DNA of 64,000 nt, taken from assembly GCA_018817595.1 (NCBI GenBank), contig JAHITU010000001.1:32109-96108 (forward strand). Direction: 5' to 3'. This document shows, in pieces, positions 1-64,000 of this stretch. The stretch comes from Patescibacteria group bacterium (lineage in GTDB: Bacteria > Patescibacteriota > Minisyncoccia > Phycocordibacterales > UBA12079). Made by a program: the position numbers and the translations under genes. The notes below the pieces were generated by a model, which was given only the letters and a program-made list of their open reading frames with translations, did no database searches and had not been told where the DNA came from. Each line of letters begins with the position of its first letter. Position 1 is the stretch's first letter.

Positions 1-89
1 GCTTGCCCCCAAAAACCAACATCTAAAATATTATCATTTTCAGAAACTAAATCTTTTATTAATTCTTTTTTAGATTTATAAATATTCAT
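1..89 (-). CDS. Partial CDS (N-terminus only, runs off the left edge); putative SAM-dependent methyltransferase
   Basis: Reverse complement of 1-89 reads ATG(87-89) MNIYKSKKELIKDLVSENDNILDVGFWGQ. The DVGFWG stretch resembles MTase motif I. Truncated by the window edge. Confidence 0.3.
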   Translation of the reverse strand, partial: MNIYKSKKELIKDLVSENDNILDVGFWGQ

Positions 90-97
90 ATTTTCTT

Positions 98-760
98 CTA
101 TTTTTTAAACCAGTGATAAATTTCTCTTAAAATATTAATAACTAAAAATCCTATAAAAACAAAAGGTTTCCAAAACCAAAAAACACATTTACTGAACAAA
201 ATTTTGATAAAATTTACTTCTTCATTTTTCCCTCGCCATAAATAGGGACCAATAAAAAGTGAGTCTGGATAATTTTTTAAAACACAGTGATAATATTTCC
301 TCTGAGCATCATGAAGAAAAACCACTCCATTTGGTTCTAATAATTCCTTGGATTCTAATAAACATCTTCTTCTTTTTCTACCATCAACTAATATAAAATC
401 AAATTTTTTATTTAATGTTTTTGGGTAATTTACATATTCAGTCATTTCTATATTCTTTTGTCTTAAATTATTATTTCCAACATCAAAAAGAACTACCTTT
501 GTATTATTAAGACCTTTTGCGAAATTTATAACCTTTTCATACCATTTTCTATTGTATTCAATACTTAACCAACTATAATCTATATTATTATCTATAAGAA
601 ATTTTGAAAAATAAACGGTACTGCCCCCACTCCCCCATTCTAAAATATTTATTTTTTTATTTTGATTACCTAATAAAAGTAATTGTTTTTCAATTACTTT
701 TATTTCACCTTTTTTCATAAATGGTTTTATTTCTTCCTTCATATTATTTTTTATACCCAA
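98..760 (-). CDS. Putative class I SAM-dependent methyltransferase
   Basis: 220 aa. LEWGSGGSTVYF is a glycine-rich motif-I-like stretch and FILVDGRKRR...VVFLHD resembles an O-MTase layout. Family not identified. Confidence 0.45.
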   Translation of the reverse strand: MGIKNNMKEEIKPFMKKGEIKVIEKQLLLLGNQNKKINILEWGSGGSTVYFSKFLIDNNIDYSWLSIEYNRKWYEKVINFAKGLNNTKVVLFDVGNNNLRQKNIEMTEYVNYPKTLNKKFDFILVDGRKRRRCLLESKELLEPNGVVFLHDAQRKYYHCVLKNYPDSLFIGPYLWRGKNEEVNFIKILFSKCVFWFWKPFVFIGFLVINILREIYHWFKK

Positions 761-1638
761 GCGAATATTTTTTGCTTAGTTTTTTTAATATTATATTCTG
801 GAACATAATCCAAAATTAATTTTTCTATAACTTCAGGATCGTCGGGAAGATGATATATACAGATAGACAAATTAGGTTTAAATCTTTTAATTGTTTTTTC
901 AGCCCCTTTAATCAAATTTCTTTCCATCCCTTCAATATCAGCTTTAATAAAATCAATTTTTTCCAAATCATTGTCTTCAACAAAATTATCTAAAGTAATT
1001 TGCTTAACTTTCTCAATCTTATTTTTTCCTTCCCTTAAAACATTAGAACTACAACCTAAAATATCTTCATTAATGGCAAAGTTTAATTCACTTTCTTTAT
1101 CTCCTAATGCATTTTCTATAACTTTAATATTCAAAAGATTATTGTAACTTATATTTTTGTTAAGAATCTCAGATGTTTTTTTTACTGGTTCAAAAGCAAA
1201 AACTTTACCATTGGTTCCTATCTTTTCTCCTGCTAAAATAGCAAAAAATCCTAAATTAGAACCAGCATCAATAACAATATCCCCTATTTTTAACTTTACA
1301 CCACCCTCTTCATAAGGTCCTTCTAATCGAAAAGCACTATTATTAATAAAGTTATTATAAATATATTTGTTATTTGAAAGAAAAATTCCCATAAAATCAG
1401 CAATAGGAACATGCTTTCCACAATAAAATCTTAAATCTTTATATTCAATAAAATCTTCATTTTTCTTATGTTTTATAATACCTTTATTAATAAGCAAATT
1501 TATTCTAAAATTCTTTTTTCTAGCAAATGGAAATATTGTATAAGCAACCACTTTCCAATCTTTATTAAGAGATTCAAACATTAAAAATTTAGTTCTCCAA
1601 TATATTTTTTTAAAAGTATCTTTTATTTTTTTTATCAT
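751..1638 (-). CDS. FkbM-family methyltransferase
   Basis: 295 aa. DAGSNLGFFAILAGEK...KVFAFEP matches the FkbM MTase signature (DxGANxG...FEP). Overlaps its neighbours by a few nt, typical of an operon. Confidence 0.65.
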   Translation of the reverse strand: MIKKIKDTFKKIYWRTKFLMFESLNKDWKVVAYTIFPFARKKNFRINLLINKGIIKHKKNEDFIEYKDLRFYCGKHVPIADFMGIFLSNNKYIYNNFINNSAFRLEGPYEEGGVKLKIGDIVIDAGSNLGFFAILAGEKIGTNGKVFAFEPVKKTSEILNKNISYNNLLNIKVIENALGDKESELNFAINEDILGCSSNVLREGKNKIEKVKQITLDNFVEDNDLEKIDFIKADIEGMERNLIKGAEKTIKRFKPNLSICIYHLPDDPEVIEKLILDYVPEYNIKKTKQKIFAWV

Positions 1639-2786
1639 ATTAATTTTTTGTATTCTTCTAAAATATTTTTTATTTCAAATTCCTTTGATCTTAGTTTAAT
1701 ATTTTTAGAATATTTTTCCCTTAATTCTGGTTTTTTATACAATTCTAAAATCATTTTAGCAATATTTTCAATATCTTGTTTAGCGACAAGAATACCATTT
1801 TTCGCATACTCTATATTACCTTTTTCTAATTGATTATCCAAATTAGAATTGGGGTCCAATAATTCTCTTGACCCAGAACCACAATCCGTAGCTATTATAG
1901 GTAACCCTAAAATTCCGGCTTCAATTAAAACATTAGAAAAACCTTCCCACAAAGAAGTTGAAATAAATATATCTGAATTAGCCATATAAAAATATGGATT
2001 TTGAACAAAACCTTCTAAGTAAACATCTTTCAAATTCGAATCTTGAATTTGTCTTTCTAAATTTTCTCTTTTTCCTCCTTCTCCTAAAATAATCAATTGA
2101 GCATCAATTTCTTTTTTTACTAAAGCAAAAGCTTTAATTAGGGTTGTAAAATCTTTCTGTGAACCTAATCTTCCAATTGCTAAAATTTTAAATTTATCAG
2201 GATATTCCCAAACTCCATTTTGAGATTTTTCTTTTATATCTTCAATAAATTTTGGATTATAAATTACTTTTATTTTATCTTTTGGTATTTTTGAAACAAT
2301 AATTAAGTCTCTTTTTACATTTTCTGAATTTGCGATAATTTTATCTGCTTTTGGATATAGTAACTTAATCAAAAAAGGAATTAATTTGTCTCTTTTGTTT
2401 TTATAATTTTTAAATAAGTCAGAAAAAGTCATTCCCACTCGGACAAAAACTTTAGTTTTTGTTCTTGAAATCATTTTGGCTAAAATTAAAATTAAATTAG
2501 CATGTTCTGAAGTCCCTAGAATAAATAAAGGTTTATTTTTTTTAAGATAGTTAATTATTGGGAAAATAGAAAAAAATATTCTAGAAACATTTAAATCAAT
2601 AATACTAATTCTAGAATCTATCGTTTCAAGCAAAGACCCTTTGCAAGTAAACAACAATAAATCTACTTGGAAACCATCCTCTGTAAAACCTCTAGCTAAA
2701 TCCAAAACCACTTTTTCTCCTCCCCCTCCGTATAGTCCAATTAAGAAAAAAGCTACTCTATTTTTATTTATCTCTTTTTGTTTCAT
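1635..2786 (-). CDS. Glycosyltransferase family 4 (GT-B, group 1)
   Basis: 383 aa. C-terminal ISTSLWEGFSNVLIEAGILGLPIIATDCGSGSRELL is the EX7E-type GT4 motif. Confidence 0.8.
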   Translation of the reverse strand: MKQKEINKNRVAFFLIGLYGGGGEKVVLDLARGFTEDGFQVDLLLFTCKGSLLETIDSRISIIDLNVSRIFFSIFPIINYLKKNKPLFILGTSEHANLILILAKMISRTKTKVFVRVGMTFSDLFKNYKNKRDKLIPFLIKLLYPKADKIIANSENVKRDLIIVSKIPKDKIKVIYNPKFIEDIKEKSQNGVWEYPDKFKILAIGRLGSQKDFTTLIKAFALVKKEIDAQLIILGEGGKRENLERQIQDSNLKDVYLEGFVQNPYFYMANSDIFISTSLWEGFSNVLIEAGILGLPIIATDCGSGSRELLDPNSNLDNQLEKGNIEYAKNGILVAKQDIENIAKMILELYKKPELREKYSKNIKLRSKEFEIKNILEEYKKLI

Positions 2787-3835
2787 TTTAGTAAATCTTT
2801 TAAAGATTCTTCAATTATACTTAAAGGAACTTTCTCTAAACATCTCAAAACCTTTCCTCTACATTTTTCTAAATGCTCTCTCCCCTCATGTATATTATGT
2901 TTACAACCTTTAACGGAATAAAGTGTTTTTGCATTTGAATTATAATAAGAAATCCAATTAGGTGTTGTTGCTGGATGAGTAATAACTAAAGATTTTTTTC
3001 CTAAAAAAGAAGCTATATGAGTTGTCCCTGTGTCCACTCCTATAAAAAAGATTGATTCGTCTATTATTGTGGATAATTCCGAAATCTTTTTATTTATCAT
3101 AGTCAAAACATCTTTATTAAAAACTGAAAGAACGTTTTTCAAAATATTTTCATCAAAAGAACCTCCTGTTAAAACAATTTTCAAAGTAGGATACAACTCT
3201 TTTATTTTCTTAATAATATCTATAATTTCTTTTTCTACTAAACTTCTCCCTAAAGAGGATCCTTGTGTATGAAAAACAATGTATTTATTTTTCTCCAAAT
3301 TGTTTTTTTCTAAAATACCTTTGTCTTTTGAATAATTAAAAGAGGGTTTTTCTTTTTTTATTTTAAATCCTAAGTTTTTTATAAACATTTTCAGAAATTC
3401 TGGATAAATGATTTTGGTATCATACTCAAATAGTTCTGAATAAATAAATTTATTTATTCTCCTCCTATCGTTAAAACCGATTAATTTAGAACCTCTAAAT
3501 AATGATATTTTTCTAGCTATTATTTTTATATATAAAGAAAGCTTACCTGGAGTTGGAGCAGTAATTACTAAATTTTTTGAAAAAGAAAACTTAATTAGAG
3601 TTACAATTCTCAATAATCCTATAAAGCTTTTACGATTAGCTAAAATAATATTTATATATGGATATTTTTCTAAAAATTGTATAAGTAATTTTTCATTTTT
3701 AGGAACAACAACAAACAATTTCAAAACAGGATCGTTTAAATGAATATTCTCTAGAAGAAAAATAGTCATCAAAAAATCACCAATAGAACCATTTTGAAAA
3801 AATATTAGATTTTTATATTTGTTTTTCATTATCAA
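2783..3835 (-). CDS. Glycosyltransferase family 9 (heptosyltransferase-like)
   Basis: 350 aa. GVDTGTTHIASFLGKKSLVI resembles the GT9 DSGPMHLAAA region, in a GT-B layout. Confidence 0.6.
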   Translation of the reverse strand: MIMKNKYKNLIFFQNGSIGDFLMTIFLLENIHLNDPVLKLFVVVPKNEKLLIQFLEKYPYINIILANRKSFIGLLRIVTLIKFSFSKNLVITAPTPGKLSLYIKIIARKISLFRGSKLIGFNDRRRINKFIYSELFEYDTKIIYPEFLKMFIKNLGFKIKKEKPSFNYSKDKGILEKNNLEKNKYIVFHTQGSSLGRSLVEKEIIDIIKKIKELYPTLKIVLTGGSFDENILKNVLSVFNKDVLTMINKKISELSTIIDESIFFIGVDTGTTHIASFLGKKSLVITHPATTPNWISYYNSNAKTLYSVKGCKHNIHEGREHLEKCRGKVLRCLEKVPLSIIEESLKDLLK

Positions 3836-4397
3836 TCTTTTGTTTACCGACCATGGCTACACAAACTATTTCTGAATTTTGAACTCTAAATAATTTTGGT
3901 AATATTCTTATAAAAATATTGTTATCTAACTCAACAAATTGATTATGGAATCTACAAGCAAAAGACAATTTTTCTAAAGTAAATTGAAGGCTTTCCCTAT
4001 CCCATAAAAAATAATGTTTCCCATGTTCTGGCAAATAAACCTTCGCCTCATTTTCATAGCCATACCGATTAGGAACAACAATTAAAATCTTTCCATAATC
4101 ATTTAACATTTGTTTAATCTTCTCTAAAAGACCAATCGGATCCTTGATATGTTCTAAAACGTGTTTTAAAATAACTAAATCAAATTTTTCCTTAGTCTGA
4201 AAATTTTCTATATCTCCTTCAAAAAACTCGACATTTTTATTAATGTTTTTTGGTCTAAGTCTATCAATTGCAACGATTTTATCTAATTTTACCGAATTAG
4301 AAGATAACATGTTTATTATATTTCCATTACCACAACCGATTTCCATAACACGGTTTCCATCTTTTATATATTTTAAAATAATATTTTCAACTTTCAT
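3813..4397 (-). CDS. Class I SAM-dependent methyltransferase
   Basis: 194 aa. VMEIGCGNGNIINML is motif I, followed by a D/E acidic loop. Confidence 0.7.
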   Translation of the reverse strand: MKVENIILKYIKDGNRVMEIGCGNGNIINMLSSNSVKLDKIVAIDRLRPKNINKNVEFFEGDIENFQTKEKFDLVILKHVLEHIKDPIGLLEKIKQMLNDYGKILIVVPNRYGYENEAKVYLPEHGKHYFLWDRESLQFTLEKLSFACRFHNQFVELDNNIFIRILPKLFRVQNSEIVCVAMVGKQKIDNEKQI

Positions 4398-4401
4398 TTT
4401 T

Positions 4402-5451
4402 TTATTTAATTAAGTTTAATAATTGTTTTTTCATATTTGTCATCATTCTTTTAGAATTTAATTTGTTTTCTATAATCTGCCTTCCTTCGTAAGATAAATT
4501 TTCATACAAATCTTTATTATTAATGAGACTATTAATTTTTTCTCTCAAATCCTTAGGATTTTCAGTTTGATAAATTATTAATTTATCTTTTAAATTGTAA
4601 TCAATAATCCATTCTTTTAAATTAGTAACAACAGGCTTTCCACTAGCTAACGCTTCCAAAAGAACAGTTTGTCCAGAACAATCCGAACCGATTTTTTTAC
4701 TAGCCTTTGAAGGAACAACAATAATTTGTGCATTACTATAATAACTTCTTAACCTAATTTTATCCACACTATCTATTATTACTAGGTTCTTAGGAAAGTT
4801 TTTAATGTTTTTTAAATTTCTTTGCGGAGAAATTATAATAACTTTTTTATTTATCAAAGAAATAGCTTCAACCAAGGTTTTGAAGTCTCTACCAGCATCA
4901 AGTCCGACCGATAAAATATAACCTTGATGCAAATTATTTTTTTGATAAAAATCATTATCTACACCAAATTTAACCACTTTCATTTTACTGATTTTTAAAT
5001 TATTAGAAATCAAAAATCTCTCTTGAAAATTTGACAAATTAATAATAAAATCAGCGGATTTTATTATTTTCTTCCAAATAAAAAGTTTAACTTTATTACT
5101 TTTTGATAAAAGAGTGACTAAATTAATATTAAAAATTACCCATTTATTTTTACTTTTAAAAAAGAACCTTAAAAATAAAAGATCTAAATATTGATGTAAA
5201 ATAACGATATCATATTTTTCTAGATTTTTAATTAATTTTATCTTCTTATAGATTTTTAAAAAAAAGTTTCCCTGATAATATTCTCTTATATTTAAAAAAC
5301 AAAAATCAATCTCTGGATCATTCATCAAAAAGTTAAAACCATACAAAGAATTGCTTGGAGCCTCTCCTTTTTTCCATAAATCTAAGTATCTATTTTTGCC
5401 AGAAGCTAAATAAACAATTTTTATTGTTTTATTTTTCATTAATAATATCAA
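4402..5451 (-). CDS. Glycosyltransferase (GT4-like)
   Basis: 349 aa. The C-terminal GSDCSGQTVLLEALASGKPVV stretch is typical of GT-B group-1. Confidence 0.55.
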   Translation of the reverse strand: MILLMKNKTIKIVYLASGKNRYLDLWKKGEAPSNSLYGFNFLMNDPEIDFCFLNIREYYQGNFFLKIYKKIKLIKNLEKYDIVILHQYLDLLFLRFFFKSKNKWVIFNINLVTLLSKSNKVKLFIWKKIIKSADFIINLSNFQERFLISNNLKISKMKVVKFGVDNDFYQKNNLHQGYILSVGLDAGRDFKTLVEAISLINKKVIIISPQRNLKNIKNFPKNLVIIDSVDKIRLRSYYSNAQIIVVPSKASKKIGSDCSGQTVLLEALASGKPVVTNLKEWIIDYNLKDKLIIYQTENPKDLREKINSLINNKDLYENLSYEGRQIIENKLNSKRMMTNMKKQLLNLIK

Positions 5452-6472
5452 TCAGCTTTTCCCCTAAAATTTTAGGAGTACAGTTCTGAGTTAATTTATT
5501 ATACCCATTTTGAGATAAATTACCTCTCAAAATTGAATTTCCTTTTAATTCCAATATTGCCTTTGATAATTCTTCGGGATTTGCTCTAGGAATTAAATAT
5601 AAATCATTTTCATTAAACAATTCTTTTATAGCAGGAGTATCCGCAGTAATAACTGGTTTTCTACAAGCTATACATTCATAAACCTTATTCGGAATTACTT
5701 TTTGAGTCTTACCAGTATTCCCAAAAATACCTAAACAGATATCTGATTGGTTAATAAAATCACAAAGTTTTTCATAAGGAACATTTTCTTTAAAATTTAT
5801 ATTTTTTAAATCATAATTTCCATATTGTTTTTTAACACTAGAACCTATTATATTAAATTGAATATCTTTTTGCTTTTCCAAGATTTTTGCTGATTCTAAA
5901 ATATATTCAATCCCTTGTAGTGGAATATTTGTCCCATGAAAATGAACTACGAATTTATTACTTTCTTTTTTTTCTCTTGGATTAAAAATAGAAATATCTG
6001 TCCCGACAAAAAGTCTATAAAATTTTTCTCTTTTAATATTAAATTTTCTAACAAAATATTTTATGTTTTCGTTTGTATCTAATAAAATTTTGTTTGCAAA
6101 TTTACATGACAACCAATCTAGAAAACAATAATATTTAGCTTTCAAAGTTCCTTTTTTAGTGGTTTTTCTATCAAATACTTCAGATTCATAAATAGGAGCA
6201 AATAAATCAAAAACAATCTTTTTTCTAGTTAAAAAACGAGCAAGGATCATAGTTTGAAAACCTGGAAAAGCTACAAACAAAACATCATAGTGTTTTCTAA
6301 TTTCCCAATGTTTTTTGATTAAATCTAAGTATTTAAATAAACCATTTTTATCAGAACGACATTCTAATATTTTTACGCCATTTTGTTTTAAACCATTAAT
6401 TAAAACACAATTTCTTGCATATTCATGATTATAAATCCCAAAAAAACAAATTGTTAATTTTTTTTCTTCCAT
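5429..6472 (-). CDS. Glycosyltransferase family 4
   Basis: 347 aa with a GT-B C-terminal domain (ECIACRKPVITADTPAIKELF). Confidence 0.65.
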   Translation of the reverse strand: MEEKKLTICFFGIYNHEYARNCVLINGLKQNGVKILECRSDKNGLFKYLDLIKKHWEIRKHYDVLFVAFPGFQTMILARFLTRKKIVFDLFAPIYESEVFDRKTTKKGTLKAKYYCFLDWLSCKFANKILLDTNENIKYFVRKFNIKREKFYRLFVGTDISIFNPREKKESNKFVVHFHGTNIPLQGIEYILESAKILEKQKDIQFNIIGSSVKKQYGNYDLKNINFKENVPYEKLCDFINQSDICLGIFGNTGKTQKVIPNKVYECIACRKPVITADTPAIKELFNENDLYLIPRANPEELSKAILELKGNSILRGNLSQNGYNKLTQNCTPKILGEKLIDIINEK

Positions 6473-7557
6473 TATATTTTTTGATAAAGTCTTATTATTT
6501 TTTTTATCAAATTTTCTAAATTATGGTCATTCACAACAATATTTCTTAATCTTTTTCCTATTTTTATTTTATCTTCCTCAGATAATCTTATAATATTTTC
6601 TATTTTATTACTTAAATCATTAACACTCTTTGGTTTAAAAAATAATTTTTCTGAATATTCAGCAAAAACATTTTTAGAAGAATCATTTGATGATAAAACT
6701 AGTAAACCACACGACATTGCTTCTAAAATTGCCTTATCCAATGACCCTGTTTGACTTGTATTTACAAATAAATCGGCTCTATGCAAATAATCGACTATTT
6801 CTTTGTTTGGAACAGAACCTATAAAACTAATATTATTTTCTAAACCATAATCTTTGACTTTTTGTTTTAAATTTTCTAAATATTTTTTTTGGTCTGGTTT
6901 TCCTACGCCACCAATGATATCCAATTTAATTTTTAAACCTTTTTCTCTTAAAAATTTAATCGAGTTAATTAAGGTATCGTAATCCTTAATCGGTGAAATT
7001 CTTCCAATGGTAATTATACTAAAAATATCTTTTTTTAGGTTATCTTCTTTTTTATTAAATCTATTTACATCTATTCCATGACCAGTAATATTCAATTTTT
7101 TAGTTTCTAGACGAAATGATTCAGAAGTGGCTGAAAATATAATATGGGTTAATTTTTCTGCTAATCTCAGCTTTAAATCTACGGATTTATGCATATACCA
7201 TAAACCAATTTTTTTACCCCATAATCGCCACAAAAATCCTCCTAGAACGACGTATTCGGGATTCATGTGAACAAACACATTGTCGTAATTGTTTCTTTCT
7301 TGCCAGATGTATTTATAGAAGTTTGCTATGTATTCTTGTTTACTGGACTGCTTCGCTATGGCTCGCAGAGACGAAGTGTTTTTATCTTTACCCAAAGATA
7401 AAACCTTAACATTACGAGGTAAATCATGTTCACCCACACCTAAGGCAATCACTGTGATTTTCTCACAATGTTTAGCGAATTCAGCAATCCACCCATGGAA
7501 AAATCCGAGGATATCATCATTTTTATCTACTTTTTGTGTGAGTATTAATAATTTCAT
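6472..7557 (-). CDS. Glycosyltransferase family 4
   Basis: 361 aa. TSQTGSLDKAILEAMSCGLLVLSSN is the GT4 motif. It contains an in-frame copy of an intergenic repeat at 7343-7403 (see findings). Confidence 0.75.
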   Translation of the reverse strand: MKLLILTQKVDKNDDILGFFHGWIAEFAKHCEKITVIALGVGEHDLPRNVKVLSLGKDKNTSSLRAIAKQSSKQEYIANFYKYIWQERNNYDNVFVHMNPEYVVLGGFLWRLWGKKIGLWYMHKSVDLKLRLAEKLTHIIFSATSESFRLETKKLNITGHGIDVNRFNKKEDNLKKDIFSIITIGRISPIKDYDTLINSIKFLREKGLKIKLDIIGGVGKPDQKKYLENLKQKVKDYGLENNISFIGSVPNKEIVDYLHRADLFVNTSQTGSLDKAILEAMSCGLLVLSSNDSSKNVFAEYSEKLFFKPKSVNDLSNKIENIIRLSEEDKIKIGKRLRNIVVNDHNLENLIKKIIRLYQKI

Positions 7558-7663
7558 ATTAATTAAATTAATTTAAACTTGCTTTTTTTTTATCTCTTGT
7601 TATTATTAAAGTATAGATGGCCCTTAGGGCTCGCCTGCCTCAGGCAGGAGAAAGAAAAAACCG

Positions 7664-8053
7664 TTAAAGAGAGTTCGCTTTCTTGACGGCTTTTTTAATT
7701 TCTTCAAATATATTTCTACCAACAAATCCTACCTTATTTACTAAACGAAGACTATCTATATTTTTTAATTGAGACAAAATAGCAATAGCTTCTTTTCCAT
7801 CAACACTACCAATTGGACAATAATATCTACCTAATTTTATTTTACTAGTTAAAGGTATTGCTAAAAAAGAATATTTATTATATTTTTTCAAAATTAAGAC
7901 TGGGCGTGTAAAATCTTCGCTTTTACCATCCGTTTCATACCCAATATTAATACCAAGTTTGACCCACCATATTTCACCATCACGAAAATACAATCTATCT
8001 TTTTGTTCATTTATTTCTTTTTTCTTTTCATTCCAAATATCAAAATTTTTCAT
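7664..8053 (-). CDS. PemK/MazF-family endoribonuclease toxin-like protein
   Basis: 129 aa. RDGEIWWVKLG...TRPVLILKK...LAIPLTS follows the MazF/PemK fold signature (RPxLIL, IPLT). No antitoxin ORF is adjacent. Confidence 0.55.
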   Translation of the reverse strand: MKNFDIWNEKKKEINEQKDRLYFRDGEIWWVKLGINIGYETDGKSEDFTRPVLILKKYNKYSFLAIPLTSKIKLGRYYCPIGSVDGKEAIAILSQLKNIDSLRLVNKVGFVGRNIFEEIKKAVKKANSL

Positions 8054-8110
8054 ACGTACAAAATATTACACTAATTTATTCTTTTTATATAATTTAAGAC
8101 TTACTAGACT

Positions 8111-9271
8111 TTAAACTTTGTAGACTTTTGACTCTTTTATTGTTTTTAACCAAGCATCTTTCATCATATTTAGCGACTCATTTTTTGTTTGAGGGACTTT
8201 TCTTAAAAAGTCATTATAAGCCTTTTCTTTCAATTCTTCTAACAATTCTGGATGTTGTTGTGCGTTTATTAAACTTTGAGTTAAACACTTCCCATCTCCG
8301 ACATCACACAACAGAGCATTATTTCCACTCAAAATTTCCCCTACAATCCCTACATTAGTGGTCAAAATAGGACAATGAGAAAGAATGGCTTCAACTAAAG
8401 AAAGTCCATAACCCTCATAATTGGATGTAGATAAAAACAAATCAGCTGTTTTATAATAGGAAATAGGATCGTCAGTCCAACTGTTAAAAATAATATTTTG
8501 CTCTAATCCTTTTCTTCGAGCTAATTTTCTTAATGAATTCCTTTTTGAACCAGACCCCACTATTACTAAACCAGTTTTAGGAAAGACTCTAACGACTTCC
8601 TTCATAGCCGAAATAGCCAAAGCAATATTTTTCTCTTCTTCCAAACGACTCATCATTAAAATAATAAATTTAAATTGGGGATATTTTTCTTTTAAGAAAA
8701 AGCTGGGGGTGATAACCTGAACCAAAGCAGTGCTAGAAAAAATAGGAATAACTGTTATAAATTTATTTTGTATTTCAAGGGGTAAAGAATTTTTTATCCT
8801 TTTAGAAACTACTCTAATATGATCGGCTTTGTTTAACAGAAACCTAGCTATCATTGTTCTAATACGATTCGCAAAAGAATGTTTTATAAAATATTTATTA
8901 AATAAATCTGTATGAATTTGCAACTCTAATTTAGTTTTTAATTTTTGAGAGATTAACCATGCAATAACTCCTGTTTCATATGCATCTTGTGCTGTGACTA
9001 AATCAATTTTAGTTTCATTTTCCTTAATTAGAGAATTTATTTTTAAAGCTACTTTTATAGCATCTCTAATATAAAAAAAACTATTTCTGGAATTAGTTGG
9101 ATATAGATAAACATTTTCACCTATTTTTGTCTTTCTAAAAGGTTCATTTTCTTTATTTAAAATAATCACATCTAATCTATCAATTAAAGTACCATAATCA
9201 AAAAGCCTTTGTCTTACATCAGAATTTTCTTCAAATACTTTTCTGTCTATAGATATGGATAATATTCTCAT
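8111..9271 (-). CDS. Glycosyltransferase family 4
   Basis: 386 aa. STSNYEGYGLSLVEAILSHCPILTTNVGIVGEIL. Confidence 0.75.
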   Translation of the reverse strand: MRILSISIDRKVFEENSDVRQRLFDYGTLIDRLDVIILNKENEPFRKTKIGENVYLYPTNSRNSFFYIRDAIKVALKINSLIKENETKIDLVTAQDAYETGVIAWLISQKLKTKLELQIHTDLFNKYFIKHSFANRIRTMIARFLLNKADHIRVVSKRIKNSLPLEIQNKFITVIPIFSSTALVQVITPSFFLKEKYPQFKFIILMMSRLEEEKNIALAISAMKEVVRVFPKTGLVIVGSGSKRNSLRKLARRKGLEQNIIFNSWTDDPISYYKTADLFLSTSNYEGYGLSLVEAILSHCPILTTNVGIVGEILSGNNALLCDVGDGKCLTQSLINAQQHPELLEELKEKAYNDFLRKVPQTKNESLNMMKDAWLKTIKESKVYKV

Positions 9272-9289
9272 GAATCTAGTATATCAAAG

Positions 9290-10387
9290 TTATTGCTCTT
9301 TTAAAATTTTCTCTAAATTAGAAATAGTGTTTTCTATTGAAAACTTTTGGGATTTATTAAAAGCATTAATTACTATTTTATTTCTAAATTCATCATTTCT
9401 GATAATTTTATTCACAGCACTTATTATTTGTTTTTTGTTGTTTGGTTCAATCAAAATACCATCCATATCATTCTGAATTAATTCTGGCAAAGAACCAACA
9501 TTTGTAGCGATAACTGGTAATTTTAAATTCATTGCCTCTATAGTATCAAAAGAAAAAGATTCCCAATTGGTATTAAATACAAAAATATCAGAATTCTTTT
9601 TTAAATCTAGTAATTCATCTCTAGAAACTGGCCCTGTCAAAATAACATTCTCATCTAATCCAAGTCTTTCTATAATTTTTTCTAATTCTTCTTTTTGAGG
9701 ACCTCCTCCTACAATTTTTAATTTTAGATTCGGAATTTCTTTCAAAATATCTGGCATTGTTTCTATCAAAACATCAAAACCTTTCCAAGGCACTAACCGT
9801 CCCACAGACAATAAAACCTTACTTTCGACTTTATGAACTTTATGGACTTTTGACTCGTTTAGTTCAATCCCGTTATAGATTGGAATTATTTTATTTGAAT
9901 CAATTCCCCAATTAATAATTACTCTTTTAAAATAATGACTAGGCACTATTACTTTTTCAGCAGACCAAGCGACTGCTTTTTGAATCATCTTTAGAAATCC
10001 AACAGAAAAACCATATCCTTTTTCTTTTACTGAAAATACATCGAGATTATCCTTCACACCAAATCTTTGTACTCCCTGCTCCCATGCATAATCCCCCGCA
10101 ATTCTAATTAAAAATCTTTTTTTCAAGATTTTATTAGCCAACATAGTCGGCATGCCAACACTCACAGGATCCTGTGCATAAATAATATCTACTTTTCTAG
10201 CTCTTTTTAAAATTTTAAGGAAATAGACAAAGTGGCGAATTATCTTAGGCAAATTTCGTACTTCTCCAAATGATAAAATCTCTACCTCAATCCCTCTTTC
10301 GGGTAATTTGTCATATAATAATTTTGAATATGTAGCTGGTCCCCCAATATCAGGTGGATATATTCCTGTAGTAATTAATATTTTCAT
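9290..10387 (-). CDS. Glycosyltransferase family 4
   Basis: 365 aa. N-terminal MKILITTGIYPPDIGG and C-terminal NTNWESFSFDTIEAMNLKLPVIATNVGSLPELI. Confidence 0.8.
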   Translation of the reverse strand: MKILITTGIYPPDIGGPATYSKLLYDKLPERGIEVEILSFGEVRNLPKIIRHFVYFLKILKRARKVDIIYAQDPVSVGMPTMLANKILKKRFLIRIAGDYAWEQGVQRFGVKDNLDVFSVKEKGYGFSVGFLKMIQKAVAWSAEKVIVPSHYFKRVIINWGIDSNKIIPIYNGIELNESKVHKVHKVESKVLLSVGRLVPWKGFDVLIETMPDILKEIPNLKLKIVGGGPQKEELEKIIERLGLDENVILTGPVSRDELLDLKKNSDIFVFNTNWESFSFDTIEAMNLKLPVIATNVGSLPELIQNDMDGILIEPNNKKQIISAVNKIIRNDEFRNKIVINAFNKSQKFSIENTISNLEKILKEQ

Positions 10388-10568
10388 CCCGTTAGAGATA
10401 GTTTGTCAAAGACAAACGTTCTCGAGTTAAGTTAATAATTTTTTGTTCCCGTTTTATCTATATTAATAATAAGTATTTATTCTCTCCAAATCTCCAACGG
10501 GATTCATATCTCTATTATACCAAAAAACCCTTAAATTATAACCAATCCTATGCTAAACTAATCCCATA

Positions 10569-11117
10569 ATGAAAATACTTTTACTTACCCCTTTATATCC
10601 CCCAGAAATATCAGAGCCAGCTCCTTATATTAAAAAATTGGCAGAGCTTTTGAATGAAAAAAATATAAATACAACAATCATAACTTATTCACTTATTCCT
10701 GAAAAGATAACTGGGGTAAAAATAATCTCCATAAATAAACATCTCCCCTTATTATTAAGACTTAGTTTATTTACTATAAAATTATTTTTTGAATCCTTTA
10801 AAACAGATATTATTTATTCCCAAAATGGAGCCTCTGTAGAACTTCCGCTATTAATAATCTCTAAATTTACAAGAAAACCATACATCATCAGAAAAGGAGA
10901 TGCTTTAGCTTACGAAAAAGCTTCCCAAAATAGATATATCAAGAACATCCAAAGACTTACTTTTGGAAATGCTTACAAAATAATAAAAGAAACCCCTTTA
11001 AAGAAACCAGAACTAACACCCTTTAAAGAAGTTTCTTTGGAAGACCATAGTCGTTACAAAAATTCCTGGGAAAATCATTCTGGAATGTTAATAGAAACTT
11101 TTAAAAATGCCAAGTAA
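10569..11117 (+). CDS. GT4 N-terminal-domain-only protein (half glycosyltransferase or truncated remnant)
   Basis: 182 aa. MKILLLTPLYPPEISEPAPYIKKLAELL parallels the N-terminus of the divergent GT4 at 9290-10387. No C-terminal catalytic half is present. Confidence 0.45.
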   Translation: MKILLLTPLYPPEISEPAPYIKKLAELLNEKNINTTIITYSLIPEKITGVKIISINKHLPLLLRLSLFTIKLFFESFKTDIIYSQNGASVELPLLIISKFTRKPYIIRKGDALAYEKASQNRYIKNIQRLTFGNAYKIIKETPLKKPELTPFKEVSLEDHSRYKNSWENHSGMLIETFKNAK

Positions 11118-12195
11118 TGAAAATATAAAAAAGGAAATTCAAAATATCAGCCCCATTTTAAAAGAATTGGGTTATTCCCTAAACCAAACACAGCCTCACA
11201 TTATTGGAGAGAAATTGAATATGCAAGCTGTGACTACAGCCAGTGGCAAAAAATTAATTCTAGAGGGAATAAATCTAAAAAACAACGAGAAAGTAATTAT
11301 AAAAATAACTAAAGATCCTAGAGGAATTAAAGAAATTCAACATGAACATCGTTGCCGTAAAGCCTTAGAAAATATTATTTTCTCATATAATCAATTCTAC
11401 TCCCCTATAGAAATTCTTTTAACAAAAAAAGGAGATTATTTAATTTCAATTCAATCTTTCATCAAAAAAGAAAAAAACTTTATTGATTTATCATTAGAAA
11501 AACAATTTGACCTATCCCTACAAGGATTCAAAACACAAGAAGGAGCCCATGCAACTACTTACAGACATCTTAAGTCAATTGCAAAAACTTTTGGAAGAGT
11601 TAATTCTAATTGGTATATAAAATCATATAAAAGATTTCAAGAAAATATTTTAAGAAAGTTACCTCAAAATAAGGAACTTCAAACTTTGTTAGAAAAAGGT
11701 CTAAAAGAATTAGATGAAAATAAAATAATTATTGAACAGTATTGTAATTTCTTAACTCATACAGATTTTGTTCCTCATAATTTTAGAGTAGTTGATGACA
11801 AAATATATCTACTTGACCACTCAGCTATAAGATTTGGAAATAAATATGAAGGGTGGGCTCGTTTTCTTAATTTTATGACTTTGTATAATCGCCCATTAGA
11901 AGAAGCTTTAATTTTTTTTATTAAAAACAACAGAACATCAGAAGAATTTGTTTCCCTAAAAATGATGCGGATTTTCCGTCTTGGAGAAATTATTTGGTAT
12001 TATACTAATTTATTATCTAAAACATCGAGAGACTTAAATACGTTAACGAAGTCTAGAATAAAATTCTGGACAAATGTGTTGGAAGCTATTCTTCAAGATA
12101 AATTAATTTCAGAAAAAGATGTAAATGAGTATAAAAAACTTCGTGACTCTCTGAGAAGTCACGAAGAAAAAGAAAGACAAAAAGATTTACATTAA
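11107..12195 (+). CDS. Protein-kinase-like (aminoglycoside/choline-kinase-type) phosphotransferase
   Basis: 362 aa. HTDFVPHNFRV...IYLLDHSAIRFGNKYEG resembles the APH-family catalytic loop and DFG-like region (HGDxxxxN...D). Confidence 0.45.
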   Translation: MPSNENIKKEIQNISPILKELGYSLNQTQPHIIGEKLNMQAVTTASGKKLILEGINLKNNEKVIIKITKDPRGIKEIQHEHRCRKALENIIFSYNQFYSPIEILLTKKGDYLISIQSFIKKEKNFIDLSLEKQFDLSLQGFKTQEGAHATTYRHLKSIAKTFGRVNSNWYIKSYKRFQENILRKLPQNKELQTLLEKGLKELDENKIIIEQYCNFLTHTDFVPHNFRVVDDKIYLLDHSAIRFGNKYEGWARFLNFMTLYNRPLEEALIFFIKNNRTSEEFVSLKMMRIFRLGEIIWYYTNLLSKTSRDLNTLTKSRIKFWTNVLEAILQDKLISEKDVNEYKKLRDSLRSHEEKERQKDLH

Positions 12196-12731
12196 TCTAA
12201 TTTCTTAAATTCTTTTATTAAATCTTCATATTCATTCACAAGAGGATGTTCCCATGAATCTTTTAAAGCCTGTAAAACCAATTCTTCAAACCAAATTTTC
12301 TTTTCTTTTCCACGACCAAATTTTTTCCATAAATCTTCACCTTCCTTTTTATAGGTCTCTAACATATTTCCCATATTGTGAATTTTGTCAGCCACAGAAA
12401 CAGCTTTGGTTTCAACTGAAGCTTCTTTTAAATCTTTTGCATATTGTTCCTTACGTATTTCCCATTCTAAGTCCATATCTTCTGATATAGCATCTATAAT
12501 ACTCACAACATCTTCTCCTAAATCTTTTACTAATTCTGATCTAGAAGTATCAGAATCTTCCAAAACATCGTGCACTAATCCTGCAGCAATAACTTTATCA
12601 CCAAAACCATGCTGAGCTAATTTATTAGCCACCATAAAAGGATGAATAATATAAGGAAAACCATCATTTTTTCTTTTTTGGTCTTTATGTTTAATTATTG
12701 CTATACGTCCTGCTTTTTCTATGATATTCAT
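12192..12731 (-). CDS. HD-domain phosphohydrolase (RelA/SpoT-type HD, possible (p)ppGpp hydrolase)
   Basis: 179 aa. YIIHPFMVANKLAQHG...AAGLVHDVLEDSDTS is the HD motif in a SpoT-like hydrolase context. Confidence 0.65.
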   Translation of the reverse strand: MNIIEKAGRIAIIKHKDQKRKNDGFPYIIHPFMVANKLAQHGFGDKVIAAGLVHDVLEDSDTSRSELVKDLGEDVVSIIDAISEDMDLEWEIRKEQYAKDLKEASVETKAVSVADKIHNMGNMLETYKKEGEDLWKKFGRGKEKKIWFEELVLQALKDSWEHPLVNEYEDLIKEFKKLD

Positions 12732-12737
12732 TTAATT

Positions 12738-14042
12738 TTATTTAATTACTCTATTAAATACTTTTTCTTGCATATCTTTTGCTACCATATCCCAATTAAA
12801 TTTTCGCAAAACCATTTCTCTTGCATTATTTGTTATTCGTGCAACTTTTTCAGGGTTAGCTAAAATATCTTTTACTGCTTGTGCTATTTGTTCTGGGCTA
12901 TCTACATCTACCACCCACCCTGTTTCTGTTTTGTCAGGATTATGTTTTTTATCAAATAGAAATTCTTTTATCCCTCCAGCTTGAGTAGCAATTACTGGTA
13001 ATTTTGAAGCCATAGCTGATAAGAAAGCATTCCCTAGCCCTTCTGAACGACTTGGACAAACAAAAATATCGGCAGCTTTTCGGTAATTTGTAACCACTGA
13101 ACGATCCACTTTTCCTACAAAAACAACTCTGTGTTCTAAATCTAACTCCTTGGTTAAGGTTTTTAACATATCAACTTCATCACCTCCGCCAACAATAATA
13201 AATTTTATATTTTCAGGTAATAATTTCAAAGCCTGAATAGTAATATTAGTTGCTTTTTGATAAACCAAACGAGCCGTATTTACTAAGAAAATATCGCCTT
13301 CTTTTTTACCTAATTCTTTTCTAAGATTTTCAATTTCTTGTTCATCAAAAACAGCTGCCACATCTCGTGGGTTAGCTCCGTTATGAATCAATTCTATTGG
13401 TCCCTCAAAATTTCTTTTTCTTGCCCATTCAGAAAGAAAGGTAGAAATTGATTGAATTATATCAGCACTTGTGAAGGCTCTTTTAAATAAAGGCCATAAT
13501 GGTTTCATTGTTTTTTCTATATACTCGGGAGAGTCTCCTTCTTGTAAAGTCAGGATATATGATACTTTTGGGTTAAAGATTTTAAAAATAGCAGCAGGTA
13601 CTCCAGCAGAATGAGCCATCATTGACCAAATCCCATCATATTTATATTTTCGATGTAACCACAAAGCTTTCCAAGCTGCTAAAAATTGATACAGGGGTTT
13701 GTTTATATCTAATGGTAATCTTCCCAAATCTTCAAAAGTTGGATTCTTTTTTGTTATTCCAATTCTATGTACTAAAACATTTCCAATCTTTTCTACCTTT
13801 TCAATTTTTGAATCATATCGATTAGTTACCATATGAAATTCATAGTCATCTGGTTTAATTCTATCTGTAATTTCTTTGATAGCTGCCTCTGCACCACTAG
13901 TAAATTGCGGATAATAGGAAAGTGAAAATATTAATATTTTTTTCATTTTGATAAAATTAGTTTTTAATATATTTAAGTTTATCAGAATTTTGATAAAAAA
14001 AAAGAAGTGTAGCATCTCCAATGCTACACTCTTATAATTCAA
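12738..14042 (-). CDS. Glycosyltransferase family 4 with an N-terminal membrane segment
   Basis: 434 aa. CPSRSEGLGNAFLSAMASKLPVIATQAGGIKEFL. Confidence 0.8.
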   Translation of the reverse strand: MNYKSVALEMLHFFFFIKILINLNILKTNFIKMKKILIFSLSYYPQFTSGAEAAIKEITDRIKPDDYEFHMVTNRYDSKIEKVEKIGNVLVHRIGITKKNPTFEDLGRLPLDINKPLYQFLAAWKALWLHRKYKYDGIWSMMAHSAGVPAAIFKIFNPKVSYILTLQEGDSPEYIEKTMKPLWPLFKRAFTSADIIQSISTFLSEWARKRNFEGPIELIHNGANPRDVAAVFDEQEIENLRKELGKKEGDIFLVNTARLVYQKATNITIQALKLLPENIKFIIVGGGDEVDMLKTLTKELDLEHRVVFVGKVDRSVVTNYRKAADIFVCPSRSEGLGNAFLSAMASKLPVIATQAGGIKEFLFDKKHNPDKTETGWVVDVDSPEQIAQAVKDILANPEKVARITNNAREMVLRKFNWDMVAKDMQEKVFNRVIK

Positions 14043-14052
14043 AACAAAAAAA

Positions 14053-14664
14053 TTAATTTTTAGGAACAGGCTTGAAAAATTGTTTCATTTTTGATACCCA
14101 AACCCAATCAAAACCTGTAGTAATGTTACATTCCTCTTCATAAATGCTTGTCTCTACCAAAGAAATTCCTTGCGTAAGAGATGTTGTAAATTTATGGAAA
14201 GAATAAACATTGTTTATTCCAGGATAATTTTTACTTTCTCCTTCTCTTTCCCAGGATTCTTCTTGAATGGGAAAAAGAGGAGCTCCAGTCCAGATATTTT
14301 GGGGCAACTCTTCTAACATGGCTCGACAAGCGGCTAAAGGGATCGTCTCATACGTTGGAACAGTTTCTCCTAATGAAAAATACAAAAACCGAATTGATTT
14401 TGTATCATTGTTACCGTGTTTGATCTGGTATTTTTCCCGAAGGATAAATTGACCACAGCAGGTATAGACAGCCAAACAGACAACATTCACAAATCGAGTT
14501 AAAACACCATTTTTAAAACCAAGAAAGAACTCACCTTTGTTAATACATTCAGACATCCTTTTTACAGAATTAGATGCACCTTTACCATACTTTTCAACAG
14601 GAACACTTTCTGAACGCAACAAATCTAACAAACAATTTTCAGTAATACTAATAATCTTTTCCAA
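14053..14664 (-). CDS. Hypothetical protein; weak Nudix-box-like segment
   Basis: 203 aa. GETVPTYETIPLAACRAMLEEL approximates GX5EX7REUXEE. Weak evidence only. Confidence 0.3.
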   Translation of the reverse strand: MEKIISITENCLLDLLRSESVPVEKYGKGASNSVKRMSECINKGEFFLGFKNGVLTRFVNVVCLAVYTCCGQFILREKYQIKHGNNDTKSIRFLYFSLGETVPTYETIPLAACRAMLEELPQNIWTGAPLFPIQEESWEREGESKNYPGINNVYSFHKFTTSLTQGISLVETSIYEEECNITTGFDWVWVSKMKQFFKPVPKN

Positions 14665-14748
14665 AATTCACCTCTTTTTTATTTATAGTTGATTTTAAAG
14701 TACATAATACTTTACACATTAAATCATAAAAAATATATAAGTAAAGAC

Positions 14749-15621
14749 CTATTTATTTTCTTCTTTAATAGATTTTATATAATTTCCTAGAGTTCTAGTT
14801 TGTTTCCAACCTAAAGCTTTTATTTTTTTTGAATCAACCACAGACATCAGACGACTAGTTTTTGTCTGGGGTAACATCTCAATTTCTCCATTAAACATAT
14901 TAGCTACATCTAATAAAGAATAAATCTCATCAGCACTAATTCCAAACCCGTCTCCTTCTCCTTTTTCTCCTACTAATAATATCCCTGCTATAGTGTCATC
15001 AATATGAGTAAAAGAACGAGTTTGATTTCCTGGTTCTCTTACCTGTAAAGGTTCTCTTGCTAGATATTTCTGTTTAAAAGATTCAATTACTGTTCCATAT
15101 TCTCCGACCCCTCTTTCTCCCTCTCCATAAACATTATAAAAATAAGTAACCGCATAAGGTAAGTCATACCAACGACCATAATTAACCACTAATTCAGAAT
15201 TAACAGCTTTAGCCCAAGTATAAGGGGCTAAATCTCTTCCTGTAACTCCATCTTCTCTTGGCCCAACTGATTTAGTAGAAGAGCCAGCATAAACTAATTT
15301 ACATTTATTTTTCCGCCAAAATTCTAACACAGCTAATGTTCCTTTAATATTCAAATCCCAAACTATCTCAGGTTCATTTAAAGAAGCGGCTACCCGTGAA
15401 TATTCTCCTAAATGATAAATAATATCAGGTTTAACTGTAATTAATTTTTCTATATCCTTTGTATGTCCTTCAATATATTCAGCTCCTTCAATATGATTGT
15501 CTTTTGATCCAGTAAAATAATTATCAAGTGAAATCACTCGGTTATTTTTATCTTTGACTAATTCCTCTATTAAATGGGAGCCAATGAACCCAGCTCCTCC
15601 TGTTACTAAGATTGTTTTCAT
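14749..15621 (-). CDS. NAD-dependent epimerase/dehydratase (SDR, UDP-sugar epimerase or decarboxylase family)
   Basis: 290 aa. MKTILVTGGAGFIGSHL is the Rossmann motif and YAVTYFYNVYG the catalytic Y-x3-K region. Confidence 0.8.
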   Translation of the reverse strand: MKTILVTGGAGFIGSHLIEELVKDKNNRVISLDNYFTGSKDNHIEGAEYIEGHTKDIEKLITVKPDIIYHLGEYSRVAASLNEPEIVWDLNIKGTLAVLEFWRKNKCKLVYAGSSTKSVGPREDGVTGRDLAPYTWAKAVNSELVVNYGRWYDLPYAVTYFYNVYGEGERGVGEYGTVIESFKQKYLAREPLQVREPGNQTRSFTHIDDTIAGILLVGEKGEGDGFGISADEIYSLLDVANMFNGEIEMLPQTKTSRLMSVVDSKKIKALGWKQTRTLGNYIKSIKEENK

Positions 15622-15655
15622 GTGTTTATTGTATCAAAATACTAAGGTAATTCAA

Positions 15656-17125
15656 TTAAAAAGGTTTTTCGTTGTCCATATCTAATTTTGTGGCATAACC
15701 TACCCCTCCAACTGCTACCAAAGTAATTCCAAACAAAATAAAACTCCATTTATTTAAAGGAAATTTTGATTTTTTATCTCCTTCTTCTTTTTGTGGTCCT
15801 ATCATGTCTAAAGATTCATTTATTTTCGCTATTTGATTATTAGAACTTTCATCTAAGACAACTTCTCTAGGTTTTTCGACAGAATAAACAATTGGTTCTG
15901 GAACAATAATATTTTTTTCAAGATTATAACTTATTGTTTTTTGTTCAATGATTATTTTTTCAACATAATTAAAGGCTATCATTCCATTTGGATAAAGTAG
16001 CTGTATCTCTGAATTATCATTTGGTAATAATTTTGTAATATCAAAAGGTAATTTAATAAAAGAATTAGATAATAAAATAGTGTTTTTAGGCAAAGTAAAA
16101 TAACTATTATCAGCCTTTATTCTCCACCATGAAATATCTAAATCATTATCTGAAGAATTATGTAATTCAATAAAATTATCTTGTGATGAAATATTCACTT
16201 TTGAAATTTCTATTTCAGCAGGAACAACTTCTATTTTCATTTTATCACAAGTTGAATGTTCCCCTGAAATTACTTCCAACATTACTAAATATTCCCCTGG
16301 ATAAACATAATTATGCAAAACTTTTTGTCCTTCTTTCTTAGAACCATCACCAAAGGTCCATAGATAATAAGCATTTTTCAACGGTTCATCTTTTAAACCT
16401 AAAGCTTTACCATTTAGTTCAAAATCCGCTCCAGCAATGGGTAAATATTCTAATTCATCTATTTCTGCTTTTATATTTATCTTTACGATATCACGAGCAG
16501 AATTTGAAGGTGATGATGAACTGGTTGTTGAAGTAGTATCAACAACATTTTCATCATTAGTTGTAGAAGTAGAATTTTCTTCTATATAATTAACTTTTCC
16601 CAAGGTGGGACTAGAAGCTACCCAATTACCATTTATTTTTTGCAAAGATTTACCGTCTCCATTAGCTCCCCATTCTGATAAATAATTTACAGAATCAATA
16701 TCTAATAAATCTGAATTCCTAATTACTAAAATTTCACCTGTGTTTTTTAAAGAAAATGAAGTATCTAAAACCAAACCTGCAAAATTTGGTTGATCTTCAA
16801 AAAACTTTTCTGGATTATCAGATAAAATCGCATAACCCCCTCCATTAATAATAGTATTTCCACCCTCCAAAATAGATTTTATTTTATGATTAACTTCAGC
16901 TTCGTATAATCTATATTCACTCAAATTAACATCCTCTGTTCCTGAATTATAAACTTCAATCCATTCTCTCCCAGTGTCTCCTCCAATTTCTAAATCATAC
17001 ATTATTTCTGTAATTTCAATCTGAGCCAAAGAAACAATAGGAATAAAAAAGAAAAAGGAAAAAGCAGCTACCAAACATAGCTGTTTTTTATTTAAAATTA
17101 AATTATTCTTCAGGATGTTTAACAT
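15656..17125 (-). CDS. Lamin-tail-domain (LTD) surface protein with N- and C-terminal transmembrane segments
   Basis: 489 aa. ITEIMYDLEIGGDTGREWIEVYNSG and FIELHNSSDNDLDISWWRIK are two LTD-like repeats, with a signal/TM N-terminus and a C-terminal TM. Confidence 0.6.
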   Translation of the reverse strand: MLNILKNNLILNKKQLCLVAAFSFFFFIPIVSLAQIEITEIMYDLEIGGDTGREWIEVYNSGTEDVNLSEYRLYEAEVNHKIKSILEGGNTIINGGGYAILSDNPEKFFEDQPNFAGLVLDTSFSLKNTGEILVIRNSDLLDIDSVNYLSEWGANGDGKSLQKINGNWVASSPTLGKVNYIEENSTSTTNDENVVDTTSTTSSSSPSNSARDIVKINIKAEIDELEYLPIAGADFELNGKALGLKDEPLKNAYYLWTFGDGSKKEGQKVLHNYVYPGEYLVMLEVISGEHSTCDKMKIEVVPAEIEISKVNISSQDNFIELHNSSDNDLDISWWRIKADNSYFTLPKNTILLSNSFIKLPFDITKLLPNDNSEIQLLYPNGMIAFNYVEKIIIEQKTISYNLEKNIIVPEPIVYSVEKPREVVLDESSNNQIAKINESLDMIGPQKEEGDKKSKFPLNKWSFILFGITLVAVGGVGYATKLDMDNEKPF

Positions 17126-19010
17126 ATAGCATTTTTTCTAAATTTTCTCTTGAAACACCATTTTCAGGCTTTCTTTCAGGTTCTTTAGGGTAAAATATTC
17201 GAGAAGAATCTTCCTGTGATGTTTTTATTTCTGAATCTTTGGCTTTAATTTCTTCACGAATAATATTCTGGTTATTATTTTCAGACTCCTCTGTCTCTAC
17301 TTTTATTTTTCTTTGAGAAATTTCTTCTTTCCCGCCTCCTTGACGGGTCGCCGATGAGGCGGTTTCTCTTTCTTTCACTTCTTTTTCTAGACTTTTCATT
17401 GCTTCAGACAATGCCTGTTTTAATTGGTTTTTATTTTCAACCGCCACTCGAGGGGCCTTAACAAATTTTGACTTAACAAACTCTTTTTTATCATTTTTAT
17501 TCAGATCACCTAAACTAATTCTGTTACTTTTTGTTTGAGGATATATTTTTTTAGCAAAAGATTCTTCAGACGTAGAAATAATTGGCAAAACTTCATCTTT
17601 GTCATTAATCTTTCTTGTTGGAATTCTTGCTGTGCTAGGTTTTGCTTTAGCAACAGGTTTAACCTTGGTAGAATCTAGCCATTCTTCAATATTTCTTTCC
17701 ACCTCTTCTTTAGCTGCAGCAAAACTCTTTCTAGAATTTTCTAGGATTTCATTTTTATAAGAAAATTCTGGTTTAGTTATAGGTGGTAAGGTTCTTGCAG
17801 AAAAAGGCGTAGAACCGATTCCGTCAATCATCAAACGAAGATAAATTTGAGCAAAACCTAAATTAACAATATCTTCTGCTAAAAAGTTTGGAGCAAATTC
17901 TTTTTCTAATTGTTCCGCATCAGTTGCCCCCACCCTAAAAGCAATCATAGTTCCTACGTTACCAAATACTGCAGCATGCACTGTCTCTGGCATTTGTTCT
18001 ATATATTGATGAGCGATAGTTAAGTTCAATTTATATTTTCTAGCTTGAGATAAAATATCAGCGAAAGAATCATTAGCTAGGTTTTGAAATTCGTCGATAT
18101 ATAAATAAAAATTAGGGAGTTTTGCTAATTCATCACTAGAAACATCAGCACGACTCATCGCTGCTAAATAAATCTTTGTAGTTAACATTGAACCTAATAA
18201 GTTTGCGTTAGCTTCTCCAACCTGCCCAATAGAAAGATTCACTAAAAGAATCTTTTTGCTATCCAAGACATCTCTGAAATCAAAAGAAGACTTTGATTGT
18301 CCAACAATATTTCGTATTAAAGGATTAGAAGTAAATTGACCTACCTTGTTTAGAATGGCAGCATAAGCATCTTTTCTATATCTCTCGTCCCAACCAGCAA
18401 ACTCTTCAGTCCAAAAAGATTTTACTGATGAATCAGTAATATTATCCACTACTTTTTTTCGATATTTTGCATCGGTAAAGATTTTGGTCATTCCCAACAT
18501 AGTAGATCCAGGGTATTCCAAAAGGGCTAACAAAGTATTGTTGGTGATGTGTTCCATTCGGTCAGAAAAAGTATCTTCTCCCCAAATCTTTTTGAAAGCC
18601 GAAAGTAGCCCTTGAGCTACCAAGTGTCTTTTATCAGGACCAACATCTTCCATAACATTAAAAGAAATCGGGTGCTCGGTATCAAAAGGGGCAAAATAAA
18701 TCACATCCTCGATTCTCTCTTCGGGAACATAATCAAGAAATTTCTTAACTGATTGTCCGTGGGGGTCAATAAAACAAATTCCATTTCCACTTTTAATATC
18801 TTGTACTGCCATGTTTTCCAACATAGTAGATTTTCCCATACCGGTTTTACCAATCACATAGACGTGACGAGTTCTATCAGAGGCTTTAATACCAAAAGGA
18901 GTTCTTTTATTTCTACGATCTACCTCAGCAAAATATGTAATAGGATTATCATTATTCATTGTTGTAATTATATAAGAAAAAAGAAAAAGTTGAAAGTGAT
19001 TGACAAACAT
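17103..19010 (-). CDS. TraD/VirD4/TraG-like AAA ATPase (coupling-protein-like, soluble)
   Basis: 635 aa. Walker A VIGKTGMGKST, Walker B LYIDEFQNL, an IAHQYIEQ Q-motif, and a K/E-rich low-complexity tail. Overlaps the LTD gene by 23 nt. Confidence 0.6.
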   Translation of the reverse strand: MFVNHFQLFLFSYIITTMNNDNPITYFAEVDRRNKRTPFGIKASDRTRHVYVIGKTGMGKSTMLENMAVQDIKSGNGICFIDPHGQSVKKFLDYVPEERIEDVIYFAPFDTEHPISFNVMEDVGPDKRHLVAQGLLSAFKKIWGEDTFSDRMEHITNNTLLALLEYPGSTMLGMTKIFTDAKYRKKVVDNITDSSVKSFWTEEFAGWDERYRKDAYAAILNKVGQFTSNPLIRNIVGQSKSSFDFRDVLDSKKILLVNLSIGQVGEANANLLGSMLTTKIYLAAMSRADVSSDELAKLPNFYLYIDEFQNLANDSFADILSQARKYKLNLTIAHQYIEQMPETVHAAVFGNVGTMIAFRVGATDAEQLEKEFAPNFLAEDIVNLGFAQIYLRLMIDGIGSTPFSARTLPPITKPEFSYKNEILENSRKSFAAAKEEVERNIEEWLDSTKVKPVAKAKPSTARIPTRKINDKDEVLPIISTSEESFAKKIYPQTKSNRISLGDLNKNDKKEFVKSKFVKAPRVAVENKNQLKQALSEAMKSLEKEVKERETASSATRQGGGKEEISQRKIKVETEESENNNQNIIREEIKAKDSEIKTSQEDSSRIFYPKEPERKPENGVSRENLEKMLYVKHPEE

Positions 19011-19076
19011 ATTATGTTAATGTATGATAAAAAAAGAAATTCATTAATAAACACAAAACAAATTAGGAGGTTTAAA

Positions 19077-19484
19077 ATGGAAATTGAATTAAAACAATGG
19101 GTCAAAGGAAAAAGAACCCCATCAGATAACCCAGCAAATATACTAGCAACGGAAGACGAGACACATTTTTGTTTTGACTTCCCCCTTTCTGTTTGGTCAA
19201 ATGGTTCTACAATTTGTGTTGTCCCAAAAGATGGCACAAAAGCTGAATGGCTTGACGGCTTCAAAACAGAAATTGAAATAGTCGGTCGTTCTTCCAAAAC
19301 AGAAAGATTGGGAATGGGTTGCAACCCAAAAAACTGGAGACATTATCTCAACCCTCTGTTTATTGTGAACCAAGAGATTCTTGATTTACTTTTGAAGTTC
19401 GGAGAGGAAAACAATTTGACCAATTTAATCGAATTGGTCAAAAAAGGAAATCCTCATCCTGATTTCCCGATCAAAAGATTTTGA
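19077..19484 (+). CDS. Hypothetical protein (start moved to the ATG after the AGGAGG RBS)
   Basis: AGGAGG at 19065-19070, ATG at 19077, 135 aa (MEIELKQWVKGKRTP...). The listed ORF start at 18753 runs antisense through the ATPase gene. A hairpin terminator sits at 19495-19525. Confidence 0.5.
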   Translation: MEIELKQWVKGKRTPSDNPANILATEDETHFCFDFPLSVWSNGSTICVVPKDGTKAEWLDGFKTEIEIVGRSSKTERLGMGCNPKNWRHYLNPLFIVNQEILDLLLKFGEENNLTNLIELVKKGNPHPDFPIKRF

Positions 19485-19526
19485 AGAATTAAAACCCCTG
19501 AACACAAAATACCAGTGTTCAGGGGT

Positions 19527-19790
19527 TGATTTATTTCTGGACTGCTTCGCAAGCTCGCAGAGACGAATTTTGCTTTGCAAAATTCGTTAACGAAAAGCTT
19601 TGCTTTTCGTACGAACGAGACTTTGTCTCGTCCGTCTTTGCGAGGAGGTCACGACAGTCTACCCGTCCTTGCTTGCTACTGCGCACCCCTGCGCGCCGGC
19701 AGGCGTGGCCAGGCAGGGATGAGGTGGGAAGCAATCCAGAGATTTTTACAAAAATACTCCAGTTAACTGGAATAGTTTTTCTTAATTCTT
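19527..19790. repeat. Composite GC-enriched repeat element (family E core, three hairpins, partial family A)
   Basis: ctggactgcttcgcaagctcgcagagacgaa (19537-19567) is followed by three perfect hairpins: cgaattttgc/gcaaaattcg, acgaaaagc/gcttttcgt and acgagac/gtctcgt. Then cccctgcgcgccggcaggcgtggccaggcaggg. Confidence 0.6.
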
Positions 19791-19922
19791 AAATCCAAAA
19801 AAAAAAATAAACTCAAAATCGGATACAGTTCAAGGAATCGAAGGAAAAAATTTTGAGTCGTACTTCAGGTACGGTGAAAAATATTTTTCTGCGGCTGACG
19901 AAGAAATGTGCCGATTTTGGGT

Positions 19923-21125
19923 TTATTCTGTATAGAGTGCTCCTTTAGTATACCGATTCGAAGCCGACCACAACAACCAAGAATCCAATCCTGAATCATA
20001 AGTAGCTTGTATTTGTGCTCTTACTTTAGCAGCATCATAATCTGCCCCTAAATCGAAATCCTGCAACCAAGGTCTTAATTTATCAGGACTGGAACTAGCT
20101 GCTATAGCCTTTTTCACAGCGAAATCCATAGAGTATTTAATCACTTCATATGGATAAGCTGCTGGATTTTTCAAACCAATAAATCCTGTTGGATAATGAG
20201 AAGGATAAACCATAGGACAAACATAATCAAAAAACGGCAAAGCATATTCCAAAATTTGACCGATGTTTAAATCATCACTATTAGTAGTTACCATTCCAAA
20301 TAAATCAACAGACAAAATGGCATCTATATCATTCATTTTATTATCTAGGTAAACAAAAAATTCTTGCAAAACTTTAGCCTTCCCTTTTTCAGGATCAAGA
20401 GTCACTCTCTCTTCACTCACTGGGTAATAAATTTCTTTCATGTTTCCATCTGATGGAAAACGAATGTAATCATAATTAATTTCATCAAAACCTAATTCAT
20501 AGACTTCTTTAGATAAAGCAATAACATAATCCCAAACTTCAACTGAACCAGCATCCAACCAAGAAATACCTTTATGATCTTTCCAAATCGCTCCTCCTTC
20601 TGATTTCTTCACAGCCAACTCTGGTCTTTCTCTAACCAATTGAGGGTCTTGGAACACAGGTACTCGTCCAATGATATAAATACCTTTGGAATGCCAATCC
20701 TCAAGGAGTTCTTTGATGTCATGAATTTTACACTCTCCCTTACTAGAATCAGCAATGGCATTTTGAAATAAAGGATTTTCCAAATCAAAAGCAATTTTTC
20801 CTGTTTCGTCCTTAACATTCAAAATAATAGAATTAATTTCAGTATCTTCAACCAATTGTTCAAGAGTTTTTCTAAAACTTGGAGTAGAGGCTGCACATGC
20901 AGTCATATAAATAACTTTTGTTTTTTCTGGAGTCTCAATATGAACAGAGCGATAAATATTATCAGCTGGGACTTCTGAAGAAACTTCACTGTTAAATGTG
21001 ACATAAAAACCTAAAATGTCAGTAGTCAAAAATAAAAACAAAGCGATGCCTAAAACACCACCCAAGGTTATAAAACCAAAAATCTTTATTTTATTCTTTA
21101 TTAAGTATTTCTTCATTTTCAACAA
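19923..21125 (-). CDS. Putative glycoside-hydrolase-like protein (GHL/DUF4015-type TIM barrel) with an N-terminal TM
   Basis: 400 aa. N-terminal TM helix, then IILNVKDETGKIAFD...GIYIIGRVPVFQD...YIRFPSDG, which resembles GHL family proteins. Confidence 0.45.
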   Translation of the reverse strand: MLKMKKYLIKNKIKIFGFITLGGVLGIALFLFLTTDILGFYVTFNSEVSSEVPADNIYRSVHIETPEKTKVIYMTACAASTPSFRKTLEQLVEDTEINSIILNVKDETGKIAFDLENPLFQNAIADSSKGECKIHDIKELLEDWHSKGIYIIGRVPVFQDPQLVRERPELAVKKSEGGAIWKDHKGISWLDAGSVEVWDYVIALSKEVYELGFDEINYDYIRFPSDGNMKEIYYPVSEERVTLDPEKGKAKVLQEFFVYLDNKMNDIDAILSVDLFGMVTTNSDDLNIGQILEYALPFFDYVCPMVYPSHYPTGFIGLKNPAAYPYEVIKYSMDFAVKKAIAASSSPDKLRPWLQDFDLGADYDAAKVRAQIQATYDSGLDSWLLWSASNRYTKGALYTE

Positions 21126-21300
21126 AAACCTTATCTAACTCTTCTTCACGACTATTTTTTTGGCTCTTTTTTTTGTAGGTAATTGAGGAAAAAATTATAT
21201 ACAATCCTGTCAAAATCAATAAAGTAGTTTTCCAAGCTAAAGGAATCCCCAACAATGGAATAAATACAACTATTAAACCTAATATCAAAAATTTCTTCAT
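21091..21300 (-). CDS. Small membrane protein (69 aa)
   Basis: MKKFLILGLIVVFIPLLGIPLAWKTTLLILTGLYIIF has two TM helices. An upstream pilus-type palindrome is at 21385-21403. Confidence 0.35.
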   Translation of the reverse strand: MKKFLILGLIVVFIPLLGIPLAWKTTLLILTGLYIIFSSITYKKKSQKNSREEELDKVFVENEEILNKE

Positions 21301-21425
21301 ATTGTTTATATTATACTTTATTTATTTTGAATAACCAAATATTAGTTTAGCTTATAGCTTATAGAGGTTAGCTTTTAGGAGAAAAATTTACTTCGTAAAT
21401 TTTTCTGACTTTCGACTTTACAGAC

Positions 21426-21464
21426 CTGCCTGTCCCTGCGCGCCGGCAGGCGTGGGCAGGCAGG
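21426..21464. repeat. Family-A GC-rich palindromic intergenic repeat (about 40 bp)
   Basis: cctgcctgtccctgcgcgccggcaggcgtgggcaggcagg, directly 3' of the rsmI stop. Other copies: 19685-19717 (partial), 31646-31685, 37523-37562 (plus mini-palindrome 37479-37497), 56525-56584 (opposite strand, with an internal duplication), 57588-57627. Confidence 0.8.
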
Positions 21465-21480
21465 CTTTATAGACTTTCGA

Positions 21481-22167
21481 CTAATTTATCATCACCACAA
21501 ATTCACCTTTTACCTTATCTGAATTGTCTTCAAAATATTTTATTACTTCTTCTATTGTTCCTGAAACAATTTGTTCAAACATTTTAGTTATTTCTCTACC
21601 AATAACAATTTTTTTATTTTGCTCAAATTCTTCTGATAATTCTTTTATTGTTTCTAGGGTTTTTAATATTCTGTGTGGAGATTCATAAAAAACAGCTGTT
21701 CTCTTTAATTCCAAAATTTCATTAATGGCAGTTTGTTTACCTTTTTTACGAGGCAAAAATCCAAAAAAAGTAAAAGAGTCCGCAGGTAAACCACTAACTG
21801 ACAAAGCAGAAATTAAGGCCGAAGGACCAGGAATTGGTGTGACCATAACACTCTCGCCAAATTTTTCTTTCACTTGAGCCACCAACATAAAACCAGGATC
21901 TGAAATAGTAGGCGTTCCAGCGTCAGAGACTAAGGCTAAATCTTTACCTTCTTCCAGTAATTCTAAAATTTTATCAGTCTTAATCTTTCCACTAAATGAA
22001 TGATAAGAAATAGTAGGAGTTTCTATTTCGTATTTATCTAAAAGTTTTCGAGTTACTCGAGTATCTTCGCATAATACAAAATCCACCTCTTTTAAAATTC
22101 TCAAGGCTCGTAAAGTAATATCTTCCAAGTTCCCAATAGGTGTTCCTATTATGTATAAATGTTGCAT
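21481..22167 (-). CDS. rsmI: 16S rRNA (cytidine1402-2'-O)-methyltransferase RsmI
   Basis: 228 aa. MQHLYIIGTPIGNLEDITLRALRILKEVDFVLCEDTR is a tetrapyrrole-methylase-fold RsmI N-terminus. Confidence 0.85.
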   Translation of the reverse strand: MQHLYIIGTPIGNLEDITLRALRILKEVDFVLCEDTRVTRKLLDKYEIETPTISYHSFSGKIKTDKILELLEEGKDLALVSDAGTPTISDPGFMLVAQVKEKFGESVMVTPIPGPSALISALSVSGLPADSFTFFGFLPRKKGKQTAINEILELKRTAVFYESPHRILKTLETIKELSEEFEQNKKIVIGREITKMFEQIVSGTIEEVIKYFEDNSDKVKGEFVVMIN

Positions 22168-22376
22168 ATTGTTTAAAATTATTTCGTACGTACGTCCGTA
22201 TTTACGTTTGATTTAAATCATATCACAGTTTAATCAATAATCTATTAAAAAGTGCCATATGTGTTTAGACATTACAACAATCTATTGACTTATTTATTAA
22301 ATAAGTGTTTAATATACACAGATAATTTTGTAAATATTGTATTTACATTAACCAAGTACTTTTAAAAGGAGAAAAA

Positions 22377-23558
22377 ATGAATACAAAAATACAGCATCTT
22401 TTTGGCGGATTGTTTGGAGCAGTGATAGGAATAATTATTGCCGGTTTCTTTGAAAACCAAGGACTTCTTTTACTAGCTTTTCCGGGAGCAATCCTCGGTT
22501 ATCATGTCAGAAGTCTCAAATCAATTTTCAAGGACAATTTTGAATTTATTTTAAATTTATGGAAAACCGTCTCGATAAAGACAACGAAATTTATGAACAA
22601 ACCTTTTACACTTTCTAAAATTATATATGTACACAGTCAGGAATCAATTGGTTTCTTTATTTCACTCATTTCAACATGTTTTCTTTTTATAACCAGTGTA
22701 ATTATATGGTTCTTCAGCCGTCCAAAATGCTTTTTAAACTGGCTCAGAGAACATCCGATAAACAGAGCTAACTTTTTGAGCGGGACTGTATGTTTCTTGT
22801 ATGTTTTTGGGGCAATTGGATTGATATATCTTCTTTCTCAGTATTGCCTCTCTGATACCTATGAATGTAGTCGGTCTATCGGGCCAAGAATGAATCAGAC
22901 AGAAATCTTAATCGTTGATACTGGGGTAATTCACTATCTTCTTTTTACAATAATTTGCGGGGTAGTTTTAATTGCATTCCCATTGATGAGTTTTATTGAT
23001 AAAAAAGAAACAATGCTCAGAAACCGTGGATGGTCAACTTACAAAAGATATAAAAGAGATGGGGTACTAGCATGGATTTATTCCGATATTAAAGACTTAT
23101 TCATCATACAAATCTCATACCTTTATGTCGTTATTATAGGAATCTCCTATTTTACTATTATAGGTGGTGGAATAATTTTGTTTCTATTTATTCCCGCCGG
23201 CGTAGCATTTGCAGTAGGGTATGGAATATACCAAACGGCAGTGAAAAAAGGAGGTTGGACCTGTGCTACCATCACAACAATTGTCACGCTTATATCAGGA
23301 ATTGTTTTCTGGGATACGATTATTTCCAATTTTACACTGAGGTGGCTTATTGCCCTGTTCACAGGTGCCTTGGCAGGTACTCTGAGTTTGCTTTTTAGTG
23401 AACTTACTACAAAATTGAGTACAATTAAAATTGTACAAGAAATGATCAAAAAGGATTGTGATATGTTTGGCGGAATTTGGTTAATAACAAAAAAACCTGC
23501 CTGTTTCTTTCCAGAAGGACTAAACTTCATCTTGAAACCTGTTGAATTATATTTGTAA
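22377..23558 (+). CDS. Polytopic membrane protein, function unknown
   Basis: 393 aa with 8 or more hydrophobic helices. RBS AAAAGGAG precedes the ATG. Confidence 0.55.
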   Translation: MNTKIQHLFGGLFGAVIGIIIAGFFENQGLLLLAFPGAILGYHVRSLKSIFKDNFEFILNLWKTVSIKTTKFMNKPFTLSKIIYVHSQESIGFFISLISTCFLFITSVIIWFFSRPKCFLNWLREHPINRANFLSGTVCFLYVFGAIGLIYLLSQYCLSDTYECSRSIGPRMNQTEILIVDTGVIHYLLFTIICGVVLIAFPLMSFIDKKETMLRNRGWSTYKRYKRDGVLAWIYSDIKDLFIIQISYLYVVIIGISYFTIIGGGIILFLFIPAGVAFAVGYGIYQTAVKKGGWTCATITTIVTLISGIVFWDTIISNFTLRWLIALFTGALAGTLSLLFSELTTKLSTIKIVQEMIKKDCDMFGGIWLITKKPACFFPEGLNFILKPVELYL

Positions 23559-23640
23559 TTTATTTTGTTCTTTATTTAACCAGAAAGGTTTGTCAATTTA
23601 TTGGCAAGCCTTTTCTTATTGTTTTTATATTTGTTTAAGC

Positions 23641-24212
23641 ACCTGTCAGAGTCGAACCTACCTACCCCTATGTACCAAAAGGCGTGGACAGGTAAGCTGA
23701 CGACCTATGGTTTACGATACCATTGCTCCCGCCTCATCGGCGAGTCGCCGATGAGGCGACTACCATTAAACTTCAAACTGAGCCCTCTGTCGGACTTGAA
23801 CCGACCACCTACGATTTACCCTGTTAGAGCTGAGGGCGAGAATTGAACTCGCGACCTACGGTTTACGATACCGTTGCTCTACCAACTGAGCTACCTCAGC
23901 TCTAACAGGGTAAACGATACTATTATCCCGCCTCATCGGCGGGTCGCCGATGAGGCGACTACCAGATGAGCTAAGAGGGCAAACTCGTCTTAATCCCCAC
24001 CGGCTGGAGTTATATTGAGCCCGAGGACGGGATTGAACCGACGACCTACACATTACCATTGTTGAAACCTCCTAAGGTCGGTTTCAACTCCACCAACTGA
24101 GCTATTTCAATTACCTTTTGAGCCAACAAACGGAATCGAACCGATGACCTCTCCAGTGGACCATTAAAACTTGCGAATCTCGTCTTAATCCCCACCGACT
24201 GGAGCTCGAATG
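23641..24212 (-). other. Array of tRNA-Thr-derived fragments and pseudo-tRNA pieces with interspersed GC-rich palindromes
   Basis: Three copies of a Thr(CGU) anticodon arm (GGTATCGTAAACC or variant). T-arm/acceptor 3' halves at about 23770-23826 and 24017-24050. A 35-nt duplicate of the tRNA-Thr(GGU) 3' end at 24121-24155. Palindromes at 23731-23757 and 23930-23956. Confidence 0.5.
23828..23900 (-). tRNA. tRNA-Thr (anticodon CGU)
   Basis: Reverse complement folds manually as acceptor GCTGAGG/CCTCAGC, D arm GCTC-AGTTGGTA-GAGC, anticodon arm ACGGT-AUCGUAA-ACCGT, T arm GCGAG-TTCAATT-CTCGC, discriminator U. Confidence 0.7.
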
Positions 24213-24285
24213 AGCCAACAAACGGAATCGAACCGATGACCTCTCCCTTACCATGGGAGTGCTCTACCGACTGAGCTATGTTGGC
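24213..24285 (-). tRNA. tRNA-Thr (anticodon GGU)
   Basis: Acceptor GCCAACA/TGTTGGC, D arm GCTC-AGTCGGTA-GAGC, anticodon arm CTCCC-AUGGUAA-GGGAG, T loop TTCGATT. One U·U mismatch in the T stem. Confidence 0.65.
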
Positions 24286-24364
24286 TAGTTGTTATATGAT
24301 ATTTTATTTTTATATTTTTTGCAAAACAAAAAGCAAAGCTAAACGCTTTGCTTTTGTTATTATG

Positions 24365-24438
24365 CGCGATCGAAGGGATTTGAACCCTCGACCTCTCGCG
24401 TGACAGGCGAGCGCTCTAACCAGCTGAGCTACGACCGC
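24365..24438 (-). tRNA. tRNA-Asp (anticodon GUC)
   Basis: Acceptor GCGGTCG/CGATCGC, anticodon arm CTCGC-CUGUCAC-GCGAG, T arm GAGGG-TTCAAAT-CCCTT. 74 nt. Followed by the hairpin aagcaaagc-taaac-gctttgctt (24327-24356). Confidence 0.7.
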
Positions 24439-24488
24439 AATTATACTCCAATACTTTAACAAATTTTTGTGTATTTCTCAACACTTTG

Positions 24489-24562
24489 TGTCGACGAATG
24501 GATTCGAACCATTGATCTGGCGCGTATGAGACGCCCGCTTTAACCAACTAAGCTACGTCGAC
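24489..24562 (-). tRNA. tRNA-Met/Ile2-type (anticodon CAU, elongator-like)
   Basis: Acceptor GTCGACG/CGTCGAC, anticodon arm GGCGT-CUCAUAC-GCGCC, T arm AATGG-TTCGAAT-CCATT. 74 nt. G1-C72 is paired, so it is not initiator-like. Confidence 0.7.
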
Positions 24563-25233
24563 ATTTTTAATGCCTTTAATAGACCTAAAACTTTATATTT
24601 CAAATAAGTGCTTTTTCTAATTTTTAAAGACAAAACCCCAAAATAATTATCATAATTTTCATAAACCTTCTTTTGTTTTATTTTTAAAAAAACAGGGTTT
24701 CCAAACTGTTCAATAGGTAATTCTAACAGATTAGACCAAAATTTCAATACTTTTTTAATTCTAGGTCTATGAATTTCGTTTATAAAAATCCTAGGCATAA
24801 ATTCCTCTTCTTTTATTTTAAATATTACTTCAAACCATCTTTTCATAAAAACAATAGAATCTGGGTCAGAATTAACAAACGCTAATGCACTTTTATCAGA
24901 TTTAACACCTTCTCCCCAATATAAACCTAAACCTACCATCAACAGATCTTTTTTTGATATATTATTTATAGCTTTAAGTCCTTCTTTTTCATAAAAACTA
25001 ATTTTATCTAATTTCTTTTGATGATTCATTTTAGCTCCAATCATTCTTCCTTTATTTCCTGCTTTTATAGCATTTTTCTTCAAAAGACTTTTTTGCTTAT
25101 CTGTAAGTTTTATGTCTATGCACCAAGAACTAACAGAGCCTCTAGATACGCCTAATACTTTTTCAATTGATCTAATACTCCATCCTTTCTTTCTTAATTG
25201 TTGAGCTTTTATTTTTTCTTTAAACTTAGCCAT
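24553..25233 (-). CDS. HTH + single-motif LAGLIDADG-like protein (putative homing-endonuclease-like)
   Basis: 226 aa. N-terminal HTH KKGWSIRSIEKVLGVSRGSVSSW. LLMVGLGLYWGEGVKSDKS resembles a LAGLIDADG motif. The last 10 nt overlap the 5' end of the tRNA-Met. Confidence 0.45.
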   Translation of the reverse strand: MAKFKEKIKAQQLRKKGWSIRSIEKVLGVSRGSVSSWCIDIKLTDKQKSLLKKNAIKAGNKGRMIGAKMNHQKKLDKISFYEKEGLKAINNISKKDLLMVGLGLYWGEGVKSDKSALAFVNSDPDSIVFMKRWFEVIFKIKEEEFMPRIFINEIHRPRIKKVLKFWSNLLELPIEQFGNPVFLKIKQKKVYENYDNYFGVLSLKIRKSTYLKYKVLGLLKALKMST

Positions 25234-25268
25234 TATGTTATATATTGTAGCATATGGTTGGTTTATTA

Positions 25269-25324
25269 CAACAAGTAAAACAAAAACCTCAGAATTAATT
25301 CTGAGGTTTTTGTTTTACTTGTTG
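25269..25324. terminator. Perfect 27-bp inverted repeat (2-nt loop) directly 3' of the initiator-like tRNA
   Basis: caacaagtaaaacaaaaacctcagaat / attctgaggtttttgttttacttgttg. The right arm overlaps the tRNA 3' end by 3 nt. Confidence 0.6.
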
Positions 25325-25392
25325 CGGGAGTCTGAATCGAACAGACACCTAGAGGTTATGAGCCTCCTGTGCAACCTTTACACCATCCCGCG
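25322..25392 (-). tRNA. tRNA-fMet-like (anticodon CAU, C1·A72 mismatch)
   Basis: 5' CGCGGGA paired with 3' TCCCGCA leaves C1·A72 unpaired, as in bacterial initiator tRNA. Anticodon arm GGAGG-CUCAUAA-CCTCT, T arm GTCTG-TTCGATT-CAGAC. 71 nt. Confidence 0.6.
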
Positions 25393-25395
25393 ATA

Positions 25396-25583
25396 TATTT
25401 AATATTTAATTTTCAACTATTATAATAACCTCTAAAGGTTATAAGTCATATTGCTTCATGTGCAGTTCGTCTACACCATCCCGCGATATATTTAATATTT
25501 AATTTTCAACTATTTTAATAACCTCTAAAGGTTATAAGTCATATTGCTTCATGTGCAGTTCGTCTACACCATCCCGCGATAAT
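25396..25583. repeat. Tandem direct repeat (about 93 bp x 2) of degenerate tRNA 5'-half-like units
   Basis: The unit ends in caccatcccgcgat, identical to the 5' acceptor/D region of the tRNA at 25322-25392. The unit also carries aacctctaaaggtt, echoing the anticodon stem. Confidence 0.7.
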
Positions 25584-25831
25584 TTAGCTTATAGCTTTTA
25601 GGAAATTAGGGTGTTAGGAGAAAAAATCGCTTTGCGATTTTTTTCTTTTCTACCTTTTCCTTTTTTCAATAATATAAAATATAACCCAAAAAACCCAAAA
25701 AAACAAGAAAAAAATAATTTCTAGACGGCTTCATTACTTCACTACGTTTCGTTTCTCGCAGAGACGAATTTTTATGAGGCAAAATTCACATAAATAATAC
25801 TTAATATATACTATATAATATGTAATATAGA

Positions 25832-26419
25832 CTAAATAAATTGAAATTCTTCAAAAACAATTTTATATAAACCAACTGCTCTCTTAGCTGTTCTTTGTGT
25901 TAATAATGAGTCTGTTCCTCCGTGAGCTATTTGATTTCTTATTTTGTGCGCCTCCCAAGCACTATTTATTGTAATGAAATCACTTCTTTCTACTTGTTTT
26001 AATCTTTCTCCCAAAGACTCTCCTGAGTAACCGGACTTTTTCATTATTTCATCTAGAATTACATCAGCATCTAAAACAGCCATTCTCCATTCAGCTGGTG
26101 AATCCGAGTTCACATAACTTACTATTTTTTCCCATCTCTCGTTTTTAATTTCTCCTCCTTCAAAATCTACAGTAGAAGAAACTACGGTATCAAATATTTC
26201 AGAATTTTTTGCGGAAACCTCTTTCATTTTGTGGCGAACATAAAGAATCCCAGCCAACAACAAAGCAGAAAGGATCAAAGAGTAAAACATTATAGAAGAC
26301 CAATTATCATAGTACAACTTAAATAACCTAACCGGGTTAAGATAATAAAATATATTTGAAATTAAAAGATAAATCCAATAATAAATTTGTCCAAGATTTA
26401 AGAAATCAATATTTTCCAT
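25832..26419 (-). CDS. Membrane-anchored protein with a C-terminal HEPN-like (Rx4H) motif
   Basis: 195 aa. Two N-terminal TM helices. The C-terminal AWEAHKIRNQIAHGG carries an R-x4-H motif. Confidence 0.4.
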   Translation of the reverse strand: MENIDFLNLGQIYYWIYLLISNIFYYLNPVRLFKLYYDNWSSIMFYSLILSALLLAGILYVRHKMKEVSAKNSEIFDTVVSSTVDFEGGEIKNERWEKIVSYVNSDSPAEWRMAVLDADVILDEIMKKSGYSGESLGERLKQVERSDFITINSAWEAHKIRNQIAHGGTDSLLTQRTAKRAVGLYKIVFEEFQFI

Positions 26420-26596
26420 AATTTCAAGTGAGGATTTATAAAAACGATTATGTAATAATATGTTTTTATATAATCCGAGCGAAGGAATTATATGCTCGCT
26501 TCATATAATTTCAAGTGAGGATTTATAAAAACGATTATGTAATAATATGTTTTTATATAATCCGAGCGAAGGAATTATATGCTCGCTTCATATACC
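26419..26596. repeat. Tandem direct repeat (about 89 bp x 2) in the promoter region upstream of 25832-26419
   Basis: The unit atttcaagtgaggatttataaaaacgattatgtaataatatgtttttatataatccgagcgaaggaattatatgctcgcttcata occurs twice back-to-back. Confidence 0.8.
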
Positions 26597-26649
26597 ATAA
26601 GTATAACTTATAGCGAGTGTAATGTTGAGAGCAAAATGTTGAAAAAATA

Positions 26650-28086
26650 TTAAGAGGTCGGACCTCCTAGAAAATCCGAGCTTACTTTAAACAAAAGATT
26701 TTCATACATATGCGGAGCCAAAATCTGTAAACCAACAGGTAATTCTTTCCCTTCTCTTTCCACAAAACCCATAGGAACTGATATGGCTGGATTCCCAACA
26801 ACATTAGAAGATACTGTAAAAATGTCTTCTAGATACATTTGAATAGGATCGTTTCCCTTGGCCCCTATCTTGAAAGCTGGGGTAGGAGTGGTCGGGGTCA
26901 AAATTACATCCACTTCTAAAAAAGCTTTTCTGAAATCTTCCCTGATTATTTCTCGTACAGCCTGAGCTTTATTATAATAAGCGTCTTTATAACCAGCTGA
27001 TAAAATATATGTTCCTAACATAATCCTTCTTCGTGCTTCTTTTCCAAAACCTTCTCCTCTTGTTTTCATATAATCGTCTAGTAAATCTTCTCCTTCTTTT
27101 TTAAATCCAAAACGCACTCCATCATAACGCGATAGGTTAGCAGAAATTTCTGCTGGAGCAAAAATATAATAAGAAGCTAAAGAATATTTAATATTTGGTA
27201 ATTCGATTTCCTTAATCTTATATCCTTTTTCCTCTAGTTTTTTTAATGAATTTTCAAAATTTTCCATTACATCCTTATCAATACCCTCTTTTAAAAAATG
27301 TCTTGGAATCCCAATAGTCATTTTTTTATTCAAATCGATCCCTTTTTCTGCTTTTTCAATAACTTCATCTTTCAAAGTAGTACTATCCATTTTATCATTC
27401 CCTTTTATACAATCATAAACTATTTTTACATCTTCAACACTTTTCCCGAAAGGTCCAATTTGATCAAGGGAAGAACCCATGGCTACAGCTCCAGATCTAG
27501 AAACTCTTCCGTATGTGGTTTTCAAACCTAAAACATTATTAAAAGAGGCAGGCTGACGAATGGAGCCACCTGTGTCTGAACCTAAAGCCACCAAAGCCAT
27601 ATCACTTGCTACAGCTACAGCGGAACCACCAGAGGAACCTCCAGCCACTCTCCCCATATCAAAAGTATTTTTAGTTACCCCATAGGCAGAATTTTCAGTT
27701 GAAGACCCATGTGCAAACTCATCTAAATTAGTTCCTCCTATAAAAACAGCTCCAGCTTTTTTTAACCTATCAATTACAGTTGCATCATAGGTAGCTTTAT
27801 AGTTTTCTAATATTTTTGAACCAGCTGTAGTTCTTTTTCCTTTGATTAAAATATTATTTTTTATAGCCATTGGAATTCCAGTTAATAACTCAGCTGTCCC
27901 ATCTTTAAATCTTTTGTCGGCTTTTTCTGCTTGCTCTAAAACATCTTCAAAAAATACAATAAAAGCATTGTATTCTGGGTTAATATTATCTAGGTAAGCT
28001 TGGGCTAATTCCTGAGCAGTAAAATCACCCTCCAACATATGTTGATGTGCCTTCTGTATAGTTAATGTTTTTAAATCTATTTTCAT
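26650..28086 (-). CDS. gatA: Glu-tRNA(Gln)/Asp-tRNA(Asn) amidotransferase subunit A
   Basis: 478 aa. Amidase signature GGSSGGSAVAVASDMALVALGSDTGGSIRQPASF. Confidence 0.9.
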   Translation of the reverse strand: MKIDLKTLTIQKAHQHMLEGDFTAQELAQAYLDNINPEYNAFIVFFEDVLEQAEKADKRFKDGTAELLTGIPMAIKNNILIKGKRTTAGSKILENYKATYDATVIDRLKKAGAVFIGGTNLDEFAHGSSTENSAYGVTKNTFDMGRVAGGSSGGSAVAVASDMALVALGSDTGGSIRQPASFNNVLGLKTTYGRVSRSGAVAMGSSLDQIGPFGKSVEDVKIVYDCIKGNDKMDSTTLKDEVIEKAEKGIDLNKKMTIGIPRHFLKEGIDKDVMENFENSLKKLEEKGYKIKEIELPNIKYSLASYYIFAPAEISANLSRYDGVRFGFKKEGEDLLDDYMKTRGEGFGKEARRRIMLGTYILSAGYKDAYYNKAQAVREIIREDFRKAFLEVDVILTPTTPTPAFKIGAKGNDPIQMYLEDIFTVSSNVVGNPAISVPMGFVEREGKELPVGLQILAPHMYENLLFKVSSDFLGGPTS

Positions 28087-28263
28087 ATTTTATATTATCT
28101 ACAAGTTTTATGTTTAAAAATTAAAAATTTTGATTTATAAGCGACGTAGTGCGAGAGAAATATAAAAGTTTTACTTTATATTTCCGAGCCGAGGAGCTTA
28201 TATAAGACGAAGTGCTTTTATTTAAAAATTACAAAATTAAAAATTAAAAATTTCAAAAAGATC

Positions 28264-28542
28264 CTACAGGATTTTTTTGACTTTTACATACCCTTCTTGT
28301 GTTTCAGGAGCTTCACCTAATAAATCATTAGTAAATTCTCCTCTTTCGTACGGATTCTCGTCTTCTCTCATAATATTCCTATGTTCTCCGGCTCTATCTT
28401 TCAAACCACCAGTTTTTACGGATTGGATTTGATCAATAAAACCCAAGATAGAATCCATCTCTCCTAATAATTCTTCTTTTTCTGTTTCGGATATTTCTAT
28501 CCGACACAGATTAGCTAAATTTTCTATATCTTTAATTTCCAT
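28264..28542 (-). CDS. gatC: Amidotransferase subunit C
   Basis: 92 aa. Positioned upstream of gatA with GatC-like composition (ETEKEELLGEMDSILGFIDQI). Confidence 0.75.
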   Translation of the reverse strand: MEIKDIENLANLCRIEISETEKEELLGEMDSILGFIDQIQSVKTGGLKDRAGEHRNIMREDENPYERGEFTNDLLGEAPETQEGYVKVKKIL

Positions 28543-28680
28543 GAATATGATTATAGTCTAAAAAAGTTTTTTTTGAAACATGTAAGACAAATTATTTAGA
28601 AGTTCAACCTAAGCATTAGTAAAATAAAACAAGTTATTAAAGATTACAGGTATCTTAATTAAGAGGTCGGGCTTCACTAA

Positions 28681-30690
<2,010 letters not shown>

Positions 30691-30896
30691 TTATAACACA
30701 AAGCAAATCAGCTTTTAAATAAAAACCATTTATTGTTTTTTAGATTGAAGGAATTACTTCGTCAAGAAAATTTAAATTTAAAATTCGGCTATAGAATAGC
30801 CAAATTTTAAATTTAAATTTTCTTTCCTTGCAAAGACAAATCACTTTAGTGATTCGTTCCACTTTAACTTTACAGACTTTATAGACTTTCGACTCG

Positions 30897-31427
30897 TTAA
30901 TACGTTACCTGCCAAGCCCGTTCTACTCTCTTTTTATTATTAGGATCACAAGTGTTTTGTCCAAAGGATTTAATCAAAGTATCATCATCGTTTAATTTAT
31001 AGATATCAACTTGAACACAAGCTCCAGAAGGGTATGACAAACTAAAATTATTCCTACTACAATTTGCTCCACAATCTTGATTAAAGGAAACAGCAACATC
31101 TTGACCACTGCAATTGATATTTGATAAAGGTGCTGCTGTGTTTGAAAAATTGTCTTCATGAATATCCCAATATAAAGCACATTCCATTCCCCCATCAGCT
31201 GCATAAAAAGCAAATAATGATTCTCTAGCTCCAGAAGATAAAATAACTTCTCTCATCGCAATACCAAAAATAGACAAACCAATTACTAAAAAAACATTAG
31301 CTAGTAGCAAAGCAATCATTGAAACAAATGCTTTATCAGCTCTTAGCTTATAGATATTAGCTTTTAGGAAAAGTTTACTACGTAAATTTTTTATGTTTAT
31401 TATTTTGTTATTTTTAAGGTTTTTCAT
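30897..31427 (-). CDS. Pilus-locus secreted Cys-rich protein with a long basic leader (atypical pseudopilin-like)
   Basis: 176 aa. Leader MKNLKNNKIINIKNLRSKLFLKANIYKLRADKAF, then a hydrophobic helix. Its 5' coding region contains repeats also found intergenically (31348-31392). Confidence 0.4.
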   Translation of the reverse strand: MKNLKNNKIINIKNLRSKLFLKANIYKLRADKAFVSMIALLLANVFLVIGLSIFGIAMREVILSSGARESLFAFYAADGGMECALYWDIHEDNFSNTAAPLSNINCSGQDVAVSFNQDCGANCSRNNFSLSYPSGACVQVDIYKLNDDDTLIKSFGQNTCDPNNKKRVERAWQVTY

Positions 31428-31645
31428 TTTATTAGTTTTTTGGTTTCTGTCTTATTATATGGATTGAAGAGATTGCTTCCCTAGTACTTTGAATTAAATT
31501 GCTTACTTTTTATTTTACAAAGCATTTTAGGTTTTTTATTAACTTTATTTATATGGTTGTAACAAAGTACTAGGTCGCAAAGACGAAAATCTACGATTTT
31601 CATTACAGATTTTGCGGAGCAAAATCCGTAACTTTTGACTTTGGA

Positions 31646-31685
31646 CCCGCCTGCCCCTGCGCGCCGGCAGGCGTGGTCAGGCAGG
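31646..31685. repeat. Family-A GC-rich palindromic repeat copy
   Basis: ccgcctgcccctgcgcgccggcaggcgtggtcaggcagg, then ctttacagactttcgactcg, directly 3' of the pilin stop at 31707. Confidence 0.8.
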
Positions 31686-31706
31686 CTTTACAGACTTTCG
31701 ACTCGT

Positions 31707-32237
31707 TTACTGCCAATTCAATAAACGTTCTTTGACTACAAATTGACGAGTATTAGGACCCTCTTGCCAAGACATGGTTACTACTACTTCTAATTCCTTA
31801 TCTGGGATAATTTCATTTATTTCTATTTCCCTTTTAATCAAAGAAACATTTCCAGAGGTATAACCATAAAGATAACTAACTGGATCATATTTTAAATTTT
31901 CACAACCGCTTAAAGAACAAGAAGAAACTGTTTGAGCAGGAGAATCAATCTTACATTTAGTACCAAAATTAGTACAATCAGTCAAACCAATCAACCAACC
32001 TCTATCATTTAGAATATTTGTGTCTCTAACGTTTCTTATGTACTCAATAGCCTCTTGAGCTAAATACATAGCAACTATCTGCCCCTTAGCTATTTTAGAT
32101 ATGGAAAGTCCTTTTGTAACCAAAACTAATGGTCCAGACATAGCAATCAGCAAAACAGTAATAGCAATAAAAGTTTCTATCAAAGTAAAACCTCTTTTAA
32201 GTTTATTATTATTTTTTAATTTTTCAAAATATTTCAT
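31707..32237 (-). CDS. Type IV pilin/pseudopilin (prepilin N-terminal methylation motif)
   Basis: KRGFTLIETFIAITVLLIAMSG. Confidence 0.8.
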   Translation of the reverse strand: MKYFEKLKNNNKLKRGFTLIETFIAITVLLIAMSGPLVLVTKGLSISKIAKGQIVAMYLAQEAIEYIRNVRDTNILNDRGWLIGLTDCTNFGTKCKIDSPAQTVSSCSLSGCENLKYDPVSYLYGYTSGNVSLIKREIEINEIIPDKELEVVVTMSWQEGPNTRQFVVKERLLNWQ

Positions 32238-32247
32238 TTTGTTTTTA

Positions 32248-32266
32248 AAAATTTACGAAGTAAATT
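32248..32266. promoter_or_regulatory. Pilus-promoter palindrome AAATTTAC-GAAG-TAAATTT (candidate operator)
   Basis: Lies 10 nt upstream of the pilin start at 32237. Variants: 21385-21403 (before the small membrane gene), 37454-37472 (about 45 nt before the pilC start), 31374-31392 (inside the 5' coding region of 30897-31427). Confidence 0.5.
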
Positions 32267-32303
32267 TTAACTACCTTCTACATTCCACCTTCCACTTCCC
32301 AAG

Positions 32304-32876
32304 TTAATAGTCTATCATTCTTTGTGAAACAGTTGTCTGCAGATTAAAAAAAGTCCTACCTTTTTCTCTTTCACCAACATATCCCTTGGCAGTAATCAAA
32401 ACCTTTGGTTGAACACCATCCGCTTTAGCAGACCCAACAACCACAAAATAAAGATCTTCTAGAATTAATTCTTCAGAAGTTAGAGGTAAAAATGATACTC
32501 CTGTATCAACTGATTTAAATAATCTTCCATTTTGAAATTTAAAAACTACTTGGTCATTAGATGAATTAATATCACCATTATAAGGTTCAAGTGCAATTAA
32601 ATTTTCTCCTCCTAAACAATCTCTTGTTGTAGATAAATCACCAAGTCCACCACAATGATAATCATAACCAGTTCTTATTTCACGGGACATCATCTCCATT
32701 GCTAAATTTAAATTATTTACAGCTGTTTGAATAGCTTGGGCTTGTTTATTGGCGTTTAAAACATTTAACAAGGCCCCCATTCCAACTACCATAACCATAC
32801 TAAAGAGGCCTACGGCTGTAATCATTTCAACCAAAGTAAAACCCATCTGTAGTCTCTTTTTGTGATTTTGTTTCAT
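32304..32876 (-). CDS. Type IV pilin/pseudopilin
   Basis: LQMGFTLVEMITAVGLFSMVMVVG. Confidence 0.8.
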   Translation of the reverse strand: MKQNHKKRLQMGFTLVEMITAVGLFSMVMVVGMGALLNVLNANKQAQAIQTAVNNLNLAMEMMSREIRTGYDYHCGGLGDLSTTRDCLGGENLIALEPYNGDINSSNDQVVFKFQNGRLFKSVDTGVSFLPLTSEELILEDLYFVVVGSAKADGVQPKVLITAKGYVGEREKGRTFFNLQTTVSQRMIDY

Positions 32877-32889
32877 TTATTTTAATTAA

Positions 32890-33519
32890 TTACATACTCA
32901 ATACAGCTATTTGACCAACTCTATTAACAAAAATCTTTTTTTCTATTCCTTTTGGAGAAATAATTCTAATCTCTGCAGTATCGTATTCTGTCGATGCTAA
33001 ATTAGCTTTAATAATTGCATTAGGGTTAGGTCTTAAAAAGGAAATACTTAGATTATCTATTGAGCAATCCACACCAACACATAGACTGTTAACCTTGTTT
33101 CCTTCAGTTAGTCTTAATCTATCAATTATTTGGTCTGAACCAGAATCATAAAGAGAATTAGGGTTATTTAATGGGTAAATGTCAGCAAAAATTAGAAATT
33201 CATTAGAACTTACATCAAAATAAACACCATAACCCTCAGTAAAGCTAGCATTGGTTTGTTTTACTTGTAACCCATAGGATTGAGCTTGCCTAATAGTTAA
33301 AGAAATTTCGTAGGCTAGATTCTCTATAATAACATGGTTGTTAAATTGAGAATGGTTGAAAAAAACCACCCCAGAAACCAAAACTAAAATACCAATAGTC
33401 ACCATTAATTCAATGAGAGAAAAACCTTGGTTAGCTTTTAGCTTATAGCTTTTAACTTTTAGAGAAAATTTTCTTTGTAATTTTTCTTGAATTATTTTTT
33501 TTTCATTTTTTATATTCAT
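32890..33519 (-). CDS. Type IV pilin/pseudopilin with an extended (about 33 aa) leader
   Basis: The leader ...KFSLKVKSYKLKANQ precedes GFSLIELMVTIGILVLV. The leader is encoded by the ttagcttatagctt repeat. Confidence 0.75.
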   Translation of the reverse strand: MNIKNEKKIIQEKLQRKFSLKVKSYKLKANQGFSLIELMVTIGILVLVSGVVFFNHSQFNNHVIIENLAYEISLTIRQAQSYGLQVKQTNASFTEGYGVYFDVSSNEFLIFADIYPLNNPNSLYDSGSDQIIDRLRLTEGNKVNSLCVGVDCSIDNLSISFLRPNPNAIIKANLASTEYDTAEIRIISPKGIEKKIFVNRVGQIAVLSM

Positions 33520-33645
33520 TATCTTAATTTAAAATCATCTTGAACAAAATTTATGACTAAAACGTCTTTAAAATTTGTCCGATCAAAACAGATTTTTGAT
33601 TTATGAAGTAAATTTTTACACATCCAACTCTCTACTTTCCACTTT

Positions 33646-34479
33646 CTATTTTAAAATTAAGCTTAAACCCCAAACATCCCAACCAAAGAAAAAAACAAGG
33701 AGAGTACCTATTATTAAAAACGGAGCAAAAGGTAATTCACTCTTAATTGTAAAGTTTTTAGATAAAAAAGACAATCTTTTTATGTTATTAATTTTAGTTA
33801 AAAAAACTAAAAATAAACCAATTATGGCACCCATCCAAATCCCTAAAATAATAGCAGAGGAACCCTTAACAAGGCCTAAGAACCAACCAATCCCTATAAC
33901 TAATTTGGCATCACCGAGCCCCAACCATTCTCCTTTTGAAATAATCCAGAGAAACACAAAAGGGAAAGCGAGAATAAATCCAGCCCAAAAAAAAGAAAGT
34001 AAGCCAAAACCTTGAAAATTTATAGTAAATAATCTAATTAAAGCAATAAAAGCTAATAAAAAGACCCATAAGTCAGGGATTAATTTATGATACAAATCAT
34101 AAACAAAAATAATAATTAACAAAGAAAAAATTAACCACAATGAAAATAAATCAAAAATACTTAAAAAATCTAGAGTTAATTGAGAATATTTTTCCAAAAA
34201 ATATATTTTGTAACCGAATAAAAACAGTAAAGCCGTGCTAAGCTCAACTAAGGGATATTGCCAAGAAATATTTTTTTTACACTTTAAACATTTTCCTCCT
34301 TGTATCAAAAAACTTATTATAGGGATTAATTCATACCAATTTAATTTTTTGTGACAATTAACACATTCAGATCTTCCCGTTAAAGATTTTTCAGAATACC
34401 TTAAAATGACAACATTTAAAAAAGAGCCTATAATGGTCCCAAAAATAAATATCCCAATTTGCGCAATTAAATTTTCCAT
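33646..34479 (-). CDS. pilD: Prepilin peptidase (A24 family)
   Basis: 277 aa. CxxC pairs (CVNCHKK...CLKCKK), polytopic membrane topology, catalytic GLGDAKL. Confidence 0.8.
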   Translation of the reverse strand: MENLIAQIGIFIFGTIIGSFLNVVILRYSEKSLTGRSECVNCHKKLNWYELIPIISFLIQGGKCLKCKKNISWQYPLVELSTALLFLFGYKIYFLEKYSQLTLDFLSIFDLFSLWLIFSLLIIIFVYDLYHKLIPDLWVFLLAFIALIRLFTINFQGFGLLSFFWAGFILAFPFVFLWIISKGEWLGLGDAKLVIGIGWFLGLVKGSSAIILGIWMGAIIGLFLVFLTKINNIKRLSFLSKNFTIKSELPFAPFLIIGTLLVFFFGWDVWGLSLILK

Positions 34480-34656
34480 ATCTAATTATCTAATTATATC
34501 ATATTTTAAATGTTATCTTTCATTTCTAGTGGATTAATAAAAAAAATAATCATTTTAATGAATTTTTTTAATTTAAAATTTACCATTTACAATTTATAAT
34601 TCCTAAGGATCAAAATAAAAATCACCGACTTTAGTCGGTGATTTTTATTTTGTTTT

Positions 34657-35091
34657 TTAGGGTGTTACATCATAACACATATCTACTGCTCCTCCCCCTG
34701 CACAATCAACACTATTTCCATCAAATCCACCTGTTGCGTCATCATCGTCATCAAGTAATTTATTTGACTGTTGTAAAACAGCTCCTAGGTGGTAATCTTG
34801 CCCACTACTTAATTGTGAATATATATAATTTGAACCATCAGGATCTTTTGAAATCTTTAAGAAAGTATCCAATTCCCCTCCGTAGACCCCAGCAGGATAT
34901 GTAGAATTAACATCATAATAAAGTTCCAAAGCTAATTGAATTTGTTTTATGTCTGAAATCCTTCTTCCATCCTTAGCTCTTTCACGAGTACCACTCATAG
35001 AAGTCAAAACAACTGATGACAAAATACCAATAATAGCAATTGCCACCAGAAGTTCAGTTAAAGTAAATCCTCTTTTCAAATTAATTTTCAT
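34657..35091 (-). CDS. Type IV pilin (start trimmed to an internal ATG)
   Basis: MKINLKRGFTLTELLVAIAIIGILSSVVL. The listed start at 35154 would overlap the next pilin by 50 nt. The ATG at 35089-35091 gives a canonical short leader. Confidence 0.7.
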   Translation of the reverse strand: MKINLKRGFTLTELLVAIAIIGILSSVVLTSMSGTRERAKDGRRISDIKQIQLALELYYDVNSTYPAGVYGGELDTFLKISKDPDGSNYIYSQLSSGQDYHLGAVLQQSNKLLDDDDDATGGFDGNSVDCAGGGAVDMCYDVTP

Positions 35092-35104
35092 AATTTCTAA
35101 TTTA

Positions 35105-35539
35105 TTAAGGAGTAGTTGTACACCCGGTTTCAGTACAGGTAATAGTCCAAGCATCTCCTTCAGCAGTTGTAGCTGAATATGCTTCTAATCCTGAAGTTGA
35201 AACTGTAGCGTTGTATGACCAATTGCTAGGCAACACAGGAAAAACAACTGAAGTTCCTCCGCAAAGTTGTGTGGTTCCAGCAGTAGGTGTTCCGTTGAAA
35301 AAAGTGTCTTCATCATTAATACACATAACTAGATGTGGATGTAATGCAGCTAATTGACTTTGGGTTCTTCCTAAACGAGCCTTAGCTCTAGCCCCACCAA
35401 GAGAAACTAAAACAGTCGCAGACAAAATTCCAATAATAGCGATAACAACTAAAAGTTCAATTAAAGAAAAACCATAAGAGACCTTATTATTAAGGTGTTT
35501 CTTGGTCATCCTGTTTTTTTTATTTTTTTGTAAAAACAT
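35105..35539 (-). CDS. Type IV pilin
   Basis: YGFSLIELLVVIAIIGILSATVLVSLGGAR. An alternative start at 35509 (MTKKHLNNKVSYGF...) is possible. Confidence 0.7.
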   Translation of the reverse strand: MFLQKNKKNRMTKKHLNNKVSYGFSLIELLVVIAIIGILSATVLVSLGGARAKARLGRTQSQLAALHPHLVMCINDEDTFFNGTPTAGTTQLCGGTSVVFPVLPSNWSYNATVSTSGLEAYSATTAEGDAWTITCTETGCTTTP

Positions 35540-35569
35540 AGATAAATAAGTTAATTATATTAACCTTAA

Positions 35570-36046
35570 TTAATTACATCCAGCAGTTAATTTTCCAACT
35601 GGTCCAACAGCAGAGTTAGGTCCAGCATTTAATGTTCCTGAACCATATTCTAGATAGAAACAAATTTGAAAATCTTCTGTTCCTGCTCCAGCTGAACCGT
35701 CAGCTTTACTTACAGAATAATTACAAGCAGCTGTTGATGCACCTGTACAAGCAGTTATACTTTCTGAAGGATCACCATAATCTGGGAAGTTAGAAATATC
35801 TCCAGGTCCTGTACAAATAGATGTCAAAGCATCTGCAGCTGTACAACCTGTTAATGACACATTTCCACTATCAGCTTCAATTACTAAAAGCTTAACCATG
35901 TCCTTTACGTCCTCTAGTCGTCGAGCATCTCTAGCTTTTTCACGAGCTGTTCCTAAGGAACTCAATACTACAGCGGCCAAAATTCCCATGATAGCTACCA
36001 CGATAAGCAACTCAATCAAGGAAAAACCTTTTTGTTTAATATTCAT
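35570..36046 (-). CDS. Type IV pilin (likely the major pilin)
   Basis: MNIKQKGFSLIELLIVVAIMGILAAVVLSSLG with a Cys-containing C-terminal domain. Confidence 0.8.
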   Translation of the reverse strand: MNIKQKGFSLIELLIVVAIMGILAAVVLSSLGTAREKARDARRLEDVKDMVKLLVIEADSGNVSLTGCTAADALTSICTGPGDISNFPDYGDPSESITACTGASTAACNYSVSKADGSAGAGTEDFQICFYLEYGSGTLNAGPNSAVGPVGKLTAGCN

Positions 36047-36203
36047 ATTTTTAAAAAATAAATAATTAATAATTAATAATAACTAAATTACAAGACTACA
36101 TAATTTATTAGTTTGTTCTATCATTATAACTCCAAACACATGACAAAAGAAAACAAAGCTGTGGATAAACAAAGATTATAAAAGGTCTGTATAATAATAC
36201 TTT

Positions 36204-37409
36204 TTAAATTGCAGAAGAAATATTGTAAATAGGCATTAATACAGCTGCCATCAGCCCCCCTACTCCAAGACCAAGAAAAACAATCATTGCGGGTTCAATC
36301 ATTCCAACTAATGTATCAACAGCTCCATTTACTTCTCTTTCATAGAATCGAGAAAGAGTATCTAAAATACTACTTAATTCTCCAGTCTCTTCACCAATTT
36401 TTATCATTTGAACCATAATATTGGGAATTTCATCATAACCAGTCAAGGAATCAGCAACAGAAACTCCTGACTTAATAGCTTCCACAGATTCGTTCAAAAT
36501 ATTTTGGTAAACTATAGAATCTACAATAGTTGAGGTTGTTTCCATAGTTTTTACAATTGAAACACCACTTGATAACATTGTTTTCATATTTCCTAATATC
36601 CTAGATAAGTACATTTTTCTATAAAGATTCCCCACATAAGGGACTCTTAATCTAAAATTATCAATTGATAATTTTCCTGCTTTAGTTCGAGAGAACTTAA
36701 TGAACATAAAAACTACAATTATCAAAAGAACAATTAAATAAATACCGTAACTTAACAAAAAATCACTCATACCAATAACTACTCTTGTTAGAACAGGAAG
36801 TTCTTGACCAGCATCGGTTAAAATAAGACTTATTTTAGGAATAACCATAGTAAACATCAAAACCATAACAACAATAAACACAATAACCACAAAAGCAGGA
36901 TAAACTAAGGCATTCTTAACCTTAGATAATAAATTATAACCTCTGTCCAAATGATCAGCTAAAAAAGAAAAAGTTTCATTTAATTTACCTGATTCTTCTC
37001 CAGATTTTATCATGTTTATATAAAAATTAGAAAAAACTTTTGGGTGTTTAGCCAAAGCAATTGAAATTTGACTTCCTCCCTGGATATCATCAGCTACTTC
37101 CTTTAACACTTTTCTTAGAGCAGGGCTTTCTGATTCATCCCCCAGTAATCGGAAAACTCTTAAAGCAGAAACGTGCGACCCAAACAATGTAGATAATTGT
37201 TTAGACAAAATAACAATATCCTTATTAGAAACTTTTTGTAGAAACGTAAATTCTATATTAAAAAGACCTTTACCTTCGGCAGGGTTGATAAATGTGATTA
37301 TGTAACCACGATCTTGTAATGCAGAAATAGCCACTTCTTCAGTTACAGCTTCGATTCTACCTTCTTTTTCTTCACCCTTTTTATCTACTATTTTATATTT
37401 GAATAACAT
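36204..37409 (-). CDS. pilC: Type IV pilus platform protein (GspF/PilC family)
   Basis: 401 aa with two T2SSF repeats and three TM segments. Confidence 0.85.
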   Translation of the reverse strand: MLFKYKIVDKKGEEKEGRIEAVTEEVAISALQDRGYIITFINPAEGKGLFNIEFTFLQKVSNKDIVILSKQLSTLFGSHVSALRVFRLLGDESESPALRKVLKEVADDIQGGSQISIALAKHPKVFSNFYINMIKSGEESGKLNETFSFLADHLDRGYNLLSKVKNALVYPAFVVIVFIVVMVLMFTMVIPKISLILTDAGQELPVLTRVVIGMSDFLLSYGIYLIVLLIIVVFMFIKFSRTKAGKLSIDNFRLRVPYVGNLYRKMYLSRILGNMKTMLSSGVSIVKTMETTSTIVDSIVYQNILNESVEAIKSGVSVADSLTGYDEIPNIMVQMIKIGEETGELSSILDTLSRFYEREVNGAVDTLVGMIEPAMIVFLGLGVGGLMAAVLMPIYNISSAI

Positions 37410-37478
37410 AATATGATTAGTTAAAAGTTTATAAAGTCGAAAGTCTTTTTTTAAAATTTCCGAAGCAAATTTTTACTC

Positions 37479-37562
37479 CTACCTGCCGGCAGGTAGGTTA
37501 TAGACTTTATGAACCTTACAGACCTACCTGCCCCTGCGCGCCGGCAGGCGTGGGCAGGCAGG
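37479..37562. repeat. Family-A repeat copy plus the adjacent mini-palindrome cctacctgccggcaggtagg
   Basis: Located 3' of the pilT stop (37579) and 5' of pilC. It is flanked by the pilus-promoter palindrome at 37454-37472. Confidence 0.8.
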
Positions 37563-37578
37563 CTTTTGACTGTTTCTT

Positions 37579-38640
37579 TTATTTAAAATTTCTATTTAAC
37601 TCCTTTGAACGATATGAATATTTTCTTGCATCTTCTAAAGTTATTTCTCCGAACCTAACTAAATCTTCTAGAGATTTATTCAAGCTCACCATTCCTTCGT
37701 TAGAAGATGTTTCGATAACATTGTGGATTTCAAAAGTTCTCCCTTCTCGAATTAGATTTGCAGTAGCGTTATTATTTATCAATAATTCATACGCAGGAAT
37801 CATACCCCCAGAAATTCTAGGAACCAATCTTTGAGAAAAAATACCTAGAAGAGAAGCTGCTAATTGAATTTTGATCTGGCTTTGTTGTTGGGGTGGAAAT
37901 ACATCAATAATTCTATCAATAGTCTGAGCTGCATTATTAGTATGCAAGGTAGAAAATACTAAATGGCCTGTTTCAGCAGCAGTAACAGAGGTAGAAATTG
38001 TTTCTAATCCTCTCATTTCTCCAATCATCAAAACATCAGCATCTTGTCTAAAAATAGACTTCAAAGCAGTTGGGAAATCCTTCGTGTCAATTTTTATTTC
38101 TCTTTGATCTATCATTGATTTACCTTCTTGGAAAACATATTCAATTGGATCCTCTATTGTAACGATATGTTCAGCCCTAGATTGGTTTATCATTTCTATC
38201 ATAGAAGCAAGAGTTGTTGATTTACCATGTCCCATAGGACCAACTACTAAGAAAAAACCTTGTTGTTTTTGAATAAAATCACCTAAAACTGGAGGTAAAT
38301 TAAGTTCTTCTAGTGTTTTTACTTTCTTTGGGATTAATCTAAGACTTATTCCAATCGATTTCTGAGTAAAAAAACAGGAACCTCTAAAACGAGCATCCCC
38401 CGCTTCAAAAGAAAAATCAATTTCTTTTTCTCTTAAAAACTCTTCTTTATACTCTGGTGTAAGGAGCTGAGTTACAACACCTAAAAGGTCCTCGTGGGTA
38501 ACCACAGGCATAGATTCTAAATAGTGTAAAATACCATGTACTCGTATTACAGGGTGTTTACCTTTAGATAAATGAATATCAGAACCATTTTCTTTTACAA
38601 CAGCATCTATTAAATCTTTTATTAATTTATTATAATCCAT
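37579..38640 (-). CDS. pilT: Type IV pilus retraction ATPase
   Basis: 353 aa. Walker A GPMGHGKST, a His box, and a PilT-like C-terminus. Confidence 0.85.
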   Translation of the reverse strand: MDYNKLIKDLIDAVVKENGSDIHLSKGKHPVIRVHGILHYLESMPVVTHEDLLGVVTQLLTPEYKEEFLREKEIDFSFEAGDARFRGSCFFTQKSIGISLRLIPKKVKTLEELNLPPVLGDFIQKQQGFFLVVGPMGHGKSTTLASMIEMINQSRAEHIVTIEDPIEYVFQEGKSMIDQREIKIDTKDFPTALKSIFRQDADVLMIGEMRGLETISTSVTAAETGHLVFSTLHTNNAAQTIDRIIDVFPPQQQSQIKIQLAASLLGIFSQRLVPRISGGMIPAYELLINNNATANLIREGRTFEIHNVIETSSNEGMVSLNKSLEDLVRFGEITLEDARKYSYRSKELNRNFK

Positions 38641-38807
38641 AAAATTAGTTAAAAGTCCTTAAAGTCAAAAGTCTATAAAGTCAAAATCCACTTCGCGAAT
38701 TTACTATTATATAATTTCAACATAAACTTATTATACTATAAATAAATTTATAAAAATTAAATTGTTGGGGAAAAATCACAAAGTGATTTTTACCACTTTC
38801 GACTCGT

Positions 38808-40553
38808 TTATAGTTTATTCGCTTCTTCAAATGGGATTATTTTTTTAAATGCCTTCATAAAAGCATCTTGCCTCATTGTAATCATTCCTTTGGATCTAAC
38901 AACTTCTTCAATAGAAATAGAATCTGGACTTTTCAAGATCACCTCCTCAATTTCATGGTCCATTTCAATAACCTCGTAAACTCCAGTTCTTCCCTTTAAT
39001 CCTTGTGGGTTATTTTCTGTAGGAGTTGCCTCATAAACATTTTCAGGAAAAACTATATCTTTTTTAAATTCTTCTGGTAAATCTTCAAATGTTTTTTCAA
39101 CAATCATTTTTATAGATCCTTCTATCGGAATAGGTTTACCAGAACCTTCTGATAATTTCCTAACCAGTCTTTGAGCAATTGCGACTATCAATGTTGGAGC
39201 AATTAAATAAGGGTCGACCCCCATTTCTACAAGTCTAGGTATAACACCAACAGCATCATTGGTGTGAATAGTAGATAATACTAAGTGACCAGTTAAAGCA
39301 GCCTGAATAGCCAACCCAGCAGTTTCTTTATCTCTAATCTCTCCCACCATGATTACATCAGGATCTTGTCGCAAGGTAGTTCTTAAACCACTAGCAAAAG
39401 TATAACCAATTTCAGGTCTTACTTGAGATTGACTTACTCCATCAACATTTTTTTCTACCGGATCTTCAAGACTTAAAACATTTTTTCCCAGAGTATCTAC
39501 CTCATTTAATATTGAATATAAGGTAGTTGTCTTACCTGATCCAGTTGGTCCTGAAATTAAAACCAACCCGTGAGATTTTTCTATTCCTCTTTTTATAATT
39601 CCTAGGTTTTTTTCACTTAAACCAATTGTATCCAGTTTAGCTACCCCTCTTGATGATTCCAAAAGACGCATAACCACCTTCTCACCGTAATATGTAGGAA
39701 AAGTTGAAACTCGAAAATCCACCTTATTATTATCAACCATTGCAGAAAAACGACCATCTTGGGGTTTTCTTTTTTCATCCAATCTCATCTGAGCAAGAAT
39801 TTTTATTCTTGCTACTACAGCTCCGTGAATTTTTGCAGGTAAAATTAGATGTGTGTCTAAAACACCATCGATACGAAAACGAACTCTTACCTTCTCACCT
39901 ATATGTTCTATGTGAACATCAGATGCTTCTTCTTCGTGTGCAAATCTTAAAATAGTAGCTACTATTTTTGTCACAGGTGCATCTTCGGTGATAGTAGCTT
40001 CTGCCTGTTGATTCTTTAATTTATCTACTTTACTAACAGCACTACTTATTTTAGCTTCTTCTTCTGTTAATTCTGATTCCAATTCACTTAATGCTTCAGA
40101 AACCTCTCCTCTCAATCCACCATAACCTTCAATAGCTAATTCAAAATCATCCTGGGAAATAACAAACAACTTAAAAGGTAAACCTATTTTAGAAGAAATA
40201 AATTGAATTGCATCACGTGCTTCTATATTGGAAGGGTCTATCATTCCAATTTCTAAAAAATTATCCTCCACTCCCAAAGGAACAAATTTATAATGTAGAG
40301 CTGATTTTTCAGGAACGTATTTCAGAGCTTGATTTGAAAAATCACTAACATTTAAATCTTTATAAGGTAAACTAAAAAACTCCTCCTTTGCTTTGAGAAT
40401 TTCTTTCTTATCAATACCTCTGTTTATTAAAAGTTTATCTAATGTTCCATCTTCTTCATTAACTAAACTTTTTTTTATTTCATCAGATATTTCAGGAGTT
40501 ATTATATTTTTTTTAAATAAAATATCTAAATACGTCATTTTTTTTAATAACAC
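38808..40553 (-). CDS. pilB: Type IV pilus assembly ATPase (GspE/PilB family)
   Basis: 581 aa. N-terminal GSPII domains and Walker A GPTGSGKTT. Confidence 0.85.
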   Translation of the reverse strand: MLLKKMTYLDILFKKNIITPEISDEIKKSLVNEEDGTLDKLLINRGIDKKEILKAKEEFFSLPYKDLNVSDFSNQALKYVPEKSALHYKFVPLGVEDNFLEIGMIDPSNIEARDAIQFISSKIGLPFKLFVISQDDFELAIEGYGGLRGEVSEALSELESELTEEEAKISSAVSKVDKLKNQQAEATITEDAPVTKIVATILRFAHEEEASDVHIEHIGEKVRVRFRIDGVLDTHLILPAKIHGAVVARIKILAQMRLDEKRKPQDGRFSAMVDNNKVDFRVSTFPTYYGEKVVMRLLESSRGVAKLDTIGLSEKNLGIIKRGIEKSHGLVLISGPTGSGKTTTLYSILNEVDTLGKNVLSLEDPVEKNVDGVSQSQVRPEIGYTFASGLRTTLRQDPDVIMVGEIRDKETAGLAIQAALTGHLVLSTIHTNDAVGVIPRLVEMGVDPYLIAPTLIVAIAQRLVRKLSEGSGKPIPIEGSIKMIVEKTFEDLPEEFKKDIVFPENVYEATPTENNPQGLKGRTGVYEVIEMDHEIEEVILKSPDSISIEEVVRSKGMITMRQDAFMKAFKKIIPFEEANKL

Positions 40554-40604
40554 AATTCTTTAAAGAAAAGATAAATTCTATAAGAGGATTCTGGTAACCT
40601 AAAA

Positions 40605-40925
40605 CTATTCATTTAGGGTTACAGCTTCTTCTTCAAAAACAAAATCTTCAAAAGGATTTTCTCTTCCTTTTTCCTTCTCACCTAGTTCTATACTAAAATC
40701 TACCAAACTTGAAAAAACAATTTCATCAAAGAGAGAGTCGTCTAATTTCAAGGATTTTAAAGCCAAGAGTATTTCTAGTGTTTCTTTTCCAACTTCGTTA
40801 ATGTCACTAGTATTAATAGAAACTAATTGAGAAACAGCAGAAGCTTTTCCTAAACCAAAAAACGCCAGTAACAAAATACAGAACAGGATTAAAAGATTTG
40901 TTTTTTTGAATATTTTACTTAACAT
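40605..40925 (-). CDS. Small secreted protein in the pilMNO operon (PilP-like position)
   Basis: 106 aa with a signal peptide. Position-based call only. Confidence 0.35.
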   Translation of the reverse strand: MLSKIFKKTNLLILFCILLLAFFGLGKASAVSQLVSINTSDINEVGKETLEILLALKSLKLDDSLFDEIVFSSLVDFSIELGEKEKGRENPFEDFVFEEEAVTLNE

Positions 40926-40938
40926 TTTTTAAATTAAA

Positions 40939-41475
40939 TTATTTTAACCAATAAGTTGTGAAATTAAATTTAAACTGATATAAACCAACTTTTTCAGCTT
41001 CAAAAGACAAATTGTTTATATCCATGATTCTTAAACTACTACTTAAATCACCCAAAAAACTAAGGAAGTCATCATAGGATGATTCAATTGTAATATCTAA
41101 ATTTATATTATTGTACTCTTCGACATCTTTCCCTAACAACGCATTCTCTTCAACAGGAGCGCTTACATCTACCCTTCTTATAGTTGCTCCATATTTTGAG
41201 GCTAAGGAATCAATTTCCATTACTAATCTTACATTATCCACATTATCTGGAATAATTTTTTCTAATTTACTAACATTTTCAGGATCAAAGGAATTATATT
41301 GTGACAATAAACTATCCCTTACATTTCTTAATTCTTTCGATTTATCAAGAGCTTCATCATATTGTGTTTTTTTGATTTTCAAAGCTTGAATATTATTAAA
41401 ATTAGGATTAATAAAAAAGAAGAATAATCCTCCAGATACTAATATTAAGAAAAAAGGTAATGCAAATTTAAACAT
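40939..41475 (-). CDS. PilO-like bitopic membrane protein
   Basis: 178 aa. N-terminal TM then a coiled coil. Operon context. Confidence 0.5.
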   Translation of the reverse strand: MFKFALPFFLILVSGGLFFFFINPNFNNIQALKIKKTQYDEALDKSKELRNVRDSLLSQYNSFDPENVSKLEKIIPDNVDNVRLVMEIDSLASKYGATIRRVDVSAPVEENALLGKDVEEYNNINLDITIESSYDDFLSFLGDLSSSLRIMDINNLSFEAEKVGLYQFKFNFTTYWLK

Positions 41476-41479
41476 ATTA

Positions 41480-42052
41480 TTATTCTACTTCTACTAAATT
41501 ATCTTTAAAAGATATTAATCTAGGGTCTAATTTCATCACAACTGAAAAAATAATATCTCCTTCACTATTTACTCCTAAATCTGAAAAAATAGGCTCTTTT
41601 ATATCTTTATGTCTACCAAAAATATCTGACTGAATTGCTACAGCTGCATAGCTACTTGCTTTTCCATCTAATGTTAGCAAGTAACCTTCCTTGCTTTTTT
41701 CAAAACTTAAATTGGAATACATAACCTCTTTTAGTGTATTTTCTTCAAGAAAACTAAATAAATGAACTAAGGATATATGTTTATTTAATATATCTTTTGC
41801 AGCTTCCATTCTTTTGTCAAACTGGGATAATTCTTGAATTAATGTCAAATCTAAATTTCCTTTTTCTTTTTCTAAAATTATATTCTTATTTTCAATTTCA
41901 CCTTCTAAAAAGCTTTTGTAAAAGAAAACACCAATAGAGGAAACAATACTTAATACAAAAATAAAAGATGCTATGGTCAAAAATAAACCGACATAGTTTT
42001 TATTAGAAGTTGCTTTGGCATAATTTTTTTTGGGGATAAAAGAAGTTTCCAT
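41480..42052 (-). CDS. PilN-like bitopic membrane protein
   Basis: 190 aa. TM helix then a coiled coil. Confidence 0.5.
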   Translation of the reverse strand: METSFIPKKNYAKATSNKNYVGLFLTIASFIFVLSIVSSIGVFFYKSFLEGEIENKNIILEKEKGNLDLTLIQELSQFDKRMEAAKDILNKHISLVHLFSFLEENTLKEVMYSNLSFEKSKEGYLLTLDGKASSYAAVAIQSDIFGRHKDIKEPIFSDLGVNSEGDIIFSVVMKLDPRLISFKDNLVEVE

Positions 42053-42126
42053 ATTCTATATTATACATTAAAAAGCAATCTCTATCATAAAAACCTGTGG
42101 ATATAAATTAAAAATTGATTCAAACC

Positions 42127-43311
42127 CTAGGAATTACCGTCTTCTAAACCTCGGAGAGCAAGTCCAACTGCCACAGCGAATTCAGGACCGATTTCCTTTA
42201 GAACCTCATCTAAAAAAGCTGGTGTTCTAACTTTTGAAAAAGGATCTGCTATTTGCGAATTTATTTCTAGATTTTTAGAAGTAAAAGCTGGTAAGCCTTT
42301 AATAACAGAACCTCCTCCTGTAAATATTAATTCTTTTATATTTTTATTGTATATAGACTGATATCTTTTCAAAACTTTATTAGCTTCAATAAAAATATAT
42401 TTTAAATTGGTTGCCATAACATCAGCAATTTCTTTGTCTGAACTTGCTGGATTTTCTAAATCAATTGCTCTTTTTTTCTCCTCAGCTTCTTTAATAGAAA
42501 TTCCTAAAGCTCGAGATATAGCAAGAGATATATCTTGTGAACCTTTATTTATTATATGAGAATCCTTTACAACTCCATATTCAACTATATAAAGTTTACT
42601 AACACTTGCCCCAATATCTAACATAGCTACTGTACTTATATTGTGGTCAATTACAGAACGAATAGTGCTGAAGATTTCTATTTCTAAAAAATTTAAACTA
42701 AGCTCTGCCTGTTTGATTATATTTTGATATCTTTCAATGGCATTTTTATGGATAGCAACTACAAAAATTTTTACTTTTTCTCCTTGCTTGAATTTTTCAT
42801 CTTTTTTATCATAATTATTATAATTAATAGCTGGTCTATTATCTTTTTCAATATCATCTGGTTCGTCATCAATAAGAGGGTCATCAGGAATAATTCGCCA
42901 ATCCAAAATTACTTCAGAAATAGGCACTGGAATATATCTTCTAGCTTCAATAGGAATGATTTTCTTTAATTGATCTTCTGTCATCTTTGGAATTTCCATA
43001 TCAAAAACCAAAGCAGATCGAATTGGTATACACACTCCACATTCTGAAACATTCACGCGGGATTCTTCTAATAAATTAATCAAAGATGCGCTAATCTGTT
43101 TATCGCTTAAGTTGGTAGACCTTCCAACTTCTGTCCCACCTGCTGGACCTAAAGATAATTCTCCATAAGTTTCTAAAATAGCTACTCCCTTTTCTTTTTT
43201 AAGTTGAACTACTTTAATAGCGGAAGAACCAATATCAACGCCCAAAAAACTTTGTGATTTTTTTTGAAGAAAATTTAAATTTTTTAACTTTTCAGTAATA
43301 TTTTCAAACAT
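42127..43311 (-). CDS. pilM: Type IV pilus assembly protein PilM (actin-like ATPase)
   Basis: 394 aa. FLGVDIGSSAIKVVQL and a second actin-fold motif. Contains a D/E-rich insertion. Confidence 0.8.
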   Translation of the reverse strand: MFENITEKLKNLNFLQKKSQSFLGVDIGSSAIKVVQLKKEKGVAILETYGELSLGPAGGTEVGRSTNLSDKQISASLINLLEESRVNVSECGVCIPIRSALVFDMEIPKMTEDQLKKIIPIEARRYIPVPISEVILDWRIIPDDPLIDDEPDDIEKDNRPAINYNNYDKKDEKFKQGEKVKIFVVAIHKNAIERYQNIIKQAELSLNFLEIEIFSTIRSVIDHNISTVAMLDIGASVSKLYIVEYGVVKDSHIINKGSQDISLAISRALGISIKEAEEKKRAIDLENPASSDKEIADVMATNLKYIFIEANKVLKRYQSIYNKNIKELIFTGGGSVIKGLPAFTSKNLEINSQIADPFSKVRTPAFLDEVLKEIGPEFAVAVGLALRGLEDGNS

Positions 43312-43337
43312 TGTAAGAATATTATATCATATAGAGA

Positions 43338-44012
43338 ATGAAAGTCTGCAATAAATTTAACAAAATCTGTGGAATAATCTTGAATATCATTATTCCCCTA
43401 AATAATACCCAAAAAAATTTGAAGAATATATCTCCTGAAGAATTTTTATCTCTAACATCTCAAAGGAAGGTTCAATTTCCTCCTATTAAAAATTCAGTGG
43501 CTATATTCAGTTACAAAAGCAAACTGGTAAAACAAGCGATTTGGTCCCTAAAATTTAAAAATAACTCTGAAATTTCAAAACTTTTTGGAGAAATACTTTA
43601 TGATTATTTAATAGAGGAGTTAGCTGATTTAAAATTGTCTCATAATTTTGATAAGCCTATTTTAATTCCCATCCCTATAACAAGAAAAAAGAAATTAGAA
43701 AGGGGTTATAACCAAACGGAATTAATCGCCCAAGAAATTAACAAATTAGATAACAATAATTCTTTTGAATACCGAAAGAATATTCTTAAAAAAATAAAAA
43801 ACACTTTACCTCAATCCCGCACTAGTAACAAAAAAGAACGAGAAGAAAATTTAAAAGGGTGTTTTAAAGTAATAATGCCCAAACTAATCAAAAACAGAAA
43901 TATTATTCTACTAGATGATGTTATTACTACAGGGGCTACTTTGACAGAAGCTAAAAAAACTCTTCAACAATATAAACCTAGAAATATTATTTGTGTTAGT
44001 TTGGCACACTAG
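43338..44012 (+). CDS. comF: ComF-family phosphoribosyltransferase-domain protein
   Basis: 224 aa. PRTase motif IILLDDVITTGATLTEA. Confidence 0.7.
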   Translation: MKVCNKFNKICGIILNIIIPLNNTQKNLKNISPEEFLSLTSQRKVQFPPIKNSVAIFSYKSKLVKQAIWSLKFKNNSEISKLFGEILYDYLIEELADLKLSHNFDKPILIPIPITRKKKLERGYNQTELIAQEINKLDNNNSFEYRKNILKKIKNTLPQSRTSNKKEREENLKGCFKVIMPKLIKNRNIILLDDVITTGATLTEAKKTLQQYKPRNIICVSLAH

Positions 44013-44130
44013 AAAAATAAATTTAATTAAATTTATTTTTTAGATTTAAGATTTAGGAATTAAGATTTAAGATTTAAGTCACCTCATCGGCGACCCGCCA
44101 AGGAGGCGGGATTTAAGATAACGGATTTTA

Positions 44131-44682
44131 TTATTTCAATAAATTAATTTTTTCACCCATTTCAATCTGAAGCCTGTCTATACTATCGTGTTTAAATATT
44201 TTAGCCTGCACCTCTTCAGAAAACATTTCCTTTACGTCTTCACTATATAACGCTCCGTCTCGTGGAATTTTAAAACTAAATTTTTCTGGGTCGTAAAAAG
44301 AAAGTTCATTAGGATAATCTAACAATAAAGGAAGAGAAGCTCCACTTAATTTTTCAACTTCTCCATTTTCTAACATAATATATTCACTACAATAAACCCA
44401 AAGAGATAATGGGAATAATTCGTTTTCTAAATCCAGATTTTCAAAGACACAAATATTTGAACTTCCCTCTCTTGTTTGCCAAGCAACCTCTGGTAGAGTA
44501 ATTAAATATTTTTCTATTGTTTCTATTAACATAGGATTTAATCCTTTATTAATGTTTTCAATTTCTGTAATTTCTTGAGGTGTTTCAATAAATTCCGATT
44601 CATCAAACATTAAGAAATCAAAAAATTGAATTCCGAAGATGATTATTATTAGGGCTATTATTGTGTAGATTGTTTTTTTCAT
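44131..44682 (-). CDS. Hypothetical secreted or membrane-anchored protein
   Basis: 183 aa with an N-terminal TM helix. Confidence 0.4.
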   Translation of the reverse strand: MKKTIYTIIALIIIIFGIQFFDFLMFDESEFIETPQEITEIENINKGLNPMLIETIEKYLITLPEVAWQTREGSSNICVFENLDLENELFPLSLWVYCSEYIMLENGEVEKLSGASLPLLLDYPNELSFYDPEKFSFKIPRDGALYSEDVKEMFSEEVQAKIFKHDSIDRLQIEMGEKINLLK

Positions 44683-45207
44683 ATTAGTTCATAATATCAT
44701 AATTAATGGGTTTTTATAAGATATTGAAAGGGAGGGATTCGGTCACTCTCATGGATATTTATTTCACCAGCACTTTTGTAAAAAGTGCTGGGTATATTCG
44801 TTCGGTTCGAATTCCTCCCTCTCATTCATAGGTTGCTAATTTCAAATACCTTAATCGGTATTTGAAATTAGCAATGCGGAGAGGGAGGGATTCGGTCACG
44901 AATCACTAAGTAAAATTTTTCGCAAGCTCAAATTTTACTAAGTGTTCTCGACCCCGACTCGCCAGTATGAAAATTCACTGAAGTGAATTTTCTCTGGCTC
45001 CGTCCTTCGAATCCCTCCTCACTGACAAAACAATAATAAAAGACAACAACTTAGGTTGCTGTCTTTTATTATTGTTGCGGGCAACCTCGGTCTGGAACCG
45101 TAGGTTACCAAGCCCTGCAAGGCGGTTTTAAGCTTTTTAGAGCTACTAACCGAAGGATCCTCGTGCGCCTTTATTTTTTATATCTAATCAATTCTTCTAA
45201 TAATAAA

Positions 45208-45801
45208 TTAACCATAAACCTGTTTACATTGATCTGCAGTTAATGTAAATTTAGAAAGTTTCGGCATTACTTCTTGAGCTTTTATAGCATCATCAAAAAA
45301 ATCATTAACTTCTTTTAGAGTTATTTTAATTTCATCAATACTTATAGATGGGTTTCCTATATGATGAATTATTAAATTTCTTTTATTTAAAAACTTATGA
45401 CAACTACTTACAAAATCCTTTAAATATTGGTTTATTTCTTCGAGTTCATCTTCGTCGAGATCACCTTTTAATTTTCTTAAAGGAATCATTTTTTTAATAT
45501 TTTTAAGTATTTTTCGGGTATCTATTTTTTCTTCATAAAAGAACTGATCCTCTTTAGGTTTTTTGAATTCCTGTTTAGTTTCAAGAGCTTCTTTAACCCA
45601 TATTTGCTCTAATACTCTAAATACCTGAATGCAAGAAAATTCAAGTAATCCAGCTCTAATTGTAAGTCCACCTATTTGTTTTGCTAGATTTTCTGATTCT
45701 ATTGCAGTTTTTGCAATTTGAGTTAATTTATTTAATTTAGATATTTGATTCATTTTAATTAAATTATTTATTAATTTTAAAAAGTGACAAAAGTGACACA
45801 T
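45208..45801 (-). CDS. Hypothetical protein with a possible HEPN (Rx4HH) motif
   Basis: 197 aa. KRNLIIHH near the C-terminus. Last gene of the six-gene minus-strand operon. Confidence 0.35.
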   Translation of the reverse strand: MCHFCHFLKLINNLIKMNQISKLNKLTQIAKTAIESENLAKQIGGLTIRAGLLEFSCIQVFRVLEQIWVKEALETKQEFKKPKEDQFFYEEKIDTRKILKNIKKMIPLRKLKGDLDEDELEEINQYLKDFVSSCHKFLNKRNLIIHHIGNPSISIDEIKITLKEVNDFFDDAIKAQEVMPKLSKFTLTADQCKQVYG

Positions 45802-45834
45802 AATTGATATATAAAGTTACACTCCTCTGTAACT

Positions 45835-46764
45835 CTACGCTTCCCGTTTCTCAAACTCTTCTTCAAACTTCTTAAGTATTTCAGGTTGTAAGCAGTATTC
45901 TCTTATTTTTTTCTCCTGTTTACTACTTATCGTGTTTTTATATTTAGCATAATTTAGTAACTGTATATCTGGAAACGAGAATCTGGCATTAATCTTTTTG
46001 CCCCTGTGTATTACATGGAAATGTTTATCGTGGTCATCACTGTATACTCTCAATTCAAAACCCTGAAAGTCGGAAACTAATCCTTTGAGTAGTGGACCTC
46101 TCCATTCTAGAGCATCTTTGTATCGATCTTCCAACTCTTTTTCCTTCTTATCATTCTCGCTATAAAGATAATCTTCAAATGAGTCTTCTGATTTCTCGAG
46201 TATATCTAAAATTCCTACAGCAATACCAATATTTTTGCCGTGAATATGTTGCTCCGTGTCTAAAGATTTTTGTTTACGACTTTCATATATTTTTGATAAT
46301 TCCGCGTAATAATTTTTAAGATCATCTTCATATTGTGTGATTACTTTGCCAATCTTACCATGACGTTCTAGTATTTCCTGATCAGCACCTTTTTCCGGTT
46401 CCAGCTCTTTGACGATTATCGGTATAAAAATTGATTGTTCTTTTTCACTTTGACCACTCAGTTTAATGGTCATTCGTCCTTGTGACTCTTTTATAAAACC
46501 AACGTTAAATTGATTAAATTGAAATACTTCCTTAAAAGTGATATATCCAAATAATCTTGATAAAAGAGTGACTTTACCAACCGATATGTTTGAACCAAGT
46601 ATTGTTTGAGCTTTGATATCTATCAGTTCCAGACTGATGTCTCTAGAAAAACCGTACGGGGTTTTTAGCCAAGACAACGGGACATTCCCCGAGATGAGGA
46701 ATCTAGCGCCAACGTTTTGAAATGGTTTTGGATCCGATATGTAGATTTTATTTTCTCTTCGCAT
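45835..46764 (-). CDS. Protein with a C-terminal DUF4160-like domain
   Basis: 309 aa. VYSDDHDKHFHVIHRGKKINARFSF matches the DUF4160 signature (YSNDHxPPHxHV...F). The N-terminal 230 aa are unassigned. Confidence 0.45.
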   Translation of the reverse strand: MRRENKIYISDPKPFQNVGARFLISGNVPLSWLKTPYGFSRDISLELIDIKAQTILGSNISVGKVTLLSRLFGYITFKEVFQFNQFNVGFIKESQGRMTIKLSGQSEKEQSIFIPIIVKELEPEKGADQEILERHGKIGKVITQYEDDLKNYYAELSKIYESRKQKSLDTEQHIHGKNIGIAVGILDILEKSEDSFEDYLYSENDKKEKELEDRYKDALEWRGPLLKGLVSDFQGFELRVYSDDHDKHFHVIHRGKKINARFSFPDIQLLNYAKYKNTISSKQEKKIREYCLQPEILKKFEEEFEKREA

Positions 46765-46978
46765 TTTTAATTAACTTTACTAAATCTTCTTCTTTTTCAT
46801 AAACCCTAAATTTTCCAGACAAGACACCAAGTCTGTAATCTATACCTTCACTCATTAATCGCCAGTTTGTATCTTCTAATCTTTTCTTTATTAATTTCTT
46901 CAAATTATTTTTACTATCATATTCGTTTTCTGTTTTAGAGTCTTCGAGAGTAAAAGATAAAGAAACAATTCTATCCAT
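46748..46978 (-). CDS. Small hypothetical protein (76 aa) overlapping the DUF4160 gene
   Basis: 17-nt overlap with the downstream gene. No motif recognised. Confidence 0.35.
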   Translation of the reverse strand: MDRIVSLSFTLEDSKTENEYDSKNNLKKLIKKRLEDTNWRLMSEGIDYRLGVLSGKFRVYEKEEDLVKLIKNAKRK

Positions 46979-47050
46979 ATCAGGTTTATCAAAGATAAGA
47001 TTAGAATAATGAGTGTCTTTTAAAATTTCAACAACATGTTCTTTAAAACA

Positions 47051-48439
47051 CTACTCGTATTGAGAATGAATATTTTTTACATAATCTTCTGTTACTTGCA
47101 AAATTTCATCGAATGTTAGTATTTCAATATTTTGCAAAGAATTTCTTAGTTTAGTGAAGTCTCTTTTTAAACATTTACTTTTCACTTTATCTAGCTTACT
47201 TGTTGTTAATTTTTTATTGGAGGAAATAATAATAATTCCTCTTGGGTGATAAAGATTTTCTTCTTCTGTTATATTGGTAATTTTTTTCTCATCGGAGCTA
47301 TTTTGGAATCTTTTTTGAACTATAGCGTCCATGTAATTCATAGTTTGTATAATTGCCTTACTAAGTTCTGAAGAAAAACCAAAATTTTTATGAGAAGGAT
47401 CCCAGACAAGAGTGGTTTTTAAATGAGTTTTAATCTCAATAATATCAAGACCGTTATAATGATTTACACCAACAAAATCAGGATATTTTTTATCACCTTC
47501 AACATCTTTGAATTCAATTTTAGGATATATTTTTTTGTAAGAAAATACGAGATATAATAAATATTTCTCAAAAAATTTCTGCCACAAACTTTCAAGTTGG
47601 TTTATTTCTTCAACATTATCAACAATTTTTAATATTACATTTTTAGCCTTTTCCGTCTTCATGTCTGTCGTTCCCAGGCTAAGAATTTCTTTTCCGATTA
47701 TTATAATATCCTTCAGTTTTTCTTTTATAAAGTATTCGTCAAGAGATCTTAAAAAATCAGATGAAAAAACCTCGTCTTTAATTAATTTTTCTGTAAAATA
47801 TTCTAAATTATTTGTATCTTCTATATCTAGATAATTTATATAGTCTTTCTTTTCATTTTTATTTTTTAAATTAAAACGCTCCACCATAAAAGAAAAATCT
47901 CCTTTAGCAATAGTCGTTGTTTCTCTAGGCATCTTGTTTGTATATTTTAATTTTAATTTATTTATTAAGAATGTTTCTAGTCTATTTTTACTAGACTTTC
48001 CTTTTTTAAAAACCTCGTAAGAATCAGAGGCCATATCAATAAAAATCGACTCGGGGATTTGTATAGTTTTTTCTTTTGTTTTCCTTAATATTTTTTTGCC
48101 ACCGTAGATTATTTTTATCTTTTCAAAAGAGTTATTGATATCTAATATATTTTTTATATATTCAAACCAACTTATATCATATCCATTAATATAACGAACA
48201 TTTAAGACATCCCAAATATTAGTTTTATATGAAATTACCAAAGTTTGTCTATTATTCTTTTTTTCATAAATATTTTTTGACTTTTTATAGTAATAAAAAT
48301 CAATATAAACACTTTTATCATCAAAGATAACAATGTTACCAGCAGGGCAAGATATTTTTTCATCTTCAAAAACCATCTCTGGCCACTCTAGATTTTTAAA
48401 GAATTCAATAATTTTTTCTCTAGATTCTCTTGGGGTCAT
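47051..48439 (-). CDS. Putative PD-(D/E)xK nuclease (Shedu/DUF4263-like C-terminal domain)
   Basis: 462 aa. C-terminal KYPDFVGVNHYNGLDIIEIKTHLK shows a PD...(D/E)xK arrangement, then ...QTMNY. The N-terminal 330 aa have no recognisable motif. Confidence 0.45.
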   Translation of the reverse strand: MTPRESREKIIEFFKNLEWPEMVFEDEKISCPAGNIVIFDDKSVYIDFYYYKKSKNIYEKKNNRQTLVISYKTNIWDVLNVRYINGYDISWFEYIKNILDINNSFEKIKIIYGGKKILRKTKEKTIQIPESIFIDMASDSYEVFKKGKSSKNRLETFLINKLKLKYTNKMPRETTTIAKGDFSFMVERFNLKNKNEKKDYINYLDIEDTNNLEYFTEKLIKDEVFSSDFLRSLDEYFIKEKLKDIIIIGKEILSLGTTDMKTEKAKNVILKIVDNVEEINQLESLWQKFFEKYLLYLVFSYKKIYPKIEFKDVEGDKKYPDFVGVNHYNGLDIIEIKTHLKTTLVWDPSHKNFGFSSELSKAIIQTMNYMDAIVQKRFQNSSDEKKITNITEEENLYHPRGIIIISSNKKLTTSKLDKVKSKCLKRDFTKLRNSLQNIEILTFDEILQVTEDYVKNIHSQYE

Positions 48440-48649
48440 TTATTTTTTCTTACGATTATAAGGTGATTGATTTGTAGGTTTTAAGCTAACACCAAGATTC
48501 GATGCTTTGCTACTAACTCCTCCTACTGGTCGACCGAGTTTAAGTCCAATAACACGCGTTGGTGTATTTTTCCTCGCAAGTTCTTTTAATTGTTTTTCTT
48601 CAATAGGTGTCCATTTTTTACCTGCATTTTTTATATATTTTTTTACCAT
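48440..48649 (-). CDS. Small basic putative DNA-binding protein (69 aa)
   Basis: WTPIEEKQLKELARKNTPTRVIGLKLGR. Abuts its neighbours with 1-6 nt gaps in an operon. Confidence 0.4.
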   Translation of the reverse strand: MVKKYIKNAGKKWTPIEEKQLKELARKNTPTRVIGLKLGRPVGGVSSKASNLGVSLKPTNQSPYNRKKK

Positions 48650-48654
48650 GTTTT

Positions 48655-49305
48655 TTATAAGTTAGGATTTTTAATAATATCGACAACTTTACCACTAATA
48701 ATTAAATCACTTTCATCAACAAAAATAGGGTGATGTCCTTTTTCTGTTGATTCTGATACAAGAATAATTTGTTTATTTTCTTGATCTAGTTTATATTTTT
48801 TAATATTTGCAAGACCGTCTATTACTGAAACTACAACATCATTTGGTCTGGGTCTTGAATAATTACTATCTACAACAACATAATCACCATCTTCTATATT
48901 TTTACCGTTAACGTTTGTGTTATTCATTGAATTTCCACTAGCTATAATTACATATAATTCTTTTTTACGATGAGGTAACCTTTTTGAAGATATTTTAAGA
49001 TATCCTTCAATTCTTTCATTTGCGAAAATGGTTGCTGGACCACAATTTGCTGAACCAACTATAGGTAATGAAAAAATATTTGTTTTATTACCTATACCTA
49101 CAACACCTCTTTTTACGACGTTAATTATATTCTCACTAAGATTAACCCTAAGTAAACCTTTTTTATCAAGTTGTAATAAATGATGTTTAGCAATTTGAGG
49201 TTTATTTGATGCTCCTATAAGGTTAGCTATCTGCCTAAGACTCATTTTCCCTAAATTGGGATTATCTTGGGCAAGATTATAAAGTTTTTGTTGATATTCA
49301 TTCAT
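48655..49305 (-). CDS. LexA/CI-type S24 peptidase repressor
   Basis: 216 aa. Winged-helix N-terminus (MSLRQIANLIGASNKPQIAKHHLLQLDKKGLL). Catalytic Ser in ASGNSM and Lys in ANIKKY. Confidence 0.75.
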   Translation of the reverse strand: MNEYQQKLYNLAQDNPNLGKMSLRQIANLIGASNKPQIAKHHLLQLDKKGLLRVNLSENIINVVKRGVVGIGNKTNIFSLPIVGSANCGPATIFANERIEGYLKISSKRLPHRKKELYVIIASGNSMNNTNVNGKNIEDGDYVVVDSNYSRPRPNDVVVSVIDGLANIKKYKLDQENKQIILVSESTEKGHHPIFVDESDLIISGKVVDIIKNPNL

Positions 49306-49349
49306 ATGTGCCTATTATAACAAATTTAGTTAAATAATGCAAGTTTTTA

Positions 49350-49366
49350 TGTAAAGTATTTTTACA
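49350..49366. promoter_or_regulatory. Candidate operator palindrome TGTAAA-N5-TTTACA next to a TTGACA-N17-TAATAT promoter
   Basis: tgtaaagtatttttaca at 49350-49366. The -35 TTGACA is at 49370-49375 and the -10 TAATAT at 49393-49398, driving the + strand gene at 49443. Lies in the divergent lexA-like region. Confidence 0.4.
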
Positions 49367-49442
49367 CTCTTGACACATAAACTTCTTAAGAGTAATATTA
49401 AGCATAGTCGAATATTATTAATATTAATTAACATAAAATATT

Positions 49443-49673
49443 ATGTCAAAATACATTCTTAATCAAAATAAACAGGATTCTAAAAGTGGTGAAAATTATG
49501 AATTACACAACGAAGAAACTTGTCATCACTTACCTGATCCAGAGAATAGGCTTTTTGTAGGATATTTCGATAATTGTCACGATGCTAAAGCACGTGCAAA
49601 AGAAAGATACCCATTAATGAGTTCTGATATTGATGGTTGTTATCATTGTTGCAATTCTTGTCACAATGAATAA
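49443..49673 (+). CDS. Small Cys/His-rich protein (putative zinc-binding)
   Basis: 76 aa with 7 Cys and 5 His (CHHLPDPEN...CHDAKARAKERYPLMSSDIDGCYHCCNSCHNE). A sigma70-like promoter lies upstream. Confidence 0.45.
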   Translation: MSKYILNQNKQDSKSGENYELHNEETCHHLPDPENRLFVGYFDNCHDAKARAKERYPLMSSDIDGCYHCCNSCHNE

Positions 49674-49823
49674 TTAAAATTAAATATTGTAGTTATGTGA
49701 AGAAGTATTAAGCAGATTTTAAAAGTCTGCATGAAAATGTGTTTGAAAAAGTAACAACGCATTTTTATGCAGGCTTTTTGCTTTGTGTGAAATGCAATTA
49801 ATAGCATTAAACATAAAAATATA

Positions 49824-51116
49824 ATGAATAAGAAAAATTTATTGCCACTTGAATGGCATACAGAGAAATTATTAGTTAAAGATTTGAAATCTTGGAAAGA
49901 AAATCCGAGAACAATTACAAAAGAAAGTCTTGCAAAGTTAAAGGATAGAATTATACAACGAGGGATGCATGATGTAGTAAAAATAGATACAGATAATACA
50001 ATCTTATCAGGAAATCAAAGAAGAAAAGTGCTTATTGATATGGATATAAAAGAAGTAACCGCTCTTATCCCTAATCGACCTCTTACAAAAGAAGAAAGAG
50101 ATAAAGTCGCACTTGAAAGTAACCATAACGATGGTGAGTGGAATTTTGATGAATTAAAATCATTTGACTTAGACACTCTTATCGATGTAGGTTTTGATAA
50201 AACAAGGTTGGAAGATATATGGGACGAACATTTAGAAGTAACTAATGATGATTTTGATGAAGTCGCTGAATTAGAAAAAATAAAGGAAACAGATATTAAA
50301 TCAGGTGACATGTTTAAATTAGGAAAACACACTTTAATTTGTGGAAATGCTCTTGATCCAAATGTTGTTAACCGTCTTATGGGAGATGTTAGAGCTGATT
50401 TTATTGATGATGATTTACCTTTTAACATAGGTTTATCTTATGATAAAGGAGTGGGTAATAAATCGAGTTATGGTGGTACAACAGATGATAACAAAACAGA
50501 TGAAGAATATAGAATTTTTGTAAAAACAATTATACAAAATGCATTATCTGTTTCAAAACCAAATTGTCATTATATCTTTTGGTGCGACGAAAGATATGTC
50601 TGGTTATTTCAGACTCTATATAAAGAACTAGGAATTGATTCTAAAAGATTGCTTATTTGGTTGAAGAATAATAGTTCCCCGACACCCACTGTAGCATTCA
50701 ATAAAGTAACAGAATTTGCCGTATACGGTACTCGTGGAAAAGTTTATCTTTCTAAAAGTGTTAACAACTTACATGAAATTACTAACAAAGAATTTACAAC
50801 AGGTAATAGTTTATCTGAGGAAATTCTAGATCAGTTGAATATTTGGATAGTTAAGAGACTACCAAGTAACCAATATTCTCACCCTACGCAGAAGAATCCT
50901 GAATTACATGAAAAAGCGCTTCGTAGATGTACAAGATCAGGTGATGTTGTTTTGGATTTAACAGCAGGTTCAGGAAGTTTACTTTCGGCATGTGAACAAT
51001 TAAATCGTGTAGCGTATTTGTGTGAATTAGAACCAATATTTTGTCAGGTCATTATTAATCGTTTCCATGCTCAAACTGGAATTAAAGCAGTAAAAATAGA
51101 ACATGAAAAAAGATAG
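49824..51116 (+). CDS. ParB-like nuclease domain fused to an N6/N4 DNA methyltransferase
   Basis: 430 aa. N-terminal ParB box (SGNQRRKVL). Beta-class MTase order with motif IV-like DDDLPFN before motif I LDLTAGSGS. Confidence 0.7.
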   Translation: MNKKNLLPLEWHTEKLLVKDLKSWKENPRTITKESLAKLKDRIIQRGMHDVVKIDTDNTILSGNQRRKVLIDMDIKEVTALIPNRPLTKEERDKVALESNHNDGEWNFDELKSFDLDTLIDVGFDKTRLEDIWDEHLEVTNDDFDEVAELEKIKETDIKSGDMFKLGKHTLICGNALDPNVVNRLMGDVRADFIDDDLPFNIGLSYDKGVGNKSSYGGTTDDNKTDEEYRIFVKTIIQNALSVSKPNCHYIFWCDERYVWLFQTLYKELGIDSKRLLIWLKNNSSPTPTVAFNKVTEFAVYGTRGKVYLSKSVNNLHEITNKEFTTGNSLSEEILDQLNIWIVKRLPSNQYSHPTQKNPELHEKALRRCTRSGDVVLDLTAGSGSLLSACEQLNRVAYLCELEPIFCQVIINRFHAQTGIKAVKIEHEKR

Positions 51117-51519
51117 AGTCCAATCAAAACTTATCAAAGAACTAGAAAAAGTACCGATTGTGAGTGTTGCTTGTCGACGAAGTGGTGTATCACGTAATAG
51201 TTTTTATCGATGGTGTAATGAAGACCCTTATTTCGCATCACTAATAAATGACGCGTTGATAGAAGGAGAAGATTTTATAAATGACTTAAGTGAAAGTCAA
51301 TTAATAACCCTTATCAAAGAAAAAAAGTTTTCTGCGATTCGTTTTTGGCTAACACATCGTCATTCTAAATTCAAAAAGCAAGAGAGAGAAATATCTAAAA
51401 AAGACGATTTCGATTCCGAAATGGTTATTAAGACATTAGGATTAACCGATGAAGATTTCAAAGATGAGAATCTTAAAGAAACTACAAATAAAATTACTGA
51501 TCACCTATTAAATCTATAA
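51103..51519 (+). CDS. HTH DNA-binding protein (terminase-small-subunit-like)
   Basis: 138 aa. VSVACRRSGVSRNSFYRWCNEDPYF HTH. Overlaps the MTase gene by 14 nt. Confidence 0.45.
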   Translation: MKKDRVQSKLIKELEKVPIVSVACRRSGVSRNSFYRWCNEDPYFASLINDALIEGEDFINDLSESQLITLIKEKKFSAIRFWLTHRHSKFKKQEREISKKDDFDSEMVIKTLGLTDEDFKDENLKETTNKITDHLLNL

Positions 51520-51522
51520 AGA

Positions 51523-52047
51523 TTATTCAATCCATTCCATAACCTCTAGATAATCATATCCAGTTGCAAAATCAATATTTTGATTAAGGTTTTTAGCTGT
51601 TCCGTTAACTGCTTTAACTAAAGATTCTAACTTAGATTTATCTGTTATGTTTAGAGCTTCATATGAAGGAATAAGAAATATAGCTTTTCCTAAATTTGTA
51701 TCCATTATTCCAATATACCCATCTCCTTTTCTATTTTTGGTTGCATAAAATGGATATTCATAAATTTTTGGATCGTTATCAACTATCCTTGCAATAGTGT
51801 ATTGAACAAACACAGCAGATAAATTTTTATCTTTATCTATTATTGTATTTTCAAGTCTATTTAAACTAGTTGTATAAGGGTTAGGTTTAACAATTTGTTT
51901 TGTATTAATAACTTCCTCTGCTTTATTGTTGTCTGTTTTTTCAACAATATTTATTGTTTTACTAATTTCTTTTGTTGAATCATTAGATCCTAATAAATAG
52001 AGAAATGTAACAAAAACAAAAATCCCTAATAATATTTTTCTTCTCAT
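51523..52047 (-). CDS. Hypothetical secreted protein
   Basis: 174 aa with an N-terminal signal/TM segment (MRRKILLGIFVFVTFLYLLG). Confidence 0.4.
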   Translation of the reverse strand: MRRKILLGIFVFVTFLYLLGSNDSTKEISKTINIVEKTDNNKAEEVINTKQIVKPNPYTTSLNRLENTIIDKDKNLSAVFVQYTIARIVDNDPKIYEYPFYATKNRKGDGYIGIMDTNLGKAIFLIPSYEALNITDKSKLESLVKAVNGTAKNLNQNIDFATGYDYLEVMEWIE

Positions 52048-52050
52048 TTT

Positions 52051-52215
52051 TCGCGTAGGTTTTAATTAATAATGATCTAGTATAGTAAAAACAAAAATGG
52101 CTACACAAGACCGACGGCAACCCTCTTTCGAAGATTACCCTGCCTCCCTTTCGGGTGCAGACCTACGCGAATAAGTGCCGGCTTATGTAGCCGTTTTTAT
52201 TCGCGTAGGTTTTTT
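52051..52215. repeat. GC-enriched inverted/direct-repeat cluster upstream of the serine recombinase
   Basis: Direct repeat ttcgcgtaggtttt at 52051 and 52201. Inverted repeats cctacgcgaa/ttcgcgtagg and ggctacacaag/cttatgtagcc. Confidence 0.5.
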
Positions 52216-52317
52216 ATTTGTACCATGCTAAATGTAAATTTAGTTTAGGTATTGTCAATTGATATAATACAGTATCCTTAATGTATTATCTACTCATTAT
52301 ATCGCAGTTCATTTGTT

Positions 52318-53715
52318 TTGCTAAGGAAAGTTACCAACACGTTGTCGACATCAAAATGCTTAGCAAAAGACTCTTTCTCTGTCATTAATATAGGTATGGA
52401 AACGAATACATTTTCACAACAAACTCAATCGGCAATTATTCCAGATATTAAAATGAGATATTGTTTATACGCAAGAAAAAGTACGGAATCAGATGAACGG
52501 CAAGCTTTATCCATAGAATCACAAGTTAAAGAAATGTTACAGATAGCCGAAAGAGAAGGTCTTGAAATTGTTGATATTAGAAGAGAATCTAAATCAGCTA
52601 AAGATTCAAATAATAGACCTGTTTTTAAAGAATTACTTCTTGATATATCAAAAGAACGATTCAATGCTATCCTCACATGGGCACCTGATAGATTATCTAG
52701 AAATGCAGGTGATCTTGGTTCGGTTGTAGATTTAATGGATGCTAAAAAACTTTTAGGTATTCGTACTTACGGACAGACATTTTCAAATTCTCCAAATGAA
52801 AAATTTCTTTTAATGATTCTTTGTTCTCAAGCAAAATTAGAAAATGACAATAGAGGTATAAATGTAAAAAGAGGATTAAGAACCAGATGTGAAATGGGAT
52901 TATGGCCAACTTGTCCACCCACAGGATATTTCAAAGAAAAAAGAATGGATAGGAAATGTGAGTGTATCATAGATGAAAAAAGAGCTCCTGTTATAAAACA
53001 AATTTTTGAAAAAGTAGCTTACGAAAAATGGTCTGGTAGAAAACTTTATCATTGGCTTAGATTTGATTTAAACTTCAGAACAGAATTAGGAAAGAAACAT
53101 TTAAGTTTAGGAAATATTTATCGATTATTAGAAAACACATTCTATTATGGAACTTTTGAATATCCTAGAGGTAGTGGTAATTGGTATCAAGGGAAACATA
53201 AACCAATTATTACAAAAGAATTGTTTAATTTAGTTCAAGAACAAGTAAAAAATTCTCAATTGGTTAGAAAAGAAAATATAGAATTTGCATTTACTAAAAT
53301 TATGAAATGTGGATTATGTGGTTCTGGAATTTCGGCAAGTGAGAAATTTAAAAAGTTAAAAAATGGAGATTTTAACCGTCATATATATTATGGTTGTACT
53401 AAAGCAAAAGATAAAAATTGTAAATGTGGTTATATCAATGAAACTGATTTGATTAAACAACTACAAAAACTTGTAGATAAATTAGATTTTAAAAAAACTC
53501 TTATAGAAGATAAAATTAAATTAGAAATTAAGAGATTTAAAAAATTTCAAAATATGATTGTTGGTAAAAGTAATGAAATCAAAGTAAGTGATGTAGATAT
53601 AAAAAATTATATAAAATTTATTTTGAAAGAGGGGGAAAATCAAGAAAAAAGAGAATTAATGAAATGTTTTAAATCAAGAATAAAGATAGTTAAGAAAAGT
53701 ATAAATATTAATTAA
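52318..53715 (+). CDS. Large serine recombinase (resolvase/integrase family)
   Basis: The catalytic N-domain YARKSTESDERQALSIESQ contains the nucleophile Ser. A recombinase domain and a Cys-rich zinc ribbon (CGLCGS...C...C) follow. The true start is probably internal (M27 or M46, near 52396 or 52453). Confidence 0.8.
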   Translation: MLRKVTNTLSTSKCLAKDSFSVINIGMETNTFSQQTQSAIIPDIKMRYCLYARKSTESDERQALSIESQVKEMLQIAEREGLEIVDIRRESKSAKDSNNRPVFKELLLDISKERFNAILTWAPDRLSRNAGDLGSVVDLMDAKKLLGIRTYGQTFSNSPNEKFLLMILCSQAKLENDNRGINVKRGLRTRCEMGLWPTCPPTGYFKEKRMDRKCECIIDEKRAPVIKQIFEKVAYEKWSGRKLYHWLRFDLNFRTELGKKHLSLGNIYRLLENTFYYGTFEYPRGSGNWYQGKHKPIITKELFNLVQEQVKNSQLVRKENIEFAFTKIMKCGLCGSGISASEKFKKLKNGDFNRHIYYGCTKAKDKNCKCGYINETDLIKQLQKLVDKLDFKKTLIEDKIKLEIKRFKKFQNMIVGKSNEIKVSDVDIKNYIKFILKEGENQEKRELMKCFKSRIKIVKKSININ

Positions 53716-55151
53716 ACATTTAATATAGATTGTAAACGCTCTTCTAGAATTGAATCAAAATTTTTATCTGATTCTTTTCGTAATTCAATCATATCTATTA
53801 AATCTTTATCAGATAGTGGAAATATAATTACTCCATGGCGAAGATAGTGTTGTTGAGAACGTTTAATATCATTATTAGAAATATCCTTTCTTTGTATTAA
53901 AAATATAAATTCTCTACGATCTTTTAGTGTATAACCTAAGGCTTGATTAAATTCCTTATTTCCTACTTTTGTTTTATCAAAATTTTTTGCTTCGATGATT
54001 AATGAGGCAACAATAATTTTAGTTTTCTCTATAACTTTAAAAAAATTTGTTTTTGATGCGTTCAAAAAGTTTACATCATATCTATAAGTATCACCAAATG
54101 AACGAGTTTCTATTTTACCTCTTAATAAATTATCCCCATAAAGAGCTTGGAAAATTTTCATTAACATCTGACTATATTCAGCAGACATTTCACTTCCTGG
54201 AATAATATTTTCTATTTCTTTTATATATTTATCCCAATTTATTTTAGGTTTTCTCGGTCTACGTTTGTTCTCAAATTTATGTGGATTATCTACGTATTTA
54301 TTAATTAATTTTGGTCTTTCTTCTGAAAGTTTTCTTGCTGCAGAAATAACTCCTTTAACTTTAAATTGACGAAGTAATTTTTCTTCTATATCTTTTATTA
54401 ATACTTTAGGTTCTTTTCCTATACTACCAAAAGAATTTATACGCGATATTTCTTCATGTTGAAGTATATATTTAAGAAAACCTTTATAAAATTCATCTGT
54501 AGATAAAATTGGCATTTTTCTAACTATATGCCTAGGTACTAAAAGCCTATACTCTCCATTATTAAAATAAGGTAGATTAACTTTTAGTCTAGGTTTCCAT
54601 TCTTTTGAATTAAAATCAAAACCTCTTGGTAAAGGAACAGTTATTGTTTTTAAATCATAAGTTTCAACTTGTTCTTTTGTGTATTTAATTAAGTTATCAA
54701 GAGCAAATCCTGCAGTCATATCAGATATAAGATCTGGGCCAAAACCTTCTATTTGAATAACTAATTCAGCCAAGGCTTTCAACCCAACTTTTTTTATATC
54801 AGGATTATCAAAAATAGTTTCCTTAAGAAGTAATGCTCTTTTTCCTGCTGTTCCTGAACCTTCTGTTCCTTTTACACAGTGACCAAATCCTAACTCCTGA
54901 GCTTCTGGAAAATGTAAAAATTCTAGTAGTTTAGCAGTATTAATCTTTTTATTTTTATATTTTTCAAGTAAATCATTAAAATACCAAAACATCATAGCCT
55001 GAACTTCATTCCAGATTTTATCATCTGTTTCGTACATTAAATAAACATCTAAATATACCGGGATATCTTTATCCTTATCAGGAAAAATAAAATCAACTTC
55101 ATATTGTTTATACTCAGATTGAATGTCATCAAGTGTTTTTAGTTTTTTCAT
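53712..55151 (-). CDS. Hypothetical protein with a possible C-terminal PD-(D/E)xK-like motif
   Basis: 479 aa. ...YDVNF...IIVASLIIEAKNF (D...ExK). Convergent with the recombinase gene. Confidence 0.35.
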   Translation of the reverse strand: MKKLKTLDDIQSEYKQYEVDFIFPDKDKDIPVYLDVYLMYETDDKIWNEVQAMMFWYFNDLLEKYKNKKINTAKLLEFLHFPEAQELGFGHCVKGTEGSGTAGKRALLLKETIFDNPDIKKVGLKALAELVIQIEGFGPDLISDMTAGFALDNLIKYTKEQVETYDLKTITVPLPRGFDFNSKEWKPRLKVNLPYFNNGEYRLLVPRHIVRKMPILSTDEFYKGFLKYILQHEEISRINSFGSIGKEPKVLIKDIEEKLLRQFKVKGVISAARKLSEERPKLINKYVDNPHKFENKRRPRKPKINWDKYIKEIENIIPGSEMSAEYSQMLMKIFQALYGDNLLRGKIETRSFGDTYRYDVNFLNASKTNFFKVIEKTKIIVASLIIEAKNFDKTKVGNKEFNQALGYTLKDRREFIFLIQRKDISNNDIKRSQQHYLRHGVIIFPLSDKDLIDMIELRKESDKNFDSILEERLQSILNV

Positions 55152-55324
55152 TTGATTTTTTATACAATTATATTAATTAATAATACAAAATATAATCATA
55201 TAACACCATAGATAATTTAAAATATATAAATTTAAATGAATAATAATAAATAAAAAACACCTAATTAGGTGTTTTTTATTTATTAAAGCTATTTCGTGCT
55301 AGCACGATGTTGCGGAGAGGGAGG

Positions 55325-55411
55325 GATTCGAACCCTCGGAGGTTTTAACACCTCGGCACGTTAGCAGTGTGCTGGTTTAAGCCACTCACCCACCTCTCCG
55401 TGTTTTTATTT
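55325..55411 (-). tRNA. tRNA-Ser (anticodon GCU), long variable arm
   Basis: Acceptor GGAGAGG/CCTCTCC, D stem GGT/ACC, anticodon loop CUGCUAA, variable arm GAGGT...ACCTC, T arm GAGGG-TTCGAAT-CCCTC. The 3' end is the element's direct-repeat core. Confidence 0.7.
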
Positions 55412-55544
55412 AATTGTAATCGGTCGGGATTCGGTCTCAAATCAAGACATCTTCGTATTTGTATTACCCCTATAAGTTAACATATTTTAAACTTTTTTTC
55501 TATATAAAAAACCAAGGCGAAGTGTTTCCATCACTTCGCCTATT

Positions 55545-55727
55545 TATTTATAGAGAATCAATTCCAGAGCCAAGAACTCTGAATTTAATTCCGTCTATTC
55601 CTGTTGATTGATGGGCTCTTTCAAAAGCCCTCCCTAAAGCTTCTCGGAGTCCATCTCCTGATTCTTTTTTTGTTTCTTCTTCTTGAGGAGGTTCTCCTTT
55701 TCTTTTTCTTTTATTTTCTTTAGTCAA
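55545..55727 (-). CDS. Small basic protein (60 aa, TTG start), not in the ORF table
   Basis: RBS AAAGGAGG 5 nt upstream of TTG(55727). Product MTKENKRKRKGEPPQEEETKKESGDGLREALGRAFERAHQSTGIDGIKFRVLGSGMILYK. A hairpin plus T-run terminator at 55505-55542 follows directly. Confidence 0.4.
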
Positions 55728-55861
55728 AATAGCCTCCTTTTTTTAACAAGTTAATATCTACCTAAAAAATACCATATTTATTTTTAAAAATCTATATCAA
55801 ATATTCACAATATATAAGATAATTAAAATTAATTAAGATATAATTAAAAAAACAAAAAATT

Positions 55862-56443
55862 ATGAAGAGTAAAAACAAAATTTTAATTATTTTAGGACAT
55901 CCTCTTAAAGATTCTTTTTGTGGGGCTTTGGCTCAGTCATATATAAAAGGAGCAAATGAAAGCTCTAAGGAAATAAAAACTATTTACCTAGGGGATTTAG
56001 ACTTTGACCCTGTTTTAAGAAATGGATACAAAAAAATTCAAGAACTAGAACCTGATTTAATTAATGCTCAAGAAAAAATAAAGTGGGCAGAACATATTGT
56101 TTTAATTTATCCGACTTGGTGGGCCACCTATCCAGCCTTGGTTAAAGGATTTTTTGATAGAATACTATTACCTTCCTTTGGATTTAGGTTTGAAAAAGAG
56201 AGTAACTGGCTACCTAAAAAATTATTAAAAGGACGCACCCTGCAATTAATAATCACCATGGATGGACCGCCTTTGTTATATAGGTTTTTCTTAGGTAATT
56301 TACATAAAAAAATTATTAAACAGACATTAGGTTTTTGTGGGATTAAATTAACCAAAACAAATTATTTTGGTTCTATGAAAAAGTCTAGCTCTTATCAAAG
56401 AAAAAAATGGTTAGATACTGTTTATAGTTTTGGAAAAAAATAA
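55862..56443 (+). CDS. Flavodoxin-like NAD(P)H-dependent oxidoreductase
   Basis: 193 aa. MKSKNKILIILGHPLKDSFCGALAQSY with a KefF/MdaB-like fold signature. Confidence 0.65.
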   Translation: MKSKNKILIILGHPLKDSFCGALAQSYIKGANESSKEIKTIYLGDLDFDPVLRNGYKKIQELEPDLINAQEKIKWAEHIVLIYPTWWATYPALVKGFFDRILLPSFGFRFEKESNWLPKKLLKGRTLQLIITMDGPPLLYRFFLGNLHKKIIKQTLGFCGIKLTKTNYFGSMKKSSSYQRKKWLDTVYSFGKK

Positions 56444-56524
56444 CCTAAACAAAAATACAACTCAAATGAGTTGTATTTTTGTTTAGAATTATAAATTTTA
56501 GATTTTAAATTTTAAATTTCTGGA

Positions 56525-56584
56525 CCTGCCTGCCCACGCCTGCCCACGCCTGCCGGCGCGCTGGGACGCGCAGGGGCAGGCAGG
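56525..56584. repeat. Family-A repeat copy (orientation matches + strand transcription; internal duplication)
   Basis: cctgcctgcccacgcctgcccacgcctgccggcgcgctgggacgcgcaggggcaggcagg, 80 nt after the stop of 55862-56443. Confidence 0.75.
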
Positions 56585-56741
56585 CTGCTTTGTCGAGTAA
56601 ATTTTATTTATATAGTTGTAACAAAGTGCTGGGGAAACAATCTAGTTTTTTATATATATTAAAAGGGCTTAAAATATATCTATTAAATAGCCCTCCGCCA
56701 GCTGGCGGACGGTTGGGCTATTTAATTTATGCAAAACAAAA

Positions 56742-56775
56742 ATCCCCCCATGCATCTGCGGGGGGATTTTTTTTA
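56742..56775. terminator. Bidirectional rho-independent terminator
   Basis: atcccccc-atgcatctgc-ggggggat with a T-run on the + strand and an A-run upstream, so it is U-rich on both strands. Confidence 0.6.
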
Positions 56776-56903
56776 AAATCAATCAATTTTAAAAAAATGG
56801 AATTAATTTGTACCGCGCCAATTCCTTTGGCGCTAAATATCGAATCGCATCACTTTCCTCCTGTTGAGTTGCCACTATCCTTGATAGTGGCAGACCAGAC
56901 CGT

Positions 56904-57026
56904 CTATTTAAGGCAATTGTTGTCCTGTGCGCCGACGACTACCTCGTCATTCATTGTGGCTGCGGACTGACCGGAAAAGGCAACTTCTTCATAAGAAGCG
57001 CTGTTGGGAAAAATTTTGGGATTCAT
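56904..57026 (-). CDS. Possible 40-aa ORF inside a GC-rich structured segment (may be non-coding)
   Basis: GGAGAG RBS 7 nt before ATG(57026). Product MNPKIFPNSASYEEVAFSGQSAATMNDEVVVGAQDNNCLK. Codons are GC-rich, unlike the genome. A perfect palindrome agccacaattgtggct (57061-57076) and a TTGCGT...TAAATT promoter lie upstream. Confidence 0.25.
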   Translation of the reverse strand: MNPKIFPNSASYEEVAFSGQSAATMNDEVVVGAQDNNCLK

Positions 57027-57238
57027 AGGATATCTCTCCTTTGAAAAAATTAAGAACTTAAGCCACAATTGTGGCTAACTACTTTATAATTTAACAAATT
57101 TCATAAAAAACGCAAGTCTTTTTGTGGGGAAAAATAAAAAATTTAAACTACTTGGCAGTTCAATTGCCAAGTAGTTTTATTTAAAATTTAAAACCACTAA
57201 AGGGAAAAACTTCTTTCCTTTTAGTGGTTTTTTGCGAA

Positions 57239-57466
57239 TTAATCGCAGGAGCTGGGTTTGGGTGGAGATGTCAGAATTCCTATATCTTTCTTTCCATTGA
57301 AGGGAGGTTCAGATATATCAACATCAGCTCCTCCGCAGGCACCTTCACCACACCGGCAATTTCCTGTATTGCCAGTTACTCGACAGCAGTTTTTTCCTCT
57401 ACCGTTTGGACAAGGATCATTTGGTTCTTTTTTTTCTTTCTTATTTTGGTATTGATGCGCAACCAT
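57239..57466 (-). CDS. Small Cys-rich protein (75 aa; metallothionein- or zinc-ribbon-like)
   Basis: RBS GAGGGG then ATG(57466). A TTGCAT-N16-TATACT promoter at about 57495-57530 and a downstream hairpin terminator at 57186-57235. Seven Cys (CPNGRGKNCCRVTGNTGNCRCGEGACGG). Confidence 0.4.
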   Translation of the reverse strand: MVAHQYQNKKEKKEPNDPCPNGRGKNCCRVTGNTGNCRCGEGACGGADVDISEPPFNGKKDIGILTSPPKPSSCD

Positions 57467-57587
57467 AAGCCCCCCTCTATAAATTAGTTAACAGCTATTA
57501 TTAGTATAAGAATATAATCAAAAAATGCAAGAAAGAAAAAGACGGTCGCTTTTGCGACCGTCTTTTCCCTAATTAGCTAATTCCTAA

Positions 57588-57627
57588 CCTGCCTGCCCCT
57601 GCGCGCCGGCAGGCGTGGGCAGGCAGG
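57588..57627. repeat. Family-A repeat copy
   Basis: cctgcctgcccctgcgcgccggcaggcgtgggcaggcagg, directly 3' of the stop of 57640-58116. Confidence 0.8.
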
Positions 57628-57639
57628 TTTCCTAAAAAG

Positions 57640-58116
57640 CTATCTTGTGTATTTAAGAGTATTTCCCCTATCTAAATAAATCATCTCTAGATTGTTTTCA
57701 TCTAATTTTACAATTTGATAGAAAAATTGTTCACCTCCTGATACATAAAGCATATATTTTCCGTTTTCACTTTCAAGAGTTTCTCTTGTAATAGGATATT
57801 CGTCATAAAGCATAATTGGTCCTTCACTCATAGCTGCTCCGTCATAAAAATCAATTTTATATTTATCGCTGAATTCAATAACTGATTTTTCATCATCTAA
57901 TGATTTCCAAGGTCCTCTCATTTTTTCATAATTATTTAAACCAATTAAATCCCTTTCTTGGCTCTCCTGATTCCCTTGATTCTCTTGATTTTTCACAATG
58001 GAATCATTGTTAACGTCACTTTCCTCTAAATTTTCAATTGGTTTATCTAGAAAACTTAAACCAAACCATGCCAACAAAACAATTCCTATTAATATCCAAA
58101 TTTTTTCTGATTTCAT
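57640..58116 (-). CDS. Hypothetical secreted protein
   Basis: 158 aa. Signal/TM MKSEKIWILIGIVLLAWFGLSF. Confidence 0.45.
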   Translation of the reverse strand: MKSEKIWILIGIVLLAWFGLSFLDKPIENLEESDVNNDSIVKNQENQGNQESQERDLIGLNNYEKMRGPWKSLDDEKSVIEFSDKYKIDFYDGAAMSEGPIMLYDEYPITRETLESENGKYMLYVSGGEQFFYQIVKLDENNLEMIYLDRGNTLKYTR

Positions 58117-58314
58117 AATAATTAATATTATTAAACTAATAAAAATATTTTTTAAAAAATAACGATTTATGATTTAACTTTTAATTAATATCAAACGGGT
58201 TCAACTTTATAGACCTTACTTTATAGACTTTTCACTTATTTTAATTATAACATAAAAAAAGGCATTGAAAGATTAAAAACTCTTTCAATGCCTTATCGTC
58301 ACGATGGTCCTCTC

Positions 58315-58476
58315 TCACTTTTTTACTCTCCTTACTTTTCCTATTTTAGGAATATTTAAATGACCTCCTCGTCTTAATCTTTTCGCAATAAGACGAAGAA
58401 CAGTAGGTTCTCCTTTTAAAGTAATAAATTTGTTAGAACCACAAGTTTTCCTAACTTCTAATTTAATTTCTTTCAC
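58315..58476 (-). CDS. Small basic protein (53 aa, GTG start), possibly AbrB/MazE-fold-like
   Basis: AGGAGG 6 nt upstream of GTG(58476). Product MKEIKLEVRKTCGSNKFITLKGEPTVLRLIAKRLRRGGHLNIPKIGKVRRVKK. The listed 61-aa ORF starts at a TTG upstream of the RBS. Confidence 0.4.
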   Translation of the reverse strand: MKEIKLEVRKTCGSNKFITLKGEPTVLRLIAKRLRRGGHLNIPKIGKVRRVKK

Positions 58477-58659
58477 TTTTAACCTCCTTAAACAAAACAA
58501 TTAAAATAACAACCTTGTACCAACTTAACACATAGAGATTTAAATTCAAGGGATAAAAGCTTTTTAAATCTTTATATGAAAATTGGGTCAGGGTTTAAAA
58601 AATAAAACCCTGACCATGTTACTGAGGTCTTATAAAGGCCACCAACCAAATAAAGAACT

Positions 58660-58713
58660 TTAGAGGATCACTGTAAAAAATACTGCCCCGATTATATCAC
58701 TAGCCGATATCAT
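58660..58713 (-). CDS. Candidate 17-aa hydrophobic leader peptide or small membrane peptide
   Basis: AGGAGG-acatt-ATG(58713). Product MISASDIIGAVFFTVIL. Followed by the hairpin ggtcagggttt...aaaccctgacc (58591-58622) and then the small basic gene. Confidence 0.25.
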   Translation of the reverse strand: MISASDIIGAVFFTVIL

Positions 58714-58876
58714 AATGTCCTCCTTATAAAAAACTATGATATTAAAATCAAATCAATTTAATGCTATGATAAACATATCATATTTATCCCGTTAGAGAAA
58801 GAAAAAAGAAAGATAAAAACGGGAAAAAATTATCAATTAAATTAAGGTAATTTATTAAGAGTAATTAGGGGCTAGT

Positions 58877-58914
58877 CCCGTTAGAAACACTTTTAATAAA
58901 GTATTTCTAACGGG
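58877..58914 (+). promoter_or_regulatory. 11-bp-stem hairpin ending 1 nt before the recG ATG, carrying the motif TCTAACGGG-ATG
   Basis: cccgttagaaa-[16 nt]-tttctaacggg then ATG at 58915. The GT4 gene at 9290-10387 also has TCTCTAACGGG directly before its ATG, on its own strand. Confidence 0.4.
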
Positions 58915-61092
58915 ATGAATTTAAATTCAACAATAGAAAAAGAATTTCGTATCAACGAAACTCAAAAAAAAGCTTTGAAGAGATTGGGTCTTAAAACTAT
59001 TGAAGACCTGCTTTTTTATTTCCCTAATCGATACGAAAGCACCGAAGATCTGAGAGAAATCAAAGGCTTAAAAAAGGGAGAGAAAATAATTCTCTACGCC
59101 CAAGTCAAAAAAATCAAAGCCACTAAAGCCTATTACAAAAAAATTCCTATGACCGAAGCTGTCCTTGAAGATGCTTCCGGAGTAATTACTGCCATTTGGT
59201 TTCGCCAAGCCTATATCTCTAAAATGCTTCCTGAAGGCTCTTTTGCTAAGTTTACCGGTACTATTTCTGAACGAAATGGTAAATTATATTTAGCCAATCC
59301 AGAATATCATGAGGTCAGCACTTTGCCGATTATTTCTGATGAATCATTATTCTCGGAGAAAGACAAAGATTCTTTTGTTCTCCCGATTTACCCTGAAACC
59401 CGAGGTTTAAGTTCAAAATGGATTTACCATACAATTTTAAAAATATTTTCCGAAGGAGTAATGGACGAAATTCAAGATCCTATTTCTGAAAAAATTTTAA
59501 AAAAATACAATCTTCCAACCTTAAAAACGGCTTTGATTTGGATTCATACCCCTCAAAAAAAATCTGATGCCGAAGCTTCTAGAAAAAGATTCGCCTTTGA
59601 AGAAATTTTCTTTATTTCTCTTCTTCGAGCTAAACAAAAAACAGCTTATCAGAAAAATCCTTCTTTTAAAATTTCTAAAACAAGAAAAGAGCTGAAAGAT
59701 TTTATAGACCGCTTCCCCTTTAAACCGACAGATTCTCAAACAACATCAATCAAAACTATTTTAGATGATTTTAAAAAAGATTATGCTATGAATCGTTTAC
59801 TTGAAGGTGATGTGGGATCTGGAAAAACTGCGGTGGCTGCAGCGACTATTTATGCTATCACTACTACTGCTCCCAAAGACCGACCTTCGGCTCGATTGCA
59901 AACCGCCTATATGGTCCCGACGGAAATTTTAGCTAAACAACATTTTGAATCCTTTATTAAATTTTTTGAATATTTAAATATCAATATCGGACTGATTACT
60001 TCTTCAGGTTGTTTTAAATTTCCTTCCAAAGTGAACCCTACTGACTGGACTAAAATTTCTCGCTCTCAACTTCTGAAGTGGGTATCCAATGGTGAAATAC
60101 CCATCTTGATCGGGACACATTCTTTAATTCAAAAAACAGTTGAATTTAAAAATTTGGCTTTTATTGTTATCGATGAACAACATAAATTCGGAATATTACA
60201 AAGACAAAAATTAACTAGGAAAAATAGCACCGAGTCAGGCACAAAAGAACTTACTCCGCATTTATTATCTATGACAGCCACTCCTATTCCTCGAACATTG
60301 GCTTTGAGTATTTACGGAGACCTTGATTTAACCCTTTTGGATCAAATGCCTCATGGAAGAAAACCAATTATTACAGAAATAGTTACTCCGAATAAAAGAA
60401 ATCAAGCCTATGAACAAATAAAATTAGAACTTAAAAAAGGCAGACAAATGTATGTTATTTGTCCTCGCATTGAAGAAGCCGATCCTAATAAAGCCGGAGC
60501 CTTGAGAGTAAAATCAGTTGTCGAAGAAGCTAAAAGACTCAAAGCAGAAATATTTCCTGAATATGAAATAGGAGTCCTACATAGCAAAATGAAACCTGCG
60601 GAAAAAGAAGAAATTATGAATGCTTTCACAGAAGCCAAAATTGATATTTTAGTGGCTACTTCTGTGGTGGAAGTAGGAGTAAATGTTCCCAATGCTACTG
60701 TGATTATTTTAGAAGGAGCAGAGAGATTCGGGCTAGCTCAACTTCATCAATTAAGGGGACGAGTAATTCGTTCTAACCATCAAGCTTATTGTTTTGTTTT
60801 TAGTGACACCAAATCAGATAATACTATAAAAAGACTGAGTGCTTTAAAGACTGCCAAAAACGGATTTGAATTAGCTGAATTTGATTTAGAATTAAGAGGT
60901 TCTGGAGAGTTAATTGGAAATAAACAATGGGGAGTTTCTGATTTAGGAATGGAAGCTATTAAAAATCTTAAATTAGTAGAAGCTGCCCGCACAGAAGCCC
61001 AAAAATTAATAGAGGATAATCCTGATTTACAAGATTACCCCCTAACTGCTCAAAAAATCGCTAAAATTGAAAAACTTATTCATTTTGAATAG
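58915..61092 (+). CDS. recG: ATP-dependent DNA helicase RecG
   Basis: 725 aa. Wedge/OB N-domain, helicase motifs GDVGSGKT and VIDEQHKFG, and a RecG C-terminal region. Confidence 0.9.
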   Translation: MNLNSTIEKEFRINETQKKALKRLGLKTIEDLLFYFPNRYESTEDLREIKGLKKGEKIILYAQVKKIKATKAYYKKIPMTEAVLEDASGVITAIWFRQAYISKMLPEGSFAKFTGTISERNGKLYLANPEYHEVSTLPIISDESLFSEKDKDSFVLPIYPETRGLSSKWIYHTILKIFSEGVMDEIQDPISEKILKKYNLPTLKTALIWIHTPQKKSDAEASRKRFAFEEIFFISLLRAKQKTAYQKNPSFKISKTRKELKDFIDRFPFKPTDSQTTSIKTILDDFKKDYAMNRLLEGDVGSGKTAVAAATIYAITTTAPKDRPSARLQTAYMVPTEILAKQHFESFIKFFEYLNINIGLITSSGCFKFPSKVNPTDWTKISRSQLLKWVSNGEIPILIGTHSLIQKTVEFKNLAFIVIDEQHKFGILQRQKLTRKNSTESGTKELTPHLLSMTATPIPRTLALSIYGDLDLTLLDQMPHGRKPIITEIVTPNKRNQAYEQIKLELKKGRQMYVICPRIEEADPNKAGALRVKSVVEEAKRLKAEIFPEYEIGVLHSKMKPAEKEEIMNAFTEAKIDILVATSVVEVGVNVPNATVIILEGAERFGLAQLHQLRGRVIRSNHQAYCFVFSDTKSDNTIKRLSALKTAKNGFELAEFDLELRGSGELIGNKQWGVSDLGMEAIKNLKLVEAARTEAQKLIEDNPDLQDYPLTAQKIAKIEKLIHFE

Positions 61093-61146
61093 GAAGCACA
61101 AAATACTTAAAACCAAAGCTAAACGCTTTGGTTTTAAGTATTTTTG

Positions 61147-61219
61147 TGCGTGTGCCAGGACTCGAACCTGGGACCACAGAGGTATAAGCTCTGCGCTCTA
61201 CCAACTGAGCTACACACGC
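61147..61219 (-). tRNA. tRNA-Ile (anticodon UAU)
   Basis: Acceptor GCGTGTG/CACACGC, D arm GCTC-AGTTGGTA-GAGC, anticodon arm CAGAG-CUUAUAC-CTCTG, T arm CCCAG-GTTCGAGT-CCTGG. Followed by the hairpin aaccaaagc-taaac-gctttggtt. Confidence 0.65.
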
Positions 61220-61263
61220 ATTAGTATTTATAAATATTATCTCAAATCTCTATTTAAATCAAT

Positions 61264-61941
61264 CTATTCAACATAACTCAAACCCAATGCGAACTCTAAT
61301 ACTTTCTTACGGATATCCTTATTAAACAAGAATCCACTATGACCTGACCACAAATCTTCATGTTGAGAATCCTCTACATTAGAGTCTGGAAATAAAACCA
61401 TCCAATCAACATAACCTCCAAAAGAATATGTAGGCACATTCACTTCTTCTGGAACCTCCAAAAATGTTTTAGATTCTGCCACTCCAAGTGCATTAACTTT
61501 ATGAGGAGAAGCCATAGTAATTAACTTAACCACATTTCCGTTTTCAGCTTTTTCTATAATAGACTTAACTAATAAACCACCATAACTATGAGCAATAACT
61601 AATGTACTCTTACCATCATTCAAAATCTCTACCCCTTTATTAACTATTTTTTCAGTTTTATCATCTTGCCAATAAAAATAAACAAAATCATCAATAAAAA
61701 TAATTTCTTTTTCTGGAAAATTAAAGGTTAAATCCCTTTTCCAACGAACTAAATCTGAAGCATTAGTGTTTATTCCAGGAACAAAAAGAATTCTATCAAA
61801 ATTTATAGCTTCTGTATCAATATTTAGGGTATTTATTCCAGAACCAGTAGCTAAACCAACAGAATAAATCACAAACAAAGACACAACCACAATAATTGTT
61901 TTTTTGAAGATTTGAATTGTTATTTTTTTAAAAAATTTCAC
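61264..61941 (-). CDS. Secreted alpha/beta-hydrolase (lipase/esterase-like)
   Basis: 225 aa. N-terminal TM then GxSxG nucleophile elbow LVIAHSYGGLL. Confidence 0.65.
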   Translation of the reverse strand: MKFFKKITIQIFKKTIIVVVSLFVIYSVGLATGSGINTLNIDTEAINFDRILFVPGINTNASDLVRWKRDLTFNFPEKEIIFIDDFVYFYWQDDKTEKIVNKGVEILNDGKSTLVIAHSYGGLLVKSIIEKAENGNVVKLITMASPHKVNALGVAESKTFLEVPEEVNVPTYSFGGYVDWMVLFPDSNVEDSQHEDLWSGHSGFLFNKDIRKKVLEFALGLSYVE

Positions 61942-61954
61942 TTTATTAACATTT

Positions 61955-63922
61955 CTATTTACTCAAACCCATAGATGGTTTAATAAAATCCTTTGGTTCA
62001 ATCCCGTTCAAAATTAAAAGCTTTTCATATTCATTTCTCTCTAAAGTTTCCACTTCCATTAACTTTTCTGAAATCATTTTCAAAGCTCCTTTATGTTCTT
62101 CCAAAATTTTTTGAACTTTAAGCATTTCTCCTTTTATAATTTCTTCTACCTCATTGTCAATTTCTTTTGCAGTCTCTTCTGAGTAATTATTACTTTCCGT
62201 TCCATAATTTGGCAACAACAATTTAGAACTTTTTTCATAAGCAATCGGTCCTAGTTTTTCAGACATTCCATATTTTGTCACCATATTTCTAGCTAAAGCA
62301 GAAGCAACCTGTAAATCATTTGAAGCTCCTGTAGTAACATCCCCAAAAATCATTTTTTCGGTTAGATAACCTCCTAGAGAAACACCAATATCATCTAAGA
62401 AATACTTTTTAGAATATAAACTCTTTTCTTCGTCAGGTAATTTAATGGTATAACCAGCGGCTCTTCCACGAGAAACCACTGATATTTTGTGAACAGGGTC
62501 AGCATAAGGTAATAAAGTCGCTGTCAAAGCATGCCCTATTTCATGATAAGCAATTATTTTCTTTTCTTCATCTGTCATAATATGACTTCTTCTTTCTGGT
62601 CCCAACATTACTTTTTCAATTGAACGCACTAAATCAAATTGAGATATTTTTTTGCGGCTTTCCCGAGCTGCCAAAATCGCTCCTTCGTTCATTAATGATT
62701 GCAAATCAGCACCAGAAAATCCTGGGGTTCTCTCTGCGATTGTTTCAAGATTAACATCCTCTGCAAAAGGTTTCTTTTTTGAATGAATTTTTAAAATAGC
62801 TTCTCTATCTTTTCTGTCAGGAGCATCTATCATTACTCTTCGGTCAAACCTTCCTGGGCGTAACAAAGCAGGATCCAAAACATCTGGTCTATTTGTAGCA
62901 GCCAAAACAATTACTTTTCCATTCGGGTCAAATCCGTCCATCTCTACTAGGATTTGATTTAAGGTTTGTTCTCTTTCGTCATTTCCCCCTCCTGTTCCTA
63001 CCCCTCTAGCTCTTCCGACAGCATCAATTTCATCAATAAAAATAATTGAGGGGGCCATTTTTTTAGCCACACCAAATAGATCCCGCACTCTTGAAGCACC
63101 TACCCCTACAAACATTTCTACGAATTCAGAACCAGAAATAGAAAAGAATGGGACATTAGCTTCTCCTGCCACAGCCCTAGCTAACAAAGTTTTCCCAGTT
63201 CCAGGAGCTCCCATTAGCAAAACTCCTTTAGGAATTTCTGCTCCAATATCCAAGAACTTTTTAGGACTTTTTAGAAAATCTACTATTTCAGATAATTCTT
63301 CTTTAGCTTCTTTTACTCCGGCTACATCCTTGAAAGTCACTTTTTGTTTTGTGTCTTTTGGGTCTGTTAGACGAGCTTTAGAACTTCCAAAAGAAAAAGC
63401 TTGCATACTAGAACCTTTGACTTGTCTTGAGATATACCAAAAGAAAATGAAGATAAATAAAACTGGGATTAAGAAAGGGGCTAACATCAACAACATAAAT
63501 TGAAGTCCTGATTCTTTTTTAACTACTATATTAATTGTATTTAATTGTTCAGGTGTGATTCCATAATTGATTAGAGATTCAGAAAGTGAAGACTCTGTTT
63601 CTTTTTTAGCTTCTTTAATAGTTTCATCTATATATAGAACAGAAAGCTTTTCTCCTTCTATTTCAATAGATTGCACCTCCCCCGCTGTAATTCCACTGAC
63701 TAATTCAGAAATAGAAATTTCTTCAATCTCCTTATTTCCCTCTTGAATCATTGAGTAGGCTATCAAAATCAACAAGAAAATTATAATTGTATTAAAAATA
63801 TTTTTTAAAAACCCAAATTTAGTAGGTTTTTTACTTAAATTCAAACCTAAGAATGATTTGTTCTTAAGTTTGATTGGGCTACTTTTTTTATTATTATTTT
63901 TTGTGTTATGTTTTTTTGCCAT
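61955..63922 (-). CDS. ftsH: ATP-dependent zinc metalloprotease FtsH
   Basis: 655 aa. Two TM segments, AAA Walker [12 protein letters not shown], and HEIGH zinc motif. Confidence 0.9.
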
Positions 63923-64000
63923 ATTTTTTACAATTTTTAGTTTTTATTTTTCCAATCTATTATACATCAAAGTCCCCCTTTTAAAAATCTTGTTAAGATT

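Follow-up and report, generated by a model that had tools for sequence, protein, structure and literature searches.

The question raised by this locus is which recombinase brought a gene island to the 3' end of a tRNA-Ser(GCU) gene, and where the inserted element ends. The target gene and its repeat in the window, i.e., the whole stretch of DNA analysed (64,000 nucleotides), are as follows:

55312..55399, minus strand: tRNA-Ser(GCU), the integration target, detected by ARAGORN and by the Rfam tRNA model (52 bits), with the 3' end towards the island
55311..55330, plus strand: copy of the 20-mer TGCGGAGAGGGAGGGATTCG borne by this tRNA gene, detected by exact match search of the window

A near-identical tRNA-Ser, including the A.C mismatch of the anticodon stem, is present in the relative L121 (L-numbers are labels of the compared loci). 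The 20-mer has two exact copies in the window, both on the plus strand (44875-44894 and 55311-55330), and no matches in shuffled sequences (0/100). Given the minus-strand position of the tRNA gene (55312-55399), the 20-mer covers the terminal 19 nt of this gene and one further base. Read in the tRNA sense, it begins at CG of the T-loop TTCGAA, includes the 3' strand of the acceptor and ends with ...CCGCA. The exact repeat in the same orientation, reported in the first-pass annotation, is real, but its coordinates, 44872-44891 and 55323-55342, were off by 3 and 12 nt. The assignment of the proximal copy to the 3' end of the minus-strand tRNA-Ser agrees with ARAGORN and Rfam (true position 55311-55330), and the distal copy does diverge exactly within the T loop: identity ends at CG of TTCGAA, with CGAAT preceded by GTGAC instead of GGGTT. 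The three partial copies claimed for the region 44727-45023 were also found, one direct (44730, plus) and two inverted (44808 and 45008, minus). For the 12-mer core of the 20-mer with no more than 2 mismatches, 7 matches were detected, with 1.3 expected. A weak fourth partial copy is located at 55422, upstream of the tRNA-Ser(GCU).

The distal 20-mer and its partial copies are contained in two gene-less units in tandem, designated X units:

44875..45076, minus strand: X unit 1, covariance model match 44883-45019 (126 bits)
44727..44874, minus strand: X unit 2, shorter and degenerate, covariance model match 44730-44819 (27 bits)

X unit 1 consists of a terminator hairpin (45029-45076), an inverted tRNA 3' copy, a structured core, GTGAC and the direct 20-mer (44875-44894); its homologs were found in L008, L013, L035, L078, L086, L118 and L121-123. 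X unit 2 consists of hairpin H (44833-44874), homologous to the hairpin located directly after the tRNA in L008, L013 and L035, an inverted tRNA 3' copy, an inner hairpin, GTGAC and a degenerate tRNA 3' copy (44727-44746). What had been described as nested att-like remnants are instead two copies of a conserved structured unit, which is also present behind tRNAs free of islands with a large serine recombinase (LSR). The hairpin CCAGCAC...GTGCTGG, taken for an anticodon-arm remnant, exists (44769-44793) but is the inner hairpin of X unit 2 and not a piece of tRNA; repeated integration and decay at the distal junction holds in the general sense of repeated insertion, but the units are not random decay products. 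A rather doubtful reading is that the X units are not integration scars but structured RNA genes, host or selfish (e.g., for a tRNA-like small RNA cut from the transcript of the tRNA), or origins of single-strand DNA. A three-helix structure is common to seven units, with 12 pairs that stay paired despite changes on both sides, z = -15 was obtained for the fold of single-stranded DNA, the closing helix consists of the inverted and direct copies of the local tRNA 3' end, Ser or Ile, the mini-hairpin GCGAAGC recurs at the apex, and the units lie in the tRNA sense directly behind the tRNA terminator. However, no Rfam match was obtained, tandem copies bounded by direct tRNA-3' repeats resemble insertions, and the distribution among close relatives is patchy.

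Comparison with related genomes showed sites without the island. The flanking host gene serves as the reference:

44131..44682, minus strand: host gene of 183 aa (h183), located just downstream of tRNA-Ser in island-free relatives

In L120, tRNA-Ser is followed by 193 nt, the h183 homolog, ComF and PilM; in L121 and L122, it is followed by two X units and, after 670 nt, the h183 homolog. LSR and F1, the palindrome described below, are absent from all three. The order RecG..tRNA-Ser-ComF-PilM is kept in more than 20 related genomes without such an island. The predicted empty site, tRNA-Ser followed by the gene at 44131-44682, was thus seen in L120, L121 and L122, which are relatives and not the same species; no same-species empty site was found, and the empty-site relatives are only 67-73% identical in the flanking protein. 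Together with the family's repeated occurrence in dozens of metagenomic contigs, again at 3' ends of tRNA genes, the empty sites bear out the earlier interpretation as a site-specific integrative element at a tRNA 3' end.

The island contains the following genes:

52396..53715, plus strand: LSR, 439 aa with ATG 52396 as start; an extended ORF from TTG 52318 is possible
53712..55151, minus strand: cargo gene for DUF8370 / PADLOC candidate defence protein PDC-M36A (PDC-M36A E=1.6e-27; phrog_27295)
52116..52251, minus strand: LOOT RNA (Rfam RF03000), 60 bits (gathering score, 46.4)
51103..51519, plus strand: TerS-like HTH protein (phrog_4044 terminase small subunit, E=3.9e-7)
49824..51116, plus strand: ParB-like domain fused to N6/N4 DNA methyltransferase, conserved core gene
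49443-49673: divergent 76-aa gene opposite the S24 repressor (phrog_4298)
48655..49305, minus strand: CI/LexA-like S24 repressor
48440-48649: small HTH gene downstream of the S24 repressor
47051..48439, minus strand: Shedu (SduA) defence protein in the distal cargo slot (Pfam SduA_C E=2.9e-19; PADLOC SduA)
45208..46978, minus strand: three ORFs (197, 309 and 76 aa) in the distal cargo slot

The LSR ORF is intact and contains the Pfam domains Resolvase, Recombinase and Zn_ribbon_recom; it matches the phrog_95 integrase (E=4.5e-61), residues 25-411 align to SPbeta integrase structures, and the catalytic Ser lies within the motif YARKSTESDERQ. Among the LSRs in 50,697 phage records, the closest shares <30% identity. 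The gene for LOOT RNA, located directly upstream of the LSR gene and divergent from it, has matches above the gathering score in six related loci as well, and its position is kept in L040, L045, L048, L063 and L091; searchable papers give neither function nor genomic context for this RNA. The TerS-like gene adjoins the ParB-methyltransferase gene in ~45 loci and is followed by TerL in L086, L041 and L071, while TerL is missing from the window's island. The DUF8370/PDC-M36A gene fills a variable slot between LSR and tRNA. No family matches were obtained for the 197-, 309- and 76-aa ORFs in Pfam, PHROG and PADLOC searches; the 76-aa ORF has homologs in L036, L037, L049, L088 and L092. No genes for capsid, tail or tyrosine integrase were found among the island ORFs, and no recombination directionality factor was identified. 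This agrees with the gene content reported at first pass, namely, LSR, a ParB-N6/N4 methylase fusion, an S24/CI-like repressor, HTH proteins, a Shedu nuclease-family protein and the absence of capsid and tail genes. The compositional comparison proposed there did not set the island apart by tetranucleotide composition.

LSR relatives were found in 80 metagenomic and 2 viral loci (61-88% identity). Their common layout is, in this order, repressor, ParB-methylase, TerS(/TerL), LSR, variable defence cargo and tRNA with the 3' end towards LSR; in all loci with enough sequence, a minus-strand tRNA lies 1-10 kb downstream of LSR, its 3' end facing LSR. The tRNA type and flank motif follow the LSR phylogeny: all 22 loci of the window's LSR clade have tRNA-Ser with F1, and other clades have Glu(CTC), Gln(CTG), or Ser flanked by another motif, TATCGGA..GACCCGAG. 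The window element is the smallest intact member of the family, the range of which is 10-19 kb. Defence-related cargo is present both in the window and in relatives; across the family, two variable slots contain genes of Shedu, R-M systems and CBASS-type SMODS nucleotidyltransferase. Genes of capsid or tail were not found in any family member examined. The core common to the family includes repressor, ParB/methyltransferase, TerS(-TerL) and LSR. The most probable interpretation is therefore a defence island that is phage-satellite-like or derived from a cryptic prophage, the transfer of which would be helper-dependent.

The ends of the element are marked by the following features:

55308..55315, plus strand: 8-bp direct repeat TGTTGCGG, proximal copy (CCGCAACA in the tRNA sense), putative core site of LSR in attL
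45073..45080, plus strand: distal copy of TGTTGCGG, proposed LSR core in attR
55294..55307: F1, perfect 14-bp palindrome TCGTGCTAGCACGA, element-borne P' arm adjoining the tRNA
45077..45169, minus strand: Y, conserved non-coding block of 93 nt at the end of the LSR element distal to int (P arm), ending ...GGTTGCCCGC

TGTTGCGG occurs three times in the window, and 1/100 shuffles also reaches three copies, so the repeat alone is weak evidence; the boundary was placed by family comparison. In 11 relatives, attL and attR have only CCGC(A..) in common, 4-9 nt at the register of the 8-bp repeat, as expected for LSR. The sequence AACATCGTGCTAGCACGAGG follows the tRNA in ~30 loci regardless of isoacceptor (Ser GCU, UGA, GGA and CGA, and Asp), and a variant of F1 follows tRNA-Gln and tRNA-Glu; F1 was not found behind tRNA-Ser in LSR-free relatives. 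F1 is thus element-borne. Y is represented by 13 copies at distal ends of related elements, with conserved end blocks and no covariation; approximately 8 copies directly abut unrelated flank, and 5 of the 13 have an X unit inserted between Y and the flank outside, so X-20mer may, less probably, be part of the element. Minis without LSR have exactly F1 and Y as ends (L007, 1.06 kb; L063, 0.6 kb), and the L063 mini has an attP-like Y-CCGCA-F1 junction. Since relatives end at Y, sharing only CCGC(A), and minis keep F1 and Y, the LSR element ends at 45081, which places the insertion at the last tRNA bases, with no regeneration of 20 nt of the tRNA. It is likely that the element, window 45081-55307 (~10.2 kb), located in the metagenome-assembled genome of an uncultured, Paceibacterota-like member of Patescibacteria, was inserted at the last bases of tRNA-Ser(GCU) by its own LSR.

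A model along the lines of the first-pass annotation would have an element of ~10.4 kb (44895-55310) with the 20-nt repeat as ends, crossover in the T loop, X-20mer-F1 as attP and a new tRNA 3' end supplied by the element. The identity of 20/20 beginning exactly at the T-loop CG, the retention of the 20-nt register with a different sequence in L086, the contiguity of X-20mer-F1 in L008, L013 and L035, and the location of X just inside the repeat in the window, L086, L057, L070 and L078 are in line with this model. It is nevertheless improbable: at least 8 related elements have neither X nor the 20-mer distally and end at Y with a 4-9-nt core, minimal derivatives retain Y and not X, X units occur behind tRNA-Ser without LSR or F1 (L121, L122) and behind tRNA-Ile (L007), and the predicted attB is absent from genome and metagenome collections (a weak negative). 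Recombination by LSR is known to yield hybrid attL and attR, the common core of which is very short. The arrangements Y-core-flank and tRNA-core-F1 agree with this, and X-20mer-hairpin, which has a B-type half-site, resembles attB and not attR. The 20-mer is probably not the crossover site of LSR, and regeneration of the tRNA 3' end via the 20-mer is not supported.

According to the proposed mechanism, the LSR element would have been inserted at the extreme 3' end of tRNA-Ser(GCU), between the tRNA and an existing array of two X units. In attP, the P' arm would correspond to F1 and the P arm to Y; the 3' end of the tRNA would serve as the B half-site, and crossover within the shared CCGC(A) would leave the 8-bp direct repeat, the tRNA staying essentially host-encoded and not rebuilt. 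The 20-nt repeat would result from this position of the element, as each of the X units ends in a copy of the last 20 nt of the tRNA. The predicted layout in the tRNA sense is: tRNA ...CTCTCCGCAACA, junction, F1 palindrome, terminator, DUF8370/PDC-M36A cargo, LSR, LOOT RNA, TerS-like gene, ParB-methylase, cro-like gene / CI-like repressor, Shedu and other cargo, Y block ...GCCCGCAACA, junction, terminator hairpin. With 93 nt, the conserved P arm exceeds the textbook LSR attP in length, no clear dyad symmetry of canonical LSR half-sites was found in the reconstructed attP, and the minimal core CCGC has palindromic dinucleotides (CG, GC), which alone do not impose orientation.

The LSR gene adjoins neither att site, with 1.6 kb of cargo between LSR and tRNA. 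This separation from both ends, and the fact that integration at tRNA genes is characteristic of tyrosine integrases (PMC4383910), would fit LSR being cargo, e.g., a resolvase or invertase, with an unseen recombinase acting in trans. Such a reading is very improbable, as LSR clades co-vary with tRNA type and P' motif, the LSR of L117 lies <1 kb from the tRNA, no second recombinase was found in any fully delimited element examined, and the short core fits LSR.

The block may also have arrived by integration and now be inherited vertically as an immobile, decaying prophage or satellite remnant. This is unlikely, given the intact LSR ORF with all domains, both conserved arms with an identical 8-bp core, the intact pair of repressor and cro-like gene, and the same gene order with identical LSR and flank proteins in the two independent assemblies containing the island; the element may still be mobile. 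The loss of TerL, present in relatives, the fully ameliorated composition, the existence of LSR-less remnants in the family and the lack of matches to the predicted attP junction of the circular form in IMG/VR and the fetched loci point the other way.

The three-domain recombinase architecture is common to the island and LSR elements such as phiC31, Bxb1, A118, TP901-1, SPbeta, Tn4451 and SCCmec Ccr, as are the very short attL/attR core, conserved element-side arms and variable host side. Known LSR elements are located inside protein-coding genes, usually disrupting them, or at intergenic sites (PMC8092301, PMC5704250), whereas here the target of an entire clade is the very 3' end of tRNA genes. 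Serine recombinases were stated not to be known to use t(m)RNA genes (PMC4383910), and use of such genes by S-Int, in 14 of 297 cases, was described as not reported before and as still requiring proof by experiment (PMC7192596). LSR at a tRNA gene is rarely seen and experimentally never confirmed, and the present family is widespread and contains anti-phage genes. Similar to Islander-type tRNA islands of tyrosine integrases, the locus has an intact tRNA and a displaced 3' copy with an integrase island between them, at a tRNA hotspot with accreted remnants; in contrast to them, tyrosine integrase is absent, the element with the recombinase has no more than 8 bp in common with the tRNA junction, and the 20-nt repeat belongs to an adjoining gene-less unit. 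With PICI-like satellites and tycheposons (bioRxiv 10.1101/2020.12.28.424599), the family shares the size of 10-19 kb, the tRNA site, integrase with repressor and TerS-like gene, the absence of capsid and tail, the modular organization of cargo slots, and the presence of partial tRNA copies in tandem arrays. Tyrosine recombinases are present in 910 of 937 tycheposon-type elements (same source), while here the integrase is an LSR, the host belongs to CPR, a primase/helicase replication module was not found, and helper dependence is only presumed. LOOT RNA (Rfam RF03000) here consistently adjoins the LSR gene in divergent orientation. CIMEs (cis-mobilizable elements), which derive from integrative elements, are flanked by att sites, contain no genes and accrete in tandem. 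The X units and F1...Y minis are likewise gene-less or single-gene, bounded by att-like repeats and in tandem with a full element, but the X units have a conserved covarying fold and contain the tRNA end as an inverted internal copy; lacking the arms F1 and Y, they are not simple deletion derivatives of the LSR element.

The window is identical to one ENA metagenome contig and three Logan contigs. A scan with the flanking protein PilM yielded 29 loci from MAGs of Patescibacteria/Paceibacterota, and in about 20 of them the order RecG .. tRNA-Ser(GCU) - ComF - PilM is kept, with tens of bases between the tRNA and ComF. The conservation of this order indicates that the tRNA is native and that the approximately 11 kb between tRNA and ComF in the window are extra.

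Features of the tRNA-Ser locus (window coordinates)
44131-44682, minus strand: gene of a 183-aa flanking protein (h183)
44727-44874: X unit 2, built on the plan of X unit 1, shorter and degenerate
44875-45076: X unit 1, consisting of a terminator hairpin, an inverted tRNA 3' copy, a structured core, GTGAC and the direct 20-mer
45077-45169, minus strand: distal conserved block Y
52116-52251, minus strand: LOOT RNA (RF03000), 60.0 bits against a gathering threshold of 46.4, full-length match 1-121
52396-53715, plus strand: large serine recombinase (LSR)
55294-55307: palindrome F1, beside the tRNA
55312-55399, minus strand: tRNA-Ser(GCU), found by ARAGORN and Rfam

The empty arrangement, in which the h183 gene follows the tRNA, was found via h183 homologs in three related loci fetched for comparison (such loci are denoted L and a number), all without an LSR. 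L120 has the order flavodoxin fragment - tRNA-Ser(GCU) - 193 nt - h183 homolog - ComF - PilM, and in L121/L122 a tRNA-Ser nearly identical to that of the window is followed by 670 nt of non-coding units and the h183 homolog. These loci belong to other species than the window's (h183 identity 67-73%); they provide proof, at the level of synteny and across species, not strains, for the insertion of the island beside tRNA-Ser. The compositional contrast with the flanks proposed as a check was not seen, the island being no outlier in tetranucleotides (maximum z = 1.1) or in GC. The most deviant tetranucleotides (z = 2.0-2.5) and the lowest GC (0.245) occur in positions 1-7000, which stand out more than the island does and are possibly a second segment of foreign origin.

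The tRNA-Ser is co-directional with ComF/PilM in L007 (9046-9133) and most genomes, and convergent with them in the window (55312-55399), L008 (8455-8542), L023 and L120-122. Since its orientation differs among close relatives, the tRNA and the downstream array were inverted at least once. The tRNA-Ser(GCU) of the window (55312-55399) carries an A.C mismatch at the anticodon-stem base and, with 52 bits, scores lower against the Rfam tRNA model than any other tRNA of the window; the mismatch is conserved in the tRNA-Ser of L121 (3191-3278), and it is therefore not damage from insertion. A gene of tRNA-Ile(UAU) at 61146-61219 (minus strand) is kept beside RecG in L007, L008, L017-L024 and L035.

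The 20-mer TGCGGAGAGGGAGGGATTCG, a direct repeat of the tRNA-Ser 3' end, is present in exactly two plus-strand copies, 44875-44894 and 55311-55330, which the first-pass annotation had placed 3 and 12 nt away; 0 of 100 shuffles gave any match. In tRNA sense, the repeat extends from the T-loop TTCGAA CG to ...CTCTCCGCA. The divergence within the T loop reported for the distal copy was confirmed, identity ending exactly at the T-loop CG, as were the partial copies at 44730 (plus), 44808 (minus) and 45008 (minus). A weak further copy is located at 55422. A degenerate motif GAGAC|CGAATCCC (55418-55438), about 20 nt upstream of the tRNA-Ser 5' end, resembles the end of an X unit with the start of the tRNA 3' end, and may have been left by the tRNA inversion or by a previous layout of the locus. 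An intact tRNA with a displaced 3' fragment in direct orientation, as described for Islander-type islands, is thus represented by the 20-mer pair.

The LSR contains the Pfam domains PF00239 (Resolvase), PF07508 (Recombinase) and PF13408 (zinc ribbon), all over cut-offs, and its residues 25-411 were aligned by phmmer to SPbeta integrase (9dxd/9dxh). The N-terminal catalytic serine motif of the R-x-S-T-x-x-Q type, YARKSTESDERQ, is located inside the Resolvase match. Identity to any LSR among 50,697 phage records is below 30%, and relatives with 61-88% identity were found in 2 IMG/VR loci and 80 metagenome loci. The family is characterized by the order S24 repressor .. ParB-MTase - TerS-like (- TerL) .. 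LSR(+) .. 1-10 kb of variable cargo .. tRNA(-), and across family loci the tRNA points its 3' end toward the LSR. In a neighbour-joining ordering of LSRs, the clade of the window comprises 22 loci, all 22 at tRNA-Ser (GCU, UGA, GGA, CGA); separate clades are located at tRNA-Glu(CTC) and tRNA-Gln(CTG), and a further Ser clade has a different flank motif. None of the 12 island ORFs matches Phage_integrase (tyrosine integrase), and no second recombinase was found in the fully delimited family elements examined. This leaves the LSR as the sole candidate integrase, and which tRNA is used can be predicted from its place in the LSR phylogeny.

Both ends of the element are conserved. F1, AACATCGTGCTAGCACGAGG, with a perfect 14-bp palindrome as its core, is found beside the tRNA in nearly all family loci, whichever tRNA is used, and the tRNA-Ser 3' flanks of LSR-free relatives are unrelated to it; these two observations indicate that F1 is element-borne and represents the P' arm. 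Y is a block of about 93 nt, GCGCACGAGGATC ... ACGGTTCCAGCCCGAGGTAGCCCGC, conserved at the other end in 13 loci and including a distal GCACGAGGATC block; in about eight loci it directly abuts an unrelated, terminator-like flank. Outer, host-side flanks are unrelated among relatives, while F1 and Y are conserved. Y was also considered as a small RNA; this was rejected, as covariation is lacking, the consensus fold reaches -5 kcal/mol and conservation is arranged in sequence blocks. Two LSR-less minis carry the same ends:

L007: 1.06 kb, tRNA-F1-one gene-Y, ending exactly at F1 and Y
L063: 0.6 kb, following a full element in tandem, the two joined by an attP-like Y-CCGCA-F1 junction, ending exactly at F1 and Y

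The sequence common to the tRNA junction and the Y junction is only CCGC(A), 4-9 nt in 11 relatives and 8 bp in the window, where TGTTGCGG is repeated at 45073-45080 and 55308-55315. The 8-bp repeat, statistically weak if taken alone, delimits an element of 10.2 kb; intact members of the family range from 10 to 19 kb, and none is smaller than this one. The biochemistry of LSRs predicts a very short core with hybrid arms. These features fit the LSR, and the half-site in the arrangement X-20-mer-hairpin is of the tRNA type (B) and looks like attB rather than attR, so the crossover is placed, from sequence comparison, within CCGC(A), the last bases of the tRNA gene, and would leave the tRNA essentially intact. 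The minimal core CCGC does not single out a central dinucleotide, and dyad symmetry of the half-sites, assessed by eye, is loose only (CCCGAGGTAGC in Y vs GCTAGCACGAGG in F1). The predicted junctions would be attP ...CGGTTCCAGACCGAGGTTGCCCGCAACATCGTGCTAGCACGAAATAGC... and attB ...GGGTTCGAATCCCTCCCTCTCCGCAACAATAATAAAAGACAGCAACC...; searches of IMG/VR and of the fetched loci gave no match to the Y/F1 attP junction, and no excision product was seen there.

Recombination at the 20-mer itself would give attP ...CTTAGTGATTCGTGACCGAATCCCTCCCTCTCCGCAACATCGTGC... and attB ...CTCCCTCTCCGCATTGCTAATTTCAAATACC..., and an exact search for the corresponding empty site (AATTAGCAA + 20-mer + AACCCTCGG) gave 0 matches in metagenome and genome collections. 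What the first-pass annotation had observed is borne out, and its interpretation holds in part: in place of a tRNA 3' end regenerated by integration, the comparison points to a tRNA essentially left intact, not rebuilt, with the crossover probably in CCGC(A). The middle of the F1 palindrome was rejected as a crossover site, both halves of F1 being element-borne and F1 being absent from the distal junctions. A crossover at the palindromic T-loop CG that also inverts DNA, considered for the inverted copies and the flipped tRNA of relatives, found no support, its inversion product destroying the tRNA. Contig ends in Logan SRR6514274 were considered as a sign of excision and dismissed: the island is a separate contig, which breaks at neither repeat: two of its breaks coincide with hairpins (44909-44924, 55273), and another, at 55351, lies within the tRNA.

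The X units are gene-less and lie in tandem between Y and the h183 gene. The 20-nt direct repeat would stem from insertion of the LSR element behind the tRNA and ahead of an X unit already there, the last 20 nt of which copy the tRNA end. In 5 of the 13 loci, Y is adjoined by an X unit, and in a variant of this scheme X may travel with the LSR element. In several relatives, homologous X units stand immediately behind the tRNA: L121/L122 have two behind the tRNA, with F1 wholly absent, and L118 has one, while in L008, L013 and L035 the layout is tRNA-hairpin-X-20-mer, followed by an F1 remnant. In L007, an X unit (3052-3242) is located behind tRNA-Ile(UAU) (2978-3051), after its native terminator hairpin, and its inverted and direct ends match tRNA-Ile. 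The window has the same tRNA-Ile and hairpin at 61093-61145, without an X unit; the core type of the L007 tRNA-Ile unit is also joined to tRNA-Ser ends in L121/L122.

Seven X units share a common fold, comprising a closing helix (inverted vs direct tRNA end), a helix GGTCG:TGACC and a variable hairpin capped by GCGAAGC, and 12 pairs stay paired through double-sided changes. About 18 copies were found in the fetched loci with a covariance model, and the array folded as single-stranded DNA gave z = -15. The CCAGCAC..GTGCTGG hairpin, previously described as anticodon-arm-like, was rejected as a tRNA relic, being the inner hairpin of X unit 2. Rfam at permissive E-values gave only chance miRNA-like hairpin matches in 44500-45400, and IMG/VR contained no match to the X core pattern. 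The Xstart/T3 complementarity matrix discriminates only weakly among Ser units, given how similar the ends of Ser tRNAs are; the informative cases are the Ile unit and the unit of L078. As in CIME-like elements, direct repeats of the att core occur without recombination genes, each X unit ending in a tRNA 3' copy; derivation by deletion from a resident element does not apply, X units being without F1 and Y. True deletion derivatives of the LSR element are represented by the F1...Y minis of L007 and L063. Non-autonomous T-loop insertions, tRNA-like small RNAs and single-strand origins are candidate explanations of the X units.

In L118 (1-366), the first half of an X unit occurs in both orientations, with a terminator hairpin between the two copies; the resulting palindrome exceeds 150 nt, and the contig begins inside it. 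The same 89-nt piece (terminator hairpin and TATAAT-like box) was found in L086 (1719-1807) after the 20-mer and in L065 (1927-2015) directly after Y; the tRNAs (GCU vs CGA) and everything beyond the piece differ, which indicates that the flank piece itself is mobile or carried along. In the region 24000-24212 (minus strand), the last ~35 nt of tRNA-Thr(GGU) recur as a direct copy about 60 nt downstream of the gene (about 24119-24153), followed by a degenerate tRNA-like sequence uncalled by ARAGORN, another att-like scar in the tRNA cluster. The tRNA-Ile of L008 has a similar direct copy of its own 3' half. Partial copies of the tRNA-Ser 5' part (GGAGAGTTGCCAGAGTGG...) are located upstream of the intact gene in L013 (2480-2860), L120 (9560-9650) and L008 (8380-8450), which suggests that the 5' side of this tRNA is acted on as well, by another type of element or by recombination.

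LOOT RNA was also detected in L040 (7095-7210), L045 (4500-4627), L048 (9720-9844), L063 (9727-9855), L091 (9725-9857) and L041 (4952-5070). In six elements, the window and five relatives, it is divergent from the LSR gene and within about 300 nt upstream of it; in L041 it is located about 5 kb upstream. It is absent from 10 other family members scanned, and no function or genomic context of LOOT RNA was given in the literature searched.

The gene content between the repeats agrees with the first-pass annotation: LSR, ParB-methylase fusion, S24/CI-like repressor with a small divergent gene, TerS-like HTH protein and a Shedu protein (SduA), with no capsid or tail genes. DUF8370/PDC-M36A, a candidate defence protein, is also encoded, as are several ORFs without assigned function. 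The SduA protein has the C-terminal DUF4263/SduA_C nuclease domain typical of Shedu (PF14082, E=2.9e-19) and is recognized by nine PADLOC SduA models. The defence genes, in the window Shedu and PDC-M36A, occupy two variable slots, which in relatives contain type I and type III R-M, C5-methylase/MutH-like R-M, SMODS (CBASS-type) nucleotidyltransferase, DUF4238 and Shedu. The family core combines a lysogeny-type switch with TerS, to which relatives add TerL; capsid, tail and replication genes are absent from all family members examined. This content suggests a satellite-like or cryptic-prophage-derived defence island, which would need a helper for transfer.

Tyrosine integrases are commonly recognized by their integration into tRNA genes, which is regarded as their hallmark. 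Here, a whole LSR clade is tied to tRNA 3' ends in dozens of independent loci, and target switches follow the protein tree; with this clade-wide link and both arms defined, the question is directly testable with synthetic attP and attB. Serine integrases are preferred tools for the insertion of large DNA, and an LSR family targeting a conserved tRNA end could find landing sites pre-existing in many genomes. CPR/Patescibacteria have tiny genomes and few known mobile elements; the family shows them gaining defence systems (Shedu, R-M, CBASS-type SMODS gene) via small satellite-like islands. The orphan LOOT RNA gains a genomic context. A joint reading, tentative and somewhat short of probable, is that this is the first well-populated LSR clade with a tRNA-3'-end attB and that the X units are an undescribed module. 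Its first part proposes that the natural attB would be the extreme tRNA 3' end, of Ser and in sister clades of Gln and Glu, and that a long conserved P arm and LOOT RNA would go with the LSR clade. According to the second, X units would be gene-less structured modules of 100-240 nt in tandem behind tRNA genes of CPR bacteria, with inverted and direct copies of the local tRNA 3' end joined at the palindromic T-loop TTCGAA; if so, they would represent either a site-specific mobile element of a new, non-autonomous kind or else a single-strand origin or a small RNA that mimics tRNA. Chief points of interest are the tRNA specificity of the LSR and the X units.

Among known systems, Islander-type tRNA islands contain a tyrosine integrase, which the window island lacks; the Islander paper names these as the only integrases known to use tRNA genes as targets (PMC4383910). 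Of the 297 S-Int elements of Mageeney et al., 14 were located at t(m)RNA genes, a finding termed previously unreported and wanting experimental proof (PMC7192596), and in reviews and surveys serine-integrase elements are described as inserting inside ORFs, with cores of 2-8 bp (PMC8092301, PMC5704250). No paper joining Patescibacteria, prophage and serine recombinase was found in the literature searched. As in PICI-like satellites, an integrase, a master repressor and a packaging-redirection gene occur without structural genes: the window has the LSR, the S24 repressor and a TerS-like gene (phrog_4044, E=3.9e-7), with 0 capsid, portal or tail matches, and relatives add TerL only. The presence of two relatives in IMG/VR is a weak pointer to packaging by a helper phage. 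In contrast to PICI-like satellites, no own replication module (primase/helicase, ori) was found in the window element, L086, L091 or L071; the organisation is similar to that of PICI/tycheposon-type islands, which differ in having this module and a tyrosine integrase. With LSR integrative elements, the window element shares the domain architecture, the catalytic serine motif, the very short core and the conserved element arms. The comparison with published systems thus assigns the element to the class of LSR integrative elements, as a member with an unusual, consistent target.

What the first reader, a model, noticed from the sequence alone, without database searches (positions are those of the whole stretch)
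45208..49305. Six-gene co-directional operon inside the island: a candidate uncharacterised defence or abortive-infection module
Seen in sequence: the genes abut with gaps of 1-72 nt or overlap, all on the minus strand. Their order is LexA/CI-like repressor, 69-aa basic protein, 462-aa PD-(D/E)xK-like nuclease, 76-aa protein, 309-aa DUF4160-like protein, and 197-aa HEPN-like protein. The repressor has an intact catalytic Ser in SGNSM and Lys in ANIKKY. The 462-aa protein has a large novel N-terminal domain and a C-terminal PD-x12-DIIEIK core. The 309-aa protein has a 230-aa unknown N-domain fused to a C-terminal DUF4160-like HxHxxH region. The HEPN-like Rx4HH motif lies near the C-terminus of the last gene. 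Inference: a nuclease with a Shedu/DUF4263-like core, a DUF4160 fusion and a HEPN protein, all under an SOS-type autocleavable repressor, does not match any canonical defence system layout. It may be a damage- or phage-induced defence or toxin module on a mobile element.
Basis: partly seen in the sequence, partly recalled or inferred. Interest (0 to 1): 0.8.

Follow-up and report, generated by a model that had tools for sequence, protein, structure and literature searches.

The report
Shedu nuclease in a mobile element's repressor operon
The six genes are real, but they are not a new six-part defence system: one is the already known single-gene anti-phage nuclease Shedu, carried behind the repressor gene of a 10-kb integrated mobile element in a Patescibacteria genome, and the other genes are unrelated passengers that do not travel with it elsewhere.

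Summary
All six minus-strand ORFs (45208-49305) exist as described. The 462-aa protein is a clear Shedu/SduA nuclease (Pfam SduA_C 2.9e-19; PADLOC SduA 2e-14), a known stand-alone defence system, so a canonical system is present. The cluster lies inside a 10.46-kb island. The island is bounded by a perfect 20-bp direct repeat of the tRNA-Ser 3' end. It also carries a large serine recombinase, LOOT RNA, a TerS-like gene and a ParB-methyltransferase.

In at least 8 related metagenomic or genomic loci the same backbone recurs, with a repressor gene followed by small ORFs and SduA. The repressor is S24-type in six loci and ImmR/ImmA-type in one.

The 309-aa protein has an Ig-like domain, a coiled coil and a DUF4160-like domain. 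It belongs to a Patescibacteria family with 117 hits. The last gene is probably 181 aa rather than 197 aa and is HEPN-like, with a conserved RNxxxH. Neither protein is found beside SduA elsewhere (0 of 22 SduA loci), and SduA is absent from all 13 loci holding the 309-aa family. The 76-aa ORF matches only the C-terminal end of a 355-364-aa family.

Verdict: Shedu is cargo in the immunity operon of a mobile element. It is co-transcribed with the repressor rather than shown to be repressed by it. It is a new member of a known kind and of modest interest.

The parts
44875..44894 (.). Distal copy of a perfect 20-bp direct repeat, equal to the 3' end of tRNA-Ser(GCT). It is the likely att site at the island's left edge.
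   Evidence: blastn-short gives 20/20 identity with 55311-55330, E 1e-6. Partial or inverted copies lie at 44729-44741, 44804-44823 and 45006-45018.
45031..45074 (-). Terminator-like hairpin with a 20-bp stem and a T tail, downstream of the last gene of the leftward operon.
   Evidence: It lies in a very structured non-coding stretch, 44715-45200, with fold z = -13.5.
45208..45801 (-). HEPN-like protein. The probable true start is 45753, giving 181 aa. It is a predicted stand-alone RNase-type toxin or effector.
45835..46764 (-). 309-aa protein with an N-terminal Ig-like beta-sandwich, a coiled-coil linker and a C-terminal DUF4160-like domain. Its function is unknown; it is a candidate effector.
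46748..46978 (-). 76-aa ORF that matches only the C-terminal ~70 residues of a 355-364-aa Zn-ribbon protein family. It is probably a truncated remnant or a stand-alone domain.
   Evidence: 55% identity to the C-terminus of L030:6906-7973 and 46% to L044:11370-12461. These two proteins are 42% identical over their full length. It also matches L045 and L046.
47051..48439 (-). SduA (Shedu) PD-(D/E)xK nuclease, with a ~280-aa N-terminal and linker region and a C-terminal DUF4263 core.
   Evidence: Pfam SduA_C 2.9e-19, 70.2 bits against a cut-off of 27. Nine PADLOC SduA models match, the best at 2e-14. 289 homologues were found; all 120 listed carry PF14082. D321, D332, E335 and K337 are invariant in 30 sequences.
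48440..48649 (-). 69-aa basic protein, a small probable DNA-binding protein. It occupies a variable slot between repressor and SduA.
   Evidence: phrog_323 'transcriptional regulator, D5-like', partial match at 3e-10. No counterpart was found in related loci, which hold other small ORFs such as DUF2188 in this slot.
48655..49305 (-). S24-family LexA/CI-like autocleavable repressor, the element's immunity repressor.
   Evidence: Peptidase_S24 3.6e-16, covering the full profile. phrog_4 repressor 1.9e-20. TIGR00498 lexA scores 70.8 bits, below its 110.95 cut-off. Homologues of 41-55% identity sit upstream of SduA in L020, L022, L023, L042 and L043, and a weaker one in L025.
49306..49442 (.). Divergent control region between the repressor operon and the rightward genes.
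   Evidence: Back-to-back promoter-like sites: + strand TTGACA-17-TAATAT at 49370-49398, and - strand TTGACA-17-TAATAT at 49449-49421. TTATGT/ACATAA half-sites are repeated. The region is AT-rich, so this evidence is weak.
49443..49673 (+). 76-aa Cys/His-rich protein, the first gene of the rightward operon.
   Evidence: phrog_4298 6e-21. It is 82% identical in L023 and L043, again divergent from an S24 gene.
49824..51116 (+). ParB-like domain fused to an N6/N4 DNA methyltransferase.
   Evidence: Pfam N6_N4_Mtase 2.3e-21. phrog_498 1.3e-70 and phrog_620 ParB-like 5.5e-15.
51103..51519 (+). TerS-like HTH protein.
   Evidence: phrog_4044 terminase small subunit 3.9e-07. In related elements it is followed by a true TerL (phrog_38, 3e-82 in L006), which is absent here.
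51523..52047 (-). 174-aa protein with an N-terminal membrane anchor, in the variable slot downstream of LOOT.
   Evidence: No family hits.
52116..52251 (-). LOOT RNA (RF03000), 66 nt upstream of the recombinase gene and divergent from it.
   Evidence: 60 bits against a gathering score of 46.4. The same position is occupied in L006, L010, L020, L021 and L042.
52318..53715 (+). Large serine recombinase (integrase).
   Evidence: Resolvase 3.3e-20, Recombinase 4.6e-13 and Zn_ribbon_recom 6.4e-07. phrog_95 integrase 4.5e-61.
53712..55151 (-). 479-aa protein of a phage-associated family with unknown function.
   Evidence: phrog_27295 2.9e-23. No Pfam hit.
55312..55399 (-). tRNA-Ser(GCT). Its 3' end (55311-55330) is the proximal copy of the 20-bp direct repeat and marks the island's right edge.

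Best explanation
The region is the repressor-side ('immunity') operon of a 10.46-kb integrative element. The element sits at the 3' end of tRNA-Ser(GCT) in a Patescibacteria genome.

The first gene encodes an S24 LexA/CI-like repressor. It faces, across a 137-bp divergent control region, the element's rightward genes: a small Cys/His-rich protein, a ParB-methyltransferase and a TerS-like protein.

Behind the repressor gene, in the same transcription unit, the element carries a Shedu (SduA) nuclease. Shedu is a known single-protein anti-phage system. Its PD-(D/E)xK core is held inactive by its N-terminal domain until infection.

Because SduA is co-transcribed with the repressor, it is most likely expressed while the element is quiescent. 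It would then protect the host and the element against incoming phage or other DNA, as rexAB does downstream of cI in lambda.

The three genes further downstream are independent passengers and not subunits of one system:
- a 76-aa remnant of a 355-364-aa family;
- the 309-aa Ig-like, coiled-coil, DUF4160-like protein;
- a 181-aa HEPN-like protein that may have its own promoter.
The DUF4160-like and HEPN-like proteins are each plausible stand-alone toxin or effector genes.

Shown: the gene identities, the island borders, the recurrence of the backbone and of the repressor-SduA order, and the non-recurrence of the other genes.
Inferred: the expression state, the defence role in this host and the toxin activity.
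For: - SduA identity: Pfam SduA_C 2.9e-19 and nine PADLOC SduA models. The catalytic D/E/K residues are invariant.
- Island: a perfect 20-bp repeat of the tRNA-Ser 3' end at 44875-44894 and 55311-55330. The island holds a serine integrase, a TerS-like gene and a ParB-MTase.
- Recurrence of the backbone: MTase, TerS and, where present, TerL and SerRec lie on one side, with a regulator gene and SduA on the other, in L020, L021, L022, L025, L030, L031, L042 and L044.
- The regulator is S24-type in L020, L022, L023, L025, L042 and L043. In L044 it is swapped for HTH_3 plus Peptidase_M78, with SduA still downstream. This is mosaic exchange of an immunity module, not a fixed repressor-nuclease partnership.
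- No terminator-like site lies between 49305 and 45208. A strong one lies at 45074-45031.
- The 309-aa family occurs without SduA in 13 loci, beside tRNA genes or at the edges of SerRec elements.
- HEPN-like homologues occur alone, once among Mrr- and HNH-type genes.
- Shedu is documented as a single-gene system with 79 N-terminal domain families and 121 prophage-borne instances (bioRxiv 10.1101/2023.08.10.552793).
Against: - There is no expression data. An autoregulated LexA-like promoter would also make the operon SOS-inducible, so 'on during quiescence' is an inference from the lambda and ICEBs1 analogy.
- The element lacks TerL and any capsid gene, so its mobility and type (satellite, defective prophage or integrative island) are unresolved.
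- Large serine recombinases do not normally generate 20-bp direct repeats, so the repeat may stem from an earlier tyrosine-integrase event or from tandem accretion.
- The related loci were found by searching with SduA or with the 309-aa protein separately. Many contigs are short, and only 12 SduA loci have at least 1 kb of sequence downstream of SduA. Rare co-occurrence cannot be excluded.
- The SduA profile did not reach the solved Shedu structures by sequence, and I could not model the N-terminal domain.
Confidence: 0.75

Rival explanations
1. All six genes form one new multi-component defence or abortive-infection system: a nuclease, a DUF4160 effector and a HEPN RNase, switched on when an SOS-type repressor cleaves itself.
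For: The genes are tightly packed and co-directional, with no terminator-like site until 45074-45031. Three of the products have nuclease- or toxin-like features.
Against: The set never recurs. 0 of 22 SduA loci hold the 309-aa or HEPN-like gene, and 0 of 13 loci with the 309-aa family hold SduA or the HEPN-like gene. HEPN-like homologues sit alone in other contexts. SduA functions alone in published work. The S24 gene is exchangeable for ImmR/ImmA. The 76-aa ORF matches only the C-terminal end of a larger protein family.
Confidence: 0.05
2. The 309-aa DUF4160-like protein and the adjacent HEPN-like protein form a two-gene toxin-antitoxin or Abi pair. The pair happens to lie downstream of Shedu.
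For: The two genes are 33-81 nt apart. DUF4160 is the toxin of the DhiTA pair and an effector domain in Menshen NsnC proteins (PMC8198452, PMC12065111). HEPN proteins are common toxins (PMC3710099).
Against: None of the other 13 loci with the 309-aa family has a HEPN-like neighbour. None of 3 informative HEPN-like loci (L037, L038, L039) has a DUF4160 neighbour. There is no DUF2442 or MNT partner. The HEPN-like gene has its own promoter-like site.
Confidence: 0.08
3. The S24 protein is the host's own LexA, and the cluster is an SOS-regulon damage-response operon of the chromosome, not mobile-element cargo.
For: The best NCBIfam hit is lexA, TIGR00498 at 1.2e-19. A weak LexA DNA-binding domain hit is present.
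Against: The score of 70.8 bits is below the equivalog cut-off of 110.95. The gene lies inside a repeat-bounded island with an integrase. It is divergent from phage-type genes. Close relatives keep the tRNA-Ser to 309-aa gene arrangement at the same PilM-ComF-RecG locus without this gene. Its counterparts in other elements are only 41-55% identical and can be replaced by ImmR/ImmA.
Confidence: 0.05

Closest known systems
Shedu (SduA, DUF4263/PF14082) single-gene anti-phage nuclease, including prophage-borne Shedu
   Same: The C-terminal SduA_C PD-(D/E)xK core has intact D...D..ExK residues. There is a long N-terminal region ahead of the core. It is a single gene located on a mobile element; 121 prophage instances are reported in bioRxiv 10.1101/2023.08.10.552793.
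   Different: The host is a Patescibacteria (CPR) bacterium. The N-terminal ~280 aa have no Pfam assignment, although PADLOC model PDLC00393 aligns from residue 92. A profile of this clade does not reach the solved Shedu sequences. The gene holds a fixed position downstream of the element's repressor gene.
Lambda cI-rexA-rexB and ICEBs1 immR-immA: defence or accessory genes co-transcribed with the immunity repressor of a temperate element
   Same: The repressor gene comes first, is divergent from the element's lytic or transfer genes, and has accessory genes behind it in the same operon. The repressor is SOS-sensitive (S24 autocleavage here, an ImmA-type protease in L044).
   Different: The cargo is Shedu rather than RexAB. 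The element is ~10 kb with a serine integrase, a ParB-methyltransferase, TerS and sometimes TerL, and no capsid genes. Expression has not been measured.
Phage satellites / PICI-like islands
   Same: The element is small (10-12 kb), integrated next to a tRNA, has an integrase, a repressor and terminase-subunit genes, has no virion structural genes, and carries defence cargo.
   Different: The element uses a serine rather than a tyrosine integrase. It has no identified primase or replication module and no known helper phage. The window's copy lacks TerL. A LOOT RNA lies next to the integrase gene.
HEPN superfamily RNase toxins (e.g. HepT, AbiV, RiboL-PSP-HEPN, MAE_28990-like)
   Same: It has a four-helix up-down core with an insert between helices 2 and 3. 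The R-N-x3-H motif is at the end of helix 3. A conserved acidic residue is in helix 2.
   Different: No Pfam, PADLOC or NCBIfam HEPN model matches significantly. There is no MNT or other partner gene. The family is small, with 44 cluster representatives.
DUF4160 (PF13711): DhiT toxin of DhiTA and the C-terminal effector domain of Menshen NsnC
   Same: The C-terminal ~70 aa carry the His-rich DUF4160 signature, and some family members reach PF13711.
   Different: The domain is fused to an Ig-like domain and a coiled coil in a 309-aa protein, whereas most DUF4160 proteins are single-domain. There is no DUF2442 partner. The family is typically found directly 3' of tRNA genes or at the edges of serine-recombinase elements.

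Membership tests
Shedu (SduA) | DUF4263/SduA_C nuclease domain above the curated threshold | tested here: met
   PF14082: 70.2 bits against a cut-off of 27, E 2.9e-19, residues 282-447 covering profile positions 3-159 of 159. Nine PADLOC SduA HMMs match, the best at 2e-14.
Shedu (SduA) | Intact PD-(D/E)xK catalytic residues | tested here: met
   P320-D321, D332, E335 and K337 are invariant across 30 homologues of 44-76% identity.
Shedu (SduA) | Works as a single gene, with no obligatory partner | tested here: inconclusive
   No neighbouring gene is conserved across all 22 SduA loci. A 355-364-aa Zn-ribbon protein is adjacent in 2 loci, L030 and L044, and its C-terminal domain is the window's 76-aa ORF. 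Function was not tested.
Shedu (SduA) | Anti-phage activity; homotetramer with N-terminal autoinhibition | not testable with these tools
   This needs phage challenge and biochemistry.
S24 LexA/CI/UmuD-type autocleaving repressor | Peptidase_S24 domain with a Ser/Lys dyad | tested here: met
   PF00717 3.6e-16 over profile positions 1-116 of 116. The Ser lies in G-N-S-M and the Lys in A-N-I-K-K.
S24 LexA/CI/UmuD-type autocleaving repressor | N-terminal DNA-binding domain and a cleavable Ala/Cys-Gly linker | tested here: inconclusive
   LexA_DNA_bind gives only E 0.077. The TIGR00498 alignment spans residues 22-213. A Cys-Gly lies in V-G-S-A-N-C-G-P, at the position of the LexA Ala-Gly and UmuD Cys-Gly sites. 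That placement rests on my reading of the sequence and on memory, not on a test.
LexA proper (host SOS repressor) | Equivalog-level score | tested here: not met
   TIGR00498 scores 70.8 bits against a cut-off of 110.95. The gene lies inside the island.
HEPN superfamily | Rx4-6H motif with a polar residue after R, at the end of helix 3 | tested here: met
   R125, N126 and H130 are at least 90% conserved in 31 sequences. The motif lies at the end of helix 101-132, before the 133-138 loop. The criterion comes from PMC3710099.
HEPN superfamily | Four-helix up-down core, an insert between helices 2 and 3, and a conserved acidic residue in helix 2 | tested here: met
   The model has pLDDT 95.4, with helices at 2-18, 23-58, 101-132 and 139-167 and an insert at 59-100. 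E49 is at least 90% conserved in helix 2. Spatial proximity of E49 to the motif was not measured.
HEPN superfamily | Significant profile or fold match to a known HEPN family | tested here: inconclusive
DUF4160 (PF13711) | Match to the Pfam model | tested here: inconclusive
   The window protein has no hit at E<=1. 3 of 117 homologues carry a precomputed PF13711 hit. The DH-x2-HFH ... RFSFP signature is invariant.
DhiTA-type DUF4160/DUF2442 toxin-antitoxin pair | Adjacent DUF2442 antitoxin gene | tested here: not met
   Neither neighbour (the 76-aa ORF or the HEPN-like protein) has any DUF2442 hit. No partner is conserved across 13 loci.
HEPN-MNT toxin-antitoxin pair | Adjacent minimal nucleotidyltransferase gene | tested here: not met
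   No nucleotidyltransferase (MNT-type) domain was found on the neighbours in the window or in L037-L039.
Integrative mobile element (prophage or satellite-like) | Integrase, att repeats at a tRNA, repressor, phage-type genes | tested here: met
   Large serine recombinase. 20-bp direct repeat of the tRNA-Ser 3' end. S24 repressor, ParB-MTase and TerS-like gene. Relatives carry TerL. Two relatives are in IMG/VR.
Complete temperate phage | Capsid, portal and tail genes | tested here: not met
   No virion structural family was found among the island's ORFs. The only packaging-type hit is the TerS-like gene. The island is only 10.46 kb.

The most novel reading that the evidence does not exclude
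The leftward operon could be a stack of three independent single-gene immune or toxin effectors: Shedu, an Ig-like DUF4160 effector, and a HEPN RNase of a family absent from Pfam. All three would be expressed from the immunity promoter of a previously undescribed family of Patescibacteria integrative elements. These elements have a large serine integrase with a LOOT RNA beside it, a ParB-methyltransferase, TerS and sometimes TerL, and a repressor. Their two variable slots, behind the repressor and behind LOOT, would then be a natural catalogue of defence genes in CPR bacteria. Unknowns in those slots include the 435-aa (L006), 326-aa (L022) and 355-364-aa (L030, L044) proteins.
Probability: 0.3. 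Interest if true: 0.55.

Novelty: new member of a known kind. Interest (0 to 1): 0.3.

Why it matters
Defence systems and mobile elements of Patescibacteria (CPR) are poorly charted, and these organisms are mostly uncultured. This locus shows that a standard bacterial defence nuclease, Shedu, is spread in CPR by one recognisable family of small tRNA-targeting elements, in a fixed slot behind the immunity repressor. That gives a practical handle for mining CPR defence cargo, because one can look in the same slot.

The locus also flags two uncharacterised families worth testing as toxins or effectors: the 309-aa Ig-like DUF4160 protein and a HEPN-like protein.

It does not reveal a new kind of defence system, and the central gene is already explained.

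Tried and rejected
1. Sequence searches of the PDB with SduA (single sequence and 30-sequence profile), the 309-aa profile and the HEPN-like profile gave nothing meaningful.
3. The AFDB50 Foldseek library was unavailable.
4. IMG/VR scans for the 309-aa family and for SduA found no relatives. The HEPN-like alignment was too variable to build search patterns.
5. Three of the five HEPN-like contexts were contigs too short to be informative, under 2 kb.
6. I rejected the NCBIfam hit of the 309-aa protein to 'guided_TnpB' (24 bits against a cut-off of 100). It falls on the coiled-coil region and is probably compositional.
7. I rejected the weak Pfam hits LinB-like_C, crAss_CARG1 and YxiF (E 0.01-0.09).
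8. I looked for a displaced tRNA fragment between SduA and the 309-aa gene, which would have placed the 309-aa gene outside the island. None was found; the only good copies are at 44.7-45.0 kb.
9. I found no Rfam family for the structured 44715-45200 region.
10. A literature search for LOOT gave no functional information.
11. I considered an operator motif in 49306-49442 (TTATGT/ACATAA repeats). I did not claim it, because such hexamers are common in 28% GC DNA.

Full report
**1. Observation**

- 48655-49305, 216 aa
- 48440-48649, 69 aa
- 47051-48439, 462 aa
- 46748-46978, 76 aa
- 45835-46764, 309 aa
- 45208-45801, 197 aa

The spacings are 5, 0 and 72 nt, then a 17-nt overlap, then 33 nt. The quoted motifs are all present. 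Three details need correcting:
- The nuclease motif is PD-x10-DIIEIK, not x12.
- The last gene most likely starts at M17 (45753), giving 181 aa. That is where its homologues begin to align, and it is the 181-aa length of the database record for this protein. A promoter-like site at 45790-45763 lies inside the putative extension.
- The RNxxxH motif therefore sits at residues 125-130 of 181, not near the C-terminus.

**2. What the genes are**

*Repressor.* The 216-aa protein is a full-length Peptidase_S24 match (3.6e-16), and it matches PHROG repressor family phrog_4 (1.9e-20). It resembles LexA, but it scores below the equivalog cut-off (70.8 against 110.95 bits).

*Nuclease.* The 462-aa protein is SduA:
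- Pfam SduA_C gives 70.2 bits against a cut-off of 27.
- Nine PADLOC SduA models match it.
- 289 homologues were found; all 120 listed carry PF14082.
- D321, D332, E335 and K337 are invariant.

Shedu is an established single-gene defence system. Its nuclease core is regulated by highly diverse N-terminal domains (79 families), and it has been reported in 121 prophage loci (bioRxiv 10.1101/2023.08.10.552793). The claim that the locus matches no canonical system is therefore wrong.

*Last protein.* It looked like an orphan in the word-indexed search, but full HMMER found 44 cluster representatives.
- The alignment shows conserved Q43, R46, E49 and R125-N126-x3-H130.
- The model (pLDDT 95.4) is an up-down helical bundle. 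The motif sits at the end of the third long helix, there is an insert between helices 2 and 3, and an acidic residue lies in helix 2.
- These are the defining HEPN features in Anantharaman et al. 2013 (PMC3710099).
- Profile and fold searches were not decisive.

I therefore call it HEPN-like with moderate confidence.

*Small ORFs.* The 69-aa ORF matches part of a PHROG regulator family (3e-10). The 76-aa ORF matches only the C-terminal ~70 residues of a 355-364-aa Zn-ribbon protein family, so it is probably a remnant or a stand-alone domain.

**3. Context**

The cluster lies in an island bounded by a perfect 20-bp direct repeat, 44875-44894 and 55311-55330. The repeat is the 3' end of tRNA-Ser(GCT). 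Across a 137-bp divergent region with back-to-back promoter-like sites, the other strand carries, in order:
- a phrog_4298 protein;
- a ParB-like N6/N4 methyltransferase;
- a TerS-like protein;
- a membrane-anchored 174-aa protein;
- a LOOT RNA;
- a large serine recombinase;
- a phrog_27295 protein.

No virion structural gene is present. A strong terminator-like hairpin at 45074-45031 follows the last gene, and none lies within the cluster. One leftward transcription unit is therefore plausible.

**4. Comparative test of the 'one system' idea**

I collected three sets of loci:
- 13 independent loci with the 309-aa family;
- 22 loci with close SduA homologues;
- 5 loci with the HEPN-like family.

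I searched all of them with every window protein.

*SduA loci.* SduA recurs inside the same backbone in L020, L021, L022, L025, L030, L031, L042 and L044. The layout is serine recombinase, LOOT, variable gene, TerL where present, TerS and ParB-MTase on one side, and a regulator, small ORFs and SduA on the other. The regulator is S24-type in L020, L022, L023, L025, L042 and L043. In L044 it is an HTH_3 plus Peptidase_M78 (ImmR/ImmA-type) pair, with SduA still downstream. That is what mosaic exchange of an element's immunity module looks like. It is not what a dedicated repressor-nuclease partnership looks like.

*The other genes.* None of the 22 SduA loci has the 309-aa or HEPN-like gene. Of these, 12 have at least 1 kb of sequence downstream of SduA. 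None of the 13 loci with the 309-aa family has SduA or the HEPN-like gene.

*Where the 309-aa gene sits instead:*
- directly 3' of tRNA-Ser(GCT) at the same PilM-ComF...RecG locus in relatives that lack the element (L001, L008);
- directly 3' of tRNA-His (L002, L007);
- at the edge of serine-recombinase elements (L006, L010, L012), in two of which housekeeping genes (RuvB; DnaG and RpoD) lie upstream.

HEPN-like homologues are solitary, once among Mrr- and HNH-type genes.

**5. Mechanism**

*Shown:*
- a known defence nuclease lies in the repressor-side operon of an integrated element;
- that position is conserved across the element family.

*Inferred:*
- Like cI-rexAB in lambda or immR-immA in ICEBs1 (established knowledge, from memory), genes behind the repressor gene are transcribed while the element is quiescent. 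Shedu would then be constitutively available to protect the host and the element.
- Self-cleavage of the S24 repressor would derepress the rightward genes.
- Whether the leftward promoter is also autoregulated, and hence SOS-responsive, cannot be decided from sequence.
- SduA itself would act as published: an autoinhibited tetramer, released by its N-terminal sensor, that cuts DNA.
- The DUF4160-like and HEPN-like proteins are best treated as separate candidate toxin or effector genes.

**6. Novelty and score**

The central gene is already explained, and Shedu on prophage-like elements is documented. The new points are modest:
- the CPR host;
- the fixed cargo slot in a recognisable element family;
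- two uncharacterised families.

I rate it as a new member of a known kind, with interest 0.3.

**7. Side finding**

LOOT RNA (RF03000, function unknown) lies 66-168 nt upstream of the serine recombinase gene, and divergent from it, in the window and in L006, L010, L020, L021 and L042. It also occurs in L022, L030 and L031. It is always followed by a variable gene, often one encoding a membrane-anchored protein. LOOT therefore appears to be a component of this mobile-element family, and that may be worth more follow-up than the original finding.

Noticed in passing
window 52116-52251 (-); L006 4483-4595; L010 15141-15257; L020 2089-2218; L021 3776-3898; L042 6284-6407; also L022 1-117, L030 1660-1778, L031 17040-17160: LOOT RNA (RF03000, 54-86 bits against a gathering score of 46.4) is a constant part of this element family. 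In six loci it lies 66-168 nt upstream of the large serine recombinase gene and divergent from it. It is followed on its own strand by a variable gene, often one encoding a membrane-anchored protein. It could be a 5' leader, an sRNA or a recombination-related RNA. I found no published function.
   Followed up: partly
window 44715-45200: This non-coding stretch between the island and the chromosomal 183-aa gene is extremely structured (RNA fold z = -13.5). It holds two direct and two inverted partial copies of the tRNA-Ser 3' end, and a GC-rich segment at 45080-45170. No Rfam family matches. It may hold stacked att remnants and terminators, or an unknown ncRNA.
   Followed up: partly
window 46748-46978; L030 6906-7973; L044 11370-12461; L045 483-1544; L046 345-1439: The 76-aa ORF matches only the C-terminal domain of a 355-364-aa family of Cys-rich (Zn-ribbon-like) proteins with no Pfam match. 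The family lies next to SduA in two loci (upstream in L030, downstream in L044). It also occurs in two IMG/VR contigs of the same element family that lack SduA.
   Followed up: partly
L044 9139-9970: In one element the S24 repressor is replaced by an HTH_3 (XRE) protein plus a Peptidase_M78 (ImmA/IrrE-type) protein, directly upstream of a 68%-identical SduA. This is a swap of the immunity module.
   Followed up: partly
L001 5859-6933; L008 9582-10912; L002 5781-6960 (= L007): The 309-aa Ig-like DUF4160 family sits directly downstream of a tRNA gene in the same orientation: tRNA-Ser(GCT) twice and tRNA-His once. No att repeat was detectable after it. Elsewhere it sits at the very edge of serine-recombinase elements (L006, L010, L012). 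It may mark, or travel with, integration sites.
   Followed up: partly
L021 1110-2285 and 7497-8906: One element copy carries two different Shedu genes, one at each end. One is a 391-aa SduA (PADLOC PDLC00391, 5e-142) beyond the recombinase. The other is the 469-aa homologue of the window's SduA, in the repressor-side operon.
   Followed up: no
L006 8649-9956 (435 aa); L022 3984-4964 (326 aa): These proteins have no Pfam, PADLOC or PHROG match and occupy the repressor-side cargo slot. In L006 the 435-aa protein takes the place of SduA. In L022 the 326-aa protein lies between the repressor and SduA. Both are candidates for unknown defence genes.
   Followed up: no
window 49443-49673 (+): A 76-aa Cys/His-rich protein (phrog_4298, 6e-21) is the first gene of the rightward operon. 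It is 82% identical in L023 and L043, although the facing S24 repressors are only ~44% identical. It occupies a Cro- or antirepressor-like position.
   Followed up: no
window 51103-52047 compared with L006 5208-6743 and L020 3014-4489: Related elements carry a true large terminase (phrog_38, up to 3e-82) after the TerS-like gene. The window's copy lacks it, so this copy may be defective or satellite-like.
   Followed up: partly
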